Below, piece after piece: positions 1 to 64,000 of a stretch of DNA of 64,000 nt. The DNA lies in the NCBI RefSeq assembly GCF_044647545.1, contig NZ_CP172818.1; one strand, 5' to 3'. Source of the DNA: Escherichia coli. GTDB taxonomy: Bacteria > Pseudomonadota > Gammaproteobacteria > Enterobacterales > Enterobacteriaceae. The position numbers were made by a program, and so were the translations under genes. How positions within the stretch are numbered: position 1 is the first letter of the stretch; every line of letters starts with the position of its first letter. The notes beneath the pieces were generated by a model. The model ran no database searches. It had not been told where the DNA came from and saw nothing but the letters and a program-made list of their open reading frames with translations.

Positions 1-286
1 GCAGCATCTCAACGAACTGACCTTACTGCGCCAGGCACGCCAGGTGGGCTTTAACCTGGAGGAGAGCGGCGAACTGGTGAATCTGTTTAACGATCCGCAG
101 CGTCATAGTGCCGACGTCAAACGTCGTACGCTGGAGAAGGTGGCGGAGATCGAACGGCATATCGAAGAACTGCAATCCATGCGCAACCAGCTACTGGCGC
201 TGGCGAATGCCTGCCCTGGCGATGACAGCGCCGACTGCCCGATTATCGAAAATCTCTCCGGCTGCTGTCATCATCGGGCGGGGTGA
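1..286 (+). CDS. cueR: Cu(I)-responsive MerR-family regulator CueR, C-terminal part (5-prime end outside window)
   Basis: Open frame reaches window start; C-terminal [14 protein letters not shown] metal-binding tail; followed by ybbJ-qmcA as in E. coli. Confidence 0.8.
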
Positions 287-756
287 TTAAAAGAAAAAAA
301 GGCGATGACCGCACGGATAATCAGCGTTATCCCTTCTATCGCAATCACCTCAACATGCGTACCTGCACTGAGATCCTCGCTGGCGCTGACAGGCCATGAA
401 CTGTCACCGACGCGCATATGACCACGCCCGTTGACCAGCGGAGATTCCAGAACAAAACGTCGGCCAATCAACTGCTGCCCGCGCTGGTTTAAATGACTGT
501 CGCTGTGCTTTTGTTCGCGCACCCGCCGCGACAACCATTTCCACCACAGCCAGGCGGCGAGCAGCGTCAGGACGGCAAACATTACCCCTTGCCACTCCCA
601 ACCCAGCGGCAGCAACCAGACCACCAGACCGGTAATCACCGCTGCCACGCCGCTCCACAACAGATAACCATTGCCGCCCAACATCTCGGCTGCCAGCAGC
701 AAACCGCCGAGACTTAGCCAGAAAATATGTGGATGAACGACCATTAACTCCATCAT
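271..756 (-). CDS. ybbJ: NfeD-like inner membrane protein
   Basis: 161-codon ORF, hydrophobic N-terminus; start overlaps qmcA stop (operon). Confidence 0.8.
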
Positions 757-1670
757 GGCTGAGTCCGTTTGTTGGCGCTGTCTTTCACCAGCTCGGCAAT
801 CCCGGCAATCGACCCCATCAGGCTGCTGGCCTCTAATGGCATCATCACTACTTTGCTGTTACTGGACGAACCGATCTGCTGTAACGCTTCGGTGTATTTC
901 TGTGCGACGAAGTAGTTCACCGCCTGAATATCACCGGAGGCAATGGCTTCAGATACCATTTTGGTGGCGCGGGCTTCTGCTTCGGCAGAACGTTCACGCG
1001 CTTCGGCCTGTAAGAATGCCGATTGACGTTCACCTTCCGCTTTCAGGATTTGCGACTGTTTTTCACCTTCAGCTTTGAGGATTTCCGCCTGACGGATCCC
1101 TTCCGCTTCAAGGATGTAAGCGCGTTTGGTACGTTCCGCTTTCATCTGCGCGTTCATTGAAGAGATAAGCTCTGCCGGTGGGCGCACGTCGCGAATTTCA
1201 ATACGGGTGACTTTAATCCCCCACGGGTTGGTGGCTTCATCGACAATACGCAGCAGGCGTGAGTTGATGCTGTCGCGCTGAGAGAGCATTTCGTCAAGTT
1301 CCATTGAACCCAGCACGGTACGGATGTTAGTCATGGTCAGGTTGATGATCGCCAGCTCCAGATTGCTGACTTCATAAGCCGCGCGCGGCGCGTCAATCAC
1401 CTGAATAAAGCACACGGCGTCGATGGTAACGTTGGCGTTATCTTTCGAGATAACTTCCTGGGAAGGGATATCGAGCACTTGCTCCATCATATTGATCTTG
1501 CGACCAATGCGATCCATAAACGGCACCACCAGACTGAGCCCCGGCTGTAACGTTTTGGTATAGCGACCAAAACGTTCTACTGTCCACTGATAGCCCTGCG
1601 GCACGATTTTGACGCCCGCGCCGACAATGACCAGCGCGACAAAAATGAGAATCGGGATAAAGATAAGCAT
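753..1670 (-). CDS. qmcA: SPFH/stomatin-family membrane protease modulator QmcA
   Basis: 305 aa ORF with N-terminal TM helix and SPFH domain plus charged coiled-coil tail. Confidence 0.9.
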
Positions 1671-1812
1671 CGGAAAAACCTCCTGTTGTACCGTCCATAA
1701 TCAGCAAAATTGCTGCTTGATTAAACAAATTATACCTGATTACTGAAAGAGAGTTCCCCCTTATTCCTGCGAAGGATAAACTGTTTTTAGTAAAAATCAG
1801 AAAAAGGGAACA

Positions 1813-2493
1813 GTGATGCAGGAAAATAGTCCTTTGCTTCAGCTACAAAACGTAGGATATCTGGCGGGTGATGCGAAGATTCTTAATAACATCAATTTTT
1901 CGCTGCGTGCTGGCGAATTTAAGTTAATTACCGGTCCTTCTGGTTGTGGCAAAAGTACGCTGCTAAAAATAGTTGCTTCATTGATCAGCCCAACCAGCGG
2001 AACGTTACTGTTTGAAGGTGAGGATGTCAGCACACTAAAGCCAGAAATCTACCGCCAGCAAGTCTCTTATTGCGCCCAGACGCCGACGCTGTTTGGCGAC
2101 ACGGTATACGATAATCTGATCTTTCCTTGGCAGATCCGTAACCAGCAGCCTGACCCAGCCATTTTTCTCGATTTTCTCGAACGCTTCGCCTTACCGGACA
2201 CCATTTTGACGAAGAATATCGCCGAGCTATCTGGTGGGGAAAAACAACGCATCTCATTGATTCGTAACCTGCAATTTATGCCGAAGGTTTTATTGCTGGA
2301 TGAAATAACCAGTGCGCTGGACGAAAGTAATAAACATAACGTTAATGAGATGATCCACCGTTATGTGCGCGAGCAAAATATTGCCGTGCTGTGGGTGACA
2401 CACGATAAAGACGAAATTAATCATGCGGATAAAGTGATTACACTGCAACCGCATGCCGGAGAAATGCAGGAAGCACGCTATGAACTCGCATAA
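1813..2493 (+). CDS. fetA: ABC transporter ATP-binding protein FetA
   Basis: Walker A GPSGCGKST and LSGGEKQR signature motifs. Confidence 0.85.
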   Translation: MMQENSPLLQLQNVGYLAGDAKILNNINFSLRAGEFKLITGPSGCGKSTLLKIVASLISPTSGTLLFEGEDVSTLKPEIYRQQVSYCAQTPTLFGDTVYDNLIFPWQIRNQQPDPAIFLDFLERFALPDTILTKNIAELSGGEKQRISLIRNLQFMPKVLLLDEITSALDESNKHNVNEMIHRYVREQNIAVLWVTHDKDEINHADKVITLQPHAGEMQEARYELA

Positions 2494-3259
2494 TATTACT
2501 AACGAATCATTAGCACTGGCATTGATGCTGGTGGTGGTGGCAATCTTAATTAGCCATAAAGAAAAACTGGCGCTGGAGAAAGATATTCTCTGGAGCGTCG
2601 GGCGCGCGATAATCCAGCTGATTATTGTCGGCTATGTGCTGAAGTATATTTTCAGCGTGGATGATGCCAGCCTGACATTATTGATGGTGTTATTTATCTG
2701 CTTTAATGCGGCGTGGAATGCGCAAAAACGCAGTAAATATATTGCTAAAGCTTTTATCTCATCGTTTATTGCCATTACGGTCGGGGCGGGAATTACCCTG
2801 GCGGTGCTGATTCTCTCAGGGTCGATTGAATTTATCCCGATGCAGGTGATCCCTATCGCCGGGATGATAGCCGGTAACGCCATGGTAGCGGTGGGGTTGT
2901 GTTACAACAATTTAGGGCAACGGGTGATTAGCGAACAGCAACAGATTCAGGAGAAACTGAGTCTTGGCGCGACGCCGAAACAGGCTTCAGCGATATTGAT
3001 TCGCGACAGTATTCGCGCTGCTTTAATTCCGACGGTCGATTCAGCAAAAACGGTAGGCTTAGTGAGTTTACCAGGAATGATGTCCGGGCTGATATTTGCC
3101 GGGATTGATCCGGTGAAGGCGATTAAATATCAGATTATGGTGACCTTTATGCTGCTCTCAACCGCCAGCCTGTCGACCATTATTGCCTGCTATTTAACCT
3201 ATCGTAAGTTTTACAATTCGCGCCACCAGTTGGTGGTGACGCAATTGAAGAAGAAATGA
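2480..3259 (+). CDS. fetB: ABC transporter permease FetB
   Basis: Polytopic membrane ORF overlapping fetA 3-prime end; start chosen at MNSHNIT. Confidence 0.8.
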   Translation: MNSHNITNESLALALMLVVVAILISHKEKLALEKDILWSVGRAIIQLIIVGYVLKYIFSVDDASLTLLMVLFICFNAAWNAQKRSKYIAKAFISSFIAITVGAGITLAVLILSGSIEFIPMQVIPIAGMIAGNAMVAVGLCYNNLGQRVISEQQQIQEKLSLGATPKQASAILIRDSIRAALIPTVDSAKTVGLVSLPGMMSGLIFAGIDPVKAIKYQIMVTFMLLSTASLSTIIACYLTYRKFYNSRHQLVVTQLKKK

Positions 3260-3265
3260 TGCAAT

Positions 3266-3291
3266 GCCGGATGCGCAGCATCGCATCCGGC
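3266..3291. terminator. REP-like GC hairpin between convergent fetB and ybbN
   Basis: Inverted repeat GCCGGATGCG/CGCATCCGGC with 6-nt loop. Confidence 0.4.
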
Positions 3292-3321
3292 GTTGTGGTT
3301 CATGTGCCGATCAACGGAAAC

Positions 3322-4218
<897 letters not shown>

Positions 4219-4236
4219 TTAAGCGCGCGCTTCAAC

Positions 4237-5046
4237 TCACCCCTGCAATATTTTGTCCATCACGCGCCCCGGCAGCAGGCGCTTAAGCACCATTACTGCC
4301 CAGGTCACCAGCGTTACCGGATAGCGCATCTTCGGCTTCTCGCTAATAAAAGCATGGCGCACTTTGTCGACCACCGCTTCCGGTCCTAACGTAAAGCGGG
4401 CGGCGATGCCGGGATTTTCGACTGGTTTATCACTTTGCGTCTGGTTGACGTTGTCGGTGAAGCGAGTACGAATGGGACCAGGTTCGATCAGGCTGACTTT
4501 AATTCCGCTGTGGCGCAGCTCCATGCGCAGTGCGTCTGACCACGCCTCCAGCGCATATTTACTGGCCGCGTAAGCGCCACGACCCGGTGTGGAGATTAAT
4601 CCCATCACCGATGAGGTCATCACAATACGCCCTTCACCGTGCGGCAACATCGCGGGTAACAGGCGCATGGTGAGCTGGTGTGCGCCGAAAAAGTTGGCGG
4701 AAAACTGCTGTTCCATCTGCGCACGGCTGATGGTGGAAAGGGGGCCATACATGCCGAATCCGGCATTGTTAAAGATCCCATACAGACAATTATCGGTCAG
4801 GGCGATCACTTCGTCGGCTGCGCGATCAACACATTCTGGCGAATCCAGATCGATCAACACGCCGGTAAATCCCATGCTGTTCATGCGCTCAACATCATCC
4901 GCTTTCCGGCAACCTGCCAGCACATGAAAACCCTGGCGTTTTAATTCGAGCGCGCTTTCCAGGCCAATTCCACTGGAACATCCGGTAATTAAGACCGATT
5001 TTTGCATAACTTTACCTGTCAGGATCTCCGTTGCTTTATGAGTCAT
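4237..5046 (-). CDS. ybbO: Short-chain dehydrogenase/reductase YbbO
   Basis: TGCSSGIG Rossmann motif and YAASK catalytic motif. Confidence 0.85.
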   Translation of the reverse strand: MTHKATEILTGKVMQKSVLITGCSSGIGLESALELKRQGFHVLAGCRKADDVERMNSMGFTGVLIDLDSPECVDRAADEVIALTDNCLYGIFNNAGFGMYGPLSTISRAQMEQQFSANFFGAHQLTMRLLPAMLPHGEGRIVMTSSVMGLISTPGRGAYAASKYALEAWSDALRMELRHSGIKVSLIEPGPIRTRFTDNVNQTQSDKPVENPGIAARFTLGPEAVVDKVRHAFISEKPKMRYPVTLVTWAVMVLKRLLPGRVMDKILQG

Positions 5047-5662
5047 GATTTACTAAAGGCTGCAACTGCTTCGCCATCCAGTCGGCAATAAACGGCTGGG
5101 CGTCGCGGTTGGGATGAATACCGTCATCCTGCATCCATTGTGGTTTGAGGTAGACCTCTTCCATAAAAAAGGGCAGCAGCGGAACATCAAACTCTTTGGC
5201 GAGTTTGGGGTAAATGGCGCTAAAGGCTTCATTATAACGGCGACCATAGTTTGCAGGCAGACGTATTTGCATTAACAATGGTTCAGCGTTGGTGGCTTTG
5301 ACCTCCTGCAAAATCTGGCGCAGCGTTTGCTCGGTTTGTTGTGGCTGAAAACCACGCAAACCGTCATTGCCGCCCAGTTCAACCAGCACCCAACGCGGCT
5401 GATGCTGTTTCAGCAGAGCCGGAAGGCGCGCCAGCCCTTGTTGCGAGGTGTCGCCGCTGATGCTGGCATTGACTACCGACGTTTTACTCTGCCACTTATC
5501 ATTCAACAAGGCAGGCCAGGCCGCGCTGGCAGACATTCGATACCCGGCGCTCAGGCTATCACCCAGAATCAATAACGTGTCCGCTGCAGCGGCACGGAAG
5601 GTTAACAGGACCAGGAACAGGAAGGGCAAATGCCAGCGGAAAACATTGTTGAAGTTCATCAT
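5036..5662 (-). CDS. tesA: Acyl-CoA thioesterase I / lysophospholipase L1 TesA (SGNH hydrolase)
   Basis: Signal peptide then GDSLSAGY SGNH motif; start chosen at MMNFNN. Confidence 0.9.
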   Translation of the reverse strand: MMNFNNVFRWHLPFLFLVLLTFRAAAADTLLILGDSLSAGYRMSASAAWPALLNDKWQSKTSVVNASISGDTSQQGLARLPALLKQHQPRWVLVELGGNDGLRGFQPQQTEQTLRQILQEVKATNAEPLLMQIRLPANYGRRYNEAFSAIYPKLAKEFDVPLLPFFMEEVYLKPQWMQDDGIHPNRDAQPFIADWMAKQLQPLVNHDS

Positions 5663-6312
5663 CTTAAGAAGTCCGTCGGTCAGGGGGAGCATGAACTCTC
5701 CATCCTCACCGGAGTTGAGCTGGTTGTCAAACGTGGCGAGACCATCGCGCTGGTGGGCGAGTCGGGATCGGGTAAGTCAACCTTGCTGGCGATCCTCGCC
5801 GGGCTGGATGACGGCAGCAGTGGCGAAGTAAATCTGGTGGGACAACCGCTACATAATATGGACGAAGAAGCGCGGGCAAAGTTACGCGCGAAGCACGTAG
5901 GTTTTGTTTTTCAGTCATTTATGTTAATTCCTACCCTTAACGCGCTGGAAAACGTCGAGCTTCCGGCGCTGCTGCGCGGTGAAAGTAGCGTGGAAAGTCG
6001 TAACGGGGCAAAAGCGTTGCTCGAACAGTTAGGACTGGGTAAACGTCTGGATCATCTTCCGGCACAGCTTTCCGGCGGCGAACAGCAACGAGTGGCGCTG
6101 GCGCGAGCTTTTAATGGTCGGCCTGATGTGCTGTTTGCCGACGAACCCACCGGCAATCTTGACCGCCAGACGGGCGATAAAATTGCCGACCTGCTGTTTT
6201 CCCTCAACCGTGAACATGGCACCACGTTGATTATGGTGACCCACGACCTGCAACTGGCGGCACGCTGCGACCGCTGCTTACGGCTGGTGAACGGGCAGTT
6301 GCAGGAGGAAGC

Positions 6313-6316
<4 letters not shown>
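5630..6316 (+). CDS. ybbA: ABC transporter ATP-binding protein YbbA
   Basis: Walker A GESGSGKST and LSGGEQQR motifs; divergent from tesA. Confidence 0.85.
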
Positions 6317-10182
<3,866 letters not shown>

Positions 10183-10235
10183 TCAAATCAGCTTGCGCGC
10201 TATTTTACGCGCCAACGCGCAAGGAAACTTGATTT

Positions 10236-11162
10236 TTAACTGCGTGGGTTGCCGAAAATTTCTAAAAATCCGCTGATTTCCGGCCTGCGCTGGGTAAACA
10301 AGGTCACAATATCTTCTATCGCTTTGCCGCTGCCAAATTTGCGCCATGCCAGACTCAATGGTGAAGGAGGGCGCATCGTTGGGATTACCCGGCTGACCAG
10401 TTGTTGATTATCGATCATTGACTGGCAAAGTGATTTTGGCAAAAAACCAATGCCAACGCCCGCCAGATGGGCGGCGATTTTCGTTTCCATATCGGGAACA
10501 ATAATCTCTTTTTGCCCCGGCAATCGCCAGGCGACGCGTTTGGTTAGTGTGCGGGCGCTGTCTTCAATATTAACCGCCGGAAAGCGCCGCAACTGTGCTT
10601 CTGTTAGCGGCTCTTCAACGTTCGCCAGCGGATGATCCGCCGCCATGACAAAGCGCCATTGCACCGATCCTAAGGGATCAAGACTAAAGGTATTTGCCAG
10701 CGCCTCGGTTCCCGTGACGCCGATAGCCAGTGAAAAACCTTCGTATAATAGCGAATCCCAGACGCCCATATAGATTTGTCGGGAGATGTGAAACTGGGTA
10801 AAGGGGTAACGCTCATTCAGCCACGCCAGCAACTGGGCGACGGCCTGGGGGTTATAGAGCAGGTTGTTGATGACAATATTCACCTGGCGTTCCACGCCAT
10901 CATTCACCTGTTGCAGCTCGCTTGGCATACTTTCCAGCCAGCTCAGCCAGTCTCTGGCCTGGGAAAGTAGATGCTCGCCAGCCGCTGTCAACGTCACGCT
11001 GCGAGTCGTGCGGAAAAACAGCGCCACTCCGGTGTTCTCTTCCAGAAGTTTAATGCGATAACTGATCGTCGCCGTGGTTTTACATAATCGTTCTGCCGCT
11101 TTTGAAAAACTTCCTGTTTCAGCAACCGCAATGAAAGTCCGTAAGGTTTCTGGATCGAACAT
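10236..11162 (-). CDS. allS: LysR-family activator of allantoin catabolism AllS
   Basis: 308 aa LysR-type ORF with N-terminal HTH, divergent from allA. Confidence 0.9.
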
Positions 11163-11269
11163 CTTCAGGTATCCCCTTTTAAATCCGCAAGTTGCGTGAT
11201 TTTCTTATCCTCTGATTTATCAGTATTTTTACATGATAACCCTGTTCAATTTGTGGACTAAATCTAGTT

Positions 11270-11286
11270 TTGGAAAAATATTCCAA
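11270..11286. promoter_or_regulatory. Candidate AllR operator (TTGGAAAAATATTCCAA) in allS-allA divergent promoter region
   Basis: Near-palindrome with TTGGAA/TTCCAA half-sites, same architecture as the site upstream of gcl. Confidence 0.45.
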
Positions 11287-11391
11287 CTTTTGTATTGATG
11301 TTGTTCTCTTAAGGTTTTAGATTGCCTGTTATTGAAACCAAGCTGACCGGTCGGCGGTGGTTGAACGGAATTATGTTACAAGGACAAAAAG

Positions 11392-11874
11392 ATGAAACTT
11401 CAGGTATTACCGTTAAGTCAGGAAGCCTTTAGTGCTTATGGCGACGTAATCGAAACGCAGCAACGGGATTTTTTCCATATTAACAATGGCCTGGTGGAGC
11501 GTTACCACGATTTGGCGCTGGTTGAGATTCTTGAGCAAGACCGTACGCTTATCAGCATTAACCGAGCGCAACCGGCGAATCTGCCGCTGACCATTCACGA
11601 ACTCGAACGTCATCCGCTGGGTACTCAGGCCTTTATCCCGATGAAAGGTGAAGTGTTTGTGGTAGTCGTGGCGTTAGGTGACGACAAACCAGACCTGTCA
11701 ACGCTGCGGGCGTTTATTACCAACGGTGAACAGGGGGTGAATTACCATCGTAACGTCTGGCATCACCCACTTTTCGCCTGGCAGCGCGTCACCGATTTTC
11801 TGACCATCGATCGCGGCGGCAGTGACAACTGTGATGTTGAAAGTATTCCTGAACAGGAACTCTGTTTTGCGTGA
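11392..11874 (+). CDS. allA: Ureidoglycolate lyase AllA
   Basis: 160 aa ORF, position and length match. Confidence 0.9.
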
Positions 11875-11951
11875 CGCCTGCAACCGACTTGCATAAGATA
11901 AACGAATTGTTCATTGTTTATGCTCACTTGTAGGTCGGAGTTAACGTAGGT

Positions 11952-12767
11952 ATGACGGAAGTTAGACGGCGCGGCAGGCCAGGACAGGCGGAGCCTGTGG
12001 CACAGAAGGGCGCACAGGCGTTAGAGCGGGGAATTGCGATTCTGCAATATCTGGAAAAAAGTGGGGGAAGTTCGTCGGTTAGCGATATTTCTCTCAATCT
12101 GGATTTGCCGCTCTCCACGACCTTTCGCTTGCTGAAGGTTTTACAGGCAGCGGATTTTGTCTATCAGGACAGTCAGTTAGGCTGGTGGCATATAGGATTA
12201 GGTGTCTTTAACGTCGGTGCAGCGTACATCCATAACCGCGATGTCCTCTCCGTCGCCGGGCCGTTTATGCGCCGCCTGATGTTACTTTCCGGCGAAACGG
12301 TCAATGTCGCGATCCGTAACGGCAATGAAGCAGTATTAATTGGTCAGTTAGAGTGTAAATCGATGGTCAGGATGTGTGCGCCACTGGGCAGTCGTCTGCC
12401 GCTGCATGCTTCCGGTGCGGGCAAGGCGTTGCTTTATCCGCTGGCGGAAGAGGAGTTGATGAGCATCATTCTGCAAACCGGTTTGCAGCAGTTTACGCCA
12501 ACGACGCTTGTGGATATGCCCACCTTGCTGAAGGACCTGGAACAAGCGCGTGAACTGGGCTATACCGTAGATAAAGAAGAGCATGTTGTAGGTCTGAATT
12601 GCATAGCTTCAGCAATTTACGATGATGTCGGTAGCGTTGTTGCCGCTATCTCCATCTCCGGGCCTTCATCAAGACTGACAGAAGATCGTTTTGTCAGTCA
12701 GGGTGAGCTGGTCAGAGACACCGCCCGCGATATCAGCACGGCGTTGGGACTGAAAGCACATCCATAG
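11952..12767 (+). CDS. allR: IclR-family repressor AllR
   Basis: 271 aa IclR-type ORF with N-terminal HTH. Confidence 0.9.
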
Positions 12768-12778
12768 TGTCTGTCGCA

Positions 12779-12804
12779 TCCCGCTCTGCGGAGCGGGTTT
12801 TTTT
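12779..12804 (+). terminator. Rho-independent terminator after allR
   Basis: Hairpin CCCGCTC-TGCG-GAGCGGG followed by T7 run. Confidence 0.5.
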
Positions 12805-12819
12805 GACAAAATTTGAAAG

Positions 12820-12836
12820 TTGGAAAATTTTTCCAA
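12820..12836. promoter_or_regulatory. Candidate AllR operator (TTGGAAAATTTTTCCAA) upstream of gcl
   Basis: Perfect 8-bp inverted repeat around a central T, about 20 bp upstream of gcl start. Confidence 0.5.
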
Positions 12837-12856
12837 TTAATAGAGGTAGGAATAAA

Positions 12857-14638
12857 ATGGCAAAAATGAGAGCCGTTGACGCGGCAATGTATGTGCTGGA
12901 GAAAGAAGGTATCACCACCGCCTTCGGCGTTCCGGGAGCTGCAATCAATCCGTTCTACTCAGCGATGCGTAAGCACGGCGGTATTCGTCACATTCTGGCG
13001 CGTCATGTGGAAGGTGCTTCGCACATGGCGGAAGGTTATACCCGCGCAACGGCAGGGAATATCGGCGTATGTCTGGGGACTTCCGGTCCTGCGGGCACGG
13101 ACATGATCACCGCGCTCTATTCCGCTTCTGCTGATTCCATTCCTATTCTGTGCATTACCGGCCAGGCTCCGCGCGCCCGTCTGCATAAAGAAGATTTCCA
13201 GGCCGTTGATATTGAAGCAATTGCTAAACCGGTCAGCAAAATGGCGGTTACAGTTCGTGAAGCGGCGCTGGTGCCTCGTGTGCTGCAACAGGCATTTCAC
13301 CTGATGCGTTCTGGTCGTCCGGGTCCGGTACTGGTGGATTTACCGTTCGACGTTCAGGTTGCGGAAATCGAGTTTGATCCTGACATGTACGAACCGCTGC
13401 CGGTCTACAAACCTGCTGCCAGCCGTATGCAGATCGAAAAAGCTGTAGAAATGTTAATCCAGGCCGAACGTCCGGTGATTGTTGCCGGGGGCGGGGTAAT
13501 TAATGCTGACGCAGCTGCACTGTTACAACAGTTTGCTGAACTGACCAGCGTTCCGGTGATCCCAACGCTGATGGGCTGGGGCTGTATCCCGGACGATCAT
13601 GAACTGATGGCCGGGATGGTGGGTCTGCAAACCGCGCATCGTTACGGTAATGCAACGCTGCTGGCGTCCGACATGGTGTTTGGTATCGGTAACCGTTTTG
13701 CTAACCGTCATACCGGTTCGGTAGAGAAATACACCGAAGGGCGCAAAATCGTTCATATCGATATTGAGCCGACGCAAATTGGCCGCGTGCTGTGTCCGGA
13801 TCTCGGCATTGTCTCTGATGCTAAAGCGGCGCTGACGCTGCTGGTTGAAGTGGCGCAGGAGATGCAAAAAGCGGGTCGTCTGCCGTGTCGTAAAGAATGG
13901 GTCGCCGACTGCCAGCAGCGCAAACGCACTTTGCTGCGCAAAACCCATTTCGACAATGTGCCGGTGAAACCGCAGCGCGTGTATGAAGAGATGAACAAAG
14001 CCTTTGGTCGCGATGTTTGTTATGTCACCACCATTGGTCTGTCACAAATCGCTGCGGCACAAATGCTGCATGTCTTTAAAGACCGCCACTGGATCAACTG
14101 TGGGCAGGCAGGCCCGTTGGGCTGGACCATTCCGGCGGCGCTGGGCGTGTGTGCCGCTGATCCAGAGCGCAATGTGGTGGCGATTTCCGGTGACTTCGAC
14201 TTCCAGTTCCTGATTGAAGAATTAGCCGTTGGCGCACAGTTCAACATTCCGTACATCCATGTACTGGTCAATAACGCCTATCTCGGTCTGATTCGCCAGT
14301 CGCAGCGCGCGTTTGATATGGATTACTGCGTACAGCTCGCGTTCGAAAATATTAACTCCAGCGAAGTGAACGGTTACGGCGTCGACCACGTAAAAGTAGC
14401 GGAAGGTTTAGGTTGTAAAGCGATTCGCGTTTTCAAACCGGAAGATATTGCACCGGCCTTTGAACAGGCGAAAGCCTTAATGGCGCAATATCGGGTACCG
14501 GTAGTCGTGGAAGTTATTCTCGAGCGTGTGACCAATATTTCGATGGGCAGCGAACTGGATAACGTCATGGAATTTGAAGATATCGCCTATAACGCAGTGG
14601 ACGCACCGACTGAAACCTGCTTCATGCACTATGAATAA
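12857..14638 (+). CDS. gcl: Glyoxylate carboligase (ThDP enzyme)
   Basis: 593 aa from [16 protein letters not shown]; ThDP-binding fold. Confidence 0.95.
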
Positions 14639-14650
14639 GGGAGATAAATA

Positions 14651-15427
14651 ATGTTACGTTTCTCTGCTAATTTATCGATGTTATTTGGTGAATATGATTT
14701 TCTCGCCCGTTTTGAGAAAGCTGCGCAGTGTGGTTTTCGCGGCGTTGAATTTATGTTCCCTTATGACTACGACATTGAAGAATTAAAACAGGTGCTGGCG
14801 AGTAATAAACTCGAACATACGCTGCACAATTTACCGGCAGGTGACTGGGCGGCGGGCGAGCGGGGTATTGCTTGTATTCCTGGCCGTGAAGAAGAGTTTC
14901 GGGATGGCGTAGCAGCAGCGATTCGTTATGCTCGTGCGCTGGGTAATAAAAAAATTAACTGTCTGGTCGGTAAAACGCCGACTGGTTTCAGCAGTGAACA
15001 GATTCACGCAACGCTTGTAGAAAACCTGCGTTATGCCGCGAATATGCTGATGAAAGAAGATATCTTATTACTGATTGAACCTATCAACCATTTTGATATT
15101 CCTGGTTTCCATCTCACCGGAACCCGGCAGGCACTGAAACTGATTGATGATGTTGGTTGCTGCAATTTGAAAATTCAGTATGACATTTATCATATGCAGC
15201 GGATGGAAGGTGAATTAACCAACACTATGACTCAATGGGCCGATAAAATTGGTCACCTGCAAATTGCCGATAATCCGCATCGCGGCGAACCGGGAACCGG
15301 AGAAATTAATTACGAGTATCTCTTTACGGTAATTGAAAATTCTGACTACAACGGTTGGGTTGGGTGTGAATATAAACCCCAAACCACCACGGAAGCCGGT
15401 TTACGCTGGATGGATCCGTATCGTTAA
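14651..15427 (+). CDS. hyi: Hydroxypyruvate isomerase
   Basis: 258 aa TIM-barrel isomerase ORF directly after gcl. Confidence 0.9.
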   Translation: MLRFSANLSMLFGEYDFLARFEKAAQCGFRGVEFMFPYDYDIEELKQVLASNKLEHTLHNLPAGDWAAGERGIACIPGREEEFRDGVAAAIRYARALGNKKINCLVGKTPTGFSSEQIHATLVENLRYAANMLMKEDILLLIEPINHFDIPGFHLTGTRQALKLIDDVGCCNLKIQYDIYHMQRMEGELTNTMTQWADKIGHLQIADNPHRGEPGTGEINYEYLFTVIENSDYNGWVGCEYKPQTTTEAGLRWMDPYR

Positions 15428-15526
15428 AACGTAACGCTATTCAGACAATGCTTTTTTAGGTCGCTAAGTCGGCAGGGGATCGTGTTGTCTGAATTCAGGA
15501 AAAGCGAAATTTAAAAGAGGTTAATT

Positions 15527-16405
15527 ATGAAACTGGGATTTATTGGCTTAGGCATTATGGGTACACCGATGGCCATTAATCTGGCGCGTGCCGGTCATCA
15601 ACTGCATGTCACAACCATTGGTCCGGTTGCTGATGAATTACTGTCACTGGGTGCCGTCAGCGTTGAAACTGCGCGCCAGGTAACGGAAGCATCGGACATC
15701 ATTTTTATTATGGTGCCGGATACGCCACAGGTTGAAGAAGTTCTGTTTGGTGAAAATGGTTGTACCAAAGCCTCGTTGAAGGGCAAAACCATTGTTGATA
15801 TGAGCTCCATTTCCCCGATCGAAACTAAACGTTTCGCTCGTCAGGTGAATGAACTGGGCGGTGATTATCTCGATGCGCCCGTCTCCGGCGGTGAAATCGG
15901 CGCGCGTGAAGGGACGTTGTCGATTATGGTTGGCGGTGACGAAGCGGTATTTGAACGTGTTAAACCGCTGTTTGAACTGCTCGGTAAAAATATCACCCTC
16001 GTGGGCGGTAACGGCGACGGTCAAACCTGCAAAGTAGCAAATCAGATTATCGTAGCGCTCAATATTGAAGCGGTTTCTGAAGCCCTGCTATTTGCTTCAA
16101 AAGCCGGAGCGGATCTGGTACGTGTGCGCCAGGCGCTGATGGGCGGCTTTGCTTCCTCACGTATTCTGGAAGTTCACGGTGAGCGCATGATTAAACGCAC
16201 CTTTAATCCAGGTTTTAAAATTGCGCTGCACCAGAAAGATCTCAACCTGGCACTGCAAAGTGCGAAAGCACTGGCGCTGAACCTGCCAAACACCGCGACC
16301 TGCCAGGAATTGTTTAATACCTGTGCGGCAAACGGTGGCAGCCAGTTGGATCACTCTGCGTTAGTGCAGGCGCTGGAATTAATGGCTAACCATAAACTGG
16401 CCTGA
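15527..16405 (+). CDS. glxR: Tartronate semialdehyde reductase
   Basis: GFIGLGIMG NAD-binding motif, 292 aa. Confidence 0.9.
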   Translation: MKLGFIGLGIMGTPMAINLARAGHQLHVTTIGPVADELLSLGAVSVETARQVTEASDIIFIMVPDTPQVEEVLFGENGCTKASLKGKTIVDMSSISPIETKRFARQVNELGGDYLDAPVSGGEIGAREGTLSIMVGGDEAVFERVKPLFELLGKNITLVGGNGDGQTCKVANQIIVALNIEAVSEALLFASKAGADLVRVRQALMGGFASSRILEVHGERMIKRTFNPGFKIALHQKDLNLALQSAKALALNLPNTATCQELFNTCAANGGSQLDHSALVQALELMANHKLA

Positions 16406-16574
16406 TACCCGCAATAAAAATGGCCGATATCAGAAAATGAATCGGCCAGCAATATTAAAAAAAGAAAGCAGCCAAAGATGTTGCTTCAGTATTAAAAATA
16501 ATATTTTTATTTTATTTGTTCCTCATAGCTAGATTAAAAAGACGTTATTCGATACGTGAAATTAAGAGGGATTT

Positions 16575-18029
16575 ATGGAACATCAGAGAAAACTATTCCA
16601 GCAACGCGGCTATAGCGAAGATCTATTGCCGAAAACGCAAAGCCAGCGGACCTGGAAAACATTTAACTATTTTACCTTATGGATGGGTTCGGTTCATAAC
16701 GTTCCCAATTATGTGATGGTCGGTGGCTTTTTTATTCTCGGCTTGTCTACCTTTAGTATTATGCTGGCAATTATCCTCAGCGCCTTTTTCATTGCCGCGG
16801 TAATGGTATTAAACGGTGCTGCGGGCAGTAAATACGGCGTACCGTTTGCCATGATCCTGCGTGCTTCTTATGGCGTACGTGGCGCACTGTTTCCCGGATT
16901 ATTAAGAGGCGGGATTGCTGCCATTATGTGGTTTGGCCTGCAATGTTACGCCGGATCGCTGGCCTGCTTGATCCTGATTGGCAAAATCTGGCCGGGATTT
17001 TTAACTCTCGGTGGTGATTTCACTCTGTTAGGCCTTTCTCTACCGGGCTTAATTACTTTCTTACTCTTCTGGCTGGTCAACGTTGGTATAGGTTTTGGCG
17101 GTGGCAAAGTTTTAAATAAATTCACTGCCATTCTTAACCCGTGCATCTATATCGTTTTCGGCGGTATGGCGATTTGGGCGATTTCGCTGGTCGGGCTCGG
17201 TCCAATCTTTGACTACATTCCGAGCGGTATTCAGAAAGCAGAAAACAGTGGATTCTTGTTCCTGGTGGTGATTAACGCGGTAGTTGCGGTCTGGGCGGCA
17301 CCGGCGGTGAGCGCATCCGACTTTACGCAAAACGCCCACTCGTTTCGTGAGCAAGCGCTGGGGCAAACGCTGGGTTTAGTTGTGGCCTATATTCTGTTTG
17401 CGGTCGCCGGGGTATGTATTATTGCCGGAGCCAGTATTCACTACGGCGCTGACACCTGGAACGTGCTGGATATTGTTCAGCGTTGGGACAGCCTGTTTGC
17501 CTCGTTCTTTGCGGTACTGGTTATTCTGATGACGACCATTTCCACTAACGCCACCGGTAATATTATTCCGGCCGGTTATCAGATTGCCGCTATTGCACCG
17601 ACGAAACTGACCTATAAAAACGGCGTACTGATTGCCAGTATTATCAGCCTGGTGATCTGCCCGTGGAAATTAATGGAAAATCAGGACAGTATTTATCTGT
17701 TCCTCGATATTATCGGCGGAATGCTGGGTCCGGTAATTGGTGTCATGATGGCGCATTATTTTATGGTGATGCGCGGACAAATTAATCTTGATGAACTGTA
17801 TACCGCAGCAGGTGATTTCAAATATTACGATAACGGCTTTAACCTTACCGCGTTCTCAGTAACTTTGGTCGCCGTTATTTTATCTCTCGGTGGTAAATTT
17901 ATTCCGTTCATGGAGCCTTTATCACGCGTTTCATGGTTTGTCGGCGTTATTGTCGCATTCGCTGCCTACGCGTTATTAAAAAAACGTACAGCAGCAGAAA
18001 AAACAGGAGAACAAAAAGTCACAGGTTAA
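16575..18029 (+). CDS. ybbW: Putative allantoin permease (NCS1 family)
   Basis: 484 aa polytopic membrane ORF between glxR and allB. Confidence 0.85.
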   Translation: MEHQRKLFQQRGYSEDLLPKTQSQRTWKTFNYFTLWMGSVHNVPNYVMVGGFFILGLSTFSIMLAIILSAFFIAAVMVLNGAAGSKYGVPFAMILRASYGVRGALFPGLLRGGIAAIMWFGLQCYAGSLACLILIGKIWPGFLTLGGDFTLLGLSLPGLITFLLFWLVNVGIGFGGGKVLNKFTAILNPCIYIVFGGMAIWAISLVGLGPIFDYIPSGIQKAENSGFLFLVVINAVVAVWAAPAVSASDFTQNAHSFREQALGQTLGLVVAYILFAVAGVCIIAGASIHYGADTWNVLDIVQRWDSLFASFFAVLVILMTTISTNATGNIIPAGYQIAAIAPTKLTYKNGVLIASIISLVICPWKLMENQDSIYLFLDIIGGMLGPVIGVMMAHYFMVMRGQINLDELYTAAGDFKYYDNGFNLTAFSVTLVAVILSLGGKFIPFMEPLSRVSWFVGVIVAFAAYALLKKRTAAEKTGEQKVTG

Positions 18030-18089
18030 TTAATCCCGATATTGAACATTGAGTTAAAAAACCAATCTGTATTTTACAAGGAGTTTGTT

Positions 18090-19451
18090 ATGTCTTTTGA
18101 TTTAATCATTAAAAACGGCACCGTTATTTTAGAAAACGAAGCTCGCGTTGTAGATATCGCCGTTAAAGGCGGAAAAATTGCTGCTATCGGTCAGGATCTG
18201 GGCGATGCAAAAGAAGTGATGGATGCGTCTGGTCTGGTGGTTTCTCCAGGCATGGTTGATGCGCACACCCATATTTCTGAGCCGGGTCGTAGCCACTGGG
18301 AAGGTTATGAAACTGGTACTCGCGCAGCGGCAAAAGGTGGTATCACCACCATGATCGAAATGCCGCTCAACCAGCTGCCAGCAACGGTTGACCGCGCTTC
18401 AATTGAACTGAAGTTCGATGCCGCTAAAGGCAAGCTGACTATCGATGCGGCACAACTCGGTGGCCTGGTGTCTTACAACATCGACCGTCTGCATGAGCTG
18501 GATGAAGTGGGCGTTGTCGGCTTCAAATGCTTCGTTGCGACCTGTGGCGATCGCGGTATCGACAACGACTTCCGTGATGTAAACGACTGGCAGTTCTTCA
18601 AAGGTGCGCAGAAGCTGGGCGAACTGGGGCAGCCGGTGCTGGTGCACTGCGAAAACGCGCTGATCTGTGACGAACTGGGCGAAGAAGCGAAGCGTGAAGG
18701 TCGCGTAACTGCTCATGACTATGTGGCTTCGCGTCCGGTATTTACCGAAGTGGAAGCGATTCGCCGCGTGCTGTATCTGGCGAAAGTTGCCGGTTGCCGT
18801 CTGCACGTTTGCCATATCAGCAGCCCGGAAGGCGTTGAAGAAGTGACTCGTGCACGTCAGGAAGGTCAGGACGTTACTTGTGAATCCTGCCCGCATTACT
18901 TTGTACTTGATACCGATCAGTTCGAAGAAATCGGTACTCTGGCGAAGTGTTCACCGCCGATCCGCGATCTGGAAAACCAGAAAGGCATGTGGGAAAAACT
19001 GTTTAACGGTGAAATCGACTGCCTGGTTTCCGACCACTCTCCATGTCCGCCGGAAATGAAAGCCGGCAATATCATGAAAGCATGGGGTGGTATCGCCGGT
19101 CTGCAAAGCTGCATGGACGTGATGTTCGATGAAGCGGTACAGAAACGCGGTATGTCTCTGCCGATGTTCGGCAAATTAATGGCGACTAACGCAGCAGATA
19201 TTTTCGGTCTGCAGCAAAAAGGCCGTATCGCCCCAGGAAAAGATGCCGACTTCGTCTTCATTCAGCCGAATAGCAGCTATGTTCTTACCAATGACGATCT
19301 GGAATATCGCCACAAAGTCAGCCCGTATGTTGGCCGTACCATTGGCGCGCGTATCACGAAAACCATCTTACGTGGTGATGTGATTTACGACATCGAACAG
19401 GGCTTCCCTGTTGCGCCGAAAGGTCAATTTATCCTTAAACATCAGCAGTAA
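18090..19451 (+). CDS. allB: Allantoinase (cyclic amidohydrolase)
   Basis: DAHTH metal-binding motif; start chosen at MSFDLII. Confidence 0.9.
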
Positions 19452-19507
19452 TCTGGCCCCTGCAATGCCCGTCCTTGCGGCGGGCATTCTCCGGTTAAGG
19501 TGTTTTT

Positions 19508-20809
19508 ATGTTCAATTTTGCAGTCAGCCGCGAAAGCCTGTTATCAGGATTTCAGTGGTTTTTCTTTATTTTTTGCAACACGGTTGTGGTTCCTCCTACG
19601 CTACTTTCTGCTTTTCAGTTGCCGCAAAGTAGCCTGCTTACGCTCACGCAATATGCTTTTCTTGCTACCGCACTGGCCTGCTTCGCTCAGGCGTTCTGCG
19701 GTCATCGTCGCGCTATTATGGAGGGGCCGGGCGGCCTGTGGTGGGGAACCATCCTGACTATCACCCTTGGCGAAGCATCGCGCGGGACACCGATCAACGA
19801 TATCGCTACCAGTCTGGCGGTGGGAATTGCGCTCTCCGGCGTGCTGACGATGTTGATTGGTTTTAGCGGATTAGGCCATCGCCTGGCACGGTTATTTACG
19901 CCGTCGGTGATGGTCTTGTTTATGTTGATGCTGGGCGCGCAGCTGACCACTATCTTTTTCAAAGGTATGCTCGGGCTGCCGTTTGGCATAGCCGACCCGA
20001 ATTTTAAAATTCAGTTACCGCCGTTCGCGCTTTCGGTCGCGGTGATGTGCCTGGTACTGGCGATGATTATCTTTCTGCCGCAACGTTTTGCCCGTTATGG
20101 CCTGCTGGTCGGTACCATAACCGGCTGGTTGTTGTGGTACTTTTGCTTTCCTTCTTCGCATTCGCTCTCCGGTGAGTTGCACTGGCAGTGGTTCCCGCTC
20201 GGCAGTGGCGGTGCTTTGTCGCCGGGGATTATTCTGACGGCGGTGATTACAGGTCTGGTAAATATCAGCAATACCTACGGTGCGATTCGTGGCACGGATG
20301 TTTTTTATCCGCAGCAGGGCGCGGGGAATACACGTTATCGTCGCAGCTTTGTGGCGACCGGATTTATGACACTGATAACCGTGCCGCTGGCGGTAATTCC
20401 ATTTTCACCGTTTGTTTCATCCATTGGTTTATTAACCCAGACTGGCGATTACACGCGGCGTTCGTTTATTTATGGCAGCGTTATTTGCCTGCTGGTGGCA
20501 CTGGTTCCGGCACTCACGCGACTGTTTTGCAGTATCCCCTTACCGATGAGTAGCGCGGTCATGCTGGTTTCTTATCTGCCTTTACTCTTTTCCGCGCTGG
20601 TGTTTAGCCAGCAAATCACGTTTACCGCTCGCAATATTTATCGACTCGCATTGCCGTTATTTGTCGGCATATTTTTAATGGCATTACCGCCTGTGTATCT
20701 GCAAGACCTTCCATTAACGCTTCGTCCTCTGCTCAGTAACGGCTTACTGGTCGGAATTTTACTGGCTGTTCTTATGGATAATCTTATTCCGTGGGAACGC
20801 ATCGAATAA
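19508..20809 (+). CDS. ybbY: Putative purine/uracil permease family transporter
   Basis: 433 aa polytopic membrane ORF. Confidence 0.8.
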   Translation: MFNFAVSRESLLSGFQWFFFIFCNTVVVPPTLLSAFQLPQSSLLTLTQYAFLATALACFAQAFCGHRRAIMEGPGGLWWGTILTITLGEASRGTPINDIATSLAVGIALSGVLTMLIGFSGLGHRLARLFTPSVMVLFMLMLGAQLTTIFFKGMLGLPFGIADPNFKIQLPPFALSVAVMCLVLAMIIFLPQRFARYGLLVGTITGWLLWYFCFPSSHSLSGELHWQWFPLGSGGALSPGIILTAVITGLVNISNTYGAIRGTDVFYPQQGAGNTRYRRSFVATGFMTLITVPLAVIPFSPFVSSIGLLTQTGDYTRRSFIYGSVICLLVALVPALTRLFCSIPLPMSSAVMLVSYLPLLFSALVFSQQITFTARNIYRLALPLFVGIFLMALPPVYLQDLPLTLRPLLSNGLLVGILLAVLMDNLIPWERIE

Positions 20810-20830
20810 TTTGTTGAAAAAGGATTGATA

Positions 20831-21976
20831 ATGAAGATTGTCATTGCGCCAGACTCGTTTAAAGAGAGCTTAAGTGCAGAAAAATGTTGTCAGGCAATTA
20901 AAGCCGGGTTTTCGACCCTCTTTCCCGATGCGCACTATATCTGTTTACCGATAGCGGATGGCGGCGAAGGGACAGTGGATGCGATGGTCGCCGCGACGGG
21001 CGGCAACATCGTGACGCTTGAAGTCTGCGGGCCGATGGGCGAAAAAGTGAATGCTTTTTATGGCATTACCGGCGACGGGAAAACGGCGGTGATTGAGATG
21101 GCTGCGGCAAGCGGCCTGATGCTGGTCGCGCCTGAAAAGCGTAATCCGTTGCTGGCCTCCAGTTTTGGTACGGGGGAGTTAATTCGCCATGCGCTGGATA
21201 ACGGCATTCGCCATATTATTCTCGGCATTGGTGGTAGCGCGACGGTTGACGGCGGTATGGGCATGGCGCAGGCGCTCGGTGTGCGTTTCCTTGATGCCTA
21301 CGGTCAGGTGCTGGCGGCTAACGGCGGCAATTTAGCACGCGTGGCAAGTATTGAGATGGATGAATGCGATCCGCGTCTGGCGAACTGCCATATTGAAGTC
21401 GCATGTGATGTTAATAATCCGCTGGTAGGGGCACGCGGCGCGGCGGCGGTGTTCGGCCCGCAAAAAGGGGCAACGCCGGAAATGGTCGAAGAGCTGGAGC
21501 AGGGGCTGCAAAATTACGCCCGTGTTTTACAACAGCAAACTGAAATCAACGTCTGCCAGATGGCGGGTGGTGGCGCGGCGGGCGGTATGGGCATTGCGGC
21601 GGCGGTATTCCTCAATGCGGATATTAAACCGGGTATTGAGATTGTGTTGAATGCGGTCAATCTTGCGCAGGCAGTGCAGGGTGCAGCACTGGTGATCACC
21701 GGGGAAGGGCGCATCGACTCGCAAACGGCAGGCGGTAAAGCGCCGCTGGGCGTGGCGTCGGTGGCGAAGCAGTTTAATGTCCCGGTGATTGGGATTGCTG
21801 GCGTATTGGGTGATGGCGTGGAAGTGGTGCACCAGTACGGCATTGATGCGGTATTCAGCATTTTGCCACGTCTGGCTCCTTTAGCCGAAGTGCTCGCCAG
21901 CGGTGAAACCAATCTCTTCAACAGTGCGCGAAATATTGCCTGCGCCATTAAAATAGGTCAGGGAATTAAAAACTGA
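20831..21976 (+). CDS. glxK: Glycerate 2-kinase
   Basis: Glycerate kinase family ORF starting [11 protein letters not shown]. Confidence 0.9.
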
Positions 21977-22090
21977 CTATTACCTTTAAAGCGGATGCGA
22001 TTTATATCGCATATTGACTACAAAAAAAGCCACGGAATAAACCGTGGCAAAATCCAACATAGCTAAAAATAATCAGGCGAGTGGTATGAC

Positions 22091-22876
22091 TTAAATCTCT
22101 ACGTCGCGGTTGCAATCTTTCGAGTAAATATAGCTGAACGCTTCACCACGCCCTACGCCATAACCAGCCTGTAAAGAATAAGCGCCCATAAAGATGTAAT
22201 CGCCTTTTTTCACCGGGATCCAGTTATTGTCGAGGTTATAAACCCCCTGACCGGAAAGAATATAGGCACCGTGTTCCTGAACGTGGGTTTCGATATAACC
22301 GTGGCTGGCACCTGGTGCAAAAGAGAGGATATGCATGTTCATATCAAAACCTAACTCTTTGGGCAGAAAATCCAGCAGAATAACATCGTCCATGCCTTCA
22401 TAATGAATGCGTTCCAGTTCGCTGGCATTGCCAGAAACCAGCCACGGCGCATGACCTTCGACCGGAATATAGCGACGCTTATATAAAAAGATTTGGCTGT
22501 CTTCGGCCTGGGCGTTAACAAACGTCATTAAGGAGCCTGGCGGGCAATAAAGATAGCCACCTTCACTTAAGGTAAATGTTTTCCCTTCGGCTTTGGCAGT
22601 GATATTTCCAGAGATCACATACAGGAACGTTTCAATTCCTTCACCACCGAAGCCCTGTTGGTTGCCGCCGTTTTGATGTAGTGTGACCAGATAATCAACA
22701 AAAGAGGCCCCCAGCTTTGGCGTGGAGAGGATTGTCGCGTCACAATTTTCAAAGCCCGGAATAATATTTTTTACCAGACCGTCCGGGGTTAGCAGCGCGA
22801 AATTACCGTGTTTCACAATCGCACGGTTAGCCAGTAAATCATCGCGGTAACCGGTGACGTTATTTAAATATCCCAT
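22091..22876 (-). CDS. allE: (S)-ureidoglycine aminohydrolase (cupin)
   Basis: 261 aa bicupin ORF upstream of allC in same orientation. Confidence 0.85.
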   Translation of the reverse strand: MGYLNNVTGYRDDLLANRAIVKHGNFALLTPDGLVKNIIPGFENCDATILSTPKLGASFVDYLVTLHQNGGNQQGFGGEGIETFLYVISGNITAKAEGKTFTLSEGGYLYCPPGSLMTFVNAQAEDSQIFLYKRRYIPVEGHAPWLVSGNASELERIHYEGMDDVILLDFLPKELGFDMNMHILSFAPGASHGYIETHVQEHGAYILSGQGVYNLDNNWIPVKKGDYIFMGAYSLQAGYGVGRGEAFSYIYSKDCNRDVEI

Positions 22877-22886
22877 TTATAACTCC

Positions 22887-24122
22887 TTATTTCTGCCAGG
22901 CAAGTTGATAAAGCATGAGTGCCAACGTTTTGACCCCTTCGGCAAGGTCGGTAATATTGGTGCGTTCCGCCGGGTTATGGCTGATCCCGTTGATGCTGGG
23001 AATGAAAATCATGCAGGTCGGCACGCGAGGCGCGAAAATTTGTGCGTCGTGCCCGGCACCACTGTGCATTACCCGGTAATTCAGTTTTTCGCTTTCACAC
23101 AATTCTGTCAGGGTGGCGACAAGCTCCTTGTTCATCGGCACGGGTTCTTCGTCCATCCATAAATCGATATCAATACCAATGTCCATTTCATCGCAAATCG
23201 CCCGCATGTCGTTTTCTAACTGTTGGGTAAAATCGCGCAACACGGCAGTGTCGGTATGACGACAATCAATAGTGAACGTGGTTTTACCCGGCACTACATT
23301 CACCGTATTCGGGCGCGGCTCCACCTTGCCAAAGGTCAGCACCAGCGGATCGCCCATCTTTTTCGCTTTCTCAACTGACTGATGGCAAATGCGACTGAAA
23401 GCGTAAACCGTATCACGACGATAACCCATCGGCGTGGTGCCTGCATGGTTTGATTCGCCGTTCAGCGTCACCGTATAGCGACGTTGTCCGACAATTGCAT
23501 TCACCACGCCAATTGACTGACCATTACTTTCCAGCACACAACCCTGTTCGATATGCAGTTCGACAAAGGCTTTAATATCCTGACGCGGAGTTAGTGGGGC
23601 GTTCGGCAGAGTAAATCCGCAAGCCTTCATTGCATCGACAAAACTATTTCCTTTGGCATCACAGATATTCCGCACGTCGTCAGGATTCGCCAGCCCAAAG
23701 ATATTTTTACTGCCCCAGAAGACATACGGGAAGCGGCTGCCTTCTTCTTCCGCCATTGCCACCACTTCGACCGTTCGCAGCGGCGCGCCGTATTGCGTTT
23801 TCAGCCAGTCAATCGCCAGCCACGCCGCCAGTGCGCCGAATTGTCCGTCGAGGTTACCGCCGTTAACCACGGTATCAATATGCGAACCGCTCAGAATCAC
23901 TTCCTGAGGGTATTCGCTGCCGTTCAGGCGGCCGTATAAATTCCCCACTTCATCGAAACGTGTTTCCAGCCCACTTGCTGCCATTCTTTTTTTAAATTGC
24001 TGCTGGGTTTCCAGCCACTCCGGCGAATAAAGTAAACGGGTCATTCCACCCGTTGGGTCAGCACCAAAAGAGGAAAGCCAGGGCAGCGTTTCTTCTATGG
24101 CTTGACGGAAATGTGTAATCAT
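22887..24122 (-). CDS. allC: Allantoate amidohydrolase (M20 peptidase family)
   Basis: M20-family ORF; start chosen at MITHFRQ. Confidence 0.9.
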   Translation of the reverse strand: MITHFRQAIEETLPWLSSFGADPTGGMTRLLYSPEWLETQQQFKKRMAASGLETRFDEVGNLYGRLNGSEYPQEVILSGSHIDTVVNGGNLDGQFGALAAWLAIDWLKTQYGAPLRTVEVVAMAEEEGSRFPYVFWGSKNIFGLANPDDVRNICDAKGNSFVDAMKACGFTLPNAPLTPRQDIKAFVELHIEQGCVLESNGQSIGVVNAIVGQRRYTVTLNGESNHAGTTPMGYRRDTVYAFSRICHQSVEKAKKMGDPLVLTFGKVEPRPNTVNVVPGKTTFTIDCRHTDTAVLRDFTQQLENDMRAICDEMDIGIDIDLWMDEEPVPMNKELVATLTELCESEKLNYRVMHSGAGHDAQIFAPRVPTCMIFIPSINGISHNPAERTNITDLAEGVKTLALMLYQLAWQK

Positions 24123-24143
24123 AAGAAAGTCCTGTCTCAACAA

Positions 24144-25193
24144 TTATTGCGCAAAGGGATTTTTCGTTTCGTATGACGTGTTATAAAGCGCGTCGGAAAT
24201 TAAATACTGGTAAATATCATCAACAATTTCGATGCCTTCGACGGCGGTTTTGCGTTGTTTAATATCCTGATCCTGTCCGGGATAATAAACCTGGTTAAAA
24301 CCGGGCGCGGGGGTAATGGCATTTAATTCGCGCATGGTCTGGCTAAGATGTTGACGGAATAATTCGCTGGAGGAGAAAAAGTTCGGATTAATAACTACAT
24401 GTAATTGCCCCAAATTACGTCCGGCGTGTAAATCGTCATACATCGAACTGACCTGACGCCCGAACGGTAAGCCGAGTAAGACGCCTGAGAGGACGTCGAT
24501 CATCATCATCAGGCCATAACCTTTCGGTCCGGCAGCCGGGAGCAGGGCGTTAACCGCGAAGGGATCGGTTGTTGGTGCACCGTTTTTATCGACCGCCCAG
24601 GTATCCGGGATAGACATATTACGCGAGCGGGCGTCGAGCACTTTTCCCCATGCCTGTACGGTAGTCGCCATATCAAAGGTAAGAATCTCGTCGCCTTTTC
24701 CCGGCGCGGCAAAGGCCAGTGGGTTAGTGCCGTAGTAAATTTCCGCGCCGCCAAACGGCACCACCATTGGATCGGACTGGCACATCGAAATGCCAATCAA
24801 TCCGGCGCGGGCTGCCTGCTGCACAAAATAAGAGATTGCGCCGCTGTGACCCATCCGGCTGATACCGACCACTGCAACGCCATTTTGCTGGGCAGTTTTG
24901 ATGGCATGTTCCATGCCCATTTTCGCCGCGACCTGTCCGGCGGCATTGTCGGCATGCAAAATTGCTGAACATGGCCCGGTTTCTTCAAGACGAAACTCCG
25001 GTTCGCGGTTGGTGCCGCCTTTTGAAATGCGTTCTGCGTAGTATTCAACGCGCACCGCGCCATGAGAGTGGATCCCTCTGGCATCGGCGTAAACCAATAC
25101 TTCAGCCACGGTTGCAGCGTGCTCACGTTTTAACCCAGCCTGGCAGAGTTTATTCTCGATTAGCTGGTGGAGTGTTTCCCGACTGATTTTCAT
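24144..25193 (-). CDS. allD: Ureidoglycolate dehydrogenase
   Basis: 349 aa Ldh2-family ORF. Confidence 0.9.
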   Translation of the reverse strand: MKISRETLHQLIENKLCQAGLKREHAATVAEVLVYADARGIHSHGAVRVEYYAERISKGGTNREPEFRLEETGPCSAILHADNAAGQVAAKMGMEHAIKTAQQNGVAVVGISRMGHSGAISYFVQQAARAGLIGISMCQSDPMVVPFGGAEIYYGTNPLAFAAPGKGDEILTFDMATTVQAWGKVLDARSRNMSIPDTWAVDKNGAPTTDPFAVNALLPAAGPKGYGLMMMIDVLSGVLLGLPFGRQVSSMYDDLHAGRNLGQLHVVINPNFFSSSELFRQHLSQTMRELNAITPAPGFNQVYYPGQDQDIKQRKTAVEGIEIVDDIYQYLISDALYNTSYETKNPFAQ

Positions 25194-25509
25194 CTGTCTT
25201 CCTTTTTAACGACGGTGTGAAGCATGACTGCAATTAACATACAGGGAAAATATCTGGATTATGTGATCCAGACAGGCAAAAAAATATAGTTAGAATTTAT
25301 TTGATAATCCGCTCGCTTTTAACCTGGTTTTTAAAACAACTATGCTTATTAAAAAATAACGCGTAATAGTCTGGCGGTTATTTGAATTCTTTTGTTAATA
25401 ATCCCTGTGTGATATTCATCACCTTATTTACTCGTTGTCATCGATACCGTAATCGCCACATTAACACTGCTCGTGCAATTGCCATGGGTGCAATTTTTAA
25501 GGAGTTGTT

Positions 25510-27177
25510 ATGATCCACGCCTTTATTCAAAAAGGGTGTTTTCAGGATTCGGTCAGTTTAATGATTATTTCACGAAAACTCAGCGAATCAGAAAATGTTG
25601 ATGATGTTTCCGTAATGATGGGTACGCCCGCCAATAAAGCGTTATTAGATACCACAGGTTTCTGGCATGACGATTTTAATAACGCCACGCCGAACGATAT
25701 TTGCGTGGCAATTCGTAGCGAAGCGGCGGATGCGGGGATCGCGCAGGCGATTATGCAGCAGCTTGAAGAGGCGCTAAAACAACTGGCGCAGGGGTCAGGC
25801 AGCAGCCAGGCGTTGACGCAGGTGCGTCGCTGGGACAGTGCCTGTCAGAAATTACCCGACGCCAGTCTGGCGCTGATTTCAGTGGCTGGCGAGTATGCGG
25901 CGGAGGTTGCGAACCAGGCGCTGGATCGCAACCTCAACGTGATGATGTTCTCCGATAACGTCACGCTGGAAGATGAAATCCAGCTCAAAACCCGCGCACG
26001 CGATAAAGGCTTGCTGGTGATGGGGCCAGACTGCGGTACGTCGATGATTGCCGCCACGCCGCTGGCTTTTGCTAACGTGATGCCGGAAGGCAACATTGGC
26101 GTCATTGGCGCTTCCGGTACCGGGATTCAGGAACTGTGCTCGCAGATTGCGCTTGCAGGGGAGGGAATTACCCACGCGATTGGTCTTGGCGGGCGCGACC
26201 TCAGCCGTGAAGTGGGCGGCATCAGTGCGCTAACGGCGCTGGAAATGTTATGCACCGATGCGAAAAGCGAAGTGCTGGCATTTGTTTCAAAACCACCTGC
26301 CGAAGTTGTGCGTCTGAAAATTGTTAATGCCATGAAAGCAACCGGCAAACCGACGGTGGCGCTGTTTTTAGGTTATACCCCGGCGGTGGCCCGCGACGAG
26401 AATGTCTGGTTTGCCTCCTCGCTTGATGAGGCCGCACGCCTGGCTTGCCTGCTTTCACGCGTCACGGCGCGACGTAACGCAATAGCACCTGTCAGCAGCG
26501 GATTTATTTGCGGTTTGTATACCGGCGGTACGCTGGCTGCTGAAGCGGCGGGATTACTTGCCGGACACCTTGGCGTGGAAGCCGACGATACCCATCAACA
26601 TGGCATGATGCTCGACGCCGACGGACATCAGATCCTCGACCTGGGCGATGATTTTTACACCGTCGGGCGTCCCCATCCGATGATCGACCCGACCTTACGC
26701 AACCTGTTAATTGCCGATCTCGGCGCTAAACCGCAAGTGCGCGTGTTGCTGCTTGATGTCGTGATTGGCTTCGGTGCGACTGCCGATCCTGCCGCCTCGC
26801 TGGTGAGCGCCTGGCAAAAAGCCTGTGCCGCGCGTCCAGACAATCAACCACTGTATGCCATTGCCACGGTGACAGGCACCGAACGTGACCCGCAATGCCG
26901 CTCGCAACAAATCGCCACGCTGGAAGATGCGGGGATCGCGGTCGTGAGTTCGCTGCCGGAAGCCACCTTGCTGGCGGCAGCGTTAATTCATCCGCTCTCG
27001 CCTGCCACACAGCAACACACACCGTCATTACTGGAAAACGTCGCCGTGATTAACATCGGATTACGCAGCTTTGCGCTGGCGCTACAAAGCGCCAGCAAAC
27101 CGGTTGTGCATTACCAATGGTCGCCAGTCGCCGGCGGCAATAAAAAACTGGCTCGTTTATTAGAACGTTTGCAATAA
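25510..27177 (+). CDS. fdrA: FdrA, acyl-CoA synthetase/succinyl-CoA synthetase alpha-like protein
   Basis: 555 aa ORF with CoA-binding GASGTG motif. Confidence 0.85.
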   Translation: MIHAFIQKGCFQDSVSLMIISRKLSESENVDDVSVMMGTPANKALLDTTGFWHDDFNNATPNDICVAIRSEAADAGIAQAIMQQLEEALKQLAQGSGSSQALTQVRRWDSACQKLPDASLALISVAGEYAAEVANQALDRNLNVMMFSDNVTLEDEIQLKTRARDKGLLVMGPDCGTSMIAATPLAFANVMPEGNIGVIGASGTGIQELCSQIALAGEGITHAIGLGGRDLSREVGGISALTALEMLCTDAKSEVLAFVSKPPAEVVRLKIVNAMKATGKPTVALFLGYTPAVARDENVWFASSLDEAARLACLLSRVTARRNAIAPVSSGFICGLYTGGTLAAEAAGLLAGHLGVEADDTHQHGMMLDADGHQILDLGDDFYTVGRPHPMIDPTLRNLLIADLGAKPQVRVLLLDVVIGFGATADPAASLVSAWQKACAARPDNQPLYAIATVTGTERDPQCRSQQIATLEDAGIAVVSSLPEATLLAAALIHPLSPATQQHTPSLLENVAVINIGLRSFALALQSASKPVVHYQWSPVAGGNKKLARLLERLQ

Positions 27178-27186
27178 GGGGTTCCC

Positions 27187-28446
27187 ATGTTTACATCAGT
27201 GGCGCAAGCCAATGCTGCGGTTATCGAACAAATTCGTCGTGCTCGTCCACACTGGCTGGATGTGCAACCGGCTTCTTCACTTATCAGCGAACTAAACGAG
27301 GGCAAAACACTGCTTCACGCCGGGCCGCCAATGCGCTGGCAGGAGATGACCGGACCCATGAAAGGGGCATGTGTGGGCGCATGTCTGTTTGAAGGCTGGG
27401 CGAAAGATGAAGCGCAGGCGCTGGCAATGCTGGATCAGGGGGAAGTGAACTTCATTCCTTGTCACCATGTGAATGCCGTCGGGCCAATGGGCGGCATTAC
27501 TTCTGCCAGTATGCCGATGCTGGTGGTCGAGAACGTGACCGACGGCAACCGGGCGTACTGCAACCTCAACGAAGGTATCGGCAAAGTGATGCGTTTTGGC
27601 GCTTACGGCGAAGATGTTCTGACTCGCCATCGCTGGATGCGCGATGTGTTAATGCCAGTATTAAGCGCGGCGCTGGGGCGCATGGAGCGCGGTATCGATC
27701 TCACCGCGATGATGGCGCAGGGCATTACCATGGGCGATGAGTTCCATCAACGCAATATTGCTTCCTCAGCACTGTTAATGCGTGCGCTGGCCCCACACAT
27801 TGCTCGCCTCGATCATGATAAACAGCACATCGCGGAAGTGATGGATTTCCTCAGCGTGACCGATCAGTTCTTCCTTAACCTCGCGATGGCTTACTGCAAG
27901 GCGGCGATGGATGCTGGTGCGATGATCCGCGCAGGCAGCATCGTCACGGCTATGACCCGCAACGGCAATATGTTCGGGATTCGGGTAAGCGGGCTGGGCG
28001 AACGCTGGTTTACTGCGCCTGTAAACACTCCCCAAGGGCTGTTTTTCACCGGCTTCTCGCAGGAGCAGGCGAACCCGGATATGGGCGATAGCGCAATTAC
28101 CGAAACCTTTGGTATTGGCGGTGCGGCGATGATCGCAGCGCCTGGCGTAACGCGCTTTGTCGGTGCGGGTGGCATGGAAGCGGCCAGAGCGGTATCTGAA
28201 GAGATGGCGGAAATCTTCCTTGAACGCAATATGCAGTTGCAGATCCCCGGCTGGGATTTCCAGGGCGCGTGCCTGGGGCTGGATATTCGTCGCGTGGTAG
28301 AAACCGGCATTACGCCGCTCATCAATACCGGAATCGCCCATAAAGAGGCGGGGATCGGGCAGATTGGCGCAGGCACTGTGCGGGCACCGTTGGCCTGCTT
28401 TGAACAAGCGCTGGAAGCACTGGCTGAAAGCATGGGGATAGGTTGA
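27187..28446 (+). CDS. ylbE: DUF1116 protein YlbE (single intact 419-codon frame)
   Basis: ORF tightly following fdrA. Confidence 0.8.
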
Positions 28447-28456
28447 GGAACGCGCA

Positions 28457-29272
28457 ATGACGATCATCCATCCTCTGCTTGCCAGCCGTAGCGCACCGAA
28501 TTATCGCCAGTCCTGGCGGTTAGCGGGCGTGTGGCGGCGGGCGATTAACCTGATGACGGAAAGCGGCGAACTGTTAACGCTGCATCGTCAGGGTAGTGGT
28601 TTCGGCCCCGGAGGATGGGTGCTTCGCCGCGCGCAATTCGATGCGTTATGCGGTGGATTATGCGGCAATGAACGACCACAGGTTGTGGTTCAAGGGATTC
28701 GCCTCGGGCGTTTCACGGTTAAACAGCCACAGCGTTATTGTTTGCTGCGTATTACGCCGCCTGCGCATCCTCAACCGCTTGCAGCGGCATGGATGCAACG
28801 CGCGGAGGAAACCGGGCTTTTCGGGCCGCTGGCGTTGGCGGCAAGCGATCCGCTGCCTGCTGAATTACGCCAGTTTCGTCACTGTTTTCAGGCCGCGCTC
28901 AATGGCGTTAAGACCGACTGGCGGCACTGGCTGGGTAAAGGCCCCGGATTAACGCCAAGTCATGATGACACGCTGAGCGGAATGCTGCTGGCGGCCTGGT
29001 ATTATGGCGCTTTAGATGCGCGCTCCGGTCGCCCGTTTTTTGCCTGTTCCGACAATCTTCAACTCGTTACCACAGCGGTGAGCGTTAATTATTTACGTTA
29101 TGCCGCGCAAGGATATTTCGCCTCGCCACTCCTGCACTTTGTTCATGCTCTGAGTTGCCCGAAACGTACCGCAGCGGCGATCGATTCGCTGCTGGCGCTG
29201 GGGCATACGTCAGGGGCCGATACGCTGCTGGGGTTCTGGCTTGGCCAACAATTATTACAAGGAAAACCATGA
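28457..29272 (+). CDS. ylbF: DUF2877 protein YlbF
   Basis: 271 aa ORF, stop overlaps ybcF start. Confidence 0.8.
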
Positions 29273-30162
29273 AAACACTGGTTGTGGCTCTTGGGGGCAA
29301 CGCCTTACTCCAGCGCGGTGAGGCGCTGACGGCAAAAAATCAATATCGCAATATTGCCAGTGCTGTGCCCGCGCTGGCGCGCCTGGCCCGTTCTTATCGT
29401 CTGGCGATTGTTCACGGCAACGGGCCGCAGGTGGGGCTGCTGGCGTTACAGAATCTGGCGTGGAAAGAGGTAGAACCGTATCCGCTGGATGTACTGGTGG
29501 CGGAAAGCCAGGGGATGATTGGCTATATGCTGGCGCAGAGCTTGAGCGCACAGCCGCAGATGCCGCCTGTCACGACGGTGCTGACGCGCATTGAGGTTTC
29601 GCCTGATGATCCGGCGTTTTTGCAGCCAGAGAAGTTTATTGGTCCGGTTTATCAGCCAGAAGAACAAGAGGCACTGGAAGCGGCTTACGGCTGGCAGATG
29701 AAACGTGATGGTAAATATTTACGCCGGGTGGTGGCGTCTCCGCAACCGCGTAAAATTCTCGACAGCGAAGCCATCGAGTTGTTGCTCAAAGAGGGGCATG
29801 TGGTGATTTGCAGTGGCGGCGGCGGTGTGCCTGTGACGAAAGACGGGGTAGGGAGTGAAGCAGTGATTGATAAAGATCTCGCCGCTGCGTTGCTCGCCGA
29901 GCAGATTAATGCCGATGGACTGGTGATCCTCACCGATGCTGATGCGGTATATGAAAACTGGGGAACGCCGCAGCAACGTGCCATTCGCCATGCCACACCG
30001 GATGAGTTAGCGCCATTTGCCAAAGCCGATGGTTCGATGGGGCCGAAGGTAACGGCGGTGAGTGGCTATGTCAGAAGCCGTGGTAAACCTGCGTGGATTG
30101 GGGCGTTATCGCGGATTGAAGAGACGCTGGCGGGCGAAGCGGGGACCTGTATTTCGCTGTAG
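29269..30162 (+). CDS. ybcF: Carbamate kinase-like protein
   Basis: Amino-acid kinase fold ([10 protein letters not shown] ... [11 protein letters not shown]); start chosen at MKTLVV. Confidence 0.85.
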
Positions 30163-30169
30163 TGATGGG

Positions 30170-30390
30170 CACCAGGCAATTGGCACATCTAGCCTGATGC
30201 GATGCTGGCGCGTCTTATCAGGTCTACAGGCGGTGTCGGAACGGTAGGCCGGATAAGGCGTTCACGCCGCATCCGGCAATCGGCACACCATGCCTGATGC
30301 GATGCTGGCGCATCTTATCAGGCCTACAGTCGGTGTTGGAACGGTAGGCCGGATAAGGCGTTCACGCCGCATGCGGCAAGAAAATGAGCA
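30170..30390. repeat. Tandem REP/BIME cluster (two ~120 bp units)
   Basis: Two near-identical copies containing GCCTGATGCGATGCTGGCGC...TAGGCCGGATAAGGCGTTCACGCCGCATCCGGCA. Confidence 0.75.
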
Positions 30391-30394
30391 TCAA

Positions 30395-31462
30395 TTAACT
30401 GAACTTGCTCTGCGCCCAAATCACGCCGCTAGCATATTCTGGCGGCAGCAGCGGGATTAAGGCTTCCAGCGTCGCGGTCAGACGCGATGTGTCGCTGTCG
30501 GTCAAATTTAAATGCCCCACTTTACGCCCCGGACGGACTTCTTTGTCGTACCAGTGCAGATGCACCAGCGGCAGTTTCAGCCAGTCATAATTCACATCGC
30601 TACCAATCAGGTTGATCATCACCGACGGACTATTCACCACCGGTTGTGGTAACGGCAGATCGGTAATCGCCCGCAGATGCAGCTCAAACTGGCTGATGCT
30701 GGCACCGTTTTGCGTCCAGTGCCCACTGTTATGCACACGCGGAGCCAGTTCGTTGATCAGCAGACCTTGTGGGGTGACAAAACACTCCATCGCCATCACG
30801 CCCACATAGCCCAGCTCCTGCATAATCGCCGACAGCATCTCTTCGGCCTGCGCCTGCTGCTGCGCGTTGGCCTGCGGGAAAGCGACGCTGGTGCGCAAAA
30901 TACCGTCCTGATGCAGGTTATGCGTCAGCGGATAAAACACGGTACTACCATCAAAGCCGCGCGCGCCAACCAGCGACACTTCACCAGAGAAGTTTATGCC
31001 CTGCTCGACAATACATTCGCCGTAGCATTCAGTCGGTAACTGTTCGGTTTCATCGGCGCGTAAACGCCATTGACCGCGTCCGTCATAGCCACCAGTGCGA
31101 CGCTTAACAATCGCCAGCTCACCTAAACGCTTAAACACCGCAGGCCACTCGCTGCGATCGGCAAGTAACTGCCACGGTGCGGTCGGCAGGTGGAGCTTAT
31201 CGAAAAGCTGCTTCTGAGTCAGACGGTCAGCAATAATCGGGAACACATCGCGGTTCACAAAGGCCGGATGGCGCGCCAGCTCGCGGGTTAATGCGGTTTC
31301 CGGCCAGCGTTCGATCTCAGCGGTAATCACACTTTGTTGAAAAGGCACCGCCGCCGGTTCAGCGTCCAGCCCGACTGGCCAGACAGCAATGCCTAACGGT
31401 TCGCCTGCCTGACGCAGCATACGGCCTAACTGCCCGTTCCCGAGGACGCAAACCTGTTTCAT
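30395..31462 (-). CDS. purK: N5-carboxyaminoimidazole ribonucleotide synthase
   Basis: 355 aa ATP-grasp ORF upstream-coupled to purE. Confidence 0.95.
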
Positions 31463-31968
31463 GCCGCACCTCGCGGGTCCGGGTTTTCCAGCACTTCGTC
31501 AGTCTGGGCTTTGCGCCAGTCATTCAGACGCTGGTGCAGTTCTTTATCATGAGTCGCAAGAATTTGTGCTGCCAGTAACGCCGCGTTTGCCGCGCCAGCT
31601 TTACCAATCGCCAGCGTACCCACCGGAATGCCGCGCGGCATTTGTACGATGGAGTAGAGACTATCGACACCGCTCAGTGCGGCGCTCTGTACTGGCACGC
31701 CCAGCACTGGCACCAGCGTTTTGGTGGCAATCATGCCAGGCAGGTGCGCTGCGCCGCCTGCGCCCGCAATAATCACCTGATAACCGTTCTCTTCGGCGCT
31801 TTCGGCGAAGCTGAACAGTTTATCGGGGGTGCGGTGAGCAGAAACCACTTCAACGTGGTGCGGGACATTCAGGATTTCGAAGATTTCGGCGGCGAACTGC
31901 ATGGTAGCCCAGTCGCTTTTGGACCCCATCACGATGGCGACACGCGCCGGATTATTGCGGGAAGACAT
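31459..31968 (-). CDS. purE: N5-CAIR mutase
   Basis: 169 aa from [19 protein letters not shown]. Confidence 0.95.
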
Positions 31969-32085
31969 GCGTCTTAAAACTCCTGTGGTACACAACTCTC
32001 GGCTTTAGAGGGCACAGAGAATAGCACGGAAAGAGAGCAAGGAAAACGGTTGCGTGGCTGTGAAATCAGCAAAGTTGCGGGTTTT

Positions 32086-32808
32086 TTAAAAAGGAAAATG
32101 AATCAGCTCAACGTCATCCGCCGTGACTTTTACCATTGAACCTTCAGTATGCCAGGCACCCAGCACGACGCGGAAAGCAGGTTGCTGATTGGCGATAAGT
32201 TCATGTACTGCCGGGCGATGGGTATGCCCGTGAATCAGCCATTGCACCTGATGTTTTTCCATCGCACTGACCACCGCGTTTTGGTTAACGTCCATGATCG
32301 CCAGCGATTTACTGCTGTTGGCTTCTTTGCTGTTCGCTCGCATTCGCGCGGCAATGCGTTTGCGCACAAACAACGGCAGGGCGAGGAATAGCGTTTGCAG
32401 CCAGGGTTTGTGGACTTTGGCGCGAAAAGCCTGATAACCGGCGTCATCGGTGCACAGCGTGTCGCCATGCATAATCAATACCCGGCGACCATACAGTTCG
32501 AGCACCTTTTCTTCCGGCAATAACGTCATGCCGCTTTCACGGGCAAAGCGTTTGCCGAGCAGAAAATCACGGTTGCCATGAATGAAATAACAGGGAACAC
32601 CGGAATCGGACACCGCTTTGATCGCTGCCGCCATCTGGCGATGGAGTGGGTTGGGATCGTCGTCGCCAATCCACGCTTCAAACAGATCGCCAAGAATATA
32701 CAGCGCGTCGGCCTTGCGGGCTTCCCCCGCTAAAAAACGCAGAAAACCGGCGGTGATCGCCGGTTCTTCCGCGCAGAGATGAAGATCTGCAATAAAGAGT
32801 GTCGCCAC
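32086..32808 (-). CDS. lpxH: UDP-2,3-diacylglucosamine hydrolase
   Basis: Calcineurin-like phosphoesterase motifs (DLHL, GDLF, GNRD). Confidence 0.9.
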
Positions 32809-32810
32809 GA

Positions 32811-33305
32811 TTACTCGCTAACGGTCACGCTTTCAATGATAACGTCTTCTTTTGGCACGTCCTGGTGCATACCGCTACGACCGGTTGCCACACCTTTGAT
32901 TTTGTCTACCACGTCCATGCCTTCAACCACTTCAGCAAACACGCAGTAACCCCAACCTTGCAGGCTTTCGCCAGAGAAGTTCAGGAAGTCGTTATCAACC
33001 ACGTTGATGAAGAACTGTGCAGTTGCAGAGTGCGGTGCCTGAGTACGGGCCATTGCCAGTGTACCACGGGTATTTTTCAGACCGTTGTTGGCTTCGTTTT
33101 TGATCGGTTCTTTGGTGGCTTTTTGTTTCATGCCCGGTTCAAAACCGCCGCCCTGAATCATAAAGCCGTTGATAACACGGTGGAAAATGGTGTTGTTGTA
33201 AAAACCTTCGCGGCAGTAGTCCAGGAAGTTTTTAACTGTTTCAGGTGCTTTATCGTCAAAAGTTTTGATGACAATATCGCCGTGATTGGTGTGGAAAGTA
33301 ACCAT
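32811..33305 (-). CDS. ppiB: Peptidyl-prolyl cis-trans isomerase B (cyclophilin)
   Basis: 164 aa cyclophilin ORF. Confidence 0.95.
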
Positions 33306-33478
33306 TTTTGCATCCTGTTCCGTTTGATTGGTGCTTCAACCCGGTTCGGGTCATATATAGGGTGGTGTTATAGCATAACCGCACGATCGGATCATCACGC
33401 AATGTATGCTGATTCGCGCGGGAAATATGGGTATTATACGCAACTCAATTACCCACACATGTCTAAACGGAATCTTCG

Positions 33479-34864
33479 ATGCTAAAAATCTTCAATACTC
33501 TGACACGCCAAAAAGAGGAATTTAAGCCTATTCACGCCGGGGAAGTCGGCATGTACGTGTGTGGAATCACCGTTTACGATCTCTGTCATATCGGTCACGG
33601 GCGTACCTTTGTTGCTTTTGACGTGGTTGCGCGCTATCTGCGTTTCCTCGGCTATAAGCTGAAGTATGTGCGCAACATTACCGATATCGACGACAAAATC
33701 ATCAAACGCGCCAATGAAAATGGCGAAAGCTTTGTAGCGCTGGTGGATCGCATGATCGCCGAAATGCACAAAGATTTTGATGCTTTGAATATTCTGCGCC
33801 CGGATATGGAGCCGCGCGCGACGCACCATATCGCAGAAATTATTGAACTCACTGAACAACTGATCGCCAAAGGTCACGCGTATGTGGCGGACAACGGCGA
33901 CGTGATGTTCGACGTCCCGACCGATCCGACCTATGGCGTGCTGTCGCGTCAGGATCTCGACCAGCTGCAGGCAGGCGCGCGCGTTGACGTGGTCGACGAC
34001 AAACGCAACCCGATGGACTTCGTTCTGTGGAAGATGTCGAAAGAGGGCGAACCGAGCTGGCCGTCTCCGTGGGGCGCGGGCCGTCCTGGCTGGCACATTG
34101 AGTGTTCGGCAATGAACTGCAAACAGTTGGGTAACCACTTTGATATCCACGGCGGCGGTTCTGACCTGATGTTCCCGCACCACGAAAACGAAATCGCGCA
34201 GTCCACCTGTGCCCATGATGGCCAGTATGTGAACTACTGGATGCACTCCGGAATGGTGATGGTTGACCGCGAGAAGATGTCCAAATCGCTGGGTAACTTC
34301 TTTACCGTGCGCGATGTGCTGAAATACTACGACGCGGAAACCGTGCGTTACTTCCTGATGTCGGGCCACTATCGCAGCCAGCTGAACTACAGCGAAGAGA
34401 ACCTGAAGCAGGCGCGTGCGGCGCTGGAGCGTCTCTACACTGCGCTGCGCGGCACAGATAAAACTGTTGCGCCTGCCGGTGGCGAAGCGTTTGAAGCGCG
34501 CTTTATTGAAGCGATGGACGACGATTTCAACACCCCGGAAGCCTATTCCGTGCTGTTTGATATGGCCCGTGAAGTGAACCGTCTGAAAGCAGAAGATATG
34601 GCAGCGGCGAATGCAATGGCATCTCACCTGCGTAAACTTTCCGCCGTATTGGGCCTGCTGGAGCAAGAACCAGAAGCGTTCCTGCAAAGCGGCGCGCAGG
34701 CAGACGACAGCGAAGTGGCTGAGATTGAAGCGTTAATTCAACAGCGTCTGGATGCCCGTAAAGCGAAAGACTGGGCGGCGGCAGATGCGGCGCGTGATCG
34801 TCTTAACGAGATGGGGATCGTGCTGGAAGATGGCCCGCAAGGGACCACCTGGCGTCGTAAGTAA
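33479..34864 (+). CDS. cysS: Cysteinyl-tRNA synthetase
   Basis: Class I HIGH (HIGHGR) and KMSKS motifs. Confidence 0.95.
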
Positions 34865-34874
34865 TTGCGCTATT

Positions 34875-34899
34875 GCCGGATGCGAGTTTTCGCATCCGG
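34875..34899. terminator. REP-like hairpin between convergent cysS and ybcI
   Basis: GCCGGATGCG-AGTTTT-CGCATCCGG inverted repeat. Confidence 0.4.
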
Positions 34900-35421
34900 T
34901 TATCGCCTGCGCCACCACAACATTCCCATCAGTAGCATCCCCGGCAACCACACCCACATTAATTCAGAAATAATCACCTGATGCCCGTACGGCGTGGTGT
35001 AACGAGACAATGCAAACGGCGCGACTTTAATCACCTGCCAGGGAGCGAAAAAGCGTTCATCTGACCACGGCCACAGCCAGCCAACCCCTTTACCGCCAGT
35101 GGTTACCGAATCCAGCAAGCTGTGCGATAGCAACGAGACGGTTAAAAACAGCCAGCAGCGAATCAGCCCAGCCCTGAACCATCGACGTCCAATCAGCACA
35201 CATAACAGCGGGACAACAAACGCAAACACCAACGAATGGGTAAACCCGCGATGACCAAAAACATTGCCGTAAGCAACGCCAAATTTAAATGACAATACGT
35301 CGGCATCGGGCAGCATCGCCAGGACGATTCCGGCAAATAACAGGCGCGGAGGGATGACTTTTGAACCCAACCCTAAACCAATGCAAAGGGGAACGGCGGC
35401 GTGCGTAATAACGGTTGGCAT
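34900..35421 (-). CDS. ybcI: Inner membrane metal-dependent hydrolase-like protein YbcI
   Basis: 173 aa polytopic membrane ORF. Confidence 0.8.
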   Translation of the reverse strand: MPTVITHAAVPLCIGLGLGSKVIPPRLLFAGIVLAMLPDADVLSFKFGVAYGNVFGHRGFTHSLVFAFVVPLLCVLIGRRWFRAGLIRCWLFLTVSLLSHSLLDSVTTGGKGVGWLWPWSDERFFAPWQVIKVAPFALSRYTTPYGHQVIISELMWVWLPGMLLMGMLWWRRR

Positions 35422-35528
35422 GATGATCGCTTCGGCAAAATATCGATGCTATCAGCATGGATGAACGAGGCGTAGGGGGCAACAGTCTGAAAAGAGAACC
35501 GGCCTGTTGATACAGGCCGGGAAAGGGA

Positions 35529-35741
35529 TCAGGCAACAACCTGTACGCTGTGACCTGCAAAACTTACTGTCTGCCCGGCGACAATTTTGCAGCGTTTGCG
35601 CGTTTCAACCGCACCGTCGACTTTCACCTGGCCTTCGGCAATCGCGATTTTCGCCTGCGCGCCGCTTTCGCTCCAGCCTTCCAGTTTCAGCAAGTCGCAC
35701 AGCTCAACGTGCGGATGTTTACCTAAAGAAAATGTCGCCAT
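35529..35741 (-). CDS. ybcJ: S4-like RNA-binding protein YbcJ
   Basis: 70 aa from MATFSLGKHPHVEL. Confidence 0.8.
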   Translation of the reverse strand: MATFSLGKHPHVELCDLLKLEGWSESGAQAKIAIAEGQVKVDGAVETRKRCKIVAGQTVSFAGHSVQVVA

Positions 35742-35742
35742 G

Positions 35743-36609
35743 TTACTCACCCTGTGGATCATGATATTCAACGCACGCCTGTAGCGTGTTTTCAATCAGC
35801 GTGGCAACCGTCATCGGGCCAACGCCGCCGGGAACAGGCGTAATGTATGAGGCGCGTTTAGCCGCGTCTTCAAACACGACGTCGCCCACAACTTTGCCAT
35901 TTTCCAGACGGTTGATGCCGACATCAATCACAATTGCGCCTTCTTTGATCCAGTCACCAGGAATAAAGCCCGGCTTGCCGACGGCAACGATCAGTAGATC
36001 GGCATTTTCTACGTGGTGACGCAGATTTTTAGTGAAACGGTGAGTCACGGTGGTGGTGCAACCTGCCAGTAGCAGTTCCATGCTCATCGGGCGGCCAACG
36101 ATATTCGATGCGCCAATCACCACGGCGTTGAGGCCGAAGGTATCAATATTGTAACGCTCAAGCAGCGTGACAATACCGCGCGGGGTGCAGGGACGCAGAC
36201 GCGGCGCGCGCTGGCACAGGCGACCGACGTTATAAGGATGGAAACCGTCTACGTCTTTGTCCGGATGAATACGTTCCAGCACTTTGACGTTATCAATACC
36301 CGCCGGTAACGGCAGTTGAACCAGAATGCCATCGATGGTGTTGTCGGCATTCAGCGCATCGATAAGCTCCAACAGCTCCGCTTCGCTGGTGGTTTCCGGG
36401 AGGTCATAAGAGCGGGAGACGAACCCGACTTCTTCACAAGCCTTGCGTTTGCTTGCGACATAAATTTGCGATGCAGGGTTACTACCCACCAGCACAACGG
36501 CCAGTCCTGGTGCCCGCAGTCCGGCTGCAATACGCGCCTGAACTTTTTGAGCAACTTCAGAGCGCACCTGCTGCGCAATCGTTTTACCGTCAATAATCTT
36601 TGCTGCCAT
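35743..36609 (-). CDS. folD: Bifunctional methylene-THF dehydrogenase/cyclohydrolase
   Basis: 288 aa ORF starting [14 protein letters not shown]. Confidence 0.95.
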
Positions 36610-37080
36610 CAGAGAGAGGATTCCATCTGTTACGTAGGTCGAAGGGGATGCGCCTATTTTGTCAGAAGCGGGGCGCGCTGTCAGGTTTCGTTTCAGATTT
36701 ATCGCGTGAAGCGACCTCTTGCGAAGGTGAGGCGCACCGTCGCTGAGATTGAAAGCTTCATTTTTCGTCCATGATGACGTTGTAAATCTGGAACTGATTT
36801 ATTTCCTTGTCTAAGGATTAAGATAATTTAAGAAATACCTGACAATATAAAAAGAATTTTCAGCCTGGTAATTTACCGCTTCAGGTCTATATTTGTGTTG
36901 AATATATTTTGCGCGGAAATATTCATCTAACGGGGCTCTCTATTTTTTAGAATAGAGTGCATATTTTCAATTAAGACATTCTTAGAGGATAAAAAGGAAT
37001 TTTACTACTATCAGTGTCTTAAATAAAGTAATCGGTTATATACGGATGTGGAGTCGATAAATGAGATTGAAGGAATATAT

Positions 37081-37623
37081 ATGAAATTAAGATTTATTTC
37101 GTCTGCGCTGGCCGCCGCACTATTCGCCGCTACGGGTAGTTATGCTGCCGTTGTAGATGGCGGTACAATTCACTTTGAAGGCGAACTGGTGAATGCTGCC
37201 TGTTCAGTGAATACTGACTCGGCAGACCAGGTTGTCACACTCGGTCAATATCGTACCGATATTTTCAATGCTGTTGGTAATACCTCTGCATTAATTCCAT
37301 TCACTATACAGTTGAACGACTGCGATCCTGTCGTTGCCGCTAATGCTGCCGTTGCATTTTCTGGTCAGGCGGATGCAATCAATGATAATTTATTGGCCAT
37401 TGCATCCAGTACTAATACAACAACAGCAACGGGTGTCGGTATTGAAATACTTGATAATACATCCGCAATTCTCAAACCTGATGGGAATAGCTTCTCAACC
37501 AACCAGAACTTGATCCCCGGGACCAACGTTCTTCATTTTTCTGCACGTTATAAAGGTACCGGTACAAGTGCATCAGCAGGGCAAGCAAATGCTGACGCGA
37601 CTTTTATTATGAGATACGAATAA
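37081..37623 (+). CDS. sfmA: Type 1-like fimbrial major subunit
   Basis: Signal peptide plus fimbrial subunit fold; long AT-rich upstream region. Confidence 0.85.
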
Positions 37624-37842
37624 TCAAAACCACGTTGTTTTGAATTATATATCACGTCTTATAACAAAGTAATGTACCGGTTGTCTGAAGCGGTATGGTG
37701 GCAATGTAAATCGAAATCACGCTCACTTTGTATCATGCCGCTTTATTAAATGAAAAGGGAATGATGTGTTGTAAGAAACCAAAGCAATCATTTCTTTATA
37801 CTCCTTATTTTTGCCGTCAGGAATACACAAGGCGTATTAACT

Positions 37843-38535
37843 ATGATGACTAAAATAAAGTTATTGATGCTCATTATATTTTATTTAATCATTTCGGTCA
37901 GCGCCCATGCTGCCGGAGGGATCGCATTAGGTGCCACGCGTATTATTTATCCCGCTGATGCTAAACAGACTGCGGTATGGATTAGAAATAGCCATACCAA
38001 TGAGCGCTTTCTGGTCAATTCGTGGATTGAAAACAGCAGCGGTGTAAAAGAAAAGTCATTCATCATTACACCGCCACTGTTTGTTAGTGAACCCAAAAGC
38101 GAAAATACTTTGCGTATTATTTACACCGGTCCACCGCTGGCGGCAGATCGTGAGTCTCTGTTCTGGATGAATGTTAAGACGATCCCTTCGGTAGATAAAA
38201 ATGCATTGAACGGCAGGAATGTTTTGCAACTGGCGATTTTATCACGCATGAAATTATTTCTCCGTCCAATTCAATTACAAGAATTACCCGCAGAAGCGCC
38301 GGACACACTCAAGTTTTCGCGATCCGGTAACTATATCAATGTTCATAATCCATCACCTTTTTATGTCACCCTGGTTAACTTGCAAGTGGGCAGCCAAAAA
38401 CTGGGGAATGCTATGGCTGCACCCAGAGTTAATTCACAAATTCCCTTACCCTCAGGAGTGCAGGGAAAGCTGAAATTTCAGACCGTTAATGATTATGGTT
38501 CAGTAACCCCGGTCAGAGAAGTGAACTTAAACTAA
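37843..38535 (+). CDS. sfmC: Fimbrial periplasmic chaperone
   Basis: PapD-like chaperone ORF. Confidence 0.85.
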
Positions 38536-38565
38536 CCGAATCATCTGACAATATCAGAGCTAATT

Positions 38566-41175
38566 ATGAAAATACCCACTACTACGGATATTCCGCAGAG
38601 GTATACCTGGTGTCTGGCCGGAATTTGTTATTCATCTCTTGCCATTTTACCCTCCTTTTTAAGCTATGCGGAAAGTTATTTCAACCCGGCATTTTTATTA
38701 GAGAATGGCACATCCGTTGCTGATTTATCGCACTTTGAGAGAGGTAATCATCAACCTGCGGGCGTGTATCGGGTGGATCTCTGGCGTAATGATGAGTTCA
38801 TTGGTTCACAGGATATCGTATTTGAATCGACGACAGTAAATACAGGTGATAAATCAGGTGGGTTAATGCCTTGTTTTAACCAGGCACTCCTTGAACGAAT
38901 TGGCCTTAATAGCAGTGCATTCCCCGAGTTAGCCCAGCAGCAAAATAATAAATGCATCAATTTACTGAAAGCTGTACCTGATGCCACAATTAACTTTGAT
39001 TTTGCAGCGATGCGCCTGAACATCACTATTCCTCAGATAGCGTTGTTGAGTAGCGCTCACGGTTATATTCCGCCTGAAGAGTGGGATGAAGGTATTCCTG
39101 CTTTACTCCTGAATTATAATTTCACCGGTAACAGAGGTAATGGTAACGATAGCTATTTTTTTAGTGAACTCAGCGGGATTAATATTGGCCCGTGGCGTTT
39201 ACGCAACAATGGTTCCTGGAATTATTTTCGCGGAAATGGATATCATTCAGAACAGTGGAATAATATTGGCACCTGGGTACAGCGCGCCATTATTCCGCTG
39301 AAAAGTGAACTGGTAATGGGAGACGGTAATACAGGGAGTGATATTTTCGATGGCGTTGGATTTCGAGGTGTACGGCTTTATTCTTCCGATAATATGTATC
39401 CTGATAGCCAGCAGGGATTTGCTCCAACGGTACGTGGGATTGCCCGTACGGCGGCCCAGCTAACGATTCGGCAAAATGGTTTTATTATCTATCAAAGCTA
39501 TGTTTCCCCCGGCGCTTTTGAAATTACAGATTTGCACCCGACATCTTCAAATGGCGATCTGGACGTCACCATCGACGAGCGTGATGGTAATCAGCAGAAT
39601 TACACGATTCCGTATTCAACAGTGCCAATTTTACAACGCGAAGGGCGTTTCAAATTTGACCTGACGGCGGGCGATTTTCGTAGCGGTAATAGTCAGCAAT
39701 CGTCGCCTTTCTTTTTTCAGGGCACGGCACTCGGCGGTTTACCACAGGAATTTACTGCCTACGGCGGGACGCAATTATCTGCAAATTACACCGCCTTTTT
39801 GTTAGGGCTGGGGCGCAACCTCGGGAACTGGGGCGCAGTGTCGCTGGATGTAACGCATGCGCGCAGTCAGTTAGCCGACGACAGTCGTCATGAGGGGGAT
39901 TCCATTCGCTTCCTCTATGCGAAATCAATGAACACTTTCGGCACCAATTTTCAGTTAATGGGTTACCGCTATTCGACACAAGGTTTTTATACTCTTGATG
40001 ATGTTGCGTATCGTCGAATGGAGGGGTACGAATATGATTACGATTATGACGGTGAGCATCGCGATGAACCGATAATCGTGAATTACCACAATTTACGCTT
40101 TAGTCGTAAAGACCGTTTGCAGTTAAATATTTCACAATCACTTAATGACTTTGGCTCGCTTTATATTTCTGGTACCCATCAAAAATACTGGAATACTTCG
40201 GATTCAGATACCTGGTATCAGGTGGGGTATACCAGCAGCTGGGTTGGCATCAGTTATTCACTCTCATTTTCGTGGAATGAATCTGTAGGGATCCCCGATA
40301 ACGAACGTATTGTCGGACTTAATGTTTCAGTGCCTTTCAATGTTCTGACCAAACGTCGCTACACCCGGGAAAATGCGCTCGACCGCGCTTATGCCTCCTT
40401 TAACGCCAACCGTAACAGCAACGGGCAAAATAGCTGGCTGGCAGGCGTTGGTGGGACCTTACTGGAAGGCCACAACCTGAGTTATCACGTAAGCCAGGGC
40501 GATACCTCGAATAATGGGTATACGGGCAGCGCCACGGCAAACTGGCAGGCCGCTTACGGTACGCTGGGGGTCGGGTATAACTACGACCGCGATCAACATG
40601 ACGTTAACTGGCAGCTGTCTGGCGGTGTGGTCGGGCATGAAAATGGTATAACGCTGAGCCAGCCTTTAGGGGATACCAATGTTTTGATTAAAGCGCCAGG
40701 CGCAGGCGGTGTACGCATTGAAAATCAAACTGGAATTTTAACCGACTGGCGCGGCTATGCGGTGATGCCGTATGCCACGGTTTATCGGTATAACCGTATC
40801 GCGCTTGATACCAATACGATGGGGAATTCCATCGATGTTGAAAAAAATATTAGCAGCGTTGTGCCGACGCAAGGCGCGTTGGTTCGTGCCAATTTTGATA
40901 CCCGCATAGGCGTGCGGGCGCTCATTACCGTTACCCAGGGCGGAAAACCGGTGCCGTTTGGATCACTGGTACGGGAAAACAGTACCGGAATAACCAGTAT
41001 GGTGGGTGATGACGGGCAAGTTTATTTAAGCGGTGCGCCATTGTCTGGTGAATTACTGGTTCAGTGGGGAGACGGCGCGAACTCACGCTGCATAGCGCAC
41101 TATGTATTGCCGAAGCAAAGCTTACAGCAAGCCGTCACTGTTATTTCGGCAGTTTGCACACATCCTGGCTCATAA
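38566..41175 (+). CDS. sfmD: Fimbrial outer membrane usher
   Basis: 869 aa usher ORF. Confidence 0.9.
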
Positions 41176-41187
41176 AGGAAATTATCA

Positions 41188-42195
41188 ATGAAGATAATCT
41201 GCAGATTATTATTGGCGATGGCATGTTTGTGGTTAACAAACATATCCTGGGCTACTGTTTGTGCAAATAGTACTGGCGTAGCAGAAGATGAACACTATGA
41301 TCTCTCAAATGTCTTTAATAGCACCAATAACCAGCCAGGGCAGATTGTTGTTTTACCGGAAAAATCCGGCTGGGTAGGTGTATCAGCAATTTGTCCACCC
41401 GGCACGCTGGTGAATTATACATACCGTAGTTATGTCACCAACTTTATTGTTCAGGAAACTATCGATAATTATAAATATATGCAATTAAATGATTATCTAT
41501 TAGGTGCGATGAGTCTGGTTGATAGCGTGATGGATATTCAATTCCCTCCGCAAAATTATATTCGTATGGGAACAGATCCTAACGTTTCGCAAAACCTTCC
41601 GTTCGGGGTGATGGATTCTCGTTTGATATTTCGTTTAAAGGTTATTCGTCCCTTTATTAACATGGTGGAGATCCCCAGACAGGTGATGTTTACCGTGTAT
41701 GTGACATCAACGCCTAACGATCCGTTGGTTACACCTGTTTATACCATTAGTTTTGGTGGCCGGGTTGAAGTACCGCAAAACTGCGAATTAAATGCCGGGC
41801 AAATTGTTGAATTTGATTTTGGTGATATCGGCGCATCGTTATTTAGTGCGGCAGGGCCGGGGAATCGACCAGCTGGTGTCATGCCGCAAACCAAGAGCAT
41901 TGCGATCAAATGTACGAATGTTGCTGCGCAGGCTTATTTAACAATGCGTCTGGAAGCCAGTGCCGTTTCTGGTCAGGCGATGGTGTCGGACAATCAGGAT
42001 TTAGGTTTTATTGTGGCCGATCAGAACGATACGCCGATCACGCCTAACGATCTCAATAGCGTTATTCCTTTCCGTCTGGATGCAGCTGCGGCAGCCAATG
42101 TCACACTTCGCGCCTGGCCTATCAGTATTACCGGTCAAAAACCGACCGAAGGGCCGTTTAGCGCGCTGGGGTATTTACGCGTCGATTATCAATGA
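41188..42195 (+). CDS. sfmH: Fimbrial adhesin-like subunit
   Basis: 335 aa signal-peptide ORF after usher. Confidence 0.8.
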   Translation: MKIICRLLLAMACLWLTNISWATVCANSTGVAEDEHYDLSNVFNSTNNQPGQIVVLPEKSGWVGVSAICPPGTLVNYTYRSYVTNFIVQETIDNYKYMQLNDYLLGAMSLVDSVMDIQFPPQNYIRMGTDPNVSQNLPFGVMDSRLIFRLKVIRPFINMVEIPRQVMFTVYVTSTPNDPLVTPVYTISFGGRVEVPQNCELNAGQIVEFDFGDIGASLFSAAGPGNRPAGVMPQTKSIAIKCTNVAAQAYLTMRLEASAVSGQAMVSDNQDLGFIVADQNDTPITPNDLNSVIPFRLDAAAAANVTLRAWPISITGQKPTEGPFSALGYLRVDYQ

Positions 42196-42205
42196 GGTAC
42201 GGAGA

Positions 42206-42721
42206 ATGAGAAGAGTACTCTTTAGCTGTTTCTGCGGGCTACTGTGGAGTTCCAGTGGATGGGCAGTTGACCCTTTAGGAACGATTAATATCAATTTGCA
42301 CGGTAACGTTGTTGATTTCTCCTGTACCGTAAACACAGCGGATAAGGATAAGACGGTAGATTTAGGCAGATGGCCTACGACACAATTACTGAGCGCTGGC
42401 GATACCACGGCACTCGTCCCTTTTAGCCTGCGGCTGGAGGGATGTCCTCCGGGTTCAGTTGCGATTTTATTTACGGGAACGCCGGCATCTGATGCCAACC
42501 TGCTGGCTCTGGATGATCCCGCAATGGCACAAACCGTCGCCATCGAATTACGTAATAGCGATCGCTCCCGGCTCGCACTGGGGGAGGCGAGCTCGACTGA
42601 GGAAGTTGATGCAAATGGCAATGTCACACTAAACTTTTTTGCCAATTATCGAGCGTTAGCCAGCGGTGTTCAGCCTGGTGTGGCGAAAGCGGATGCGATA
42701 TTTATGATCAATTATAATTAA
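42206..42721 (+). CDS. sfmF: Fimbrial minor subunit
   Basis: Start chosen at MRRVLFSCF; fimbrial subunit fold. Confidence 0.8.
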   Translation: MRRVLFSCFCGLLWSSSGWAVDPLGTININLHGNVVDFSCTVNTADKDKTVDLGRWPTTQLLSAGDTTALVPFSLRLEGCPPGSVAILFTGTPASDANLLALDDPAMAQTVAIELRNSDRSRLALGEASSTEEVDANGNVTLNFFANYRALASGVQPGVAKADAIFMINYN

Positions 42722-42723
42722 TA

Positions 42724-43356
42724 TTATATTAATTCATATAATTTGGCGTAGTCGATAAGCTCTACAATTGAATGCAAACCTAGCTTGCCATAAATATTAG
42801 ATTTATGTGCACTAACTGTTTTATTGCTAAGTAATAACTTATCGGCAATTTCTTTATTAGATAATCCGCTAACCAGATAACGTAATATGGTTACTTCACG
42901 ATTAGATAGCACAGTGACCGTTGAACTATTCGTACTACATTTATTGCTTTTTATATAGTTGAGCGTTTCGCTGGGAAAAAAAGTGTATCCGGAGAGAATC
43001 ATCTGAACGGCATGAAAAATATCATTCTGATCATTGCATTTACTGACAAAACCGTTAGCACCAGCTTGTATCGCTCTGCCAGCATAAAAGCATTCTGATT
43101 TCGATGATAAAAATAATACTTTCACTGTACTCTGAATTTGTTTGATCCTTTTTAGGAAGGTAAAACCGTCTGTACCGGGCAAGTCTATATCCATAATGAT
43201 TAAATCAACAGGACGGGTTCGGAGATAATCGATGGTTATGCGGTAATCATCCGTTTTCAGGACAATCTGCAATTCACTGTTTTTTTGCAACAGAACTTCA
43301 ATAGACATTCTGATGATAGGATGAGTATCCATAATGATCACCGACGTTGGTTTCAT
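42724..43356 (-). CDS. fimZ: LuxR-family response regulator of fimbrial expression
   Basis: REC domain plus C-terminal LuxR HTH; start chosen at MKPTSVIIMD. Confidence 0.85.
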   Translation of the reverse strand: MKPTSVIIMDTHPIIRMSIEVLLQKNSELQIVLKTDDYRITIDYLRTRPVDLIIMDIDLPGTDGFTFLKRIKQIQSTVKVLFLSSKSECFYAGRAIQAGANGFVSKCNDQNDIFHAVQMILSGYTFFPSETLNYIKSNKCSTNSSTVTVLSNREVTILRYLVSGLSNKEIADKLLLSNKTVSAHKSNIYGKLGLHSIVELIDYAKLYELI

Positions 43357-43538
43357 AGTTACCAGTCTCATTGGATCGGACAATTTTCCGTTAGGGCGGT
43401 AAATTGTACTTGATACATGAAAATACGGGTTTTCCTGATTCAGACGCGCAGCGGTGTGCGTTTGTTTGCCGCTATAACGAAATAAATCAGAAAATCAGAC
43501 GCGGTCGTTCACTTGTTCAGCAACCAGATCAAAAGCCA

Positions 43539-43566
43539 TTGACTCAGCAAGGGTTGACCGTATAAT
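43539..43566 (+). promoter_or_regulatory. Candidate sigma70 promoter for argU (-35 TTGACT, 16-bp spacer, -10 TATAAT)
   Basis: Consensus hexamers about 30 bp upstream of the tRNA 5-prime end. Confidence 0.45.
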
Positions 43567-43597
43567 TCACGCGATTACACCGCATTGCGGTATCAAC

Positions 43598-43674
43598 GCG
43601 CCCTTAGCTCAGTTGGATAGAGCAACGACCTTCTAAGTCGTGGGCCGCAGGTTCGAATCCTGCAGGGCGCGCCA
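43598..43674 (+). tRNA. argU: tRNA-Arg (anticodon UCU)
   Basis: Cloverleaf GCGCCCTTAGCTCAGTTGGATAGAGC...GGTTCGAATCC...GCGCCA; anticodon loop CTTCTAA. Confidence 0.9.
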
Positions 43675-43689
43675 TTACAATTCAATCAG

Positions 43690-44853
43690 TTACGCCTTCT
43701 TTATATCCTCCATAATTCCAGAGTGGGACATATTTGGGACATTATCACCAAAAATGTCGTCTATTTTCCTCGCATGCTCTGTCAAATGATTAGGCGCAAG
43801 GTGAGCATACCTACGAACCATTTCTATGGACTCCCATCCGCCCATTTCCTGAAGCACTGATAATGGGACGCCTGACTGAATCAGCCAGCTTGCCCAGGTG
43901 TGTCTGAGGTCATGGAAACGGAAATCTTCAATTCCTGCACGACGACAAGCTGATAGCCATGATGTCTTGCTGTCGATGCGCATCTTCCTGACCGCAGGCG
44001 TTGATGTTCCATCTGCTCGCTTAGCCGCCTTGGTATGTACAAACACCCATTTGTGATGCTTGCCTATTTGATCACGCAACACTTTACAGGCGGTATCGTT
44101 CAGCGCCACACCAATGGCGCGGTTTGATTTGCTCTCTTCTGGATTCACCCAGGCAACTCGTCGCTGCATGTCGATTTGTTGCCATTCCAGATTTATGATG
44201 TTCGACTTTCTCAGACCAGTTGCCAGCGCAAACTTGACGACAGATTTCAGTGGTTCGGGGCACTCATCAATAAGGCGTTTTGCTTCCTCCTTTTCCAGCC
44301 ATCTGACTCGCTTGTTTCTGACCGCTGGTATCTTGATGACAGGCGCTTTTTCCAGCCACTTCCAGTCGCGTTCTGCAGCACGGAGAATGGCCTTTATCAT
44401 GGCAAGATGCTTTGCCTTTGTCTGAGTTGATACTGGCTTTGGTTCATAAACAGGCAGTTCTTTACCTTTCCTGATGGCGGCCTGAACTTTCTGTTTCCAT
44501 ATTTCTTTCGTCTTTCTGTTATGCATTCTGCTTACAGCAGAGTAAATCTTTGCCTCCGAGATATCTTTAAGCCTTATACCCTCAAAATGTTCAAGCCAGA
44601 ACTCAATCCGGCTTTTATCTGAATCGAGAGATTTTTTATCAGCTTTTTCCTCAAGCCATCTTAGGCAGGCCTCTTCAAAAGTGACATCAGGTAAATCCCC
44701 TAGCTTTTCTACTCGCCAGAGTTCTGCTTTTCGCTTGTCGTGCAACTCCTGAGCTTGCCGCTTGTCCTTTGTGCCAAGAGATTCCTTAATTCGTTTCCCG
44801 CCCGGGAGCGAATACGAGGCATACCATATTTCATTTCTGCGGAAGAGTGACAT
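43690..44853 (-). CDS. intD: Prophage tyrosine integrase
   Basis: 387 aa ORF with C-terminal HxxR...Y catalytic region, adjacent to tRNA. Confidence 0.9.
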
Positions 44854-44972
44854 TTTCTTTCCTCTGTTATGCCATCACCCGCGCTCACCTGGACAGTATG
44901 CAGCGGAGACTGAAGCGCCGCAATGCAGGCTTGCCGTGTTGTGAGGTACCCGGATATTATCGTGAGGATGCG

Positions 44973-45311
44973 TCATCGCCATTGCTCCCCAAATACAAAA
45001 CCAATTTCAGCCAGTGCCTCGTCCATTTTTTCGATGAACTCCGGCACCATCTCGTCAAAACTCGCCATGTACTTTTCATCCCGCTCAACCACGACATAAT
45101 GCAGTCCTTCACGCTTCATACGCGGGTCATAGTTGGCAAAGTACCAGGCATCTTTTCGTGTCACCCACATGCTGTACTGCACCTGGGCCATGTAAGCCGA
45201 CTTTATGGCCTCGAAACCACCGAGCCGGAACTTCATGAAATCCCGGGAGGTACGAGTATTGCCGGAAGCGCGGGCTGTATCCGGATGCAGAGTCTTATCC
45301 GTGGAAATCAA
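44973..45311 (-). pseudogene. exoD: Lambda exonuclease-like C-terminal fragment
   Basis: 112-codon ORF with exo-like C-terminus, no intact N-terminus. Confidence 0.55.
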
Positions 45312-45349
45312 ACGCGCACTACTGGCTGGTTACCAACCTGTATCAGAAC

Positions 45350-45562
45350 ATGCGGGCCAATGCGTTGACTGACGCGGAATTACGGCGCAAGGCTGCCGAT
45401 GAACTGTCCTGTATGACCGCACGAATTAACCGTGGTGAGGCTATACCTGAACCAGTAAAACAACTTCCTGTCATGGGCGGTAGACCTCTAAATCGTGCAC
45501 AGGCTCTGGCGAAGATCGCAGAAATCAAAGCTAAGTTTGGGCTGAAAGGAGCAAGGGTATGA
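45350..45562 (+). pseudogene. peaD: Replication protein P-like C-terminal fragment, stop overlapping ren start
   Basis: 70-codon ORF ending in ATGA overlap with ren, the lambda P-ren junction arrangement. Confidence 0.5.
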
Positions 45563-45707
45563 CGGGCAAAGAGGCAATTATTCATTACCTGGGGACTCAT
45601 AAGAAATTCTGTGCGCAGGACGTTGCCGCGGTAACAGGCGCAACGGTAATCTGATCTTACCCAGCAATAGTGGACACGCGGCTAAGTGAGTAAACTCTCA
45701 GTCAGAG

Positions 45708-46016
45708 GTGACTCACATGACAAAAACAGTATCAACCAGTAAAAAACCCCGTAAACAGCATTCGCCTGAATTTCGCAGTGAAGCCCTGAAGCTTGCTGAA
45801 CGCATCGGTGTTACTGCCGCAGCCCGTGAACTCAGCCTGTATGAATCACAACTCTACAACTGGCGCAGTAAACAGCAAAATCAGCAGACGTCTTCTGAAC
45901 GTGAACTGGAGATGTCTACCGAGATTGCACGTCTCAAACGCCAGCTGGCAGAACGGGATGAAGAGCTGGCTATCCTCCAAAAGGCCGCGACATACTTCGC
46001 GAAGCGCCTGAAATGA
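45708..46016 (+). CDS. insE: IS3 transposase OrfA
   Basis: 102 aa [35 protein letters not shown]. Confidence 0.9.
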
Positions 46017-46879
46017 AGTATGTCTTTATTGAAAAACATCAGGCTGAGTTCAGCATCAAAGCAATGTGCCGCGTGCTCCGGGTGGCCCGCAGCGGCTGGT
46101 ATACGTGGTGTCAGCGGCGGACAAGGATAAGCACGCGTCAGCAGTTCCGCCAACACTGCGACAGCGTTGTCCTCGCGGCTTTTACCCGGTCAAAACAGCG
46201 TTACGGTGCCCCACGCCTGACGGATGAACTGCGTGCTCAGGGTTACCCCTTTAACGTAAAAACCGTGGCGGCAAGCCTGCGCCGTCAGGGACTGAGGGCA
46301 AAGGCCTCCCGGAAGTTCAGCCCGGTCAGCTACCGCGCACACGGCCTGCCTGTGTCAGAAAATCTGTTGGAGCAGGATTTTTACGCCAGTGGCCCGAACC
46401 AGAAGTGGGCAGGAGACATCACGTACTTACGTACAGATGAAGGCTGGCTGTATCTGGCAGTGGTCATTGACCTGTGGTCACGTGCCGTTATTGGCTGGTC
46501 AATGTCGCCACGCATGACGGCGCAACTGGCCTGCGATGCCCTGCAGATGGCGCTGTGGCGGCGTAAGAGGCCCCGGAACGTTATCGTTCACACGGACCGT
46601 GGAGGCCAGTACTGTTCAGCAGATTATCAGGCGCAACTGAAGCGGCATAATCTGCGTGGAAGTATGAGCGCAAAAGGTTGCTGCTACGATAATGCCTGCG
46701 TGGAAAGCTTCTTTCATTCGCTGAAAGTGGAATGTATCCATGGAGAACACTTTATCAGCCGGGAAATAATGCGGGCAACGGTGTTTAATTATATCGAATG
46801 TGATTACAATCGGTGGCGGCGGCACAGTTGGTGTGGCGGCCTCAGTCCGGAACAATTTGAAAACAAGAACCTCGCTTAG
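46013..46879 (+). CDS. insF: IS3 transposase OrfB (DDE)
   Basis: 288 aa DDE integrase-core ORF in -1 frame relative to orfA. Confidence 0.9.
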
Positions 46880-47189
46880 GCCTGTGTCCATATTACGTGG
46901 GTAGGATCAACCAGCATAAATCAGGCTGCGGCTAAAATGGCACGGGCAGGTCTTCTGGCTATCGAAGGTAAGGTCTGGCGAACGGTGTATTACCGGTTTG
47001 CTACCAGAGAAGAACGGGAAGGAAAGGTGAGCACGAATCTGATTTTTAAGGAGTGTCGCCAGAGTGCCGCGATGAAACGGGTATTGAGGGTATATAAAAG
47101 AACATCAATGGGTACACAATGATGAAACAGGTGAGTTGAGTTCAAACTGTAGTACAATTCTCTCCAGTTTGAACAGGAAAGAATATTCT

Positions 47190-47522
47190 ATGAACCCTTA
47201 TATTTATCTTGGTGGTGCAATACTTGCAGAGGTCATTGGTACAACCTTAATGAAGTTTTCAGAAGGTTTTACACGGTTATGGCCATCTGTTGGTACAATT
47301 ATTTGTTATTGTGCATCATTCTGGTTATTAGCTCAGACGCTGGCTTATATTCCTACAGGGATTGCTTATGCTATCTGGTCAGGAGTCGGTATTGTCCTGA
47401 TTAGCTTACTGTCATGGGGACTTTTCGGCCAACGGCTGGACCTGCCAGCCATTATAGGCATGATGTTGATTTGTGCCGGTGTGTTGGTTATTAATTTATT
47501 GTCACGAAGCACACCACATTAA
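47190..47522 (+). CDS. emrE: Small multidrug resistance efflux protein EmrE
   Basis: 110 aa from MNPYIYLGGAILAEVIGTT with conserved membrane-embedded Glu14. Confidence 0.9.
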   Translation: MNPYIYLGGAILAEVIGTTLMKFSEGFTRLWPSVGTIICYCASFWLLAQTLAYIPTGIAYAIWSGVGIVLISLLSWGLFGQRLDLPAIIGMMLICAGVLVINLLSRSTPH

Positions 47523-47553
47523 AAATAATTTGTTTCTAAACGACTAAAATATG

Positions 47554-47587
47554 GAGGCTCTTATATTTATATGAGCCTCGTTTTATG
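47554..47587 (+). terminator. Rho-independent terminator after emrE
   Basis: GAGGCTC-12 nt loop-GAGCCTC followed by GTTTT. Confidence 0.5.
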
Positions 47588-47778
47588 CTTTTTGTTAATG
47601 TCTTTATTTTTTTATGTATTCTTTTGTGCTTTCAAGATTATGGCGTAAGAAAATTGCAATACGATTATTGTTGTATATTCAAGATAATGTGACCTTAATT
47701 GTCTTTTTAAATAAAAATTAAACAAAAATTATATCCCACCACTAAGGTTTATAAAAGCATACGTTAGCAGGTGTCACC

Positions 47779-49305
47779 ATGAAAAAAGCCATAGCATATA
47801 TGCGATTTTCATCACCAGGTCAGATGTCTGGCGACTCATTAAACCGACAGAGAAGACTTATTGCTGAATGGTTAAAGGTAAATAGTGATTATTATCTTGA
47901 TACCATAACATATGAAGATTTAGGATTAAGTGCATTCAAAGGAAAGCATGCACAATCAGGAGCTTTTTCGGAATTTTTAGATGCTATAGAGCATGGTTAT
48001 ATATTGCCAGGAACTACATTGTTAGTTGAAAGTCTGGACAGACTTTCAAGAGAAAAAGTCGGTGAAGCGATTGAACGTCTGAAATTGATTTTGAATCACG
48101 GTATTGATGTTATAACTCTTTGCGACAATACAGTCTATAATATTGACTCTTTGAATGAGCCATATTCATTAATAAAAGCCATACTTATAGCACAAAGGGC
48201 AAATGAAGAAAGCGAGATAAAGTCAAGTCGGGTTAAATTATCATGGAAGAAAAAACGGCAGGATGCACTGGAATCAGGTACGATTATGACGGCGTCTTGT
48301 CCGAGATGGCTCTCCTTAGATGACAAAAGAACGGCTTTTGTTCCAGACCCCGACAGGGTGAAAACTATTGAGCTAATTTTTAAACTCAGGATGGAAAGGC
48401 GCTCATTGAATGCAATAGCCAAGTATTTAAATGATCATGCTGTAAAGAATTTCTCAGGAAAAGAAAGTGCATGGGGACCTTCTGTAATTGAAAAATTATT
48501 AGCGAATAAAGCTCTGATAGGTATATGCGTACCTTCATATCGTGCAAGAGGTAAAGGAATAAGTGAAATCGCTGGCTATTATCCCAGAGTCATATCAGAT
48601 GATTTGTTTTACGCTGTACAGGAAATTCGGTTGGCACCTTTTGGTATTAGCAATAGTAGCAAAAATCCTATGTTGATAAATCTACTTCGAACAGTTATGA
48701 AGTGCGAGGCTTGTGGTAATACCATGATTGTTCATGCGGTATCTGGAAGTTTGCATGGCTATTATGTTTGTCCGATGAGAAGACTGCATCGATGTGACAG
48801 GCCATCAATAAAGAGAGATTTGGTTGATTATAATATCATTAATGAGTTGCTTTTTAATTGTAGTAAAATCCAACCAGTTGAAAACAAGAAAGATGCTAAT
48901 GAAACTTTAGAGTTGAAAATTATTGAGCTCCAGATGAAAATTAATAATTTAATTGCTGCATTATCTGTTGCGCCTGAAGTTACCGCTATAGCAGAAAAAA
49001 TCAGAGTATTAGATAAGGAATTACGAAGGGCTTCTGTATCATTAAAAACTTTGAAGAGTAAAGCGGTGAGTTCACTTGGTGATTTTCATGCTATTGACTT
49101 AACCAGTAAAAATGGGCGAGAGCTATGTCGTACACTTGCCTATAAAACATTCGAAAAAATCATAATCAATACAGATAATAAAACCTGTGATATCTATTTT
49201 ATGAATGGCATTGTTTTTAAACACTATCCTTTAATGAAAACAATATCCGCCCAGCAGGCGATAAGTACTCTCAAATATATGGTTGATGGTGAGGTTTATT
49301 TTTGA
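47779..49305 (+). CDS. ybcK: Large serine recombinase-like protein
   Basis: N-terminal resolvase catalytic domain (AYMRFSSPGQ), recombinase domain and Cys-rich zinc ribbon. Confidence 0.85.
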   Translation: MKKAIAYMRFSSPGQMSGDSLNRQRRLIAEWLKVNSDYYLDTITYEDLGLSAFKGKHAQSGAFSEFLDAIEHGYILPGTTLLVESLDRLSREKVGEAIERLKLILNHGIDVITLCDNTVYNIDSLNEPYSLIKAILIAQRANEESEIKSSRVKLSWKKKRQDALESGTIMTASCPRWLSLDDKRTAFVPDPDRVKTIELIFKLRMERRSLNAIAKYLNDHAVKNFSGKESAWGPSVIEKLLANKALIGICVPSYRARGKGISEIAGYYPRVISDDLFYAVQEIRLAPFGISNSSKNPMLINLLRTVMKCEACGNTMIVHAVSGSLHGYYVCPMRRLHRCDRPSIKRDLVDYNIINELLFNCSKIQPVENKKDANETLELKIIELQMKINNLIAALSVAPEVTAIAEKIRVLDKELRRASVSLKTLKSKAVSSLGDFHAIDLTSKNGRELCRTLAYKTFEKIIINTDNKTCDIYFMNGIVFKHYPLMKTISAQQAISTLKYMVDGEVYF

Positions 49306-49500
49306 GTAATAATCTTTTTTACGTCGTGCTATAGTAAGAAAGTGCAAGACAGAATTAATTATCTTTGACGAAACTTAATGGGTAATTACTTTGTTTGCTC
49401 CCACAAGCGAGTTTTGTACGGCTGTATTGGGGTAGTAAATGAGCTATACAATCTTAATCATTTGTTAGGTGAGAACTCTTGGTCGCAGATTCAAATACTG

Positions 49501-49550
49501 AAAATACGTGACAAATTATTATGAGCAAAATGGTGTATGTCACGTATTTT
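49501..49550. repeat. Perfect 13-bp inverted repeat (AAAATACGTGACA / TGTCACGTATTTT) with 24-bp spacer
   Basis: Read directly in ybcK-ybcL intergenic region. Confidence 0.6.
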
Positions 49551-49762
49551 GAATGGTAGGTTAAAAAATAACACCGACTTTCGTAGGTATTACTAATAAT
49601 AAAGCAGAGTTTTTAGATAGTATCAATGTGCTTTGTGTATATTGTGGCAAATAATTGGGTTGCTGAGGGGTAGAATGTGATTGCTTTTGCATGAACACTT
49701 TATGCATAATGAGATAAAGGAATATCAAATAAAGAACGATAGGTCATAACAAAGAGGTTTTT

Positions 49763-50312
49763 ATGAAAACACTTATCGTTTCAACTGTATTGGCATTCAT
49801 AACATTTTCTGCGCAGGCTGCAGCATTTCAGGTCACTAGTAATGAAATAAAAACAGGAGAGCAACTTACAACGTCTCATGTCTTTCTCGATTTGGGTGTG
49901 AAGGTGGTAATACATCGCCCTCATTAACCTGGTCTGGTGTTCCTGAAGGTACCAAAAGCTTTGCCGTAACTGTATATGATCCAGATGCACCTACAGGCAG
50001 TGGTTGGTGGCATTGGACTGTTGTTAATATTCCAGCAACAGTAACATATTTTCCGTTGATGCAGGGAGACGTGATGGAACAAAACTGCCGACTGGTGCTG
50101 TTCAAGGCCGAAATGATTTTGGCTATGCTGGGTTTGGTGGCGCATGTCCTCCTAAAGGAGATAAACCACATCATTACCAGTTTAAAGTATGGGCTCTAAA
50201 AACTGAAAAGATTCCTGTAGATTCTAACTCCAGCGGAGCGTTAGTTGGTTATATGCTTAATGCTAATAAAATCGCAACCGCTGAGATAACACCAGTTTAT
50301 GAGATAAAGTAG
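49763..50312 (+). pseudogene. ybcL: PEBP/RKIP-family periplasmic protein gene disrupted by two single-base frameshifts
   Basis: Signal peptide frame stops after 54 codons; [13 protein letters not shown] segment in -1 frame; [10 protein letters not shown] segment in a further -1 frame; total 550 bp. Confidence 0.75.
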
Positions 50313-50321
50313 GGTGAGAGT

Positions 50322-51119
50322 ATGCTGGCAAGAGGTAAGACTAACTTAAAGATCGAAGAAATACGGATGCATAAACATCATGAGATTCATAGGGTTAAGC
50401 CTCTTATGCCAGCTTTGTGTCGTATCCGTCAGGGAAAGAAAGTTATCAATTGGGAGACGCATACTTTAACTGTTGATAATAATCAAATAATATTATTTCC
50501 TTGTGGTTATGAATTTTATATTGAGAATTATCCTGAAGCAGGGCTTTATCTTGCAGAAATGCTTTACTTACCCATTGATTTAATTGAGAGTTTCCAAAAA
50601 CTTTATACGGTAACTGATCAAATACGTAACAAAACAAGTTTCTTTTTACCTCAGAATCCTGAGTTAATATATTGTTGGGAGCAACTAAAAACATCTGTTT
50701 CCCGAGGCTTCTCAACTAAAATTCAGGAGCACTTAGCAATGGGCGTTCTACTTTCGTTAGGAGTGAATCATGTTAATCATTTACTTTTATCATATAGTAA
50801 ACAATCATTGATAAGTCGTTGTTATAACCTGCTGCTATCCGAACCCGGCACAAAATGGACAGCAAACAAGGTTGCTCGATATCTCTACATTTCTGTTTCT
50901 ACATTACATCGCCGTCTAGCAAGCGAGGGGGTAAGTTTCCAAAGTATACTGGACGATGTGAGGTTAAATAATGCGTTGTCTGCTATACAAACGACGGTAA
51001 AACCTATAAGCGAGATTGCCAGAGAAAATGGTTATAAGTGTCCTTCTCGTTTTACTGAAAGATTTCATAATCGTTTTAATATAACACCAAGAGAGATAAG
51101 AAAAGCTTCCAGAGAGTAA
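50322..51119 (+). CDS. ybcM: AraC-family transcriptional regulator
   Basis: C-terminal AraC HTH ([26 protein letters not shown]). Confidence 0.8.
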
Positions 51120-51333
51120 AAGTGTTTTAAGAAGGAGCAATTCTATCGATTTTGATTTGCGATAATCAACTCGCCATAATCATGTCATCGGAGCCTGAAC
51201 AACTCCGGTGACTTCTGCGCTAAACGGGGACGTTTATGCGCACACACAATCCAAACTCTCTTCTCCCTCCACAGATGCAGAAATGCACCTGCGATATATT
51301 GTATCCAGCGTTTGACCTCTGCGGAGGTGAAGC

Positions 51334-51789
51334 GTGAATCTCCCACAAGATGGCATCAAATTACATCGCGGTAACTTCACCGCTATCGGTCGGCAGATCC
51401 AGCCTTATCTGGAGGAGGGCAAATGCTTTCGCATGGTGCTTAAACCGTGGCGTGAGAAACGCAGTCTTTCCCAGAATGCACTCAGCCACATGTGGTACAG
51501 CGAAATCAGTGAATACCTCATCAGCAGGGGTAAAACGTTCGCTACTCCAGCTTGGGTAAAAGATGCTCTCAAACACACATATCTCGGTTATGAAACCAAA
51601 GACCTGGTTGATGTCGTAACCGGTGATATCACCACTATCCAGTCGTTACGCCATACCTCCGATCTTGATACCGGAGAGATGTATGTCTTCCTGTGTAAGG
51701 TTGAAGCCTGGGCGGTGAATATTGGCTGCCACCTGACTATTCCGCAGAGCTGCGAGTTCCAGCTGCTCCGCGACAAGCAGGAGGCGTAA
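51334..51789 (+). CDS. ybcN: Prophage protein YbcN
   Basis: 151 aa ORF at head of nin-like gene block. Confidence 0.75.
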
Positions 51790-51959
51790 TGGCTACACCG
51801 CTTATTCGTGTCATGAACGGACACATCTACAGAGTACCAGATCGTCGTAAGCGTAAACCGGAGCTGAAGCCTTCCGAAATACCAACACTGCTCGGATATA
51901 CCGCCAGCCTGGTTGATAAAAAATGGTTGCGACTGGCAGCAAGGAGGAATCATGGCTGA
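51789..51959 (+). CDS. ninE: NinE-like protein
   Basis: 56 aa [21 protein letters not shown]..., start overlaps ybcN stop. Confidence 0.7.
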   Translation: MATPLIRVMNGHIYRVPDRRKRKPELKPSEIPTLLGYTASLVDKKWLRLAARRNHG

Positions 51960-52242
51960 TTTGAGAAAAGCAGCGCGTAGTCGGGAATGCCAGGTAAGAA
52001 TCCCTGGCGTATGTAATGGCAACCCTGAAACGTCTGTACTGGCACATATCCGGCTGACTGGATTGTGCGGCACCGGTACCAAACCGCCAGACCTGATTGC
52101 CACCATTGCATGTTCTGCCTGCCACGACGAAATCGACCGCCGCACACATTTTGTCGATGCTGCATATGCAAAAGAATGCGCGCTGGAAGGTATGGCGAGA
52201 ACACAGGTTATCTGGCTGAAAGAGGGGGTTATTAAGGCGTGA
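51952..52242 (+). CDS. ybcO: Prophage protein YbcO
   Basis: 96 aa Cys-rich ORF overlapping ninE end. Confidence 0.75.
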
Positions 52243-52601
52243 ATACCTACAGCATCACATTACCCTGGCCTCCGAGCAATAATCGCTATTACCGCCATAA
52301 TCGCGGGCGCACGCACGTCAGCGCAGAGGGGCAGGCATACCGCGATAACGTCGCCCGAATCATTAAAAACGCAATGCTGGATATCGGCCTGGCTATGCCT
52401 GTGAAAATCCGCATTGAGTGCCACATGCCGGATCGCCGTCGCCGTGACCTGGATAATCTGCAAAAAGCCGCTTTTGACGCACTCACTAAAGCAGGTTTCT
52501 GGCTGGATGATGCTCAGGTCGTTGATTACCGCGTTGTGAAGATGCCTGTTACCAAAGGTGGGAGGCTGGAACTGACCATCACCGAAATGGGGAATGAATG
52601 A
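52239..52601 (+). CDS. rusA: Holliday junction resolvase RusA
   Basis: 120 aa ORF with RusA catalytic Asp cluster. Confidence 0.9.
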
Positions 52602-52738
52602 TGTTTGAGTTTTATATGGCAGAACGTCTTCGCCACCGCTGGGGGCGTCTGCGCTTATATCGTTTCCCCGGTTCTGTTTTGACCGATTACCGAATACTGA
52701 AGAATTACGCCAAAACCCTGACAGGAGCAGGAGTATGA
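52598..52738 (+). CDS. ylcG: Small prophage protein YlcG
   Basis: 46 aa ORF with start overlapping rusA stop. Confidence 0.55.
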
Positions 52739-52823
52739 AGTCAGAGATAACAATCAACTAATACTGTTTCGTTGATTTTTGCTTGTAATTGGCGTTCTGG
52801 TCTGATTTTTGTGGAGTAAGTTG

Positions 52824-53207
52824 ATGCGTGATATTCAGATGGTTCTTGAGCGTTGGGGAGCGTGGGCGGCTAATAATCATGAAGATGTGACCTGGTCGTC
52901 CATTGCCGCCGGTTTTAAGGGATTAATTACTTCAAAAGTAAAATCTCGCCCACAATGTTGTGACGATGACGCGATGATCATTTGCGGGTGCATGGCCCGT
53001 CTGAAAAAGAACAACAGCGATTTGCATGATTTATTGGTGGACTATTATGTCGGCGGCATGACTTTTATGGCGCTTGCACGTAAGCATGGGCGATCTGATT
53101 GTTGGGTTGGCAGGATGCTTCAGAAAGCTGAGGGCGTAGTGGAGGGTATGCTGATGGTGTTGGATCTCCGATTGGAGATGGATGTCGTTGTTAATAACTC
53201 TAATTAA
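52824..53207 (+). CDS. quuD: Lambda Q-like late antiterminator
   Basis: 127 aa from [14 protein letters not shown] with Cys-rich zinc motif. Confidence 0.85.
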
Positions 53208-53458
53208 TATGCCAATTGTTTACTAAAAATTATTAAAAATGGGGCGTTGAGACGCCCCCAAAAATAAAGGGTAATATATAACAGAAGGTTTATATAGTTA
53301 GAAGCAAGGTTGTGCTTCTAAAGGAAGTGGCTTGAGGGAGCCACTTATATGTTGGGGAGGCAACGCCTCCCGCAACATATCTTTTTCGTAATCAGATTAG
53401 AACTGGTAAACCAGACCTACAGCAACGATGTCATCAGTGCTTACACCGAGTGCTTTAG

Positions 53459-54653
<1,195 letters not shown>

Positions 54654-56110
54654 TTAGTGAAGTCATTTTTGTCAAGCAGGTTGATTTTGTAATCAACGAA
54701 AGTAGACATATTTTTGTTGAAGTAATAGGTTGCACCTACATCAACATATTTGACTAAGTCCTGATCGCCCCATACTCCAAGATCCTTACCTTTAGATTGC
54801 AGGTAAGCAACGGACGGACGCAGACCGAAATCGAACTGATATTGTGCAACAGCTTCGAAGTTTTGGGCTTTATTAGCAACGAAGTGATCAGCAAATACAG
54901 TCATATTCTGGGTTTCAGAATAGGTAGTGGCCAGGTAAATGTTGTTAGCGTCATATTTCAGACCTGCGGCCCAAACTTCTGCATTTTTACCGGAAGCAAA
55001 TACTTCAGGAAGAACTTTCCCTGCATTAACTTGAGTGTCGGTACGATCAGATTTCGCATAAGTTGCACCGATACCGAATCCTTCGTATTCATAGGTAGCA
55101 GAGAAACCGAAGCCATCACCGTTACCTTCAGTGTAGTTATCGAAATCGCTACGATCGTTTTTGCCTTGGTACTGAATCGCAAAATCAAGACCATCAACCA
55201 GGCCAAGAAATCATAGTTACGGTAGGTTGCAACACCGTTGGTACGACCATTCATGAAGTTGTCAGCGGAAGCCCAGGAATCGCCACCCCATTCAACTAAC
55301 ATATCGGTATAAGCTGCGGCATCATAAGCAACACCGTAGTTACGGCCATAGTCAAATGACCACTCGTTATATTTCAAACCGGCGAAGGTTAAACGGGTTT
55401 TTTCCTGGTTTTCACCTTCGGGCTTGCTGGCGTCGAGGTTGTATTCAAACTGACCAAAACCAGTCAGTTCGCTGGTGATTTGGGTTTCACCTTTGAAGCC
55501 AAGACGGGCATAAGTAGTATCACCATCATCTGCATCATTAGAGGAGAAGTAGTGCTTAGCATTAACTTTCCCGTACAGATCCAGCTTGTTACTGTCTTTA
55601 TTATAAATTTCAGCTGCCTGAGCAGACATCGCCATTAGTACTGATGCAGCTACAGCAGAAATTGCCACTGTTAATTTTTTCATCGTGAGCCCTTTTTTTG
55701 AACTATTATTAAAAAATGATGTCACTGCGCGATAAATATTCATCTAATCAATGTGATTATTTCAAGATGTAAGTTTTGGTTTCTCGTTTGATTTGTGAAG
55801 TAGATCTCTATTTTTATCTGAACTTTTTTCTATCGAATCCTATTCATGGCTCTTGGCTGAATAAAAATAAATCTATTAGCCAATTTATATTAACGGCTGT
55901 TATTTATAAGTGCTCTATAATTTGAAGGTTCAATTTAAACCGGCTAAAAATAACACTGGAAATTATTTTTTGGTTATTTGTTGAGATTTGCTTATGTATT
56001 TGTAGTGGTGTTTTCAATACTCGGTAGCATTCTCTCAAATATCATTTAGTGGTTTACGTACGTAAAAAATTGGTTATGCTGTTAAGAGTGGTTACTTCGT
56101 CACACAGCTT

Positions 56111-56140
56111 AAACCCGCCGTCGAGCGGGTTTTTCCATTT
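56111..56140 (+). terminator. tR-prime-like terminator upstream of holin gene
   Basis: AAACCCGC-CGTCGA-GCGGGTTT followed by T run. Confidence 0.5.
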
Positions 56141-56258
56141 TTTGAGTCTCGATATTAGCTGATAACCCAATACCTGAGTTATTCACTGACTCCGAGTCTG
56201 TTACGTTTCGTAGTATTCCCTCAATTTACACCCATCCGTTATTTGCGGAGGTGAGGCT

Positions 56259-56474
56259 ATGAAATCCATGGATAAGTTAACAACGGGCATTGCCTACGGC
56301 ACCTCCGCAGGCAGTGCTGGCTACTGGTTTTTACAGCTGCTCGATAAAGTCACGCCCTCACAGTGGGCAGCAATAGGTGTGCTGGGTAGCTTGGTATTTG
56401 GCCTGCTGACGTACCTGACAAACCTTTATTTCAAGATTAAAGAAGATAAGCGCAAGGCTGCGAGAGGTGAATAA
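56259..56474 (+). CDS. essD: Class I holin (lambda S-like)
   Basis: 71 aa small TM protein heading the lysis cassette. Confidence 0.9.
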
Positions 56475-56971
56475 TGCCTCCATCATTACGAAAAGCCGTT
56501 GCTGCTGCTATTGGTGGCGGAGCAATTGCTATAGCATCAGTGTTAATCACTGGCCCAAGTGGTAACGATGGTCTGGAAGGTGTCAGCTACATACCATACA
56601 AAGATATCGTTGGCGTATGGACTGTATGTCACGGGCATACAGGAAAAGACATCATTCCCGGTAAAACGTATACCGAAGCAGAATGCAAAGCCCTCCTGAA
56701 TAAAGACCTTGCCACGGTAGCCAGACAAATTAACCCGTACATCAAAGTCGATATACCGGAAACAACGCGCGGCGCTCTTTACTCGTTCGTCTATAACGTG
56801 GGCGCAGGCAATTTCAGAACATCTACTCTTCTTCGCAAAATAAACCAGGGCGATATCAAGGGCGCATGTGACCAGCTACGTCGCTGGGCATACGCTGGCG
56901 GTAAGCAATGGAAAGGCCTGATGACTCGTCGTGAGATTGAGCGTGAGGTCTGTTTGTGGGGGCAACAATGA
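56474..56971 (+). CDS. rrrD: Phage lysozyme (T4 e-like endolysin)
   Basis: 165 aa ORF with glycoside hydrolase 24 catalytic E...D...T region. Confidence 0.9.
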
Positions 56972-57342
56972 GCAGAGTCACCGCGATTATCTCCGCTCTG
57001 GTTATCTGCATCATCGTCTGCCTGTCATGGGCTGTTAATCATTACCGTGATAACGCCATCGCCTACAAAGAACAGCGCGATAAAAAAGTCAGTGAGCTGA
57101 AGCAGGCGACCGCCACCATTACTGACATGCAGCAGCGCCAGCGTGATGCTGATGCACTCGATGCTAAATACACGAAGGAGTTAGCTGATGCGAAAGCTGA
57201 AAATGATGCTCTTCGGCGCAAGCTTGATAATGGTGGTCGGGTGCTCGTCAAAGGAAAATGCCCTGTGCCATCCTCAGCCGAAACCTCCAGCGCCTCCGGC
57301 ATGGGCAATGATGCCACCGTCGAACTCAAAGACCGAGAATAA
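56968..57342 (+). CDS. rzpD: Rz-like spanin (i-spanin), apparently truncated by frameshift
   Basis: [32 protein letters not shown]-terminus as in lambda Rz; frame stops after 124 codons. Confidence 0.7.
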
Positions 57343-57445
57343 AAACTATCCAGTTAGCGACGAATATCTGGACCCAATTATCGCGACCAAAACAGCACTG
57401 AGAACGCTTCAGGAATTCATCAGGACGCAATGTCCTTCGAGATAG
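57188..57445 (+). CDS. rzoD: Rz1-like o-spanin lipoprotein frame with abnormal 3-prime extension past the Rz stop
   Basis: Embedded +1 frame with lipobox MVVGC and Pro-rich segment; tail resembles Rz C-terminus. Confidence 0.5.
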
Positions 57446-57601
57446 CGATTATTTTACTCATCATTCCCTTCACATCTGGCTCTGTAGACAGTTCACTTCT
57501 GAAATCCAATAAACATCTCATTCTGATGCTTGATATTGAGCATTTTGCGCGCGGTAAGGGGCTGCGTTGAGATAAGAACCAGTAAAAATAAACCAGGATT
57601 T

Positions 57602-57663
57602 AGCCTCGCATTCGCGGGGCTTTTTATTGCCATTACAAAAGCCACTTCCTACAGAGTGGCTTT
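57602..57663. terminator. Back-to-back hairpins (bidirectional terminator) after lysis cassette
   Basis: GCCTCGC..GCGGGGCTTTTT and AAAAGCCACT-8 nt-AGTGGCTTT. Confidence 0.45.
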
Positions 57664-57919
57664 GATAATGGTTTATACCCTACACGGGATAACTTAACTG
57701 ATATCCCTTTTAAAGGATAAAGGTATTCAAGCCTGACACATCATGCGCTGTATCGTCGCCGTATTCCCGTATTAACAGAGACCGTAGCCCGACGGGGAAC
57801 TCCTTCTGCGCGAGTGTGCGGGAATAATCAAAAACGATGCACACCGGGGTTACCGGGTACACATATTTCATCATGCCAGCGAGTCCGGTTCTGGCACGGA
57901 AGAAACCGGACGTTATGAT

Positions 57920-58330
57920 TTAGTGCGGAAATATTTGTGTAGTGTTCTGAATGTTCTCAGTAAAGAGTAATGAATTATCAAAGGTATAGTAATACCTTTT
58001 GTTTTCGTGGATATTTGTAATCCATCTGAAAACCCCTGCTGTAGCAAGATTTTTCCTGTATTCGTAAAATGATAACTCTCCTGATTTGAATCCTTTTAAG
58101 GTGGCTTCTATAAGGCATTTATTTTTTGAAAATCTTACATTTACAACCTTACCCTGTCCTTTTATTAAAACCGTATTATCGTTTTCAAGAACAAGATGAA
58201 TATTCTCTGTAGCTAAATAGTAAATGTAATGTGAGACATTGTGACGTTTTAGTTCAGAATAAAACCAGTGATAGTTTAAATTATTTCGCACTTTATCGAA
58301 TATTTGTTTAAAAATGGCAACCTGAGCCAT
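57920..58330 (-). CDS. ybcV: DUF1398-family prophage protein
   Basis: [21 protein letters not shown]... Confidence 0.75.
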
Positions 58331-58662
58331 TGTGGTACCTTCCATGTGATATGAGGGGCGTAGTCTGCACGATTATCTAAATTGCTTCAATCTGGTCTGA
58401 TTTTTGAGAATTTAAATAAGCAGATTAGAAGGGAAACGCTGAAATTCATGTTGTTTTCAATAAACAAAGAATGGACGAAAAATCATAAAGACAATACTGC
58501 CAGGACAGGTTAAAAACTATCTTAATACACATTCGATGGTTAGATGTTTAATCATGTATAGAACATCATACCTAAAATACTAAAAGCAAAAGAAACGAAG
58601 GAATCCTCTATAATTAATCTATCAAAGAAGAGAATACGTATCTGACTAAGAGACTAATCAAC

Positions 58663-58896
58663 TCAGCAATCCTCGTATTTAGGGAATACAATACGTCCAG
58701 TGTCACTCTTTTCTTTGTTTGCTTCAGGAGAAACTCTTTTTTCTGAGCACAGTCTCCGGCGGCAGGCTTCAATGACCCAGGCTGAGAAATTCCCGGACCC
58801 TTTTTGATCAAGAGCGATGTTAATTTGTTCAATCATTTGGTTAGGAAAGCGGATGTTGCGGATTGTTGTTCTGCGGGTTCTGTTCTTCGTTGACAT
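58663..58896 (-). CDS. ylcI: DUF3950-family small protein
   Basis: ORF MSTKNRTRRTTIRNIRFPNQMIEQINIALDQKGSGNFSAWVIEACRRR. Confidence 0.65.
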   Translation of the reverse strand: MSTKNRTRRTTIRNIRFPNQMIEQINIALDQKGSGNFSAWVIEACRRRLCSEKRVSPEANKEKSDTGRIVFPKYEDC

Positions 58897-59079
58897 GAGG
58901 TTGTCCCGTATTTAGTGTCGCTGATTTGTATTGTCTGAAGTTGTTTTTACGTTAAGTTGATGCAGATCAATTAATATGATACCTGCGTCATAATTGATTA
59001 TTTGACGTGGTTTGATGGCGTAGATGCACGTTGTGACATGCAGATGATAATTATTATCATTTTGCGGGTCCTTTCCGGC

Positions 59080-59284
59080 GATCCGACAGGTTACGGGGCG
59101 GCGACCTCGCGGGTTTTCGCTATTTATGAAAAATTTCCGGTTTAAGGCGTTTCCGTTCTTCTTCGTCATAACTTAATGTTTTTATTTAAAATACCCTCTG
59201 AAAAGAAAGGAAACGACAGGTGCTGAAAGCGAGCTTTTTGGCCTCTGTCGTTTCCTTTCTCTGTTTTTGTCCGTGGAATGAACA
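59080..59284 (+). other. Lambda-type cos region: cosN (GGGCGGCGACCT at 59096-59107) and cosB upstream of Nu1
   Basis: Sequence matches remembered lambda left-end and right-end junction ...CGACAGGTTACG|GGGCGGCGACCTCGCGGGTTTTCGCTATTTATGAAAA. Confidence 0.8.
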
Positions 59285-59830
59285 ATGGAAGTCAACAAAA
59301 AGCAGCTGGCTGACATTTTCGGTGCGAGTATCCGTACCATTCAGAACTGGCAGGAACAGGGAATGCCCGTTCTGCGAGGCGGTGGCAAGGGTAATGAGGT
59401 GCTTTATGACTCTGCCGCCGTCATAAAATGGTATGCCGAAAGGGATGCTGAAATTGAGAACGAAAAGCTGCGCCGGGAGGTTGAAGAACTGCGGCAGGCC
59501 AGCGAGGCAGATCTCCAGCCAGGAACTATTGAGTACGAACGCCATCGACTTACGCGTGCGCAGGCCGACGCACAGGAACTGAAGAATGCCAGAGACTCCG
59601 CTGAAGTGGTGGAAACCGCATTCTGTACTTTCGTGTTGTCGCGGATCGCAGGTGAAATTGCCAGTATTCTCGACGGGCTCCCCCTGTCGGTGCAGCGGCG
59701 TTTTCCGGAACTGGAAAACCGACATGTTGATTTCCTGAAACGGGATATTATCAAAGCCATGAACAAAGCAGCCGCGCTGGATGAACTGATACCGGGGTTG
59801 CTGAGTGAATATATCGAACAGTCAGGTTAA
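59285..59830 (+). CDS. nohD: Terminase small subunit (Nu1 homolog)
   Basis: 181 aa [39 protein letters not shown], matching remembered lambda Nu1. Confidence 0.9.
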
Positions 59831-60548
59831 CAGGCTGCGGCATTTTGTCCGCGCCGGGCTTCGCTCACTGTTCAGGCCGGAGCCACAGACCGCCGTTGAA
59901 TGGGCGGATGCTAATTACTATCTCCCGAAAGAATCCGCATACCAGGAAGGGCGCTGGGAAACACTGCCCTTTCAGCGGGCCATCATGAATGCGATGGGCA
60001 GCGACTACATCCGTGAGGTGAATGTGGTGAAGTCTGCCCGTGTCGGTTATTCCAAAATGCTGCTGGGTGTTTATGCCTACTTTATAGAGCATAAGCAGCG
60101 CAACACCCTTATTCCAGCTGGCTTCGTGGCTGTTTTCAACAGTGATGAGTCATCGTGGCATCTCGTTGAAGATCATCGGGGTAAAACGGTTTATGACGTA
60201 GCGTCAGGGGACGCGTTATTTATTTCTGAACTCGGTCCGTTACCGGAAAATGTTACCTGGTTATCGCCGGAAGGGGAGTTTCAGAAGTGGAACGGTACAG
60301 CCTGGGTGAAAGATGCAGAAGCAGAAAAACTGTTCCGGATTCGGGAGGCGGAAGAAACAAAAAACAGCCTGATGCAGGTAGCCAGTGAGCATATTGCGCC
60401 ACTTCAGGATGCTGTAGATCTGGAAATCGCAACGGAGGAAGAAACCTCATTGCTGGAAGCCTGGAAAAAATATCGGGTGTTGCTGAACCGTGTTGATACA
60501 TCAACTGCACCTGATATTGAGTGGCCTACGAACCCTGTCAGGGAGTAA
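59805..60548 (+). pseudogene. aaaD: Fusion of terminase large subunit N-terminus (lambda A) to tail fiber assembly C-terminus
   Basis: [19 protein letters not shown]... (A N-term) switches near 60110 to Tfa-like sequence ending [17 protein letters not shown]... Confidence 0.75.
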
Positions 60549-60602
60549 TCATTGGGATTATGCCGCAGCACGTCTTAAGCAAGAACATGCTGCGGTTGGA
60601 TG

Positions 60603-61187
60603 CTATTTTTTTCCTGAAGCGGAAAACATTACTACAGTACCTTGAACCTTGGTTTTAACATTCTCGAAATGCTCTGAGAGTATATGTGTTAAGCCTTCTT
60701 CGGAATCTTTTGTGTTTGAAAAGATGCCTTTCTGATTGTAAATGCGCATCAGTTTTTGACCGAAGCTATTGTGCACAACTCCATCGCCAAGAATTGTGGC
60801 TCCGTATAGAGTTCCATCGTCAGTTAAGGCCTGCGCCGCATTGCGTATTACACAGCTTTTTGTAGATATATTTCCAGGCAGGCAGTGAAGAAGGTAAGAC
60901 ATGGAAATGGAATCAAATTGACCATGTAACGCCGCGGGATAAGGTTCAAAAACATCATGGCTAATTTTATGTTTAATTTTTGATTCCCCAGCCCTTGTAG
61001 ATGCCGCGTTCAGGCTAGCTTCGTTCAAATCCATTAAAGATATCAGACTACTCTCAGGTACGTGAGTAAGGTAAAACCCAGTTCCAACACCAATATCCAG
61101 ATGGTTGTTACCTAAATGTTCCAGAAAGTGTGGAAGAAGGTGTTCCTTTGTAGGACATCCCCATGCAAGCCGATTTGATACTCCCAA
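60603..61187 (-). CDS. ybcY: SAM-dependent methyltransferase-like protein (possibly truncated)
   Basis: ORF with methyltransferase motif LDIGVGTGF. Confidence 0.7.
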   Translation of the reverse strand: MGVSNRLAWGCPTKEHLLPHFLEHLGNNHLDIGVGTGFYLTHVPESSLISLMDLNEASLNAASTRAGESKIKHKISHDVFEPYPAALHGQFDSISMSYLLHCLPGNISTKSCVIRNAAQALTDDGTLYGATILGDGVVHNSFGQKLMRIYNQKGIFSNTKDSEEGLTHILSEHFENVKTKVQGTVVMFSASGKK

Positions 61188-61325
61188 AACCCACCAGTCA
61201 TAAAGCTTTAGGGTAAGTGGTGTGTAAATTCTAGCCCCATCATCTGTGTTTTTTTATTAATTTCACCATGTTATAGTTTTATTTGTGAATTAAATCAATT
61301 ATGGCAATGAATTACAAGGGGTTAA

Positions 61326-61586
61326 ATGCTGCCGCAGCATAGCGATATTGAAATAGCCTGGTATGCTTCAATACAGCAGGAGCCGAATGGCTGGAAGACC
61401 GTCACCACACAGTTCTACATCCAGGAATTCAGTGAGTATATTGCGCCACTGCAGGATGCTGTAGATCTGGAAATCGCAACGGAGGAAGAAAACTCGTTGC
61501 TGGAAGCCTGGAAAAAGTATCGGGTGCTGCTAAACCGTGTGGACACTTCCGTAGCACCAGATATCGAGTGGCTTATTCAACCATAA
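61326..61586 (+). pseudogene. tfaX: Tail fiber assembly protein C-terminal fragment
   Basis: 86-codon ORF whose C-terminal ~50 residues repeat the aaaD tail. Confidence 0.7.
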
Positions 61587-62131
61587 TAAACAGTATGTAT
61601 ATCATAGGTTATTAATTGTGAGTTTTTTCGGTGTGTTATTTGTTTGTTTGATGTTATGCTTTTGCGCCCCAAAAGGTTGTTTAGATGTATTTTATCAATT
61701 GATTTTCAATGTCGTTTAATAAAGAAAAATTAAGCAAGCTGGATGTTGGTTTTTTGTTAATTGAATGGTTCTAATAATGTTTTTTTACTGTTGTTGAATG
61801 TGACTTGATAAGAAATGCAAGTAAAAATGATACTCTTTTTATTTTAAATTCAAACGGTTGACATATATATAGCAAGAGGTTTCAGGTGCGTTGTAGTGAG
61901 TTTATGTTAATAAAAAGTATAGTAAGCGTTGAAAAATGTAACTTTGAAATACGTTAGAATAAAAAACAATATACATATAATAATTTAATCTTAAATGAAA
62001 TTTATTAAAATTTGCAAACTATAATTTTGTGTATAAAAATATAAATGCACATCATCCTGATTATGATTGTGTATTTAATTGGTTGTTATTTGACTGCTAT
62101 CAACTTGTTTTAATTTTATGATAGGTGCAAG

Positions 62132-62881
62132 ATGGATTATGTTTGCTCCGTAGTTTTCATCTGTCAATCATTTGATTTAATTATAAACAGGAGAGTTATC
62201 TCGTTCAAAAAAAATTCATTGTTTATTGTAAGCGACAAAATTAGAAGGGAGTTACCAGTATGCCCCTCTAAACTAAGAATTGTTGATATAGATAAGAAAA
62301 CATGTTTATCCTTTTTTATCGACGTGAATAATGAGCTGCCTGGCAAATTTACTCTTGATAAGAATGGCTATATTGCTGAAGAGGAACCTCCATTATCGCT
62401 TGTTTTTTCTCTGTTTGAAGGGATTAAAATAGCAGACTCACACTCCCTTTGGTTAAAAGAAAGACTATGTATATCCTTACTTGCCATGTTCAAAAAACGC
62501 GAAAGTGTAAATTCATTTATACTAACAAATATAAATACATTTACCTGTAAAATTACTGGAATAATCAGTTTTAATATTGAGCGGCAATGGCATTTAAAAG
62601 ATATTGCGGAATTGATTTATACGAGTGAAAGTTTAATAAAAAAAAGATTAAGGGATGAAGGAACGTCATTTACTGAAATATTGAGAGATACTAGGATGAG
62701 GTATGCAAAAAAACTCATAACTTCAAACTCTTATTCTATCAATGTCGTAGCCCAGAAATGTGGCTATAACAGTACTTCATATTTCATATGTGCATTTAAA
62801 GATTATTATGGTGTCACGCCATCTCATTATTTTGAGAAAATAATCGGCGTCACAGATGGAATAAACAAAACAATTGACTGA
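62132..62881 (+). CDS. appY: AraC-family regulator AppY
   Basis: 249 aa ORF with C-terminal AraC HTH, AT-rich codon usage. Confidence 0.9.
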
Positions 62882-63129
62882 TAATGTTTATTACAAGTTG
62901 CCTACATGTTAATTATAATATTATACAGCGTTTTTTTGATGTGATATTCTGGAACCATTAATTTGTAATTGGGTTGCTGTCGCCTATTTTATACATGCTA
63001 TAATTGATGGTTTTCTATGTGATTTAGTTAATAACCTTCTGGGTTTATTTTAAGGGTTAATTGTTACATTGAAATGGCTAGTTATTCCCCGGGGCGATTG
63101 TCACCTCGGGGAAATTTTAGTTGGCGTTC

Positions 63130-64000
63130 TTAAAATGTGTACTTAAGACCAGCAGTAGTGATGAAGTTATAGTTTTCTATGCCTGCACCATTTTTGCTGT
63201 AGTCTGAAGTGTTATCATTGTGATCATAAAGTGAAGTATTACCTTTTTTATTCGTAACCCGATTCCATGCGCCTTCAACATAAACTTTTGCGTTAGGTGT
63301 TACGTAATAACCTGCATTGACTGCAACAGAATAGTAATTTTGGTCTTTGACTTTACTGCGATAAGTGATTCTTTTTCCTGGGTCATAGTGCTCATCGTTA
63401 TCAGATGCTTCCACCCAGCCGCTGTATTTAAATGTGCCACCTAGCTCAAAATCTTCATAACGATAACTTCCAGTCAAGCCAATGTAGGGCATTTTAAAAC
63501 GTTGTTTGTAGCCGATTGCTCTTTCTCCATTCGGGAAGGAGCCGATATCATCTCTGAATCCCTCCTCAGAACTGTAGATATAGGAACCACCTCTGGCTGT
63601 AAAGCTATAACGGCTTTCCTGATATCCGGCCATGAGTCCCAGGCGGTAATTGGGTTCGTTGAGGAGCCAGCCTTTGATATTCAGATCAAATTCGTTGGCA
63701 TAATTGAGTTGTGTATCAGGGTGCCTACTTTCATCTGTCCAGGTTCCGGGGTTACTGGAATCCATCCAGTCCTGATCGACCATATTGCCACCTCGGCTGC
63801 CGAGAGTAGTCCAGCCCGCAGCCCCAATAGATATCTGGGGCATCAAATCCCAATTAATTGCACCTTTAATAATTGCAGCGTTATTGAATTTCCAGTCGAG
63901 TTGACTGACTTTTCGGCCTCCTTCTTCGGCTAGATAAACACGCTCTTTTGTTTTTCCGCTCAGAGTTCCAAGACTAATGTCCGCATTTATGTTGTCAGGA
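63130..64000 (-). CDS. ompT: Outer membrane protease OmpT (omptin), 3-prime portion; 5-prime end beyond window
   Basis: C-terminus ...YNFITTAGLKYTF and omptin beta-barrel sequence; frame open to window end. Confidence 0.9.
   Translation of the reverse strand, partial: PDNINADISLGTLSGKTKERVYLAEEGGRKVSQLDWKFNNAAIIKGAINWDLMPQISIGAAGWTTLGSRGGNMVDQDWMDSSNPGTWTDESRHPDTQLNYANEFDLNIKGWLLNEPNYRLGLMAGYQESRYSFTARGGSYIYSSEEGFRDDIGSFPNGERAIGYKQRFKMPYIGLTGSYRYEDFELGGTFKYSGWVEASDNDEHYDPGKRITYRSKVKDQNYYSVAVNAGYYVTPNAKVYVEGAWNRVTNKKGNTSLYDHNDNTSDYSKNGAGIENYNFITTAGLKYTF

Follow-up and report, generated by a model that had tools for sequence, protein, structure and literature searches.

The hairpin cluster and its gene neighborhood

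The stretch of Escherichia coli DNA analyzed here, 64,000 nucleotides in length and called the window below, carries a dense cluster of hairpins at 53208-53396, in the spacer that runs from the stop codon of a Q-family gene to the stop codon of a convergent porin gene (Table 1). A sequence-only reading of the window had described a Q-like gene converging on the 3' end of nmpC, and this arrangement was borne out by the Pfam family of the first gene (PF06530) and by the porin stop codon (TAA, 53399-53397, - strand). The porin gene is interrupted by an IS5 element whose transposase ORF occupies 53605-54621 on the - strand.

When MG1655 coordinates are converted to those of the window (offset 521132), the spacer proves 100% identical to the quuD-nmpC spacer of the MG1655 prophage DLP12 (574340-574590), and the identity extends, again at 100%, over window positions 53186-55167 with the IS5 insertion included. 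In phage PA-2 (J02580), the DNA that follows the lc porin gene matches the spacer at 99.6% identity, and about 35 further lambdoid phages in which Q is followed by a convergent porin gene match it at 92-99%. Among complete E. coli genomes, 2,501 of 5,426 (46%) contain the region 53225-53399, with no more than three copies per genome.

Several side observations concern the same neighborhood. IS5 sits in nmpC at the same site as in K-12, and the junction also occurs in the phage 434 isolate 434B (OL657227), in whose annotation a substitution derived from DLP12 is marked. At 55168-55457, a patch of nmpC drops to 58-75% identity with MG1655, while the sequence on either side matches at 100%; the patch may reflect gene conversion of surface-loop coding sequence in an nmpC already inactivated by IS5. 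On the + strand, a 72-codon ORF (53349-53567), the counterpart of “ORF1” in the PA-2 record, overlaps hairpin H4 and runs into IS5, and is almost certainly not a gene.

According to the literature, DLP12 produces IpeX, a 167-nt RNA made within the porin transcript, which represses the translation of ompC and ompF and leaves OmpA unaffected. Published genetics assigned the repression of OmpC and OmpF to the IpeX fragment, the 165-nt fragment alone has been reported to lower OmpC when overexpressed in cells devoid of nmpC, and IpeX is treated as Hfq-independent for its main target. The cluster lies directly after the nmpC/lc stop codon and before a Q-family gene in a prophage of the DLP12/PA-2 type, and the porin-strand RNA ends within it at a Rho-independent terminator; the interval between the stop codon (53399) and the mapped 3' end (53235) measures 165 nt, within 2 nt of the published 167 nt. 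We consider it highly probable that the cluster is the known ipeX locus, the structured 3' untranslated tail of nmpC (lc in PA-2), and this known identity, the IpeX small RNA or nmpC 3' UTR, was overlooked by the sequence-only reading. Rfam covariance models gave no match at E <= 1 across 52000-56500, IpeX having no Rfam model, and RefSeq carries no annotation on the IpeX region either in MG1655 (where micF is annotated) or in the listed matches.

Table 1. Features of the Q-nmpC spacer and its surroundings (window coordinates).
Feature	Position	Strand	Description and basis
Q-family antiterminator gene (quuD-like)	52824-53207	+	127 aa; Pfam PF06530, E = 1e-50
IpeX RNA / nmpC 3' UTR	53235-53399	-	MG1655 identity, published length, Term-seq 3' end
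H1	53241-53258		Stem GGGGCGT / ACGCCCC, loop TGAG; 7-bp GC stem
Linker	53260-53297	-	Largely exposed, conserved; includes the AU hairpin and two C/U-rich anti-Shine-Dalgarno stretches
Proposed ompF seed	53266-53283	-	Within linker
Fifth hairpin	53275-53296		AU-only, weak; within linker
Proposed ompC seed	53276-53290	-	Within linker
H2	53298-53321		TTAGAAGCA / TGCTTCTAA, 6-nt loop, 9-bp stem; T-tract on neither strand
H3	53325-53346		AAGTGGCT / AGCCACTT, 6-nt loop CCCUCA, 8-bp stem
H4, full	53347-53380		Outer arms ATATGTTG / CAACATAT, one bulged base; 15 bp, -22 kcal/mol
H4, inner stem	53355-53371		GGGAGGC / GCCTCCC, 3-nt loop AAC
nmpC fragment 2	53397-53458	-	Last 62 nt, ends GLVYQF-stop; MG1655 annotation
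IS5 inserted in nmpC	53459-54653		Transposase strand = nmpC/IpeX strand (-); MG1655 IS5B 574591-575785
pR' homologue	56053-56087	+	-35 TTTACG, 16-nt spacer, -10 TATGCT, inferred start near 56087
Terminator-like hairpin	56111-56132	+	GC, T-rich tail; upstream of essD (56259); terminator scan

Fold of the cluster and strand of termination

All four of the GC hairpins that had been noted within 190 bp are present in the sequence. On the - strand, the 175-nt stretch that holds them folds at -63.4 kcal/mol, against -30.9 +/- 3.0 kcal/mol for dinucleotide shuffles (z = -10.75, with none of 200 shuffles as good), and the same stretch on the + strand gives z = -6.8; because the fold lies so far below the shuffles, the cluster cannot be put down to chance. 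In the case of H4 the inner stem had been described and its loop misread, since the “AACG” given for it is the loop AAC with one extra G, and the true stem is longer, spanning 53347-53380. H4 begins 16 nt past the nmpC stop codon, where it probably serves to protect or process the 5' end of IpeX.

The hairpins differ in the tails that follow them. H1 is followed on the - strand by AUUUUU at 53240-53235 (ATTTTTAA), with a stem of -12.5 kcal/mol, and the terminator scan called it on that strand only; its first 8 tail bases include 5 T on the - strand vs 1 on the + strand. The corresponding counts for H4 are 5 T on the + strand vs 2 on the - strand, and the tails of H2 and H3 have at most 4 T in 8 bases, never in a run. 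H1 thus has the makeup of an intrinsic terminator on the - strand, H4 has it weakly on the + strand (its stem base is AU-rich and its tail variable), and H2 and H3 lack it altogether. The + strand T-tail of H4 (CTTTTT) depends on lineage, reading CTTTTTCG, CTTTTAGT or CCTTTATT. No hairpin has T-tracts on both sides, and the idea that the hairpins act as bidirectional terminators fails on this distribution, in which the one T-tail on the - strand belongs to H1, the one on the + strand to H4, and none to H2 or H3.

The 3' ends were taken from the published K-12 Term-seq supplementary tables (Adams et al., 2021). In these, the dominant - strand 3' ends fall at MG1655 574367/574366 (window 53235/53234), at the end of the H1 U-tract, with scores of 46,656 and 66,408 in two data blocks; a secondary - strand 3' end lies at 574476 (window 53344), 3 nt beyond H4, and a Rho-dependent termination region is given at 574331(-) (window 53199), past H1 and inside the Q gene (Adams et al., 2021). 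No + strand 3' ends are listed over MG1655 572350-578444 in the same tables (Adams et al., 2021), and the only 3' ends found there are on the - strand.

Because both its T-tail and the mapped 3' ends are confined to the - strand, H1 is a one-way terminator of the nmpC/IpeX strand, with experimental support, and Rho acts behind it to keep antisense read-through out of the Q gene. As a side observation, the 3' end at 53344 and the Rho region at 53199 suggest that a shorter stable RNA exists and that some transcripts pass H1. H4 could conceivably act as a weak + strand terminator of Q-gene read-through; the K-12 data do not decide against this, because a cryptic prophage may hardly transcribe Q.

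The Q allele and the displaced late promoter homologue

The sequence-only reading had supposed that the spacer occupies the place where lambda has pR', qut and tR'. This did not hold. No promoter-like site was found by a scan of the spacer 53208-53400, and the Sakai-type pR' sequence is absent after Q; a late control region of the usual arrangement, with pR', qut and tR' just after Q, is not found there. The Q protein is 77-81% identical to the Q proteins of H-19B and VT2-Sakai (and a distant match to Q21 structures). In Sakai the pR' start has been mapped by dRNA-seq, 258 nt upstream of tR', and in the Sakai sequence this mapped start falls at a TTTACG-16-TATCAT promoter that overlaps the end of Q.

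A homologue of that promoter, the mapped pR' of 933W/Sakai, is present elsewhere in the window (Table 1). The segment 56050-56135 aligns with the Q-proximal region of VT2-Sakai, with AAGAGTGGTTAC following TATGCT, and the stretch 56053-56140 follows Q at a distance of 2.85 kb, with the nmpC promoter region on one side and essD on the other. The promoter fragment that others have used for the DLP12 lysis operon (-121 to +650) is consistent with a pR' at 56053-56087. Judged by these alignments, the porin moron occupies roughly 53200-56045 and thereby parts Q from the pR' that belongs to it. With the pR' homologue beyond nmpC, Q-dependent late transcription would never cross the hairpin cluster; on the + strand the cluster could be reached by read-through from the Q gene alone.

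The Q gene itself is a mosaic. Its C-terminal half (52968-53185) diverges from MG1655 quuD, with 69-91% identity in 100-nt bins, and residues 1-120 of the protein are 99% identical to Q of phage IdasGreatGrand, whose downstream leader differs. The divergence up to 53185 and the identity from 53186 onward point to a recombination joint some 20 nt short of the Q stop codon; an allele of this kind may be mismatched to the DLP12-type pR'. A shared 9-mer (ATATAACAG) downstream of IdasGreatGrand Q might have hinted at a pR' leader but was discounted, as nothing else aligns.

Conservation and covariation

The region was gathered from about 180 viral contigs and E. coli genomes with the nmpC 3' end and the linker as anchors, and 25 distinct variants were aligned and scored against the five-helix - strand structure. 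Standard pairs made up 97.9% of the pair cells in these 25 variants. Five pairs had changed on both sides (four in H4 and one in H2) vs zero to two in controls with slid partners, and 11 of 500 shuffles equalled the five; since a single divergent lineage (L126 and seven relatives) accounts for all five, they represent few independent events. In that lineage H4 has been almost wholly rebuilt with different bases. The changes in H2 comprise one compensatory flip (U-A to A-U), two G-U variants that are valid on the - strand only, and loop variation, and H1 keeps its stem while its loop varies, with one U-G wobble that is likewise valid only on the - strand.

The G-U pairs are informative as to strand. 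Four sites, each common to at least three variants, carry G-U pairs that only the - strand RNA can form; the G-U pairs that would suit only the + strand appear as singletons in the GC hairpins. Substitutions are otherwise concentrated in the loops of H1, H2 and H4. This asymmetry of the G-U pairs, together with the pattern of variation, indicates that the structure under selection is that of the - strand RNA.

Conservation is not confined to paired bases. The H3 loop CCCUCA is invariant in the 25 variants, and the linker is near-invariant in the set anchored outside it (in the linker-anchored subset its conservation is there by construction), so that the unpaired linker and the H3 loop are conserved as much as the stems, or more. 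A search with the 20-mer of the linker in one genome per species gave a single match only, and no cross-genus homologues for covariation. The sole match (SFGN01000137.1, 2603-2622) lies in a 5-kb contig of a metagenome-assembled genome labelled Lachnospiraceae that carries an E. coli phage module, and is probably a binning error.

Predicted pairing with porin leaders

IpeX (53399 to 53233, - strand) was compared with the MG1655 ompC, ompF and ompA leaders and with the nmpC leader by means of 22-nt duplex windows and opening energies. Two other approaches were set aside: whole-length RNAduplex of IpeX against the leaders gave meaningless end-to-end duplexes and was replaced by the 22-nt windows, and hybrid-only energies were uninformative, since whatever is rich in GC will pair with the GC stems of IpeX, and 51% of random segments beat ompC.

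With accessibility taken into account, IpeX nt 110-124 (AACCUUCUGUUAUAU) and ompC -21 to -7 (AUAUAACAGAGGGUU) are predicted to form 15 consecutive pairs (14 Watson-Crick and one G-U) that cover the Shine-Dalgarno sequence, with a total of -12.8 kcal/mol. For ompF the predicted duplex joins IpeX nt 117-134 to -15 to +1 of the leader, in the form of 10 bp, one mismatch and 5 bp (-8.3 kcal/mol), and the accessibility-corrected energies fall to -2.6 kcal/mol for ompA and -3.8 kcal/mol for the leader of nmpC itself. The predicted order, ompC > ompF >> ompA and nmpC, agrees with the reported specificity of the targets.

None of 520 random 160-nt segments of the window equalled the ompC value (the best reached -9.8), and a run of 15 pairs was found in 0.6% of 3,158 random segments. 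The ompF value was equalled by 5 of the 520, which puts its duplex in the top 1% of the random null, and 3 of the 43 ORF leaders in the window score as well as ompF. A reciprocal scan by hybrid energy alone, over all 25,588 windows of 30 nt in the 64 kb, ranked the IpeX linker first for the ompC leader, nearly tied with another (-24.7 vs -24.5), and did not place it among the best partners of the ompF leader. Another strong match to the ompC leader falls within coding sequence (35196-35225), is rich in G-U pairs and was treated as chance.

The cores of the proposed seeds, the loop ACCUUCUG and the linker stretch UUACCCUUU, have unpaired probabilities of 0.65-1.0. The H3 loop CCCUCA has an unpaired probability of 1.0 and is the exact complement of UGAGGG, the Shine-Dalgarno sequence of ompF. 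Read on the + strand, the linker (53266-53296) itself resembles porin initiation regions, with AGGGTAATA as in ompF and ATATAACAGA.GGTT as in ompC, and 17 of 19 bases identical to ompC; this suggests that the antisense seed may have arisen by inverted capture of porin leader sequence. The Hfq-CLASH supplementary tables hold no entries for ipeX, nmpC, ybcQ, quuD or insH2, and no IpeX chimeras.

Discussion

The element described here is already known, and the cluster is a re-discovery of IpeX; its main role is that of a structured regulatory RNA. We observed directly that the locus is the one found in K-12 and PA-2, how it folds, on which strand and at which position its terminator lies, and that its stems are conserved. 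As to how it acts, the duplex calculations lead us to favor, at somewhat better than even chances, an ordinary base-pairing antisense RNA in which the linker would carry the ompC and ompF seeds and the H3 loop would supply a third motif. Such pairing would explain why OmpC and OmpF are repressed while OmpA and the phage porin are spared, and why Hfq is dispensable for the repression of ompC and required for that of ompF. To our knowledge, anti-Shine-Dalgarno pairing is absent from the published description of IpeX. The abstract of the 2006 study by Castillo-Keller et al. is said to report no complementarity between ipeX and the ompC leader, and the pairing model may be in conflict with the 2006 work on IpeX or already covered by it.

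The steps by which we picture this are as follows. Transcription from the porin promoter passes the stop codon, then H4, H3, H2 and the exposed AU-rich linker, and ends at H1; in the copy of nmpC that is split by IS5, it presumably starts inside IS5 or passes through it. (Inspection by eye of the nmpC 3' fragment and the end of IS5 for a - strand promoter of IpeX gave only a poor candidate, TTGCTG-18-TAATCT, on which we do not rely.) The stable 3' fragment of about 165-167 nt that is left is IpeX, with H1 supplying its 3' end and presumably shielding it against exonucleases, and with the long H4 near its 5' end, H2 and H3 forming what may be a nuclease-resistant scaffold. The exposed stretches ACCUUCUG and UUACCCUUU and the H3 loop CCCUCA could then pair over the Shine-Dalgarno regions of the two host mRNAs, by 15 bp in ompC and 10+5 bp in ompF, and so keep ribosomes from binding, and IpeX, according to the literature, does lower the synthesis of OmpC and OmpF after transcription. 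As the leader of the phage porin would be spared, the host porins would be replaced by that of the phage.

The strongest competitor, to which we would give about one chance in four, is that IpeX acts without base pairing, for instance by using its hairpins to titrate ProQ or a ribosomal or Shine-Dalgarno-binding factor. The “novel mechanism” originally proposed in 2006 reportedly implied action of this kind, a review states that the mechanism does not rely on complementarity alone, and both the very high degree of structure in IpeX and its description as Hfq-independent, together with its absence from the Hfq-CLASH tables, count in favor of this reading. It would leave unaccounted for, however, a 15-bp duplex over the ompC Shine-Dalgarno sequence that no random segment among 520 could equal, as well as a predicted specificity that fits the reported one; moreover, a long perfect duplex is plausibly independent of Hfq.

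It is unlikely, at perhaps one chance in ten, that the four hairpins terminate in both directions and so shield the convergent nmpC moron from late transcription that depends on Q and arises at a pR' just after it, as the sequence-only reading had it. Part of that proposal stands: H1 does terminate - strand transcripts, and the Rho region at window 53199 halts transcription derived from nmpC before it gets far into Q, so that Q is protected from antisense transcription. H4 does have a CTTTTT tail on the + strand, and convergent genes often share terminators. The shielding of nmpC from late transcription, however, falls away, since the spacer has no promoter-like site and late transcripts from the pR' homologue beyond nmpC would miss the cluster, leaving only read-through of Q from pR to arrive there; nor is any hairpin T-tracted on both sides (H2 and H3 not on either), and the tail after H4 is unconserved and has no + strand 3' end in the K-12 Term-seq tables. 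In lambda-type phages, polymerase from pR is modified by N and resists terminators.

Slightly less probable still is a passive tail that would stabilize and terminate the porin mRNA and have no action on other genes. Stacked GC hairpins at the 3' ends of mRNAs are classic barriers to exonucleases, and the secondary 3' end 3 nt past H4 is what stalling of an exonuclease would be expected to leave; but a pure barrier would have no need of a conserved linker and H3 loop, the complementarity to the ompC leader is non-random, and the repression of OmpC and OmpF has been assigned to the fragment by published genetics. That the + strand is instead the late leader of the phage (pR', qut, a short RNA like 6S or StxS, and tR'), as in lambda, is very improbable in spite of its position directly after Q, the terminator-like form of H4 on the + strand and the + strand fold (z = -6.8), given that the spacer lacks a promoter-like site and is unlike the pR' regions of VT2-Sakai, H-19B and IdasGreatGrand, with which 56050-56135 does align, and that the G-U evidence favors the - strand, where alone 3' ends are mapped.

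Taken as an antisense RNA that pairs with porin leaders, IpeX would make the tail of a phage porin mRNA a dual antisense against both major porins of the host, and would give the prophage a compact means of swapping the cell surface; OmpC is, according to older literature, the receptor of PA-2. If the pairing is real, it would resolve a mechanism that has been open since 2006, unless it has already been shown, and its novelty is uncertain. The displaced promoter matters independently of this. In phages of the Q-nmpC type, the moron between Q and pR' corrects the natural assumption that pR' always follows Q, and the displacement matters for the engineering or interpretation of late-gene or toxin expression in Q-nmpC prophages. 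In practical terms, as long as IpeX has neither an Rfam model nor a RefSeq annotation, genome scans will keep flagging it as unexplained hairpins, and a curated model would be useful.

Comparison with known systems

The closest relative is IpeX of DLP12/PA-2 itself (Castillo-Keller, Vuong and Misra, 2006), which has the identical sequence, position and strand and whose length of 167 nt fits; structurally there is no difference from the IpeX of DLP12, and what sets the present locus apart is the upstream Q allele, which is a different mosaic.

Among the RNAs derived from the 3' ends of mRNAs, the class of DicF, CpxQ and MalH resembles IpeX in its origin, in its use of the intrinsic terminator of the parent transcript, in the processing that has been reported and in acting on other mRNAs; MalH also targets ompC, according to a 2022 review of 3' UTR-derived small RNAs, in which IpeX is not listed as a member of the class. 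IpeX exceeds these by far in length and structure, having four stem-loops ahead of its terminator, and differs also in its short U-tract (5 U) and in being reportedly Hfq-independent for ompC.

MicF (acting on ompF) and MicC (acting on ompC) share with IpeX a porin-specific repression and pairing at or near the ribosome-binding site, the pairing of IpeX being predicted, and each of these genes is coupled to a different porin gene, which lets one porin take the place of another. MicF and MicC come from genes of their own, depend on Hfq and carry their seeds at the 5' end, whereas IpeX is the tail of the mRNA of a competing porin and its proposed seeds are internal; unlike either, a single IpeX RNA carries proposed sites for both porins. 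Finally, StxS and the 6S RNA of lambda, which are pR' transcripts ended at tR', are like IpeX short prophage RNAs that adjoin Q, but IpeX lies on the opposite strand and has a different origin, and the homologue of their pR' leader is found in this window at 56053-56140, beyond the porin gene.

Follow-up and report, generated by a model that had tools for sequence, protein, structure and literature searches.

A yedS-type tract and a one-base frameshift in the IS5-interrupted porin gene nmpC of a DLP12 prophage in Escherichia coli

The DLP12 cryptic prophage and its porin gene nmpC lie in the stretch of Escherichia coli DNA considered here, a window of 64,000 nucleotides from contig NZ_CP172818.1 (assembly GCF_044647545.1). 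The prophage was recognized at argU through alignment to K-12 and through its genes, namely rusA, ylcG, Q, IS5, the porin gene, essD, rrrD and rzpD, and the porin gene sits between quuD and essD, as it does in K-12. The gene is read from the minus strand and is split by an IS5 element of 1195 bp (53459-54653, minus strand), which occupies the same nucleotide and the same orientation as the IS5 in K-12 nmpC and is bordered by the target duplication CTAA at 54654-54657 and 53455-53458. The 5' part of the pseudogene (54654-55683, minus strand) begins at the ATG, ends where IS5 is joined, and is 100% identical to K-12 nmpC outside one internal tract. Beyond the element there is a detached 3' remnant (53397-53458, minus strand), consisting of the last 19 codons, KALGVSTDDIVAVGLVYQF, followed by the stop. 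The terminal VGLVYQF is found in this remnant only, cut off from the barrel by IS5, and no C-terminal ...YQF with its terminal Phe is contiguous with the barrel.

The closest known relative of this structure is the DLP12 nmpC::IS5 of K-12 itself, with which it has the insertion site, the orientation, the CTAA duplication and flanks of 100% identity in common. Over 53185-55175 and again over 55477-56233 there is not one difference from K-12, whereas about a hundred differences are packed within 55176-55476, and the porin fragment as a whole shows only 90.7% DNA identity to K-12 nmpC. The K-12 gene, in contrast, carries neither a frameshift nor a tract of foreign porin sequence. The nmpC-IS5 junction was found in 281 of 5,426 complete E. 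coli genomes, and the full-length junction matches, among those listed, are laboratory strains of K-12 type. NmpC is expressed in NCM3722, a K-12 strain without this IS5 (PMC3045373). The backbone of the window is not that of K-12, to which it shows 96.5-98% identity; it differs from strain MS6198 by a single SNP and one 14-nt indel over 32.9 kb, and ECONIH1 is likewise near-identical. The indel, one of the two differences in those 32.9 kb, is a deletion at window position 22013 (CTTTTTTTACCTGA) in the intergenic region of glxK and allE. Contamination with K-12 DNA was considered and rejected, since many other segments of the prophage diverge from K-12 and since the prophage agrees with MS6198 wherever these two have sequence in common.

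As present, the porin reading frame opens with an ATG at 55683, begins MKKLTVAIS with a porin signal peptide at its N-terminus, and ends at a stop at 54958-54960, giving a product of 241 aa (54958-55683, minus strand). This product comprises 159 porin residues, in frame up to F159, and then 82 out-of-frame codons. The frame is lost at codon 160 (55205-55206, minus strand), where frame reading and alignment to nmpC and yedS place TT in the position of TTT: the expected TTC TTT GGC reads TTC TTG GC., and K-12 nmpC, an intact nmpC and yedS all have TTC TTT GG(T/C) at this site. The adjacent frame is open without a stop through ...DFTKE to the end of IS5, and after the shift it reads as K-12-identical NmpC sequence up to the element. 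The original prediction, made from the letters of the window, had proposed a one-base frameshift between 55195 and 55215, in addition to IS5, with non-porin sequence after the shift and porin sequence in the +1 frame up to the IS5 junction; the lesion is present within that interval, both frames read in this manner, and the IS5 with its CTAA duplication is a separate event. The identity of the lost base needs correction, as it was taken for the C of TTCTTCGGC, and the comparison with K-12 nmpC, the intact nmpC and yedS identifies it as a T from a run of three. The frameshift is a plain reading of the sequence, and chance plays no part in it.

The family assignment of the fragment follows the same pattern. 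On the 241-aa product the Pfam profile Porin_1 is matched over positions 1-134 of 337 only, and the full-length 16-strand porin profile of OmpC, OmpF, PhoE and NmpC does not appear in one frame. Once the T is restored and IS5 is removed, Porin_1 (PF00267) is matched over positions 1-337 with E=1.9e-142. The nmpC fragment is a porin by descent and not an intact member of Porin_1.

The porin sequence that precedes the shift is good porin sequence, as had been described, but it is not NmpC throughout. In a three-way alignment of the fragment with nmpC and yedS, the diagnostic sites fall along the gene in the order of 89 nmpC markers upstream, 107 yedS markers, and 267 nmpC markers downstream. The yedS-derived tract covers at minimum 55176-55475 (minus strand), where 107 of 107 markers are specific to yedS, and at maximum 55157-55494 when the identity blocks at its two junctions are included; its length is accordingly 300-338 bp, and it corresponds to nucleotides 209-508 of the gene, or residues ~70-170. 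The coding region therefore is not nmpC throughout, as it is in the K-12-type nmpC::IS5, being of yedS type over these nucleotides. Against the yedS of MS6198 and of E. coli W, the tract has 0 substitutions and 4 gap columns. The encoded segment, including DFAIQ and the region of the constriction loop, is matched by YedS alone among the porins aligned.

The switch points can be read directly as well. Each lies inside a 19-nt word that is identical in the two genes, AAAGGTGAAACCCAAATCA and TCAGTACCAAGGCAAAAAC, and these are the second and third longest exact words common to nmpC and yedS. The longest shared exact word is 19-20 nt, and across the tract about one site in three differs between the two paralogues (~35%). 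Thus, a run of donor sites is flanked on both sides by recipient sites, with both switch points placed within shared identity, and this arrangement is the signature of what would be an ectopic (non-allelic) gene conversion from yedS to nmpC. The yedS locus is chromosomal, between drpB and hchA, and falls outside the window; the allele that matches the tract occurs in ECONIH1 and many others besides W and MS6198, including relatives whose backbone is near-identical to the window. The yedS of K-12 was considered as a donor and rejected, given that its allele differs from the tract throughout. Because the yedS of the lineage of the window matches the tract and that of K-12 does not, the event probably took place in this lineage, in a genome that carried nmpC::IS5.

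A second lesion lies within the same tract. Alignment to the donor yedS shows TTAGGA replaced by TGG at 55360-55362 (minus strand), a net loss of three nucleotides that turns Leu-Gly into Trp. This change removes the conserved Gly of the porin motif G-S-[FI]-D-Y-G-R-N-Y-G, a residue kept in all seven of the other porins aligned and in the OmpC structure 2xe2, and the motif is thus not intact in this gene. It also abolishes the only GATC of the tract, the deleted A being its adenine. Relative to its donor the tract thus has no substitutions and two deletion events, the lost T and TTAGGA>TGG. The frameshift had been regarded as the second lesion of the gene beside IS5; it is indeed there, but the count was one short, and the nmpC of the window carries three disabling changes, namely IS5, the frameshift and the codon-level deletion.

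Other known systems place this gene in context. The yedS gene of the W and MS6198 type is identical to the 300-bp tract save for the two deletions; the resemblance to YedS is confined to an internal third, while the signal peptide, the N-terminus and the C-terminal two thirds are those of NmpC, and the locus is that of the prophage. The yedS gene is a known accessory porin gene and a pseudogene in K-12; its activity has been reported from an isolate resistant to carbapenems (Warner et al. 2013, cited in PMC4048246). Intact NmpC and Lc, the latter of the phage PA-2 type, have 88% identity to the repaired protein and Salmonella OmpD has ~70%, all with the full-length Porin_1 architecture; they differ from the gene described here in being intact, with 365-385 aa, and in having no YedS-type segment. 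In a second laboratory lineage, the derivatives of E. coli B (T7 Express), nmpC has been cut independently by an insertion sequence, which is an IS1 at another site (2579-4438 of the T7 Express locus compared), and no yedS tract was seen in the nmpC of T7 Express. Since the B lineage has this IS1 knockout of the same gene, repeated inactivation of nmpC is ordinary.

Hybrid porin genes are also familiar from the laboratory, where ompF-ompC and phoE hybrids were obtained in the 1980s through homologous recombination in vivo, at places where the paralogues have short blocks of identity in common. Those hybrids were selected, in-frame and functional crossovers between adjacent or plasmid-borne genes, whereas the case described here is a double-ended patch, with deletions, in an unselected pseudogene.

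The chimera was searched for widely. It was not found in the 5,426 complete E. coli genomes, in which no full-length match to the porin fragment exceeded 91.2%. The exact 241-aa product occurs once in the protein collection. An intact version of the chimera was sought among 5.8 billion protein clusters with the repaired chimeric protein; no relative exceeded 88%, and the best ones, at that value, were ordinary NmpC and Lc. The 39-mer spanning the chimeric 5' junction, CTTGGCTTCAAAGGTGAAACCCAAATCACCAGCGAACTG, has no match in metagenome or species-representative contigs, and no such chimera was found in the literature on nmpC with gene conversion and on yedS.

The best explanation of these observations, and one that we consider probable, is the conversion of an already dead nmpC::IS5 by yedS, with two deletions arising in the tract. 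The nmpC gene of DLP12 would first have been inactivated by the K-12-type IS5 insertion, after which an internal stretch of 300-338 bp would have been replaced by its counterpart from yedS, the paralogue on the chromosome, in a non-allelic conversion resolved within the two 19-nt blocks of perfect identity. The frameshift, the mosaic, its junctions and the site of IS5 can be read directly from the sequence. The direction and the timing of this event, together with the deletions being real mutations, are what we infer: the conversion would have occurred after the insertion, or at least in the allele that bears it, and the deletions would have arisen during or shortly after it in a gene free of selection, slippage or error-prone repair synthesis being examples of how. 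The lost T would then shift the frame at codon 160, with the stop 82 codons further on. Two or three indel events and zero substitutions in 300 bp are odd for ordinary neutral decay, and because several indels without substitutions are unlike slow decay, the deletions are likely to have come with the conversion or soon after it. Few RecA-type exchanges would be expected at a divergence of about one third, where the anchors are no longer than 19 nt.

Deletions in a sequence known from one assembly bring the assembly itself into question, and a first alternative holds that the tract is real and that the missing T, and perhaps TTAGGA>TGG too, is a consensus error in the deposited sequence. Such an error could have arisen, for example, if long-read errors at Dam and Dcm motifs were left uncorrected where short reads are ambiguous, that is, in the 0.3-kb duplicate of yedS. 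The deleted base belongs to a run of T with a CCTGG 3 nt away, TTAGGA>TGG takes out the adenine of a GATC, and lesions at or near Dam/Dcm motifs form a pattern that long-read consensus errors can also produce; additionally, both lesions fall in the one segment of the gene that has a second copy in the genome. However, the ~38 kb of the window that is identical to MS6198 or K-12 holds no single-base indels, and this comparison takes in the multi-copy IS5, which is longer and more repeated, together with 138 GATC and 87 CCWGG sites. Since this much sequence matches relatives free of single-base indels, a generic assembly error is unlikely. A long-read artefact at methylation motifs was considered specifically and was not confirmed, the 225 other Dam/Dcm sites in matched sequence being clean. 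Similar indels do not recur elsewhere in the same assembly; the indels of the window relative to K-12 are almost all intergenic, with none in essential genes such as cysS, folD, lpxH and purEK. Uniquely anchored short reads could also reach the lost T, which is only ~50 nt away from the unique 3' flank. Overall, a consensus error appears unlikely, though some caution is in order.

The deletions might instead be older than the conversion. If the lesions had pre-existed in the strain's own yedS, a dead donor copied faithfully into nmpC would account for several indels without substitutions in the tract, and yedS is a pseudogene in some lineages, such as K-12, whose annotation gives the gene a frameshift and an internal stop. 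Against this, no complete E. coli genome holds a yedS of the tract allele with either deletion, nor any match to the tract at >=99%. When the products of an MS6198-type yedS with the lesions were predicted, none occurred among 15 billion proteins, whereas intact YedS is present on at least 1000 contigs, and the 31-mer spanning the frameshift has no match in metagenome or species-representative contigs. We regard the dead donor as doubtful on these grounds.

A bolder reading, which we hold to be improbable, is that a chromosomal porin gene and a prophage pseudogene ~1.5 Mb apart swapped a 0.3-kb constriction-loop segment in an event that was itself mutagenic. The exchange would then have relied on anchors of 19 nt despite ~35% divergence, and of the deletions left by it one would be at a GATC and another next to a CCWGG. 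Should patches also move in the opposite direction, the porins of cryptic prophages would represent a reservoir from which chromosomal porins, which serve as phage receptors and as entry routes for antibiotics, could be remodelled in the parts that line the pore or are exposed at the surface.

That the whole patch is a chimera of assembly or polishing, the true gene being a plain K-12-type nmpC::IS5, would fit a hybrid unique to one assembly, but it is very improbable, as shared words of at most 19-20 nt and differences at about one third of the sites are not what a graph collapse or a mis-mapping swap is expected to act upon, the tract has sharp ends that were guided by homology, and elsewhere the window is free of errors relative to its relatives.

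For the cell, the consequences of the frameshift are small. Its phenotypic effect is negligible because nmpC was already dead, and biologically it is an ordinary further lesion in a pseudogene. In K-12 the loss of IS5 restores NmpC expression; in the window no porin would be restored in this way, and blocking such reactivation is all that the frameshift does. In annotation, the gene should be entered as an nmpC/yedS chimera, a pseudogene with three kinds of damage. Of more interest than the frameshift is the yedS patch, although it reflects one event only, unselected, in a gene that was already dead, and is known from one assembly. It represents a clean natural case of patch-wise exchange between diverged porin paralogues, with a modest bearing on porin diversity.

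The rest of the prophage is a mosaic in its own right. A breakpoint lies at 53184/53185, near the 3' end of the antiterminator gene Q: upstream of it, over 51151-53184, the sequence is 100% of the MS6198 type and diverged from K-12, and from 53185 on through nmpC::IS5 it is 100% of the K-12 type, the cargo of MS6198 at this place being lipocalin, YbgA and HTH genes. At window 44947-46908 the exo'/P' deletion junction and the IS3 insertion are as in the DLP12 of K-12. The remnants that flank the exo'/P' junction are 100% identical to an undeleted, full-length lambdoid prophage of MS6198, and window 45001-46000 has 32 differences from K-12, although the structural scars of K-12 are shared by this near-clone of MS6198. 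Another decayed DLP12 gene is the ybcL homologue at window 49763-50320, which is broken: compared with K-12 it has lost 1 nt at 49883 and, separately, 1 nt at 50053, and only a 54-aa N-terminal reading frame is left. After rzpD, at window 57212-58734 (around bor/iss and ybcV), alignment to K-12 is at 83-87% or absent, and the lysis-proximal cargo therefore differs from that of K-12. Further away, at window 8701-8990, about 290 bp stand in place of ~7.2 kb of K-12 DNA that holds rhsD, ybbC and their neighbours (K-12 522804-530048).

Follow-up and report, generated by a model that had tools for sequence, protein, structure and literature searches.

The window, a 64,000-nt stretch of Escherichia coli DNA, contains the cryptic prophage DLP12, at a locus where the sfm cluster and tRNA-Arg/intD are followed by ...essD-rrrD-Rz-DUF1398 gene-nohD, an order also found in ECONIH1, 4973 and K-12-like strains. 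The late part of the element runs from a Q-type antiterminator gene through an IS5-family element, an nmpC-like porin gene, essD, rrrD, Rz/Rz1, the DUF1398 gene and nohD to the start of a terminase gene, where homology to the 1926-nt ECONIH1 gene stops early, at window position 60112. The features of this region are:

53605-54621: open reading frame of the IS5-family transposase beside the porin gene
54958-55743 and 54626-54904, minus strand: the two reading frames of the split porin gene
56259-56474, plus strand: essD holin gene, 71 aa, intact (annotated as 'phage lysis protein EssD', WP_000839582.1, in strain 4973)
56474-56971, plus strand: rrrD endolysin gene, 165 aa, intact (annotated as 'lysozyme RrrD', WP_001135261.1, in strain 4973)
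56968-57342, plus strand: truncated Rz (i-spanin) gene, from ATG 56968 to TAA 57340-57342, 124 aa
57188-57445, plus strand: Rz1-frame open reading frame, 85 aa, in the +1 frame
57327-57348, plus strand: frame-breaking junction, 22 private nucleotides (CAAAGACCGAGAATAAAAACTA) against CTC in intact alleles, net +19, including TAA 57340-57342 (from an anchor-by-anchor comparison with 4973)
57347-57445, plus strand: part encoding the Rz C-terminus, with the distal coiled-coil and the final QC motif, displaced into the Rz1 frame
57329-57401, plus strand: displaced native Rz1 C-terminal coding sequence, in the third frame, ending at the ancestral Rz1 stop TGA 57399-57401 (from three-frame translations)
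57327-57591: private divergent patch of 265 nt, covering the 3' end of Rz/Rz1 and the region of a small downstream open reading frame (from a difference map against 4973)
57602-57621, plus strand: terminator-like hairpin closing the lysis cassette
57920-58345, minus strand: DUF1398 gene

Downstream of the holin and endolysin genes, which show zero differences from strain 4973 (56259-56975), the Rz frame ends after 124 codons at TAA 57340-57342, and an Rz1-like frame with a lipobox and a proline-rich region continues in +1 to 57445, 103 nt past the Rz stop. The preliminary description of this locus had reported both frames, and its coordinates were confirmed. An alternative Rz start at GTG 56956 gives a product of 128 aa. 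The truncated Rz has cysteines at residues 14, 18 and 98 only and is missing the conserved C-terminal cysteine (the equivalent of lambda C152). The Rz1-frame ATG is preceded, at a distance of 7 nt, by an AAGGAG motif, and the 85-aa product is composite. Residues 1-47 are Rz1, with a signal peptide, the lipobox VVGC at residues 16-19 (Cys19), Cys27 and the proline-rich region; residues 48-53 are junction sequence; and residues 54-85 are 32 residues of displaced Rz C-terminus, the QC motif of which now lies at residue 82 (Cys82). From its lipobox signal, this product is predicted to be processed as a lipoprotein.

The last ~30 residues of the Rz1-frame product had been likened to the C-terminus of lambda Rz. 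They do match an Rz C-terminus, but one of a different type: against HK620-type Rz the tail peptide gave a local BLOSUM62 score of 79 (shuffles had a mean of 17.8 and a maximum of 38, with 0/2000 reaching 79), whereas against the lambda/K-12-type C-terminus it scored 31, a value reached by 23/2000 shuffles. The lambda C-terminus given in the preliminary description was itself correct, as K-12-type RzpD is 153 aa long and ends ...ERDYFTLRERLITMQKQLEGTQKYINEQCR (...YINEQCR), a lambda-type module that the window allele does not carry. Lambda Rz/Rz1 and the K-12 DLP12 pair rzpD/rzoD (153 aa and 60 aa, embedded) share prophage locus, gene order and Pfam families with the window, and the N-terminal part of their Rz is homologous to it. 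However, DNA homology to rzpD stops near query position 313-316, corresponding to window ~57212, and the C-terminal module beyond is of a different type with weak similarity, and lambda/K-12 RzpD was rejected as a template. K-12 DLP12 also has bor downstream, which the window does not.

Judged by alignment, the proper comparator is the HK620/PS119-type Rz rather than lambda Rz or K-12 RzpD. In this type a 155-aa Rz wholly embeds a 68-aa Rz1 (ending PPSNSLQLLDETFSVSGTELSATKQH) in the +1 frame, and its genes occur in many phages and, among complete E. coli genomes, in about 1,600. Window DNA is nearly identical to the HK620/PS119-type pair (HK620 Rz, AAK28885.1) from the Rz start to 57326, which covers Rz residues 1-119 and Rz1 residues 1-47, and the displaced C-terminus matches this type again at TALRTLQE[F/Y]IRTQC. 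The window differs in having 22 nt where this type has 3 nt (the junction), in lacking 12 nt in frame and in two pairs of compensating indels; the outcome is an Rz of 124 aa against 155 aa and an Rz1 of 85 aa that is not embedded. Intact 155-aa/68-aa embedded pairs homologous to that of the window occur in E. coli 4/1-1, Ayreon, HK620 and SPN9CC, and the E. coli 'lysis proteins' of this type, WP_000092273.1 and WP_001341210.1, each have an unannotated embedded Rz1. The essD-rrrD-Rz/Rz1 order of the window recurs in E. coli 4/1-1, Ayreon and 4973, while HK620 itself pairs this type of Rz with lambda-type S and R. The C-terminal module hardly varies among 80 IMG/VR loci, which makes the version in the window an outlier. 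A tblastn search of phages with the rejoined peptide gave 83 matches at ≤58% identity, all of them at Rz or lysis-protein loci where the record was annotated.

Profile models placed the products in the same families and located what each has lost. With Pfam PF03245 (Rz, cut-off 25.4 bits), the truncated Rz covers positions 1-94 of 126 (73 bits), the rejoined Rz 1-125 of 126 (83.9 bits), and an intact allele scores 100.9 bits. With PF06085 (Rz1, cut-off 27.9 bits), the 85-aa product scores 47.6 bits in a match that begins at residue 19 and covers 1-29 of 41; the rejoined 70-aa Rz1 also covers only 1-29 of 41, against 41/41 for the Rz1 of the intact allele. NCBIfam spanin models gave zero matches, intact alleles included. 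The Rz polypeptide retains the N-terminal membrane anchor and proximal coiled-coil, residues 1-119 being essentially identical to intact alleles. It carries neither the C-terminal periplasmic cysteine nor the full-length periplasmic domain with its Rz1-contacting distal coiled-coil, the remainder of which is encoded in the +1 frame. On the Rz1 side, the lipoprotein signal, proline-rich region and proximal periplasmic cysteine are all present, and the conserved C-terminal segment (profile positions 30-41) is absent from the native and the rejoined product alike. The Rz1 side of the window allele is thus diverged whatever the frame.

We located the break by measuring lengths between conserved anchors in the window and at the same locus of strain 4973, in which the essD-nohD late region has the same annotated proteins as ECONIH1. 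The N-terminal half of Rz contains 13 SNPs against 4973 within 56976-57164, a cluster suggestive of another short tract of gene conversion, distinct from the patch, within Rz; over the aligned part shown, the window there has the allele of Ayreon and E. coli 4/1-1. From 57165 to 57326 the window is identical to 4973. The patch at 57327-57591 is only 77% identical to that of 4973, and after 57591 near identity returns, with 58701-60112 being 100% identical; both flanks of the patch are essentially identical to 4973/ECONIH1. Within Rz, the +19 at 57327-57348 is the sole length change that breaks the frame. From TCCAGTT to the Rz stop, every length difference is divisible by three (-12, 0, 0 and 0). 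In two of the blocks with zero difference a +1 and a -1 cancel out locally, with RDQ becoming ATK and CLR* becoming CPSR* as a result. The 22-nt junction sequence has no second copy in the window, and a local duplication was rejected as the source of the 19-22-nt junction.

With any single base of 57315-57340 taken out, Rz reads through to 158 aa and again embeds an Rz1, of 70 aa, which bears out the earlier proposal that the Rz C-terminus has moved into the Rz1 frame. The restored Rz1 ends ...PKQH at the ancestral stop TGA 57399-57401, the same conserved TGA at which the Rz1 of an intact allele ends ...TELSATKQH. The preliminary description had attributed the shift to a single-base insertion near 57338-57345, perhaps a T within an A run. 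The net +1 shift that truncates Rz and swaps the frames holds, but compared with every known sequence the change is a 265-nt patch with +19 at the junction, and a simple one-base difference from a known allele was rejected, the nearest alleles differing by the whole patch. Both T57340 and the three A at 57328-57330 are among the bases whose removal restores Rz; with a base gone from the A run 57341-57345, by contrast, the TAA stays in frame and Rz is not restored. By this measure the extra base could be any of those in 57315-57340.

We regard it as unlikely that one T was inserted into the A run at 57340 (GAAAAAAAAC to GAATAAAAAC) of an otherwise intact, functional Rz/Rz1 pair. Taking out T57340 does give back an Rz of 158 aa and an Rz1 of 70 aa, and a single late lesion fits with the remaining Rz C-terminal indels, all of which preserve the frame. 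However, other bases in 57315-57340 restore the pair equally well, slippage in the AAA run at 57328-57330 would be a more ordinary event than insertion of a T, and the collections searched held no in-frame allele to show the ancestral state. Nor does 'otherwise intact' describe the rejoined Rz1, which is unrecognised over its C-terminal third.

Random noise or the filling of a gap with uncorrected reads is likewise disfavoured as the origin of the patch: the other indels in the Rz C-terminal coding block all preserve the frame, which argues for a genuine coding allele that has diverged rather than for noise. A chimera of E. coli alleles was also rejected, as no sub-match was significant at E≤10 in 5,426 E. 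coli genomes. An Rfam search in and near the patch found nothing above noise. The patch also spans a small open reading frame at 57430-57570 (46 aa, ending LMLDIEHFARGKGLR), which corresponds to a 50-aa 'hypothetical protein' found 3' of Rz in many genomes (WP_001139675/678). Its indels are +2, -7, -4, -2 and -1, a net -12, so that its ends are in frame and its middle is in a different frame, a pattern which suggests that this is not a conserved protein.

We considered whether the extra base could be a sequencing or assembly error, the real genome having an in-frame 158-aa Rz, and judge this very unlikely. The candidate sites include short homopolymers, and a second single-base frameshift lies 2.1 kb away in a 3-base homopolymer of the porin gene, at 55206; both lesions are located in patches of diverged sequence, and paralogous reads could mislead polishing there. 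On the other side, the backbone shows one SNP and one 14-nt deletion but no single-base indels relative to ECONIH1 over about 40 kb (apparent gaps are alignment edges), which makes sequencing error unlikely and led us to reject an indel-prone assembly. Moreover, errors do not typically arise in homopolymers of 3-5 bases, and frameshifts are expected in a cryptic prophage with other decay. An identical truncated product of 128 aa, counted from the GTG start, is also recorded for an NCBI genome, although on a single contig that is probably the same assembly as the window.

The porin gene is, to judge by its reading frames, a second single-lesion pseudogene in the same prophage. Within this nmpC-like gene on the minus strand, a ~340-nt tract (55157-55494) matches a paralogous porin gene next to drpB, of a type (WP_000824355.1) that is widespread in E. 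coli. The tract, read as gene conversion from that paralogue, carries one in-frame 3-nt deletion and the single-base homopolymer deletion at 55206 that splits the reading frame. Further signs of decay in the prophage are the IS5-family transposase next to this gene and the early end of the terminase homology.

Several other differences from ECONIH1 were observed. The 14-nt deletion (CTTTTTTTACCTGA) is a clean one at 22012, in the glxK-allE intergenic region, and is the sole indel in 20 kb of otherwise identical backbone; the eight top-ranked genomes all align over the same 20,015 bases and probably share the undeleted form. The ybbP-mnmH intergenic segment at 8701-9032 is shorter and different in the window. 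The window also does not have the ISEcp1-blaCTX-M-15 insertion and an IS1 of ECONIH1 (~19540, ~41780), and its prophage early region (44950-51150) is much more deleted, with common blocks that are 100% identical. Apart from these differences, an AT-rich segment of ~300 nt (58402-58702) sits at the edge of the ylcI/ynfO-family gene of BS-01, HS-01 and 4973; BS-01 and HS-01 have no intervening sequence here and 4973 has 24 nt. The segment had no megablast match in 5,426 E. coli genomes, and sensitive alignment related it to the K-12 ybcW region, from which it has diverged with many deletions (score 33 vs a shuffle maximum of 28).

We searched for the window allele in several collections. A 75-nt core, 57318-57392, gave no blastn match among 5,426 complete E. 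coli genomes at a threshold as loose as E≤10. The allele, in or out of frame, was absent from phage records in both DNA and protein searches, and there was no match in IMG/VR (exact pattern and peptide patterns), in JGI metagenomes or in the GTDB species-representative genomes. A set of 5.8 billion proteins held no in-frame copy; the best proteins were ordinary HK620-type Rz, and the matches of 158 aa were alleles of this type with an additional SAS repeat. A protein search with a short peptide, which gave no candidates, says nothing either way.

Of the other DLP12 copies, those of 4973 and ECONIH1 come closest. At the same locus, Rz is 155 aa in 4973 and ECONIH1, 153 aa in the K-12 type, and disrupted in E. 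coli BS-01 and HS-01. None of the copies compared shares the arrangement of the window, so the interpretation given in the preliminary description was not refuted by this comparison. The Rz genes of BS-01 (ACIA67_RS02745) and HS-01 (ACIA69_RS02755) are flagged by PGAP as pseudogenes, 'incomplete; missing C-terminus', and offer a precedent for a broken Rz at this site. Both are identical to the window up to GTCGAACT and then enter a private divergent patch of their own. These patches are 65-71% identical to that of the window and more decayed: BS-01 has additional shifts, with an Rz-C-terminus-like peptide (DDFYPIIRSKHALRE) in the +1 frame, and in HS-01 the C-terminus has been replaced. The equivalents of window 57327-57591 are positions 5320-5590 of the BS-01 locus (L005) and 5293-5540 of the HS-01 locus (L006). 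The patches of these two strains are indel-rich and 61-71% identical to the others, and downstream deletions are common to both and the window. No donor was found for the BS-01, HS-01 or window patches in the collections searched. Private, indel-rich sequence following the same junction in three DLP12 copies is a feature that an account by gene decay does not explain.

The likely consequences for function can be gauged by analogy with lambda, which has a different spanin subtype. In lambda Rz, nonsense mutations up to codon 152 are all lysis-defective, codons 151 and 152 included, and the last residue alone is dispensable; the second coiled-coil, CC2, comprises residues 121-150, and its end contacts Rz1 (PMC5295617). 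At 124 residues, the window Rz breaks off close to where the region matching CC2 begins, ahead of the distal coiled-coil. For lambda Rz1, W46X, L50P/R and I54N are defective and truncations are tolerated only from S55 onward (PMC5295617), and the window Rz1 departs from its family at residue 48, about lambda Q47 in a hand alignment, to continue with 38 foreign residues. As the lesions in both genes fall at residues needed in lambda, both products are expected to be inactive as spanins, and a predicted spanin-null allele would lie beside an intact holin and endolysin.

The frame-shifted pair also resembles a known class of spanins. In the overlapped class, the o-spanin gene begins within the i-spanin gene and extends beyond its stop (Kongari et al., 2018, PMC6139136), as in phage T5 (PMC6139136). 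The coordinates of the window pair (56968-57342 and 57188-57445) formally fit this definition, and an embedded (lambda-like) architecture appears only after removal of one base. Such a pair could work, with a short Rz (TMD, CC1 and linker) and an o-spanin that carries the distal Rz helix and cysteine. Both reading frames are open, start signals are kept, and the displaced Rz C-terminus shows frame-preserving indels only. We nonetheless consider a working overlapped pair highly improbable. In true overlapped pairs the extension is o-spanin sequence, whereas here it is the frame-shifted C-terminus of the i-spanin, homologous to i-spanin C-termini only, and because of this we regard the overlapped layout as a by-product of the shift rather than as membership of the class. 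By analogy, lambda Rz truncations and Rz1 changes at residues 46-54 abolish lysis. No phage or other genome searched has this arrangement, the host element is a dead prophage, and no spanin family with both embedded and overlapped members emerged from published surveys (PMC6139136). Even more distant is the prospect that the allele represents a functional stage, found in nature, on the way from one architecture to the other, with the distal Rz helix and disulfide-forming cysteine now covalently part of the outer-membrane lipoprotein. If true, the periplasm-spanning complex would be split at a new point (TMD-CC1-linker / lipid-PRR-CC2), and this would be an embedded-to-overlapped transition within one family, something the published survey of spanins did not encounter.

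Programmed +1 ribosomal frameshifting at GAA-TAA-A could also be imagined to yield full-length Rz, and the stop codon at the site with its A-rich tract superficially recalls prfB-type recoding. A prfB-type site has a P-site codon able to re-pair and an upstream Shine-Dalgarno-like stimulator, and neither is present: read from CGA GAA TAA AAA, the P-site GAA cannot re-pair in the +1 frame (AAU), and there is no Shine-Dalgarno-like sequence just upstream. The site is also not conserved, intact relatives being without the 19 extra bases, and we give this reading almost no credence.

We conclude that the locus quite probably holds a pseudogenised HK620-type spanin pair in a cryptic DLP12 prophage, disabled by a net +1 shift in an imported patch. 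The starting state would have been an HK620/PS119-type pair, with an inner-membrane Rz of 155 aa and an outer-membrane lipoprotein Rz1 of 68 aa embedded in the +1 frame. The patch at 57327-57591 most likely came in by gene conversion over a short tract, from a lambdoid allele that has not been sampled, and the net +1 change within 57327-57348 would most simply be one extra base somewhere in 57328-57340. This shift rotates all three frames. Rz stops at TAA 57340 after 124 residues, without its distal coiled-coil, its Rz1-binding end and its C-terminal cysteine; Rz1 has lost its own C-terminal 21 residues and reads through the former Rz C-terminus to reach 85 residues; and the old Rz1 tail and stop are stranded in the third frame. 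The frames, their homologies, the location of the break and the uniqueness of the allele in the collections searched are direct results. We infer that an in-frame ancestor of the allele once existed, an intact state inferred and not observed since no collection searched held an in-frame copy, and that the lesion is a real mutation. Because the rejoined Rz1 covers only 1-29 of 41 model positions, the pair was not necessarily perfect before the shift, and the allele may already have been impaired, as the lower score of the rejoined Rz and the Rz1 C-terminal model part that is not regained would suggest. The pair almost certainly represents ordinary gene decay in a dead prophage, one that would be evolving by short-tract gene conversion from diverged homologues and by single inactivating lesions.

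Such a pair is unsurprising for a cryptic prophage, and is notable only for an allele found nowhere else in the collections searched. For annotation, both reading frames should be treated as a disrupted HK620-type Rz/Rz1 pair, not as a short 'lysis protein' and an unusually long o-spanin, and the pair should not be compared with K-12 rzpD/rzoD. The locus also provides a concrete case in which a single indel makes an embedded gene pair formally 'overlapped', a route that surveys treat only hypothetically (PMC6139136). Work on K-12 has tied the lysis module of DLP12 to upkeep of the cell wall and to the formation of biofilms and vesicles (PMC7918800), and a natural spanin-null allele could serve as a comparison strain for the phenotypes of this module.

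Follow-up and report, generated by a model that had tools for sequence, protein, structure and literature searches.

In phage lambda the gene bor lies 31 bp after Rz, and E. coli K-12 has borD on the minus strand between rzpD, at a distance of 31 bp, and ybcV. Both positions were given correctly in an earlier note on a 64,000-nucleotide stretch of E. coli DNA (here called the window), which claimed that neither strand of 57446-57919, between the lysis cassette and ybcV, encodes a Bor-like protein, and which explained this by deletion or by a different ancestral phage. Bor is a serum-resistance lipoprotein of the outer membrane, of the Bor/Iss type. The question raised by this locus is whether bor is really missing from the prophage and, if so, how its place between the lysis genes and ybcV came to be filled otherwise.

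The window is a piece of the E. coli chromosome that contains ybbA, allantoin, pur and sfm genes and argU, and then a cryptic prophage similar to DLP12. The window and K-12 MG1655 (520-583 kb) are collinear at 96.5-98.9% identity. Positions 30266-48876 align contiguously to K-12 551.4-570.0 kb, 51868-57215 to 573.0-578.4 kb and 58734-61451 to 580.3-583.0 kb. The IS3 insertion and the nmpC::IS5 of K-12 are both present, the IS5 at the identical site. By this collinearity, the two IS insertions, the essD-rrrD-Rz lysis genes and nohD, the prophage belongs to the DLP12 type at argU, but the K-12 features borD, the K-12 allele of ybcV and ybcW are not shared; of ybcW only a weak trace could be found in the window. 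Over 8 kb of core sequence (31000-39000) there is 100% identity with ECONIH1 and similar strains. At about 8701-8990 the rhsD-ybbC-ylbH-ybbD region of K-12 (∼7.2 kb) is missing, and ∼290 bp lie between the K-12-aligned flanks. The features around the locus are listed in Table 1.

Table 1. Features of the prophage around the Rz-ybcV interval (positions in the window).
Feature	Position	Strand	Basis
essD	56259-56474		ORF list, PHROG/Pfam
rrrD	56474-56971		ORF list, PHROG/Pfam
Truncated Rz (i-spanin), 124 aa with MSRV as the start	56968-57342	plus	ORF list, profiles, alignment
Rz1 (o-spanin) frame, abnormal length of 85 aa	57188-57445	plus	Pfam Rz1 and phrog_3198
Mosaic segment differing from K-12 DLP12	57216-58733		blastn of window against K-12
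Indel-rich divergent patch	57328-57591		difference map against ECONIH1
Degenerate 46-aa copy of the 50-aa post-Rz family phrog_11822	57430-57570	plus	PHROG scan
Terminator-like hairpin, putative end of rightward lysis unit	57602-57627	plus	scan and fold
Terminator-like hairpin, putative end of leftward ylcI-ybcV unit	57629-57674	minus	fold
Non-coding ybcV 3' flank	57664-57919	minus	alignments, identity split
ybcV-like gene, DUF1398	57920-58345	minus	PF07166 3.3e-43, phrog_413
ylcI/DUF3950	58663-58896	minus	ORF list, PHROG/Pfam
nohD	59285-59830		ORF list, PHROG/Pfam

Searches with lambda Bor and K-12 BorD by tblastn yielded only noise in the whole 64-kb window, with a best E value of 0.45 at an unrelated place (28568-28741) and values of at least 20 for all matches within 57446-57919. 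When six-frame translations of 57400-57960 were scanned with Pfam, zero families were obtained even at E ≤ 10; in the same scan K-12 BorD, used as a positive control, matched PF06291 (Lambda_Bor) at 1.4e-30. Residual bor DNA could not be found in the interval by blastn with a word size of 7. The minus-strand ORFs of at least 30 aa in the interval (33, 50 and 54 aa) lack a lipobox (L-x-G-C), a leftward ORF of ∼97 aa is absent, and the sole nearby lipobox is the VVGC of Rz1 on the plus strand. The absence of Bor-like coding on either strand is thus confirmed by tblastn and the six-frame Pfam scan, and the 64 kb hold no Bor homolog elsewhere.

The interval had also been described as holding back-to-back hairpins at 57602-57663, and these proved to be real in a terminator scan and in folds that went beyond shuffled controls. 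The plus-strand hairpin has an 8-bp stem with 6 G-C pairs and the loop ATTC, followed by TTTTTATT. It was called as an intrinsic terminator by the scan (57602-57621 plus T-run), folds at -15.2 kcal/mol (z=-2.9) and is invariant in 5 relatives. The minus-strand hairpin, AAAGCCACU...AGUGGCUUUUGU with the outer stem CCAUUAU/AUAAUGG, folds at -21.1 kcal/mol (z=-4.3) and has the tail UUUUGU; it was not called by the simple terminator scan because its T-run is interrupted. Its sequence was annotated as ‘terminator’ by the depositors of phage Ayreon. Together, a 91-nt stretch with both hairpins folds at -36.9 kcal/mol (z=-6.4 against shuffled controls). In lambda a single hairpin with an 11-bp stem is found at the analogous position, in the 31-bp spacer between Rz and bor.

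The two hairpins most likely act as convergent intrinsic terminators, which would keep rightward transcription of the lysis genes apart from leftward transcription of ylcI-ybcV. In lytic growth of lambda, polymerase modified by Q reads through terminators, and the effect of the hairpins would therefore fall on unmodified transcription in the prophage state. The plus-strand hairpin would end lysis-gene transcripts of polymerase that is not modified by Q, and the minus-strand hairpin would stop transcription that comes leftward through ylcI-ybcV.

Between the hairpins and ybcV lies a non-coding flank, of which ∼176 nt (57744-57919) are common to the bor-carrying lambda and K-12 and to bor-less lineages, at 77% identity. 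Such sharing would be in line with a flank that encodes a structured regulatory RNA, for example a small RNA from the ybcV 3' UTR, as would the terminator-like hairpin at which the flank stretch ends and a long-range helix predicted by RNAalifold on the minus strand (UAUUCCCG...CGGGAAUA), in which 3 pairs carry double changes between window-type and K-12-type sequences. However, the alignment consists of three sequence groups only, so that covariation has nearly no power, and in the L055 class 4-5 pairs of the helix cannot form. The flank is also less conserved between window and K-12 than the adjacent ybcV coding sequence (77.3% versus 83.9%) and has no match in Rfam. The Rfam family STnc560 was noticed over 57503-57691 at 19.6 bits, below its cut-off of 55, and there was otherwise no Rfam match; this family represents the unrelated MgrR locus, which in Salmonella is flanked by ydeI and ydeE, and since the likeness is limited to the two adjacent terminator hairpins, the match was rejected. 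A regulatory RNA in the flank is therefore considered improbable.

How the locus lost its likeness to K-12 can be read from the sequence on both sides of the missing gene. DNA homology to K-12 and lambda ends in the middle of Rz at 57215 and resumes at 57744, which in both corresponds to a point 116 bp upstream of the start codon of bor. In blastn against K-12, homology is absent at 57216-57743 and at 58401-58733, the part in between (57744-58400) is 83% identical, and high identity (98.9%) is back from 58734. The flanks of the missing bor are thus a different allele themselves, which points to the replacement of a module and not to a deletion. The stretch 57592-58401 shows zero differences from the argU prophage of ECONIH1, and 58701-60112 is also identical. 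This prophage is lambdoid, apparently intact and without bor; its genes run essD, rrrD, Rz (155 aa), a 50-aa ORF, DUF1398, YlcI, nohD, terminase, portal and onward.

According to the deletion reading, bor was simply removed from a K-12-like copy of DLP12 and its flanks were left intact. The window does share the DLP12 architecture of K-12, including IS3 and nmpC::IS5 at the same site, which makes a common decayed ancestor plausible. Against a simple deletion, however, the flanks are not intact, as ∼210 bp of the Rz 3' half and all that follows as far as 57744 lack homology to K-12 DNA and ybcV is only 84% identical to that of K-12. Moreover, the replaced stretch is identical to that of an intact prophage without bor, no bor-derived DNA is left and no deletion junction is seen. 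A simple deletion is thus very unlikely, and of the two explanations offered in the earlier note the different ancestral phage is borne out, by the replaced flanks and the identity with ECONIH1, and the deletion is not. It is concluded with high confidence that the segment from Rz to ylcI belongs to a bor-less module lineage and not to the lineage of lambda and K-12. The window carries the IS3 and IS5 insertions of K-12, yet the sequence of ECONIH1. Homologous recombination between lambdoid prophages would have made the difference from K-12, in which K-12 may have gained bor or the lineage of the window may have replaced it.

Both types of locus are found widely. The bor-less type of the window (57300-58000) is matched over at least 80% in 712 of 5426 complete E. 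coli genomes, and the K-12 Rz-bor-ybcV segment in 1024 of the same 5426. In viral contigs from IMG/VR, bor was absent from all 80 loci with the YbcV allele of the window (99-100% aa identity). Among usable loci with the K-12 allele (at least 98% aa) it was present in 54 of 54, at a fixed distance, and among loci with intermediate alleles in one of 27. Across 160 viral contigs the presence of bor follows the ybcV allele. The bor-free state of the locus is therefore ordinary lambdoid mosaicism, which is already known, and the locus is a clean example of modular exchange among lambdoid phages, with bor inherited together with one ybcV allele. As borD is not fixed in DLP12-like prophages, transfer of the K-12 annotation would be wrong here. 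A strain with such a locus would be without the Bor serum-resistance lipoprotein that DLP12 encodes in K-12; the search covered the 64-kb window, and bor may lie elsewhere in the source genome.

Upstream of the hairpins the lysis genes of the window are damaged. Rz diverges from its relatives from 57328 on and meets a stop at 57340-57342, and PHROG 13 and Pfam Phage_lysis cover only profile positions 1-121 of 154; in intact relatives Rz has 155 aa. Pfam Rz1 and phrog_3198 match only residues 1-50 of Rz1, of which the last ∼30 codons are an out-of-frame Rz C-terminus; this C-terminal peptide is 54-57% identical to Rz C-termini of other phages. The alignment shows a net +1 frame shift compared to ECONIH1 in this region. 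Because Rz is truncated at 57342, the edge of the lysis cassette at 57445 is formed by the stop codon of the aberrant Rz1 fusion. The C-termini of Rz and Rz1 need to interact, and both spanin subunits are therefore probably defective, unlike rzpD/rzoD of K-12, as far as their sequences can tell. Broken spanin genes are consistent with a decaying cryptic prophage.

The damage coincides with a patch of 264 bp (57328-57591) that differs from ECONIH1 at 76 places, often by small indels, and that breaks Rz and scrambles the small ORF behind it; to its right the sequence is identical to ECONIH1 and to its left there are few differences. No relative of this patch above 87% identity was found among the 5426 complete E. 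coli genomes, but strain BS-01 has a related, different variant of it. A second patch of ∼300 bp, divergent and porin-like, lies at 55176-55479 in the IS5-interrupted nmpC on the minus strand. It shows ∼64% identity with K-12 and BS-01 over a 250-bp bin, has a best match of 81% over 501 bp in complete genomes, and contains a 1-bp gap that frameshifts the nmpC ORF. At 58402-58700, a 299-bp AT-rich segment (∼30% GC) stands in place of 23 bp of ECONIH1 sequence and alters the last ∼12 codons of ylcI. It had no match in the 5426 E. coli genomes, even in distant mode, and the 24/25-mers tested had no exact match in GTDB species representatives or IMG/VR. The segment is weakly similar to a gene of phage HannyBb that resembles ybcW (72 nt at 77.8%; E=0.02 in tblastn) and is possibly, to judge by this similarity, a decayed remnant of ybcW.

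An artificial origin of the patches or an assembly error was considered because their flanks are 100% identical to other genomes, and is judged unlikely. No close match to 57310-57600, 58395-58705 or 55050-55550 was obtained in complete E. coli genomes, and exact searches of the patches with 53-mers and 24-mers in GTDB species representatives and with 24/25-mers in IMG/VR gave no matches. Since the nmpC patch is porin-like and the Rz patch is Rz-like with a variant in BS-01, the patches look like natural divergent alleles rather than artefacts.

Two small ORFs lie in the interval or at its edge. The minus-strand ORF that had been reported to span 57 codons exists, at 57710-57874, but it encodes 54 aa. 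The 46-aa ORF on the plus strand matches phrog_11822 at E=3.2e-7 only with residues 31-46, over profile positions 35-50, and so falls short of full length, in contrast to the copy of ECONIH1 and FDAARGOS_497, which matches over positions 1-50 at E=1.8e-36. Indels of +2, -7, -6 and -1 keep its frame open, only the last 16 residues are in the frame of the family, and by its sequence it is a phrog_11822 remnant. That one of these ORFs is a functional small protein that replaces Bor is very improbable. Both are open in the window, phage Kati annotates ORF54 as hypothetical and the 50-aa ORF, where intact, represents a family that recurs in phages, but neither has a lipobox or similarity to Bor; ORF54 has no PHROG or Pfam match, is cut by the mosaic junctions at 57744 and ∼57846, and in homologous DNA (L055-type, K-12-type and lambda) has lost its ATG, is interrupted by a stop that always falls at the same codon, or carries a frameshift; and the phrog_11822 copy reads its conserved nucleotides in a different frame, so that protein-level constraint is lacking here. 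ORF54, without a family and broken in all other lineages, was rejected as a gene and is regarded as spurious.

The bor-less state of the window is one of several in which this place is found. The space between Rz and ybcV in lambdoid phages is a variable cargo slot, with conserved flanks and unrelated alternative inserts. In lambda and K-12 DLP12 the slot is filled by the lysogenic-conversion gene bor, inherited with its own ybcV allele, and the ybcV allele of the window travels without it. The slot was compared in 75 viral loci that carry the ybcV allele of the window and enough downstream sequence. A window-like, unoccupied layout was present in 19 of the 75. In ∼41 loci the shared sequence breaks off at 57628-57654, where the minus-strand hairpin has its outer edge; 1.1-1.5 kb of different cargo follows there, and homology resumes in the middle of Rz at 57197. 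In another 13 the junction is at 57744, where K-12 and lambda also have theirs, and these loci have a lambda-type Rz and a 132-nt spacer without bor. An IS insertion is present in one locus and a deletion in another. The domains encoded by the cargo are KilA-N (with or without ORF11CD3), MUG113/T5orf172 and Rha. Since several alternative cargos are found in the slot, bor is one of several occupants.

In phage PhiR70_1 (L010, 1742-2503) a Rha gene is placed exactly between the two hairpins, at 57627/57628. This gene and the cargo ORFs of three other related phages (L011, L016, L019) are transcribed rightward in the slot. One IMG/VR locus (L036) represents a third layout, with an intact lambda-type Rz, a 132-nt spacer with its own hairpin and the shared ybcV 3' flank, without bor; like K-12 and lambda, it has its junction at 57744. 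In another (L056) a deletion joins the ybcV flank (57855) to the start of Rz (56978), and Rz and the hairpins are gone.

The boundary on the ybcV side (the minus-strand hairpin at 57628-57630, and the junction at 57744) may be a preferred recombination or docking point, with the flank perhaps a structured RNA; this is put forward as a speculation that is rather unlikely to hold. If true, the cargo of the Rz-ybcV slot would be hot-swappable and would pass on together with the ybcV allele. No prior description of a docking point or a structured RNA at the Rz-ybcV locus was found in the literature.

Among known systems, lambda and K-12 resemble the window in having S/R/Rz/Rz1 rightward, the DUF1398 gene ybcV leftward and then nohD/Nu1, as well as the shared ybcV 3' flank from 57744 and a hairpin between the convergent units. 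Unlike lambda (Rz-bor-lambdap78) and K-12, the window has no bor or bor promoter region, its Rz 3' half is a different allele, it has two hairpins where they have one, and it lacks the ybcW of K-12. Its closest likenesses are the bor-less elements. Phage Kati has Rz, the small ORF, the hairpins and ybcV without bor, and is ∼95% identical to the window over the 57300-58000 query. Ayreon and mEp460 have Rz, the small ORF and the hairpins as in the window and diverge before ybcV. The argU prophages of ECONIH1 and FDAARGOS_497 carry Rz, the 50-aa phrog_11822 ORF, the back-to-back hairpins, ybcV and ylcI. Compared with these relatives the window has a decayed copy, with a truncated Rz, a fused Rz1 and a small ORF that the unique 57328-57591 patch has scrambled, and a 299-bp segment stands in place of the ylcI 3' end.

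Morons are independently transcribed accessory genes between conserved phage genes (PMC3594210), and bor, their classic example among genes expressed by lysogens, is listed among the accessory genes expressed in lysogens (PMC7067206). The slot differs from a moron site in that most of the alternative cargo brings a different Rz 3' half with it, and a clean insertion is seen only in PhiR70_1. Seen as a moron slot, the interval in the window represents the unoccupied state.

Follow-up and report, generated by a model that had tools for sequence, protein, structure and literature searches.

Why should a cryptic prophage that can no longer build a phage particle keep a packaging site that looks ready for use? 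This question is raised by a 64-kb stretch of an Escherichia coli chromosome (hereafter the window), in which an earlier note, made from the letters of the sequence, had recognized a lambda-type cos site beside a broken terminase gene and had proposed that a superinfecting lambdoid phage could package the prophage in trans. Our analysis points to a different role for the site. We consider it highly probable that a complete lambda-like cos and nu1 have survived at the edge of a deletion in a DLP12-type prophage, that they can be used by the terminase of a helper phage, and that cos owes its intact state to functional phages, whose alleles either were its recent ancestors or have overwritten it repeatedly. 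Selection for a packaging function of the prophage is not needed to account for it.

The locus begins at 43.6 kb and is a cryptic lambdoid prophage of the DLP12 type, integrated at argU. Its left part runs argU, intD, IS3, ybcK through quuD, nmpC::IS5 and essD/rrrD/Rz, and its right part runs cos, nohD, A'-tfa, ybcY, tfaX, appY and ompT (Table 1). The prophage measures ~21 kb, of which ~15.5 kb lie to the left of cos; head and tail genes are missing, and the replication genes are present only as fragments (partial P, ren), judged by collinearity with the K-12 annotation. DLP12 of K-12 (qsr'; MG1655 cosN at 580,645) occupies the same argU-intD site and agrees with it in gene order, in the IS3 and IS5 insertions, in the junction between A codon 103 and tfa, and in the downstream genes ybcY, tfaX, appY and ompT. 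The window prophage is nevertheless a DLP12 variant in another lineage, not a K-12 copy. Its identity to K-12 DLP12 is 97.1% over 44000-57212 and 98.9% over 58734-64000, with clustered mismatches, and the interval 57212-58734 is replaced relative to K-12.

Table 1. Features of the prophage and its cos region, in window coordinates.
Feature	Position	Strand	Basis and remarks
argU, tRNA-Arg(TCT), left boundary/attachment site	43598..43674	+	ARAGORN; collinear with K-12 annotation
intD, apparently intact integrase, 387 aa	43690-44853	-	ORF list
YlcI/YnfO-like small ORF (DUF3950), left of cos	58663..58896	-	Pfam PF13132, E=5.8e-21; K-12 ylcI annotation
Lambda-homologous cos patch (right end + left end)	58701..60112	+	stops exactly at A'-tfa deletion junction
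FNR box, perfect, TTAAGTTGATGCAGATCAATTAAT	58952..58975	+	exact match to K-12 FNR target; ~120 bp left of cosN
cosQ (GGGTCCT), packaging-termination subsite	59066..59072	+	equals lambda 48473-48479; lambda spacing kept
cosN cohesive-end sequence GGGCGGCGACCT	59096..59107	+	exact match; functional cosN is ~22 bp around it
I2 bent spacer (lambda bp 18-50)	59113..59145	+	alignment; one substitution, T38A
cosB	59148..59263	+	pattern scan; equals lambda save for absent reference G138
R3	59148-59162	+	R-type repeat, pattern scan
I1 (IHF site), between R3 and R2	~59160-59185		equals lambda
R2, inverted	59201-59215	-	R-type repeat, pattern scan
R1, direct like R3	59249-59263	+	R-type repeat, pattern scan
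nohD / nu1, small terminase subunit, 181 aa	59285..59830	+	Pfam Phage_Nu1 full-length, E=2.5e-100
A'-tfa fusion ORF (K-12: aaaD-tfaD)	59805..60548	+	overlaps nu1 ORF; junction 60112|60113

The cos site is complete in every defined part. The cohesive-end sequence GGGCGGCGACCT proved to be exact and present as a single copy in the window; the chance expectation is ~0.008 exact copies (128,000 positions / 4^12), and shuffled sequence gives a mean of 0.29 copies with at most one mismatch. In the alignment, the flanks of cosN are those of lambda from lambda 48487 through lambda bp 37. The cosQ subsite falls just outside the range that the earlier note had covered (59080-59284), and its exact lambda coordinates are reportedly those of Wieczorek & Feiss (2001). 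Three substitutions relative to lambda occur in the 36 bp left of cosN, none of them within cosQ, whose GGGTCC is kept in all full-length left-flank alleles among IMG/VR contigs with the same cos. The role of cosQ in packaging termination has been described (PMC4669245), and our subsite definitions are those of the Feiss laboratory (PMC4669245, PMC4856287, PMC9026076). To the right of cosN, the critical bp 30-35 of I2 (TATGAA, 59125-59130) are intact, the spacing from cosN to R3 is as in lambda, and the window is identical to lambda from bp 39 to 137. Three R matches were found in the cosB region, compared to a shuffle mean of 0.08. In all, cosQ, cosN, the I2 core, R3, I1, R2 and R1 are identical to those of lambda, and the alignment to lambda, which had been named as the observation that could overturn the reading of an intact site, revealed no substitution in cosN, cosQ or any R site. 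A scan for promoters and terminators around cos gave nothing beyond chance.

The remaining structural claims about the site held as well. Lambda right-end sequence precedes cosN (58734-59095 aligns with lambda 48141-48502, with 21 differences), cosB with its three R repeats and an intact Nu1 homolog follow it, and the large terminase gene is truncated and fused to tfa. The sequence from 59096 to 60112 aligns with lambda left end 1-1018, and 58734-60112 as a whole differs from the joined lambda ends at 25 of 1,379 bp (98.2% identity). Window Nu1 matches lambda Nu1 at 181/181 amino acids, with two synonymous nucleotide differences. The A'-tfa ORF encodes gpA residues 1-103 followed in frame by a Caudo_TAP (tail fibre assembly) domain (E=4.8e-45), and a 51-mer across its junction matches 360 of 5,426 complete E. 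coli genomes, which with few exceptions derive from K-12. The FNR box TTAAGTTGATGCAGATCAATTAAT belongs to the conserved lambda right-end sequence.

The same alleles are found in phages and prophages that retain their head genes. Positions 59060-59284 are 100% identical to the cos of the isolated phage Chlobot (PP925838), and 58701-60112 are 100% identical to a prophage of E. coli MS6198; the patch is 99.5% identical to Chlobot and 99.4% identical to the related E. coli draft SCPM-O-B-8794. Beyond this region, unlike in the window, Chlobot and the MS6198 prophage have a full-length gene for the terminase large subunit, then W, portal and head genes, and the MS6198 prophage goes on into full-length A, W, portal and protease genes. 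The cos sites of Chlobot, MS6198 and the isolated phage mEp332 are presumed functional because they belong to isolated phages or complete prophages. In both its left 40 bp and its right 119 bp, the window segment is the commonest allele of the IMG/VR contigs compared, carried by 40 and 22 contigs, respectively. The MG1655 copy is further from lambda than the window cos: it has C53T at the R3 edge, A73G, T85A and T102C in cos and R70L, A75T and L132I in NohD, and the window has none of these. Because every subsite is that of functional alleles, the window cos should be cuttable, and we infer from these sequence comparisons that it is a competent substrate for a terminase of lambda specificity. 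That specificity is to be expected since all subsites and their spacing match lambda and Nu1 is 100% identical. The window site also differs from that of the phage in its setting, as a single copy in the chromosome, without a functional gpA and without proheads.

What could a helper phage do with such a site? In lambda, TerS binds cosB, IHF bends I1 and TerL nicks cosN, and terminase then keeps the cosB-bearing end and translocates that DNA into the prohead (PMC4669245, PMC9026076, PMC6687093). Packaging ends only at a downstream cosQ-cosN, so that a second cos is needed (PMC6687093, PMC4669245, PMC9026076), and packaging of the cos type calls for a pair of sites separated by about one genome length (PMC6687093). 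In the window, an internal deletion has fused A codon 103 to part of a tfa gene, with the loss of every head and tail gene, so that the prophage is unable to package itself. A helper terminase of lambda specificity would bind cosB, with IHF at I1, and nick the cosN of Table 1. Packaging would then proceed rightward through nohD, A'-tfa, ybcY, appY and ompT and on into the chromosome. One predicted outcome is that the double-strand break, together with the patch of homology, would favor recombination in which the prophage and passing phages trade cos/nu1 alleles. The other, at most, would be one-sided packaging of the chromosome to the right, from which the packaging rules of lambda predict no infectious particles because rightward packaging would be unable to terminate without a second cos. 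No second cos was found in the 4.9 kb of the window to the right of cosN. The earlier proposal of packaging the prophage in trans does not survive this geometry well: a second cos would be needed, and trans packaging is unlikely because packaging leads out of the prophage, away from the portion to the left of cos. Cosmid-style rescue is also unlikely, given the single cos, the size of the prophage and the P/ren fragments.

The nearest precedent for such one-sided packaging is the lambda docL particle, which Sternberg & Weisberg reportedly described in 1975 as the product of in situ packaging from the cos of an unexcised prophage. As is predicted for the window site, docL packaging starts from one cos in the chromosome and runs in a single direction into the neighboring host DNA. 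Particles of the docL type require nuclease trimming before tailing, and packaging from the window cos would yield, at most, docL-like filled heads with protruding DNA. Kotani et al. are said to have found in 1992 that lambda terminase cuts the E. coli chromosome at the cos sites of cryptic prophages, and the name noh (Nu1 homologue) reportedly goes back to the same work.

Recombination at this patch has been observed in K-12. De Paepe et al. (PMC3945230) describe a 3,353-bp patch in K-12 DLP12 that is 98% identical to lambda and spans cos, and report that lambda acquires markers from DLP12 ~100-fold more often than from Rac or Qin. Among the right-hand recombinant junctions given there, 10 of 19 adjoin cos and 3 of 19 lie to the right of cos, and all tested hybrid phages were viable, including carriers of DLP12 nu1. 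Excision of three K-12 prophages, including DLP12, was checked by PCR in the same study. Red-mediated cointegrates also arise at the DLP12 cos patch (PMC545071). In these studies, recombination between DLP12 and lambda around cos has been demonstrated in K-12, whereas cutting of the DLP12 cos is only proposed (PMC3945230, PMC545071).

Variation among related prophages is consistent with continued exchange of this kind. We compared five loci that share an identical deletion junction, namely those of the window, MG1655, PD007, AG100 and HS-01, and counted differences within the patch (58734-60112) and within the 2.3 kb of its right flank (60113-62400), with significance given as Fisher p. Among the near-isogenic, K-12-like MG1655, PD007 and AG100, differences lie almost wholly inside the patch: MG1655 differs from PD007 at 6/1379 positions in the patch and 0/2288 in the flank (p=2.8e-3), and from AG100 at 8/1379 and 1/2288 (p=2.4e-3). 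For MG1655 and HS-01 the counts are 29/1379 and 0/2288 (p=4e-13), and for the window and MG1655 they are 31/1379 and 8/2288 (p=1e-7). The patch of the window is the allele of an intact prophage (100%) right up to the junction. The simplest reading of these counts is that, after the deletion, the patch has probably been replaced repeatedly through recombination with functional lambdoid phages. Alternatively, the concentration of variation in the patch could in part be ancestral polymorphism among independently acquired copies of DLP12, although the common A'-tfa deletion junction speaks against this. Extending repeated replacement to traffic in both directions, with the DLP12-type cos-nu1 patch overwritten by circulating lambdoid phages and donated to them in an exchange stimulated by terminase cutting, is a tentative step, to which we give somewhat less than an even chance.

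The site does differ from the lambda record in a few places. Between cosN and the nu1 start codon, the sole real difference is T38A (59133), in I2, which the earlier note did not mention. It had instead listed small differences in the cosB region, including a weakened hairpin, GAGC-TTTTT-GGCCTC. This segment is present, and polymorphic, between R2 and R1, but it is no divergence from lambda and the hairpin is spurious. The G at lambda bp 138 (window position ~59232) is present only in the 1982 reference J02459/NC_001416, and its absence elsewhere is presumably the '138delG' listed among discrepancies between laboratory lambda DNA and the reference record. G138 is absent from the re-sequenced lambda genomes PV340536 and KT232076, from lambda DE3, from all DLP12 copies including that of MG1655, from Chlobot and mEp332, and from all IMG/VR contigs compared. 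Aligning to the reference lambda record thus yields a spurious 1-bp "deletion" along with the spurious hairpin. Predicted folding of the R2-R1 hairpin gives -10 kcal/mol for the lambda reference, -4.6 kcal/mol for the window, and -1.5 and -7 kcal/mol for two other natural variants. We rejected the hairpin as a functional element: it is strong in J02459/NC_001416 only, and natural alleles vary freely in this segment, which is the most polymorphic part of cos among them. T38A, for its part, occurs in nature as a minority allele. With T38A at its center, a 51-mer searched by megablast such that the variant must be present to seed a match hits 186 of 5,426 complete E. coli genomes and two isolated phages, Chlobot and mEp332, and 3 of the 82 IMG/VR contigs compared carry the variant.

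These differences could be taken to mean that the site is a dead relic, no longer recognized or cleaved because of T38A or of the G that is lacking between R2 and R1. I2 is essential, scrambling of bp 18-50 being lethal (PMC4856287), and the drop in predicted hairpin stability from the lambda reference to the window points the same way. However, among the blocks of I2 bp 30-35 alone are individually essential (Oh et al., PMC4856287), and these are intact in the window; replacement of bp 18-29, 36-41 or 42-47 gives plaque-forming phages whose yield is not much reduced (PMC4856287), and T38A falls in the replaceable bp 36-41 block. On this ground, and with the allele present in isolated phages, T38A was rejected as an inactivating change. 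The absence of G138 from so many phage sequences, the high polymorphism of the R2-R1 segment in natural alleles, and the merely accessory role of R1 (PMC4669245) also argue against a dead site, which we regard as very improbable. A shade less probable still is that the region is kept for the host, with NohD/A'-Tfa acting under FNR control as a regulator, or as a decoy against the terminase of incoming phages. In support of this, the Nu1 ORF has no amino acid change relative to lambda, and the fusion retains the N-terminus of gpA, which in lambda terminase contacts Nu1. The perfect FNR box, moreover, is that of an FNR target upstream of nohB and nohA in K-12, for which binding was seen in vivo by ChIP-chip and in vitro by EMSA (PMC1802558). 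Yet the nohA/B fragment showed little promoter activity, on which fnr had no effect (PMC1802558), and both the FNR box and Nu1 are identical in functional phages, so that their conservation is explained by the phage context. Lambda grows on DLP12-carrying K-12 and hybrids with DLP12 nu1 are viable (PMC3945230), and the three substitutions in MG1655 NohD look like drift rather than constraint.

As improbable as a host function is that cos has been kept by a helper-dependent "hitcher" or satellite life, in which the prophage, on infection by a helper, would excise, use its own cos to enter the capsids of that helper, and be transferred. An intact cos and terS do stand beside an apparently intact intD, but packaging from the integrated site heads away from the prophage, of whose replication genes, as K-12 collinearity indicates, only fragments are left. 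Excision of DLP12 in K-12, when De Paepe et al. checked it by PCR, is said to have given a negative result. DLP12 and other defective prophages have been put forward as candidate proto-hitchers (PMC11389934), but a prophage of this size with a single cos lacks the second site that is needed (PMC6687093). Gram-negative PICIs of the EcCICFT073 type are likewise chromosomal, carry a lambda-like cosQ and cosN, and need a helper terminase; their cos, in contrast, lacks the lambda R sites, Rpp redirects TerL, and they excise and replicate (PMC9026076). In the window, cosB is purely lambda-like and no replication gene is more than a fragment; on this anatomy, satellite or PICI identity was rejected. 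Our preferred explanation remains a lambda-like cos and nu1 that survive at the deletion edge, either recently descended from phage alleles or refreshed by them.

Several observations concern the surroundings of the site. Although the DLP12 architecture is that of K-12, the chromosome around it is divergent: core genes left of the prophage (all, gcl, pur, cysS, folD, sfm) show only 96.5-98% identity with their K-12 counterparts, and rhsD is absent within the window; no exact match to the window was found among complete RefSeq E. coli genomes. From Rz to ylcI (57212-58400), the sequence is replaced relative to K-12 and is without bor and ybcW, and the DUF1398 (ybcV-like) gene at 57920-58345 is ~83% identical to K-12 and 97-98% identical to MS6198 and Chlobot. 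Between this gene and the ylcI/ynfO-like gene lies an AT-rich (32% GC) segment of ~298 bp (58401-58700), which encodes the last ~12 codons of the YlcI-like ORF and stands where MS6198 and SCPM-O-B-8794 have 23 bp. Neither megablast nor blastn matched this segment to any of 5,426 complete E. coli genomes, a search of 50,697 phage records was equally negative, and IMG/VR contains no exact 34-mer from it; terminal inverted repeats were not found. On the other side of cos, the tfaD-like and tfaX-like fragments at 60383-60525 and 61430-61572 form a direct repeat of ~88% identity, ~1 kb apart, which flanks the frameshifted methyltransferase gene ybcY on the opposite strand. Outside E. coli, an exact 70-bp lambda string covering cosN-I2-R3 occurs in the assembly of Alicyclobacillus fastidiosus plasmid unnamed3 and in contigs of Raphidiopsis brookii D9 and Aeromicrobium sp. 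The string is surrounded by ~400 bp of 96% lambda-like sequence in these unrelated assemblies, and its presence there is most likely contamination with lambda or cosmid-vector DNA.

The DLP12 cos, nohD and aaaD/tfaD are already known, having been annotated in K-12 and used experimentally (PMC3945230, PMC545071). The restriction of variation to the patch adds only a mildly new angle, in that it suggests ongoing exchange of cos alleles, and the impact on the field is small. As a cheap signature, patch-concentrated variation could be used across many genomes to follow allele traffic between phages and defective prophages. A single chromosomal cos is unable to rescue its prophage, and what a helper phage could realistically bring about there is cutting at cos and recombination. 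If the DLP12-type patch is indeed both overwritten by and donated to circulating phages, a perfect cos amid the decay of the remaining prophage would be explained, and a side effect would be one-sided packaging of the ompT-envY flank at each helper infection. The dead prophage would then be a continually refreshed store of live packaging-site alleles.

Follow-up and report, generated by a model that had tools for sequence, protein, structure and literature searches.

The window analysed here, a stretch of 64,000 nucleotides from the Escherichia coli contig NZ_CP172818.1, carries toward its right end the genes nohD, aaaD, tfaD, ybcY and tfaX (Table 1), downstream of an argU gene (tRNA-Arg tct) at 43598-43674. 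The same features in the same order make up part of the cryptic prophage DLP12 of strain MG1655 (NC_000913.3, 580834-584430; nohD-aaaD-tfaD-ybcY-tfaX-appY), whose annotation lists nohD, aaaD (pseudogene), tfaD, ybcY (pseudogene), tfaX, appY and ompT. The arrangement is thus already annotated in MG1655, and the locus is the right end of DLP12 in a strain other than K-12. Comparison over 59200-62100 revealed 19 differences from MG1655 (11 in nohD and 8 from 61492 onward) and no indels, the segment 59750-61491 being identical in both (100% over 1,742 nt). In contrast, the upstream lysis region of the window is only 83-92% identical to that of MG1655. None of the complete RefSeq genomes is identical over 59200-62100, with a top match of 99.6%.

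Table 1. Features of the nohD-tfaX region, in window coordinates.
Feature	Position	Strand	Evidence or remark
cos region of the prophage	59096..59284	+	window 59096 aligns with lambda nucleotide 1 (blastn)
nohD, Nu1-type small terminase subunit, intact	59285..59830	+	ORF; Pfam Phage_Nu1, E=2.5e-100; annotated nohD in MG1655
aaaD, first ~102 codons of lambda-type large terminase subunit (gpA), pseudogene fragment	59805..60112	+	Pfam GpA_ATPase, residues 47-102
Deletion joint terminase A/tfa	60110..60112	+	3-nt microhomology TAT, in frame
tfaD, lambda-like tail fibre assembly gene lacking its ~48 first codons	60110..60548	+	90.4% to lambda; Caudo_TAP
Repeat copy A	60372..60528	+	conserved Tfa C-terminal domain coding sequence; 3' end of tfaD
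40-nt identical block, copy A	60405..60444	+	ends in ACGGAGGAAGAA (codons T-E-E-E); putative crossover site
Hairpin between convergent tfaD and ybcY	60562..60596		folding: -22.7 kcal/mol, z -2.3
ybcY, class I SAM-dependent methyltransferase pseudogene	60603..61269	-	Pfam Methyltransf_12/23/25/11; phrog_2132
Divergent ybcY/tfaX spacer	61270..61325		RpoD genomic-SELEX peak; weak minus-strand promoter-like match
tfaX ORF, 86 codons: ~31 non-Tfa codons fused to last ~55 codons of a tfa	61326..61586	+	ORF, Pfam, phrog
Repeat copy B	61419..61575	+	within tfaX
40-nt identical block, copy B	61452..61491	+	window diverges from MG1655 rightward from 61492

In the window, aaaD and tfaD form a single continuous ORF of 247 codons (59805-60548), in which Pfam recognises GpA_ATPase at residues 47-102 and Caudo_TAP (PF02413) at residues 125-244. 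The aaaD part covers positions 3-60 of the 247 in the GpA_ATPase profile, and the complete ATPase and nuclease domains were not encountered; the tfaD part reaches 153.4 bits against Caudo_TAP (83.3 bits for tfaX; cut-off 22.1). By blastn, 59096-60112 corresponds to lambda 1-1018 with 99.6% identity and 60110-60597 to lambda 22119-22608 with 90.4% identity. Identity to lambda A does not extend past lambda nucleotide 1018, and tfaD starts at about nucleotide 147 of lambda tfa, which leaves the two-domain Tfa incomplete. Between terminase A' and tfaD, ~21.1 kb of head and tail genes (lambda coordinates) are absent. The joint was placed by a three-way comparison of lambda A, lambda tfa and the intact tfa genes of loci L002 (strain 2013C-4538) and L008, and agrees with the match boundaries in other genomes at query 913/911. 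The stf gene is absent from the window, where terminase A' adjoins tfa, whereas stf and tfa are adjacent in related intact prophages and phages. Altogether, two domains in one ORF and some 21 kb missing relative to lambda uphold the original prediction of a terminase N-terminus/Tfa chimera created by a large deletion. That prediction placed the first repeat copy in aaaD, which holds in so far as the ORF is continuous; in the MG1655 nomenclature, however, the copy belongs to tfaD (b0561), and aaaD (b4634) denotes the upstream terminase fragment alone.

Lambda and the window have in common cos, nu1, A' and a tfa with its trailing hairpin. The hairpin at 60562-60596 falls in the lambda-homologous stretch and also lies 3' of tfa in lambda; a scan of 60300-62200 for consensus terminators returned no call, this hairpin included. 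Compared to the window, lambda retains the intervening 21 kb and carries ea47 after the hairpin instead of ybcY and a second tfa piece.

Compared to the intact 222-aa allele of strain 2013C-4538, the methyltransferase gene ybcY lacks 2 nt at codon 5, between 61255 and 61256, and MG1655 ybcY bears the identical lesion. Its product scores 37.8 bits against Methyltransf_12 (cut-off 30) and exceeds the respective cut-offs of three more related families, and the glycine-rich SAM motif LDIGVGTG is visible in the translation. The matching family phrog_2132 is labelled “unknown function”. Searches of intact YbcY against PADLOC, NCBIfam and PDB sequences gave marginal matches only, from which no function could be assigned: PADLOC mad2 at E=0.003, UbiG and juvenile-hormone-acid methyltransferases at E ~1e-3, and NCBIfam models far under their cut-offs.

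The tfa sequence has a G+C content of ~49%, compared to 41-43% for the ybcY cassette and 24-33% around appY. For the spacer between ybcY and tfaX, an RpoD genomic-SELEX peak with an H-NS site is listed (PMC3946193). The spacer also holds one weak promoter-like match on the minus strand, although such matches are no commoner in 60300-62200 than in shuffled sequences. Moreover, prophages at the same locus occur both with and without ybcY. The low G+C content, the RpoD peak and the presence/absence polymorphism together identify the ybcY cassette as a phage moron, or cargo, with deviant composition and its own transcription signals. The 10-mer TGCCGCAGCA is found only at the two edges of the cassette (60561 and 61330), a pattern that recurred in 2 of 100 shuffles and is probably due to chance. 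An 80-nt fragment between ybcY and tfa' that PGAP assigns to the “DinI family” in strain 167 was dropped as a candidate, the minus strand of 61270-61440 having no convincing DinI-like frame.

A repeat search of 58000-64000 revealed one pair of direct repeats of 157 nt with 87% identity, their starts 1047 nt apart, and no further repeat longer than 30 nt. Self-comparison of the region by blastn recovered the same pair, 60372-60528 and 61419-61575, with 21 mismatches and no gaps (86.6%, E=1.2e-51). The longest perfect run is the 40-nt block listed in Table 1 (60405-60444 equals 61452-61491), followed by runs of 20 nt and 13 nt, and within the window ACGGAGGAAGAA occurs at the two copies only. 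In the pairwise alignment, similarity sets in abruptly at ...CAGTGAG and runs to both stop codons, whereas upstream of copy B there is no resemblance to tfa. Both copies are in frame, match Caudo_TAP and encode the C-terminal ~52 residues of Tfa proteins, of which about 45 of 51 are identical as counted from the translations. The mismatches fall mostly on third codon positions (4, 5 and 12 at positions 1, 2 and 3, respectively), a pattern consistent with the divergence of two alleles under protein constraint. The direct repeats of Tfa C-terminal coding sequence originally predicted are therefore real, with the coordinates and peptides correct, an identity above the limit of about 80% set for them, and the oppositely oriented ybcY between them. 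The copies are indeed similar, yet “near-identical” overstates an identity of 87%.

We surveyed 5,426 complete E. coli genomes, requiring at least 80% coverage on joined BLAST pieces, so that all counts are approximate. The ybcY cassette (60598-61418) was found in 3,797 genomes (~70%), the tfa-3'/ybcY-3' junction in 3,788, the ybcY-5'/tfa' junction in 3,443 and the full K-12-type arrangement in 361. In strain 2013C-4538, the equivalent locus beside ompT-envY-ybcH-nfrA reads J-lom-stf-tfa-ybcY-tfa'-hydrolase-ompT, with an intact ybcY. The order J-lom-stf-tfa-ybcY(intact)-tfa' recurs in the phage record PhiR26_1, one of five (with PhiR29_1/2, PhiR30_1 and 204576) that cover at least 96% of window 60112-61590; the records 2G7b and ev243 cover ~75% of it, including ybcY and tfa'. 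P2-like prophages near smpB read tail fibre-tfa-ybcY-tfaX'-dinI. Other loci depart further from the K-12 type: in strain JNEC-KY175, a fibre gene of the S74 type and a 126-nt tfa' are followed by catalase genes, ybcY, tfa' and appY; in E. coli B (L004), another fibre module is fused to a 111-nt tfa' beside appY, without ybcY; and strain 95-3322 has only argU-int'-'tfa-ybcY-ompT. Across strains, the region holding ybcY also carries appY, ompT, hydrolase, pin or catalase genes. The tfa-ybcY-tfa' module is widespread and not peculiar to this prophage, and its presence in intact prophages, phage genomes and P2-like prophages shows it to be older than the decay of DLP12.

Strain IBS28 reads stf-tfa-pin-ydfK-ynaM-ybcY-tfa', with a recombinase gene between tfa and ybcY. 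This might recall the invertible tail-fibre host-range switches of the Mu G, P1 C and e14 P type, which carry two tfa-like genes and of which the two pieces here could be remnants. However, a second tail-fibre C-terminus is absent, and no recombinase lies between nohD and appY in the MG1655 annotation or in the ORF list of the window for that interval. The copies are moreover direct rather than inverted, which contradicts a segment of the Gin/Cin/Pin type; such an origin is extremely improbable, and we rejected it.

The direct orientation and the short spacing of 1047 nt would also fit a recent local duplication in DLP12, to which unequal exchange in the course of decay, for instance, could have given rise. 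Against this stand the 87% identity of the copies, compared to 100% between the window and MG1655 over 1,742 nt that include copy A, the unrelated sequence upstream of copy B, and the same diverged pair flanking ybcY in intact prophages, phages and P2-like elements. Given the divergence and the occurrence of the pair outside DLP12, a recent duplication was likewise rejected as having next to no likelihood. Instead, the repeat very probably consists of the DNA that encodes the conserved C-terminal domain in two different tfa alleles, brought side by side by phage recombination rather than by duplication within the prophage.

Tfa chaperones combine an N-terminal domain that binds the fibre and is variable with a helical C-terminal domain that is conserved (PMC9608196, citing North et al. 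2019). The repeat corresponds to the conserved C-terminal domain of these modular chaperones, with upstream regions that differ and an occurrence in both lambdoid and P2-like elements. Compared to working modular chaperones, the conserved segment at this locus is a stand-alone relic at the boundary of a cargo cassette.

Multiple alignment of the loci demonstrated that the left part of copy B and the promoter side of ybcY are common among them, and that to the right of the 40-nt block the sequence changes with the downstream neighbour (appY, an alpha/beta hydrolase gene or potB). The tfa' fragments of L004, L005, L012 and L011 start at or near ACGGAGGAAGAA, the end of the block. This clustering of breakpoints at TEEE is drawn from a handful of loci, some of which are related by descent (the joint is the same in L005 and L012), and amounts to about four independent joints.

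Homologous recombination needs a minimal processing segment of ~25-30 bp. The two copies have the direct orientation of a deletion substrate, and their 40-nt perfect run is longer than that segment. We built the predicted crossover product by joining 60112-60444 to 61492-61800, and nine genomes matched it over its full length as a single piece, each with one tfa beside appY and without ybcY. The two of the nine that were inspected, EM18-18-42 and SFE8, are complete prophages at the same locus in which J-lom-stf-tfa is followed directly by appY. The tfa sequence of EM18-18-42 matches, over 412 nt and at 100% identity, the left part of MG1655 copy A joined to the right part of copy B and its downstream flank. 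It includes the TGA of MG1655 tfaX, and PGAP flags an internal stop. As this tfa equals the predicted product, recombination at the repeat has happened in nature, whether as a deletion or an insertion. The earlier proposal that the repeats can support homologous deletion is thus supported by the perfect block and by the nine single-tfa genomes, one of them the predicted product. No deletion product was found among the 361 genomes with the K-12-type arrangement; a divergence of 13%, together with mismatch repair, should make such an event rare.

The direction of this exchange could be the reverse, with a cassette-free single tfa beside appY as the ancestral state and the K-12 type arising by homologous insertion of a tfa-3'-ybcY segment. 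In SFE8, an intact tfa whose last ~45 nt are of the copy-B type ends in ...LIQP and adjoins appY; it has the appearance of an ancestral tfaX before disruption. The ybcY side of copy B, moreover, is common to phages that differ in the right part of the copy and in the downstream cargo, as an insertion would predict. Nevertheless, the tfa of EM18-18-42 bears the exact nonsense codon of MG1655 tfaX in a tail region that is otherwise complete, and such a codon is more easily understood as a relic mutation brought into tfa by deletion. Because the TGA of MG1655 tfaX is present in it, the EM18-18-42 sequence favours a deletion from an MG1655-type arrangement, and we consider the insertion history possible though rather unlikely. 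Insertion and deletion use the same crossover, so the choice between them changes the history and leaves the mechanism as it is.

The tfaX ORF covers positions 75-130 only of the Caudo_TAP profile, and we treated it as the relic of a tfa 3' end. It could also be read as a functional small “mini-Tfa”, consisting of the C-domain only, equipped with a start codon, a ribosome-binding site and a promoter of its own, and maintained beside ybcY in a divergent cassette of two genes. In agreement with such a protein, the whole of tfaX aligns with the 88-residue family phrog_2341 (E=1.6e-57), many records of E. coli and Shigella contain ORFs of 86-108 residues that share its N-terminus, at identities as low as ~77%, AAGGGG lies 5 nt upstream of the ATG, and an RpoD-binding peak is listed in the spacer. 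Yet when the 36 non-Tfa codons are compared with diverged copies, synonymous changes do not predominate (3 synonymous and 5-7 non-synonymous codons, the changes being spread evenly over codon positions), and the Tfa-derived part, with 18 synonymous and 6 non-synonymous changes relative to L016, has only 13 and 11 relative to L013. In addition, the ORF is interrupted by stops in CY708, strain 167 and MG1655, where TGA replaces the TGG kept in the window (61 compared to 86 codons), its 3' end varies with the neighbouring gene, and many shorter fragments exist. A functional tfaX is accordingly quite improbable.

A further proposal is that the last 110-160 nt of tfa are not only a side effect of protein conservation but form a recurrent, possibly selected recombination “linker” with breakpoints at the purine-rich ACGGAGGAAGAA, or that the phrog_2341 ORFs are working mini-chaperones made of the C-domain only. 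We regard it as improbable, and the codon analysis above argues against its mini-chaperone part. If true, the linker would swap tail-fibre cassettes on the left and cargo cassettes on the right between lambdoid and P2-like phages.

Tail-fibre genes are exchanged horizontally among unrelated phages. We propose that conserved Tfa C-terminal DNA would provide islands of identity among alleles that are otherwise different, and that homologous recombination at these islands may swap tail-fibre modules leftward and cargo rightward; the same process could excise ybcY. In the preferred reading, that of two tfa alleles, copy A is the end of a lambda-like tfa, and copy B, in tfaX, the 3' relic of another tfa, with which a small cargo (“moron”) cassette ends on its right side; the ybcY of this cassette is convergent with tfa and divergent from tfaX. 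Complete phages of the lambdoid and P2-like kinds already had the whole tfa-ybcY-tfa' module before the decay of DLP12. Later, an illegitimate deletion of ~21 kb at the 3-nt microhomology fused terminase A at codon ~102 to tfa at codon ~49, and then, or separately, the 2-nt deletion inactivated ybcY. Given the aaaD/tfaD fusion, the ybcY frameshift and the tfaX relic, no functional protein is expected from 59805-61586.

The repeat is thus confirmed, and it belongs to the common side products of the exchange of tail-fibre modules. The locus itself, a decayed and already annotated prophage end, carries little weight, and to its annotation the analysis adds only where exactly the deletion joint lies, how widely the module is distributed and that natural recombinants at the 40-nt block exist. 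It nevertheless exemplifies how a conserved chaperone domain can supply identity islands for module exchange between phages, how relic gene ends can mark the boundaries of cargo cassettes, and how cryptic prophages can decay by illegitimate in-frame deletions. The practical point concerns ybcY, an uncharacterised methyltransferase gene whose cassette occurs in about 70% of the complete E. coli genomes as well as in temperate phage genomes that have been deposited.

Comparison of the window with E. coli MG1655 revealed a tract of 1,742 nt (59750–61491) with 100% identity, bordered by diverged sequence on both sides. In the left flank compared (59281–59749), nohD has 11 differing sites; in the right flank (61492–62096) there are eight, the first of which lies exactly at 61492. 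This is the base directly following the 40-nt block in copy B, the perfect run that the tfaX repeat shares with copy A at the tfaD 3′ end. The tfaX gene itself has three differences against MG1655, two of which (61493 C and 61511 G) match the copy-A state. Judged from the sequence, the onset of differences at 61492 looks like the boundary of a recombination tract at the 40-nt block.

In the lysis region and farther upstream, the prophage shares just 92% (54868–57212) and 83% (57744–58400) identity with DLP12 of MG1655, and thus the window strain is not K-12. Despite this different background, the terminase-tfa deletion is common to the two strains.

Other decayed forms occupy the same locus in E. 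coli B and strain 95-3322. In E. coli B (1930–5281 of the compared locus), the internal deletion is unlike that of K-12: the gene of the small terminase subunit is followed by a TipJ fragment devoid of its N-terminus, and tail-fibre genes missing in K-12 are kept. E. coli B and K-12 therefore represent separate lines of decay, both starting from a more complete prophage. In strain 95-3322 (3875–6859), the site harbors a minimal prophage remnant: argU is followed by part of an integrase gene, 375 nt of tfa, ybcY and then ompT. This piece of tfa carries an internal deletion that preserves the reading frame and ends at the ACGGAGGAAGAA motif. In phage PhiR26_1 (PV340555.1, 6706–9330), an alpha/beta hydrolase gene and ompT, which encodes an omptin, are located directly downstream of the 3′ tfa relic; therefore, OmpT appears to be cargo in a deposited phage genome as well as a DLP12 remnant.

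A ybcY copy downstream of a tailspike-type gene was found in Logan contig ERR163860 (5630–6247), with an internal deletion corresponding to 60812–61199 of the window. One half of this copy is 98% identical to the window, whereas the other is only 87% identical, which indicates mosaicism within the ybcY cassette itself.

The 10-mer TGCCGCAGCA occurs just twice in the 64 kb, at both edges of the ybcY cassette. Two matches were also obtained in 2 of 100 shuffles, so this pairing is possibly due to chance. The small ORF at the tfaD end is most likely a spurious call. In other genomes, its counterpart carries the PGAP label “nucleocapsid protein” or “hypothetical protein”.

Features at the edges of the ybcY cassette
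Feature	Coordinates	Position
TGCCGCAGCA, copy 1	60561–60570	inside the hairpin directly after tfaD
TGCCGCAGCA, copy 2	61330–61339	inside palindromic ATGCTGCCGCAGCAT, at the start codon of tfaX
45-codon ORF	60521–60658	overlaps the tfaD end and the hairpin
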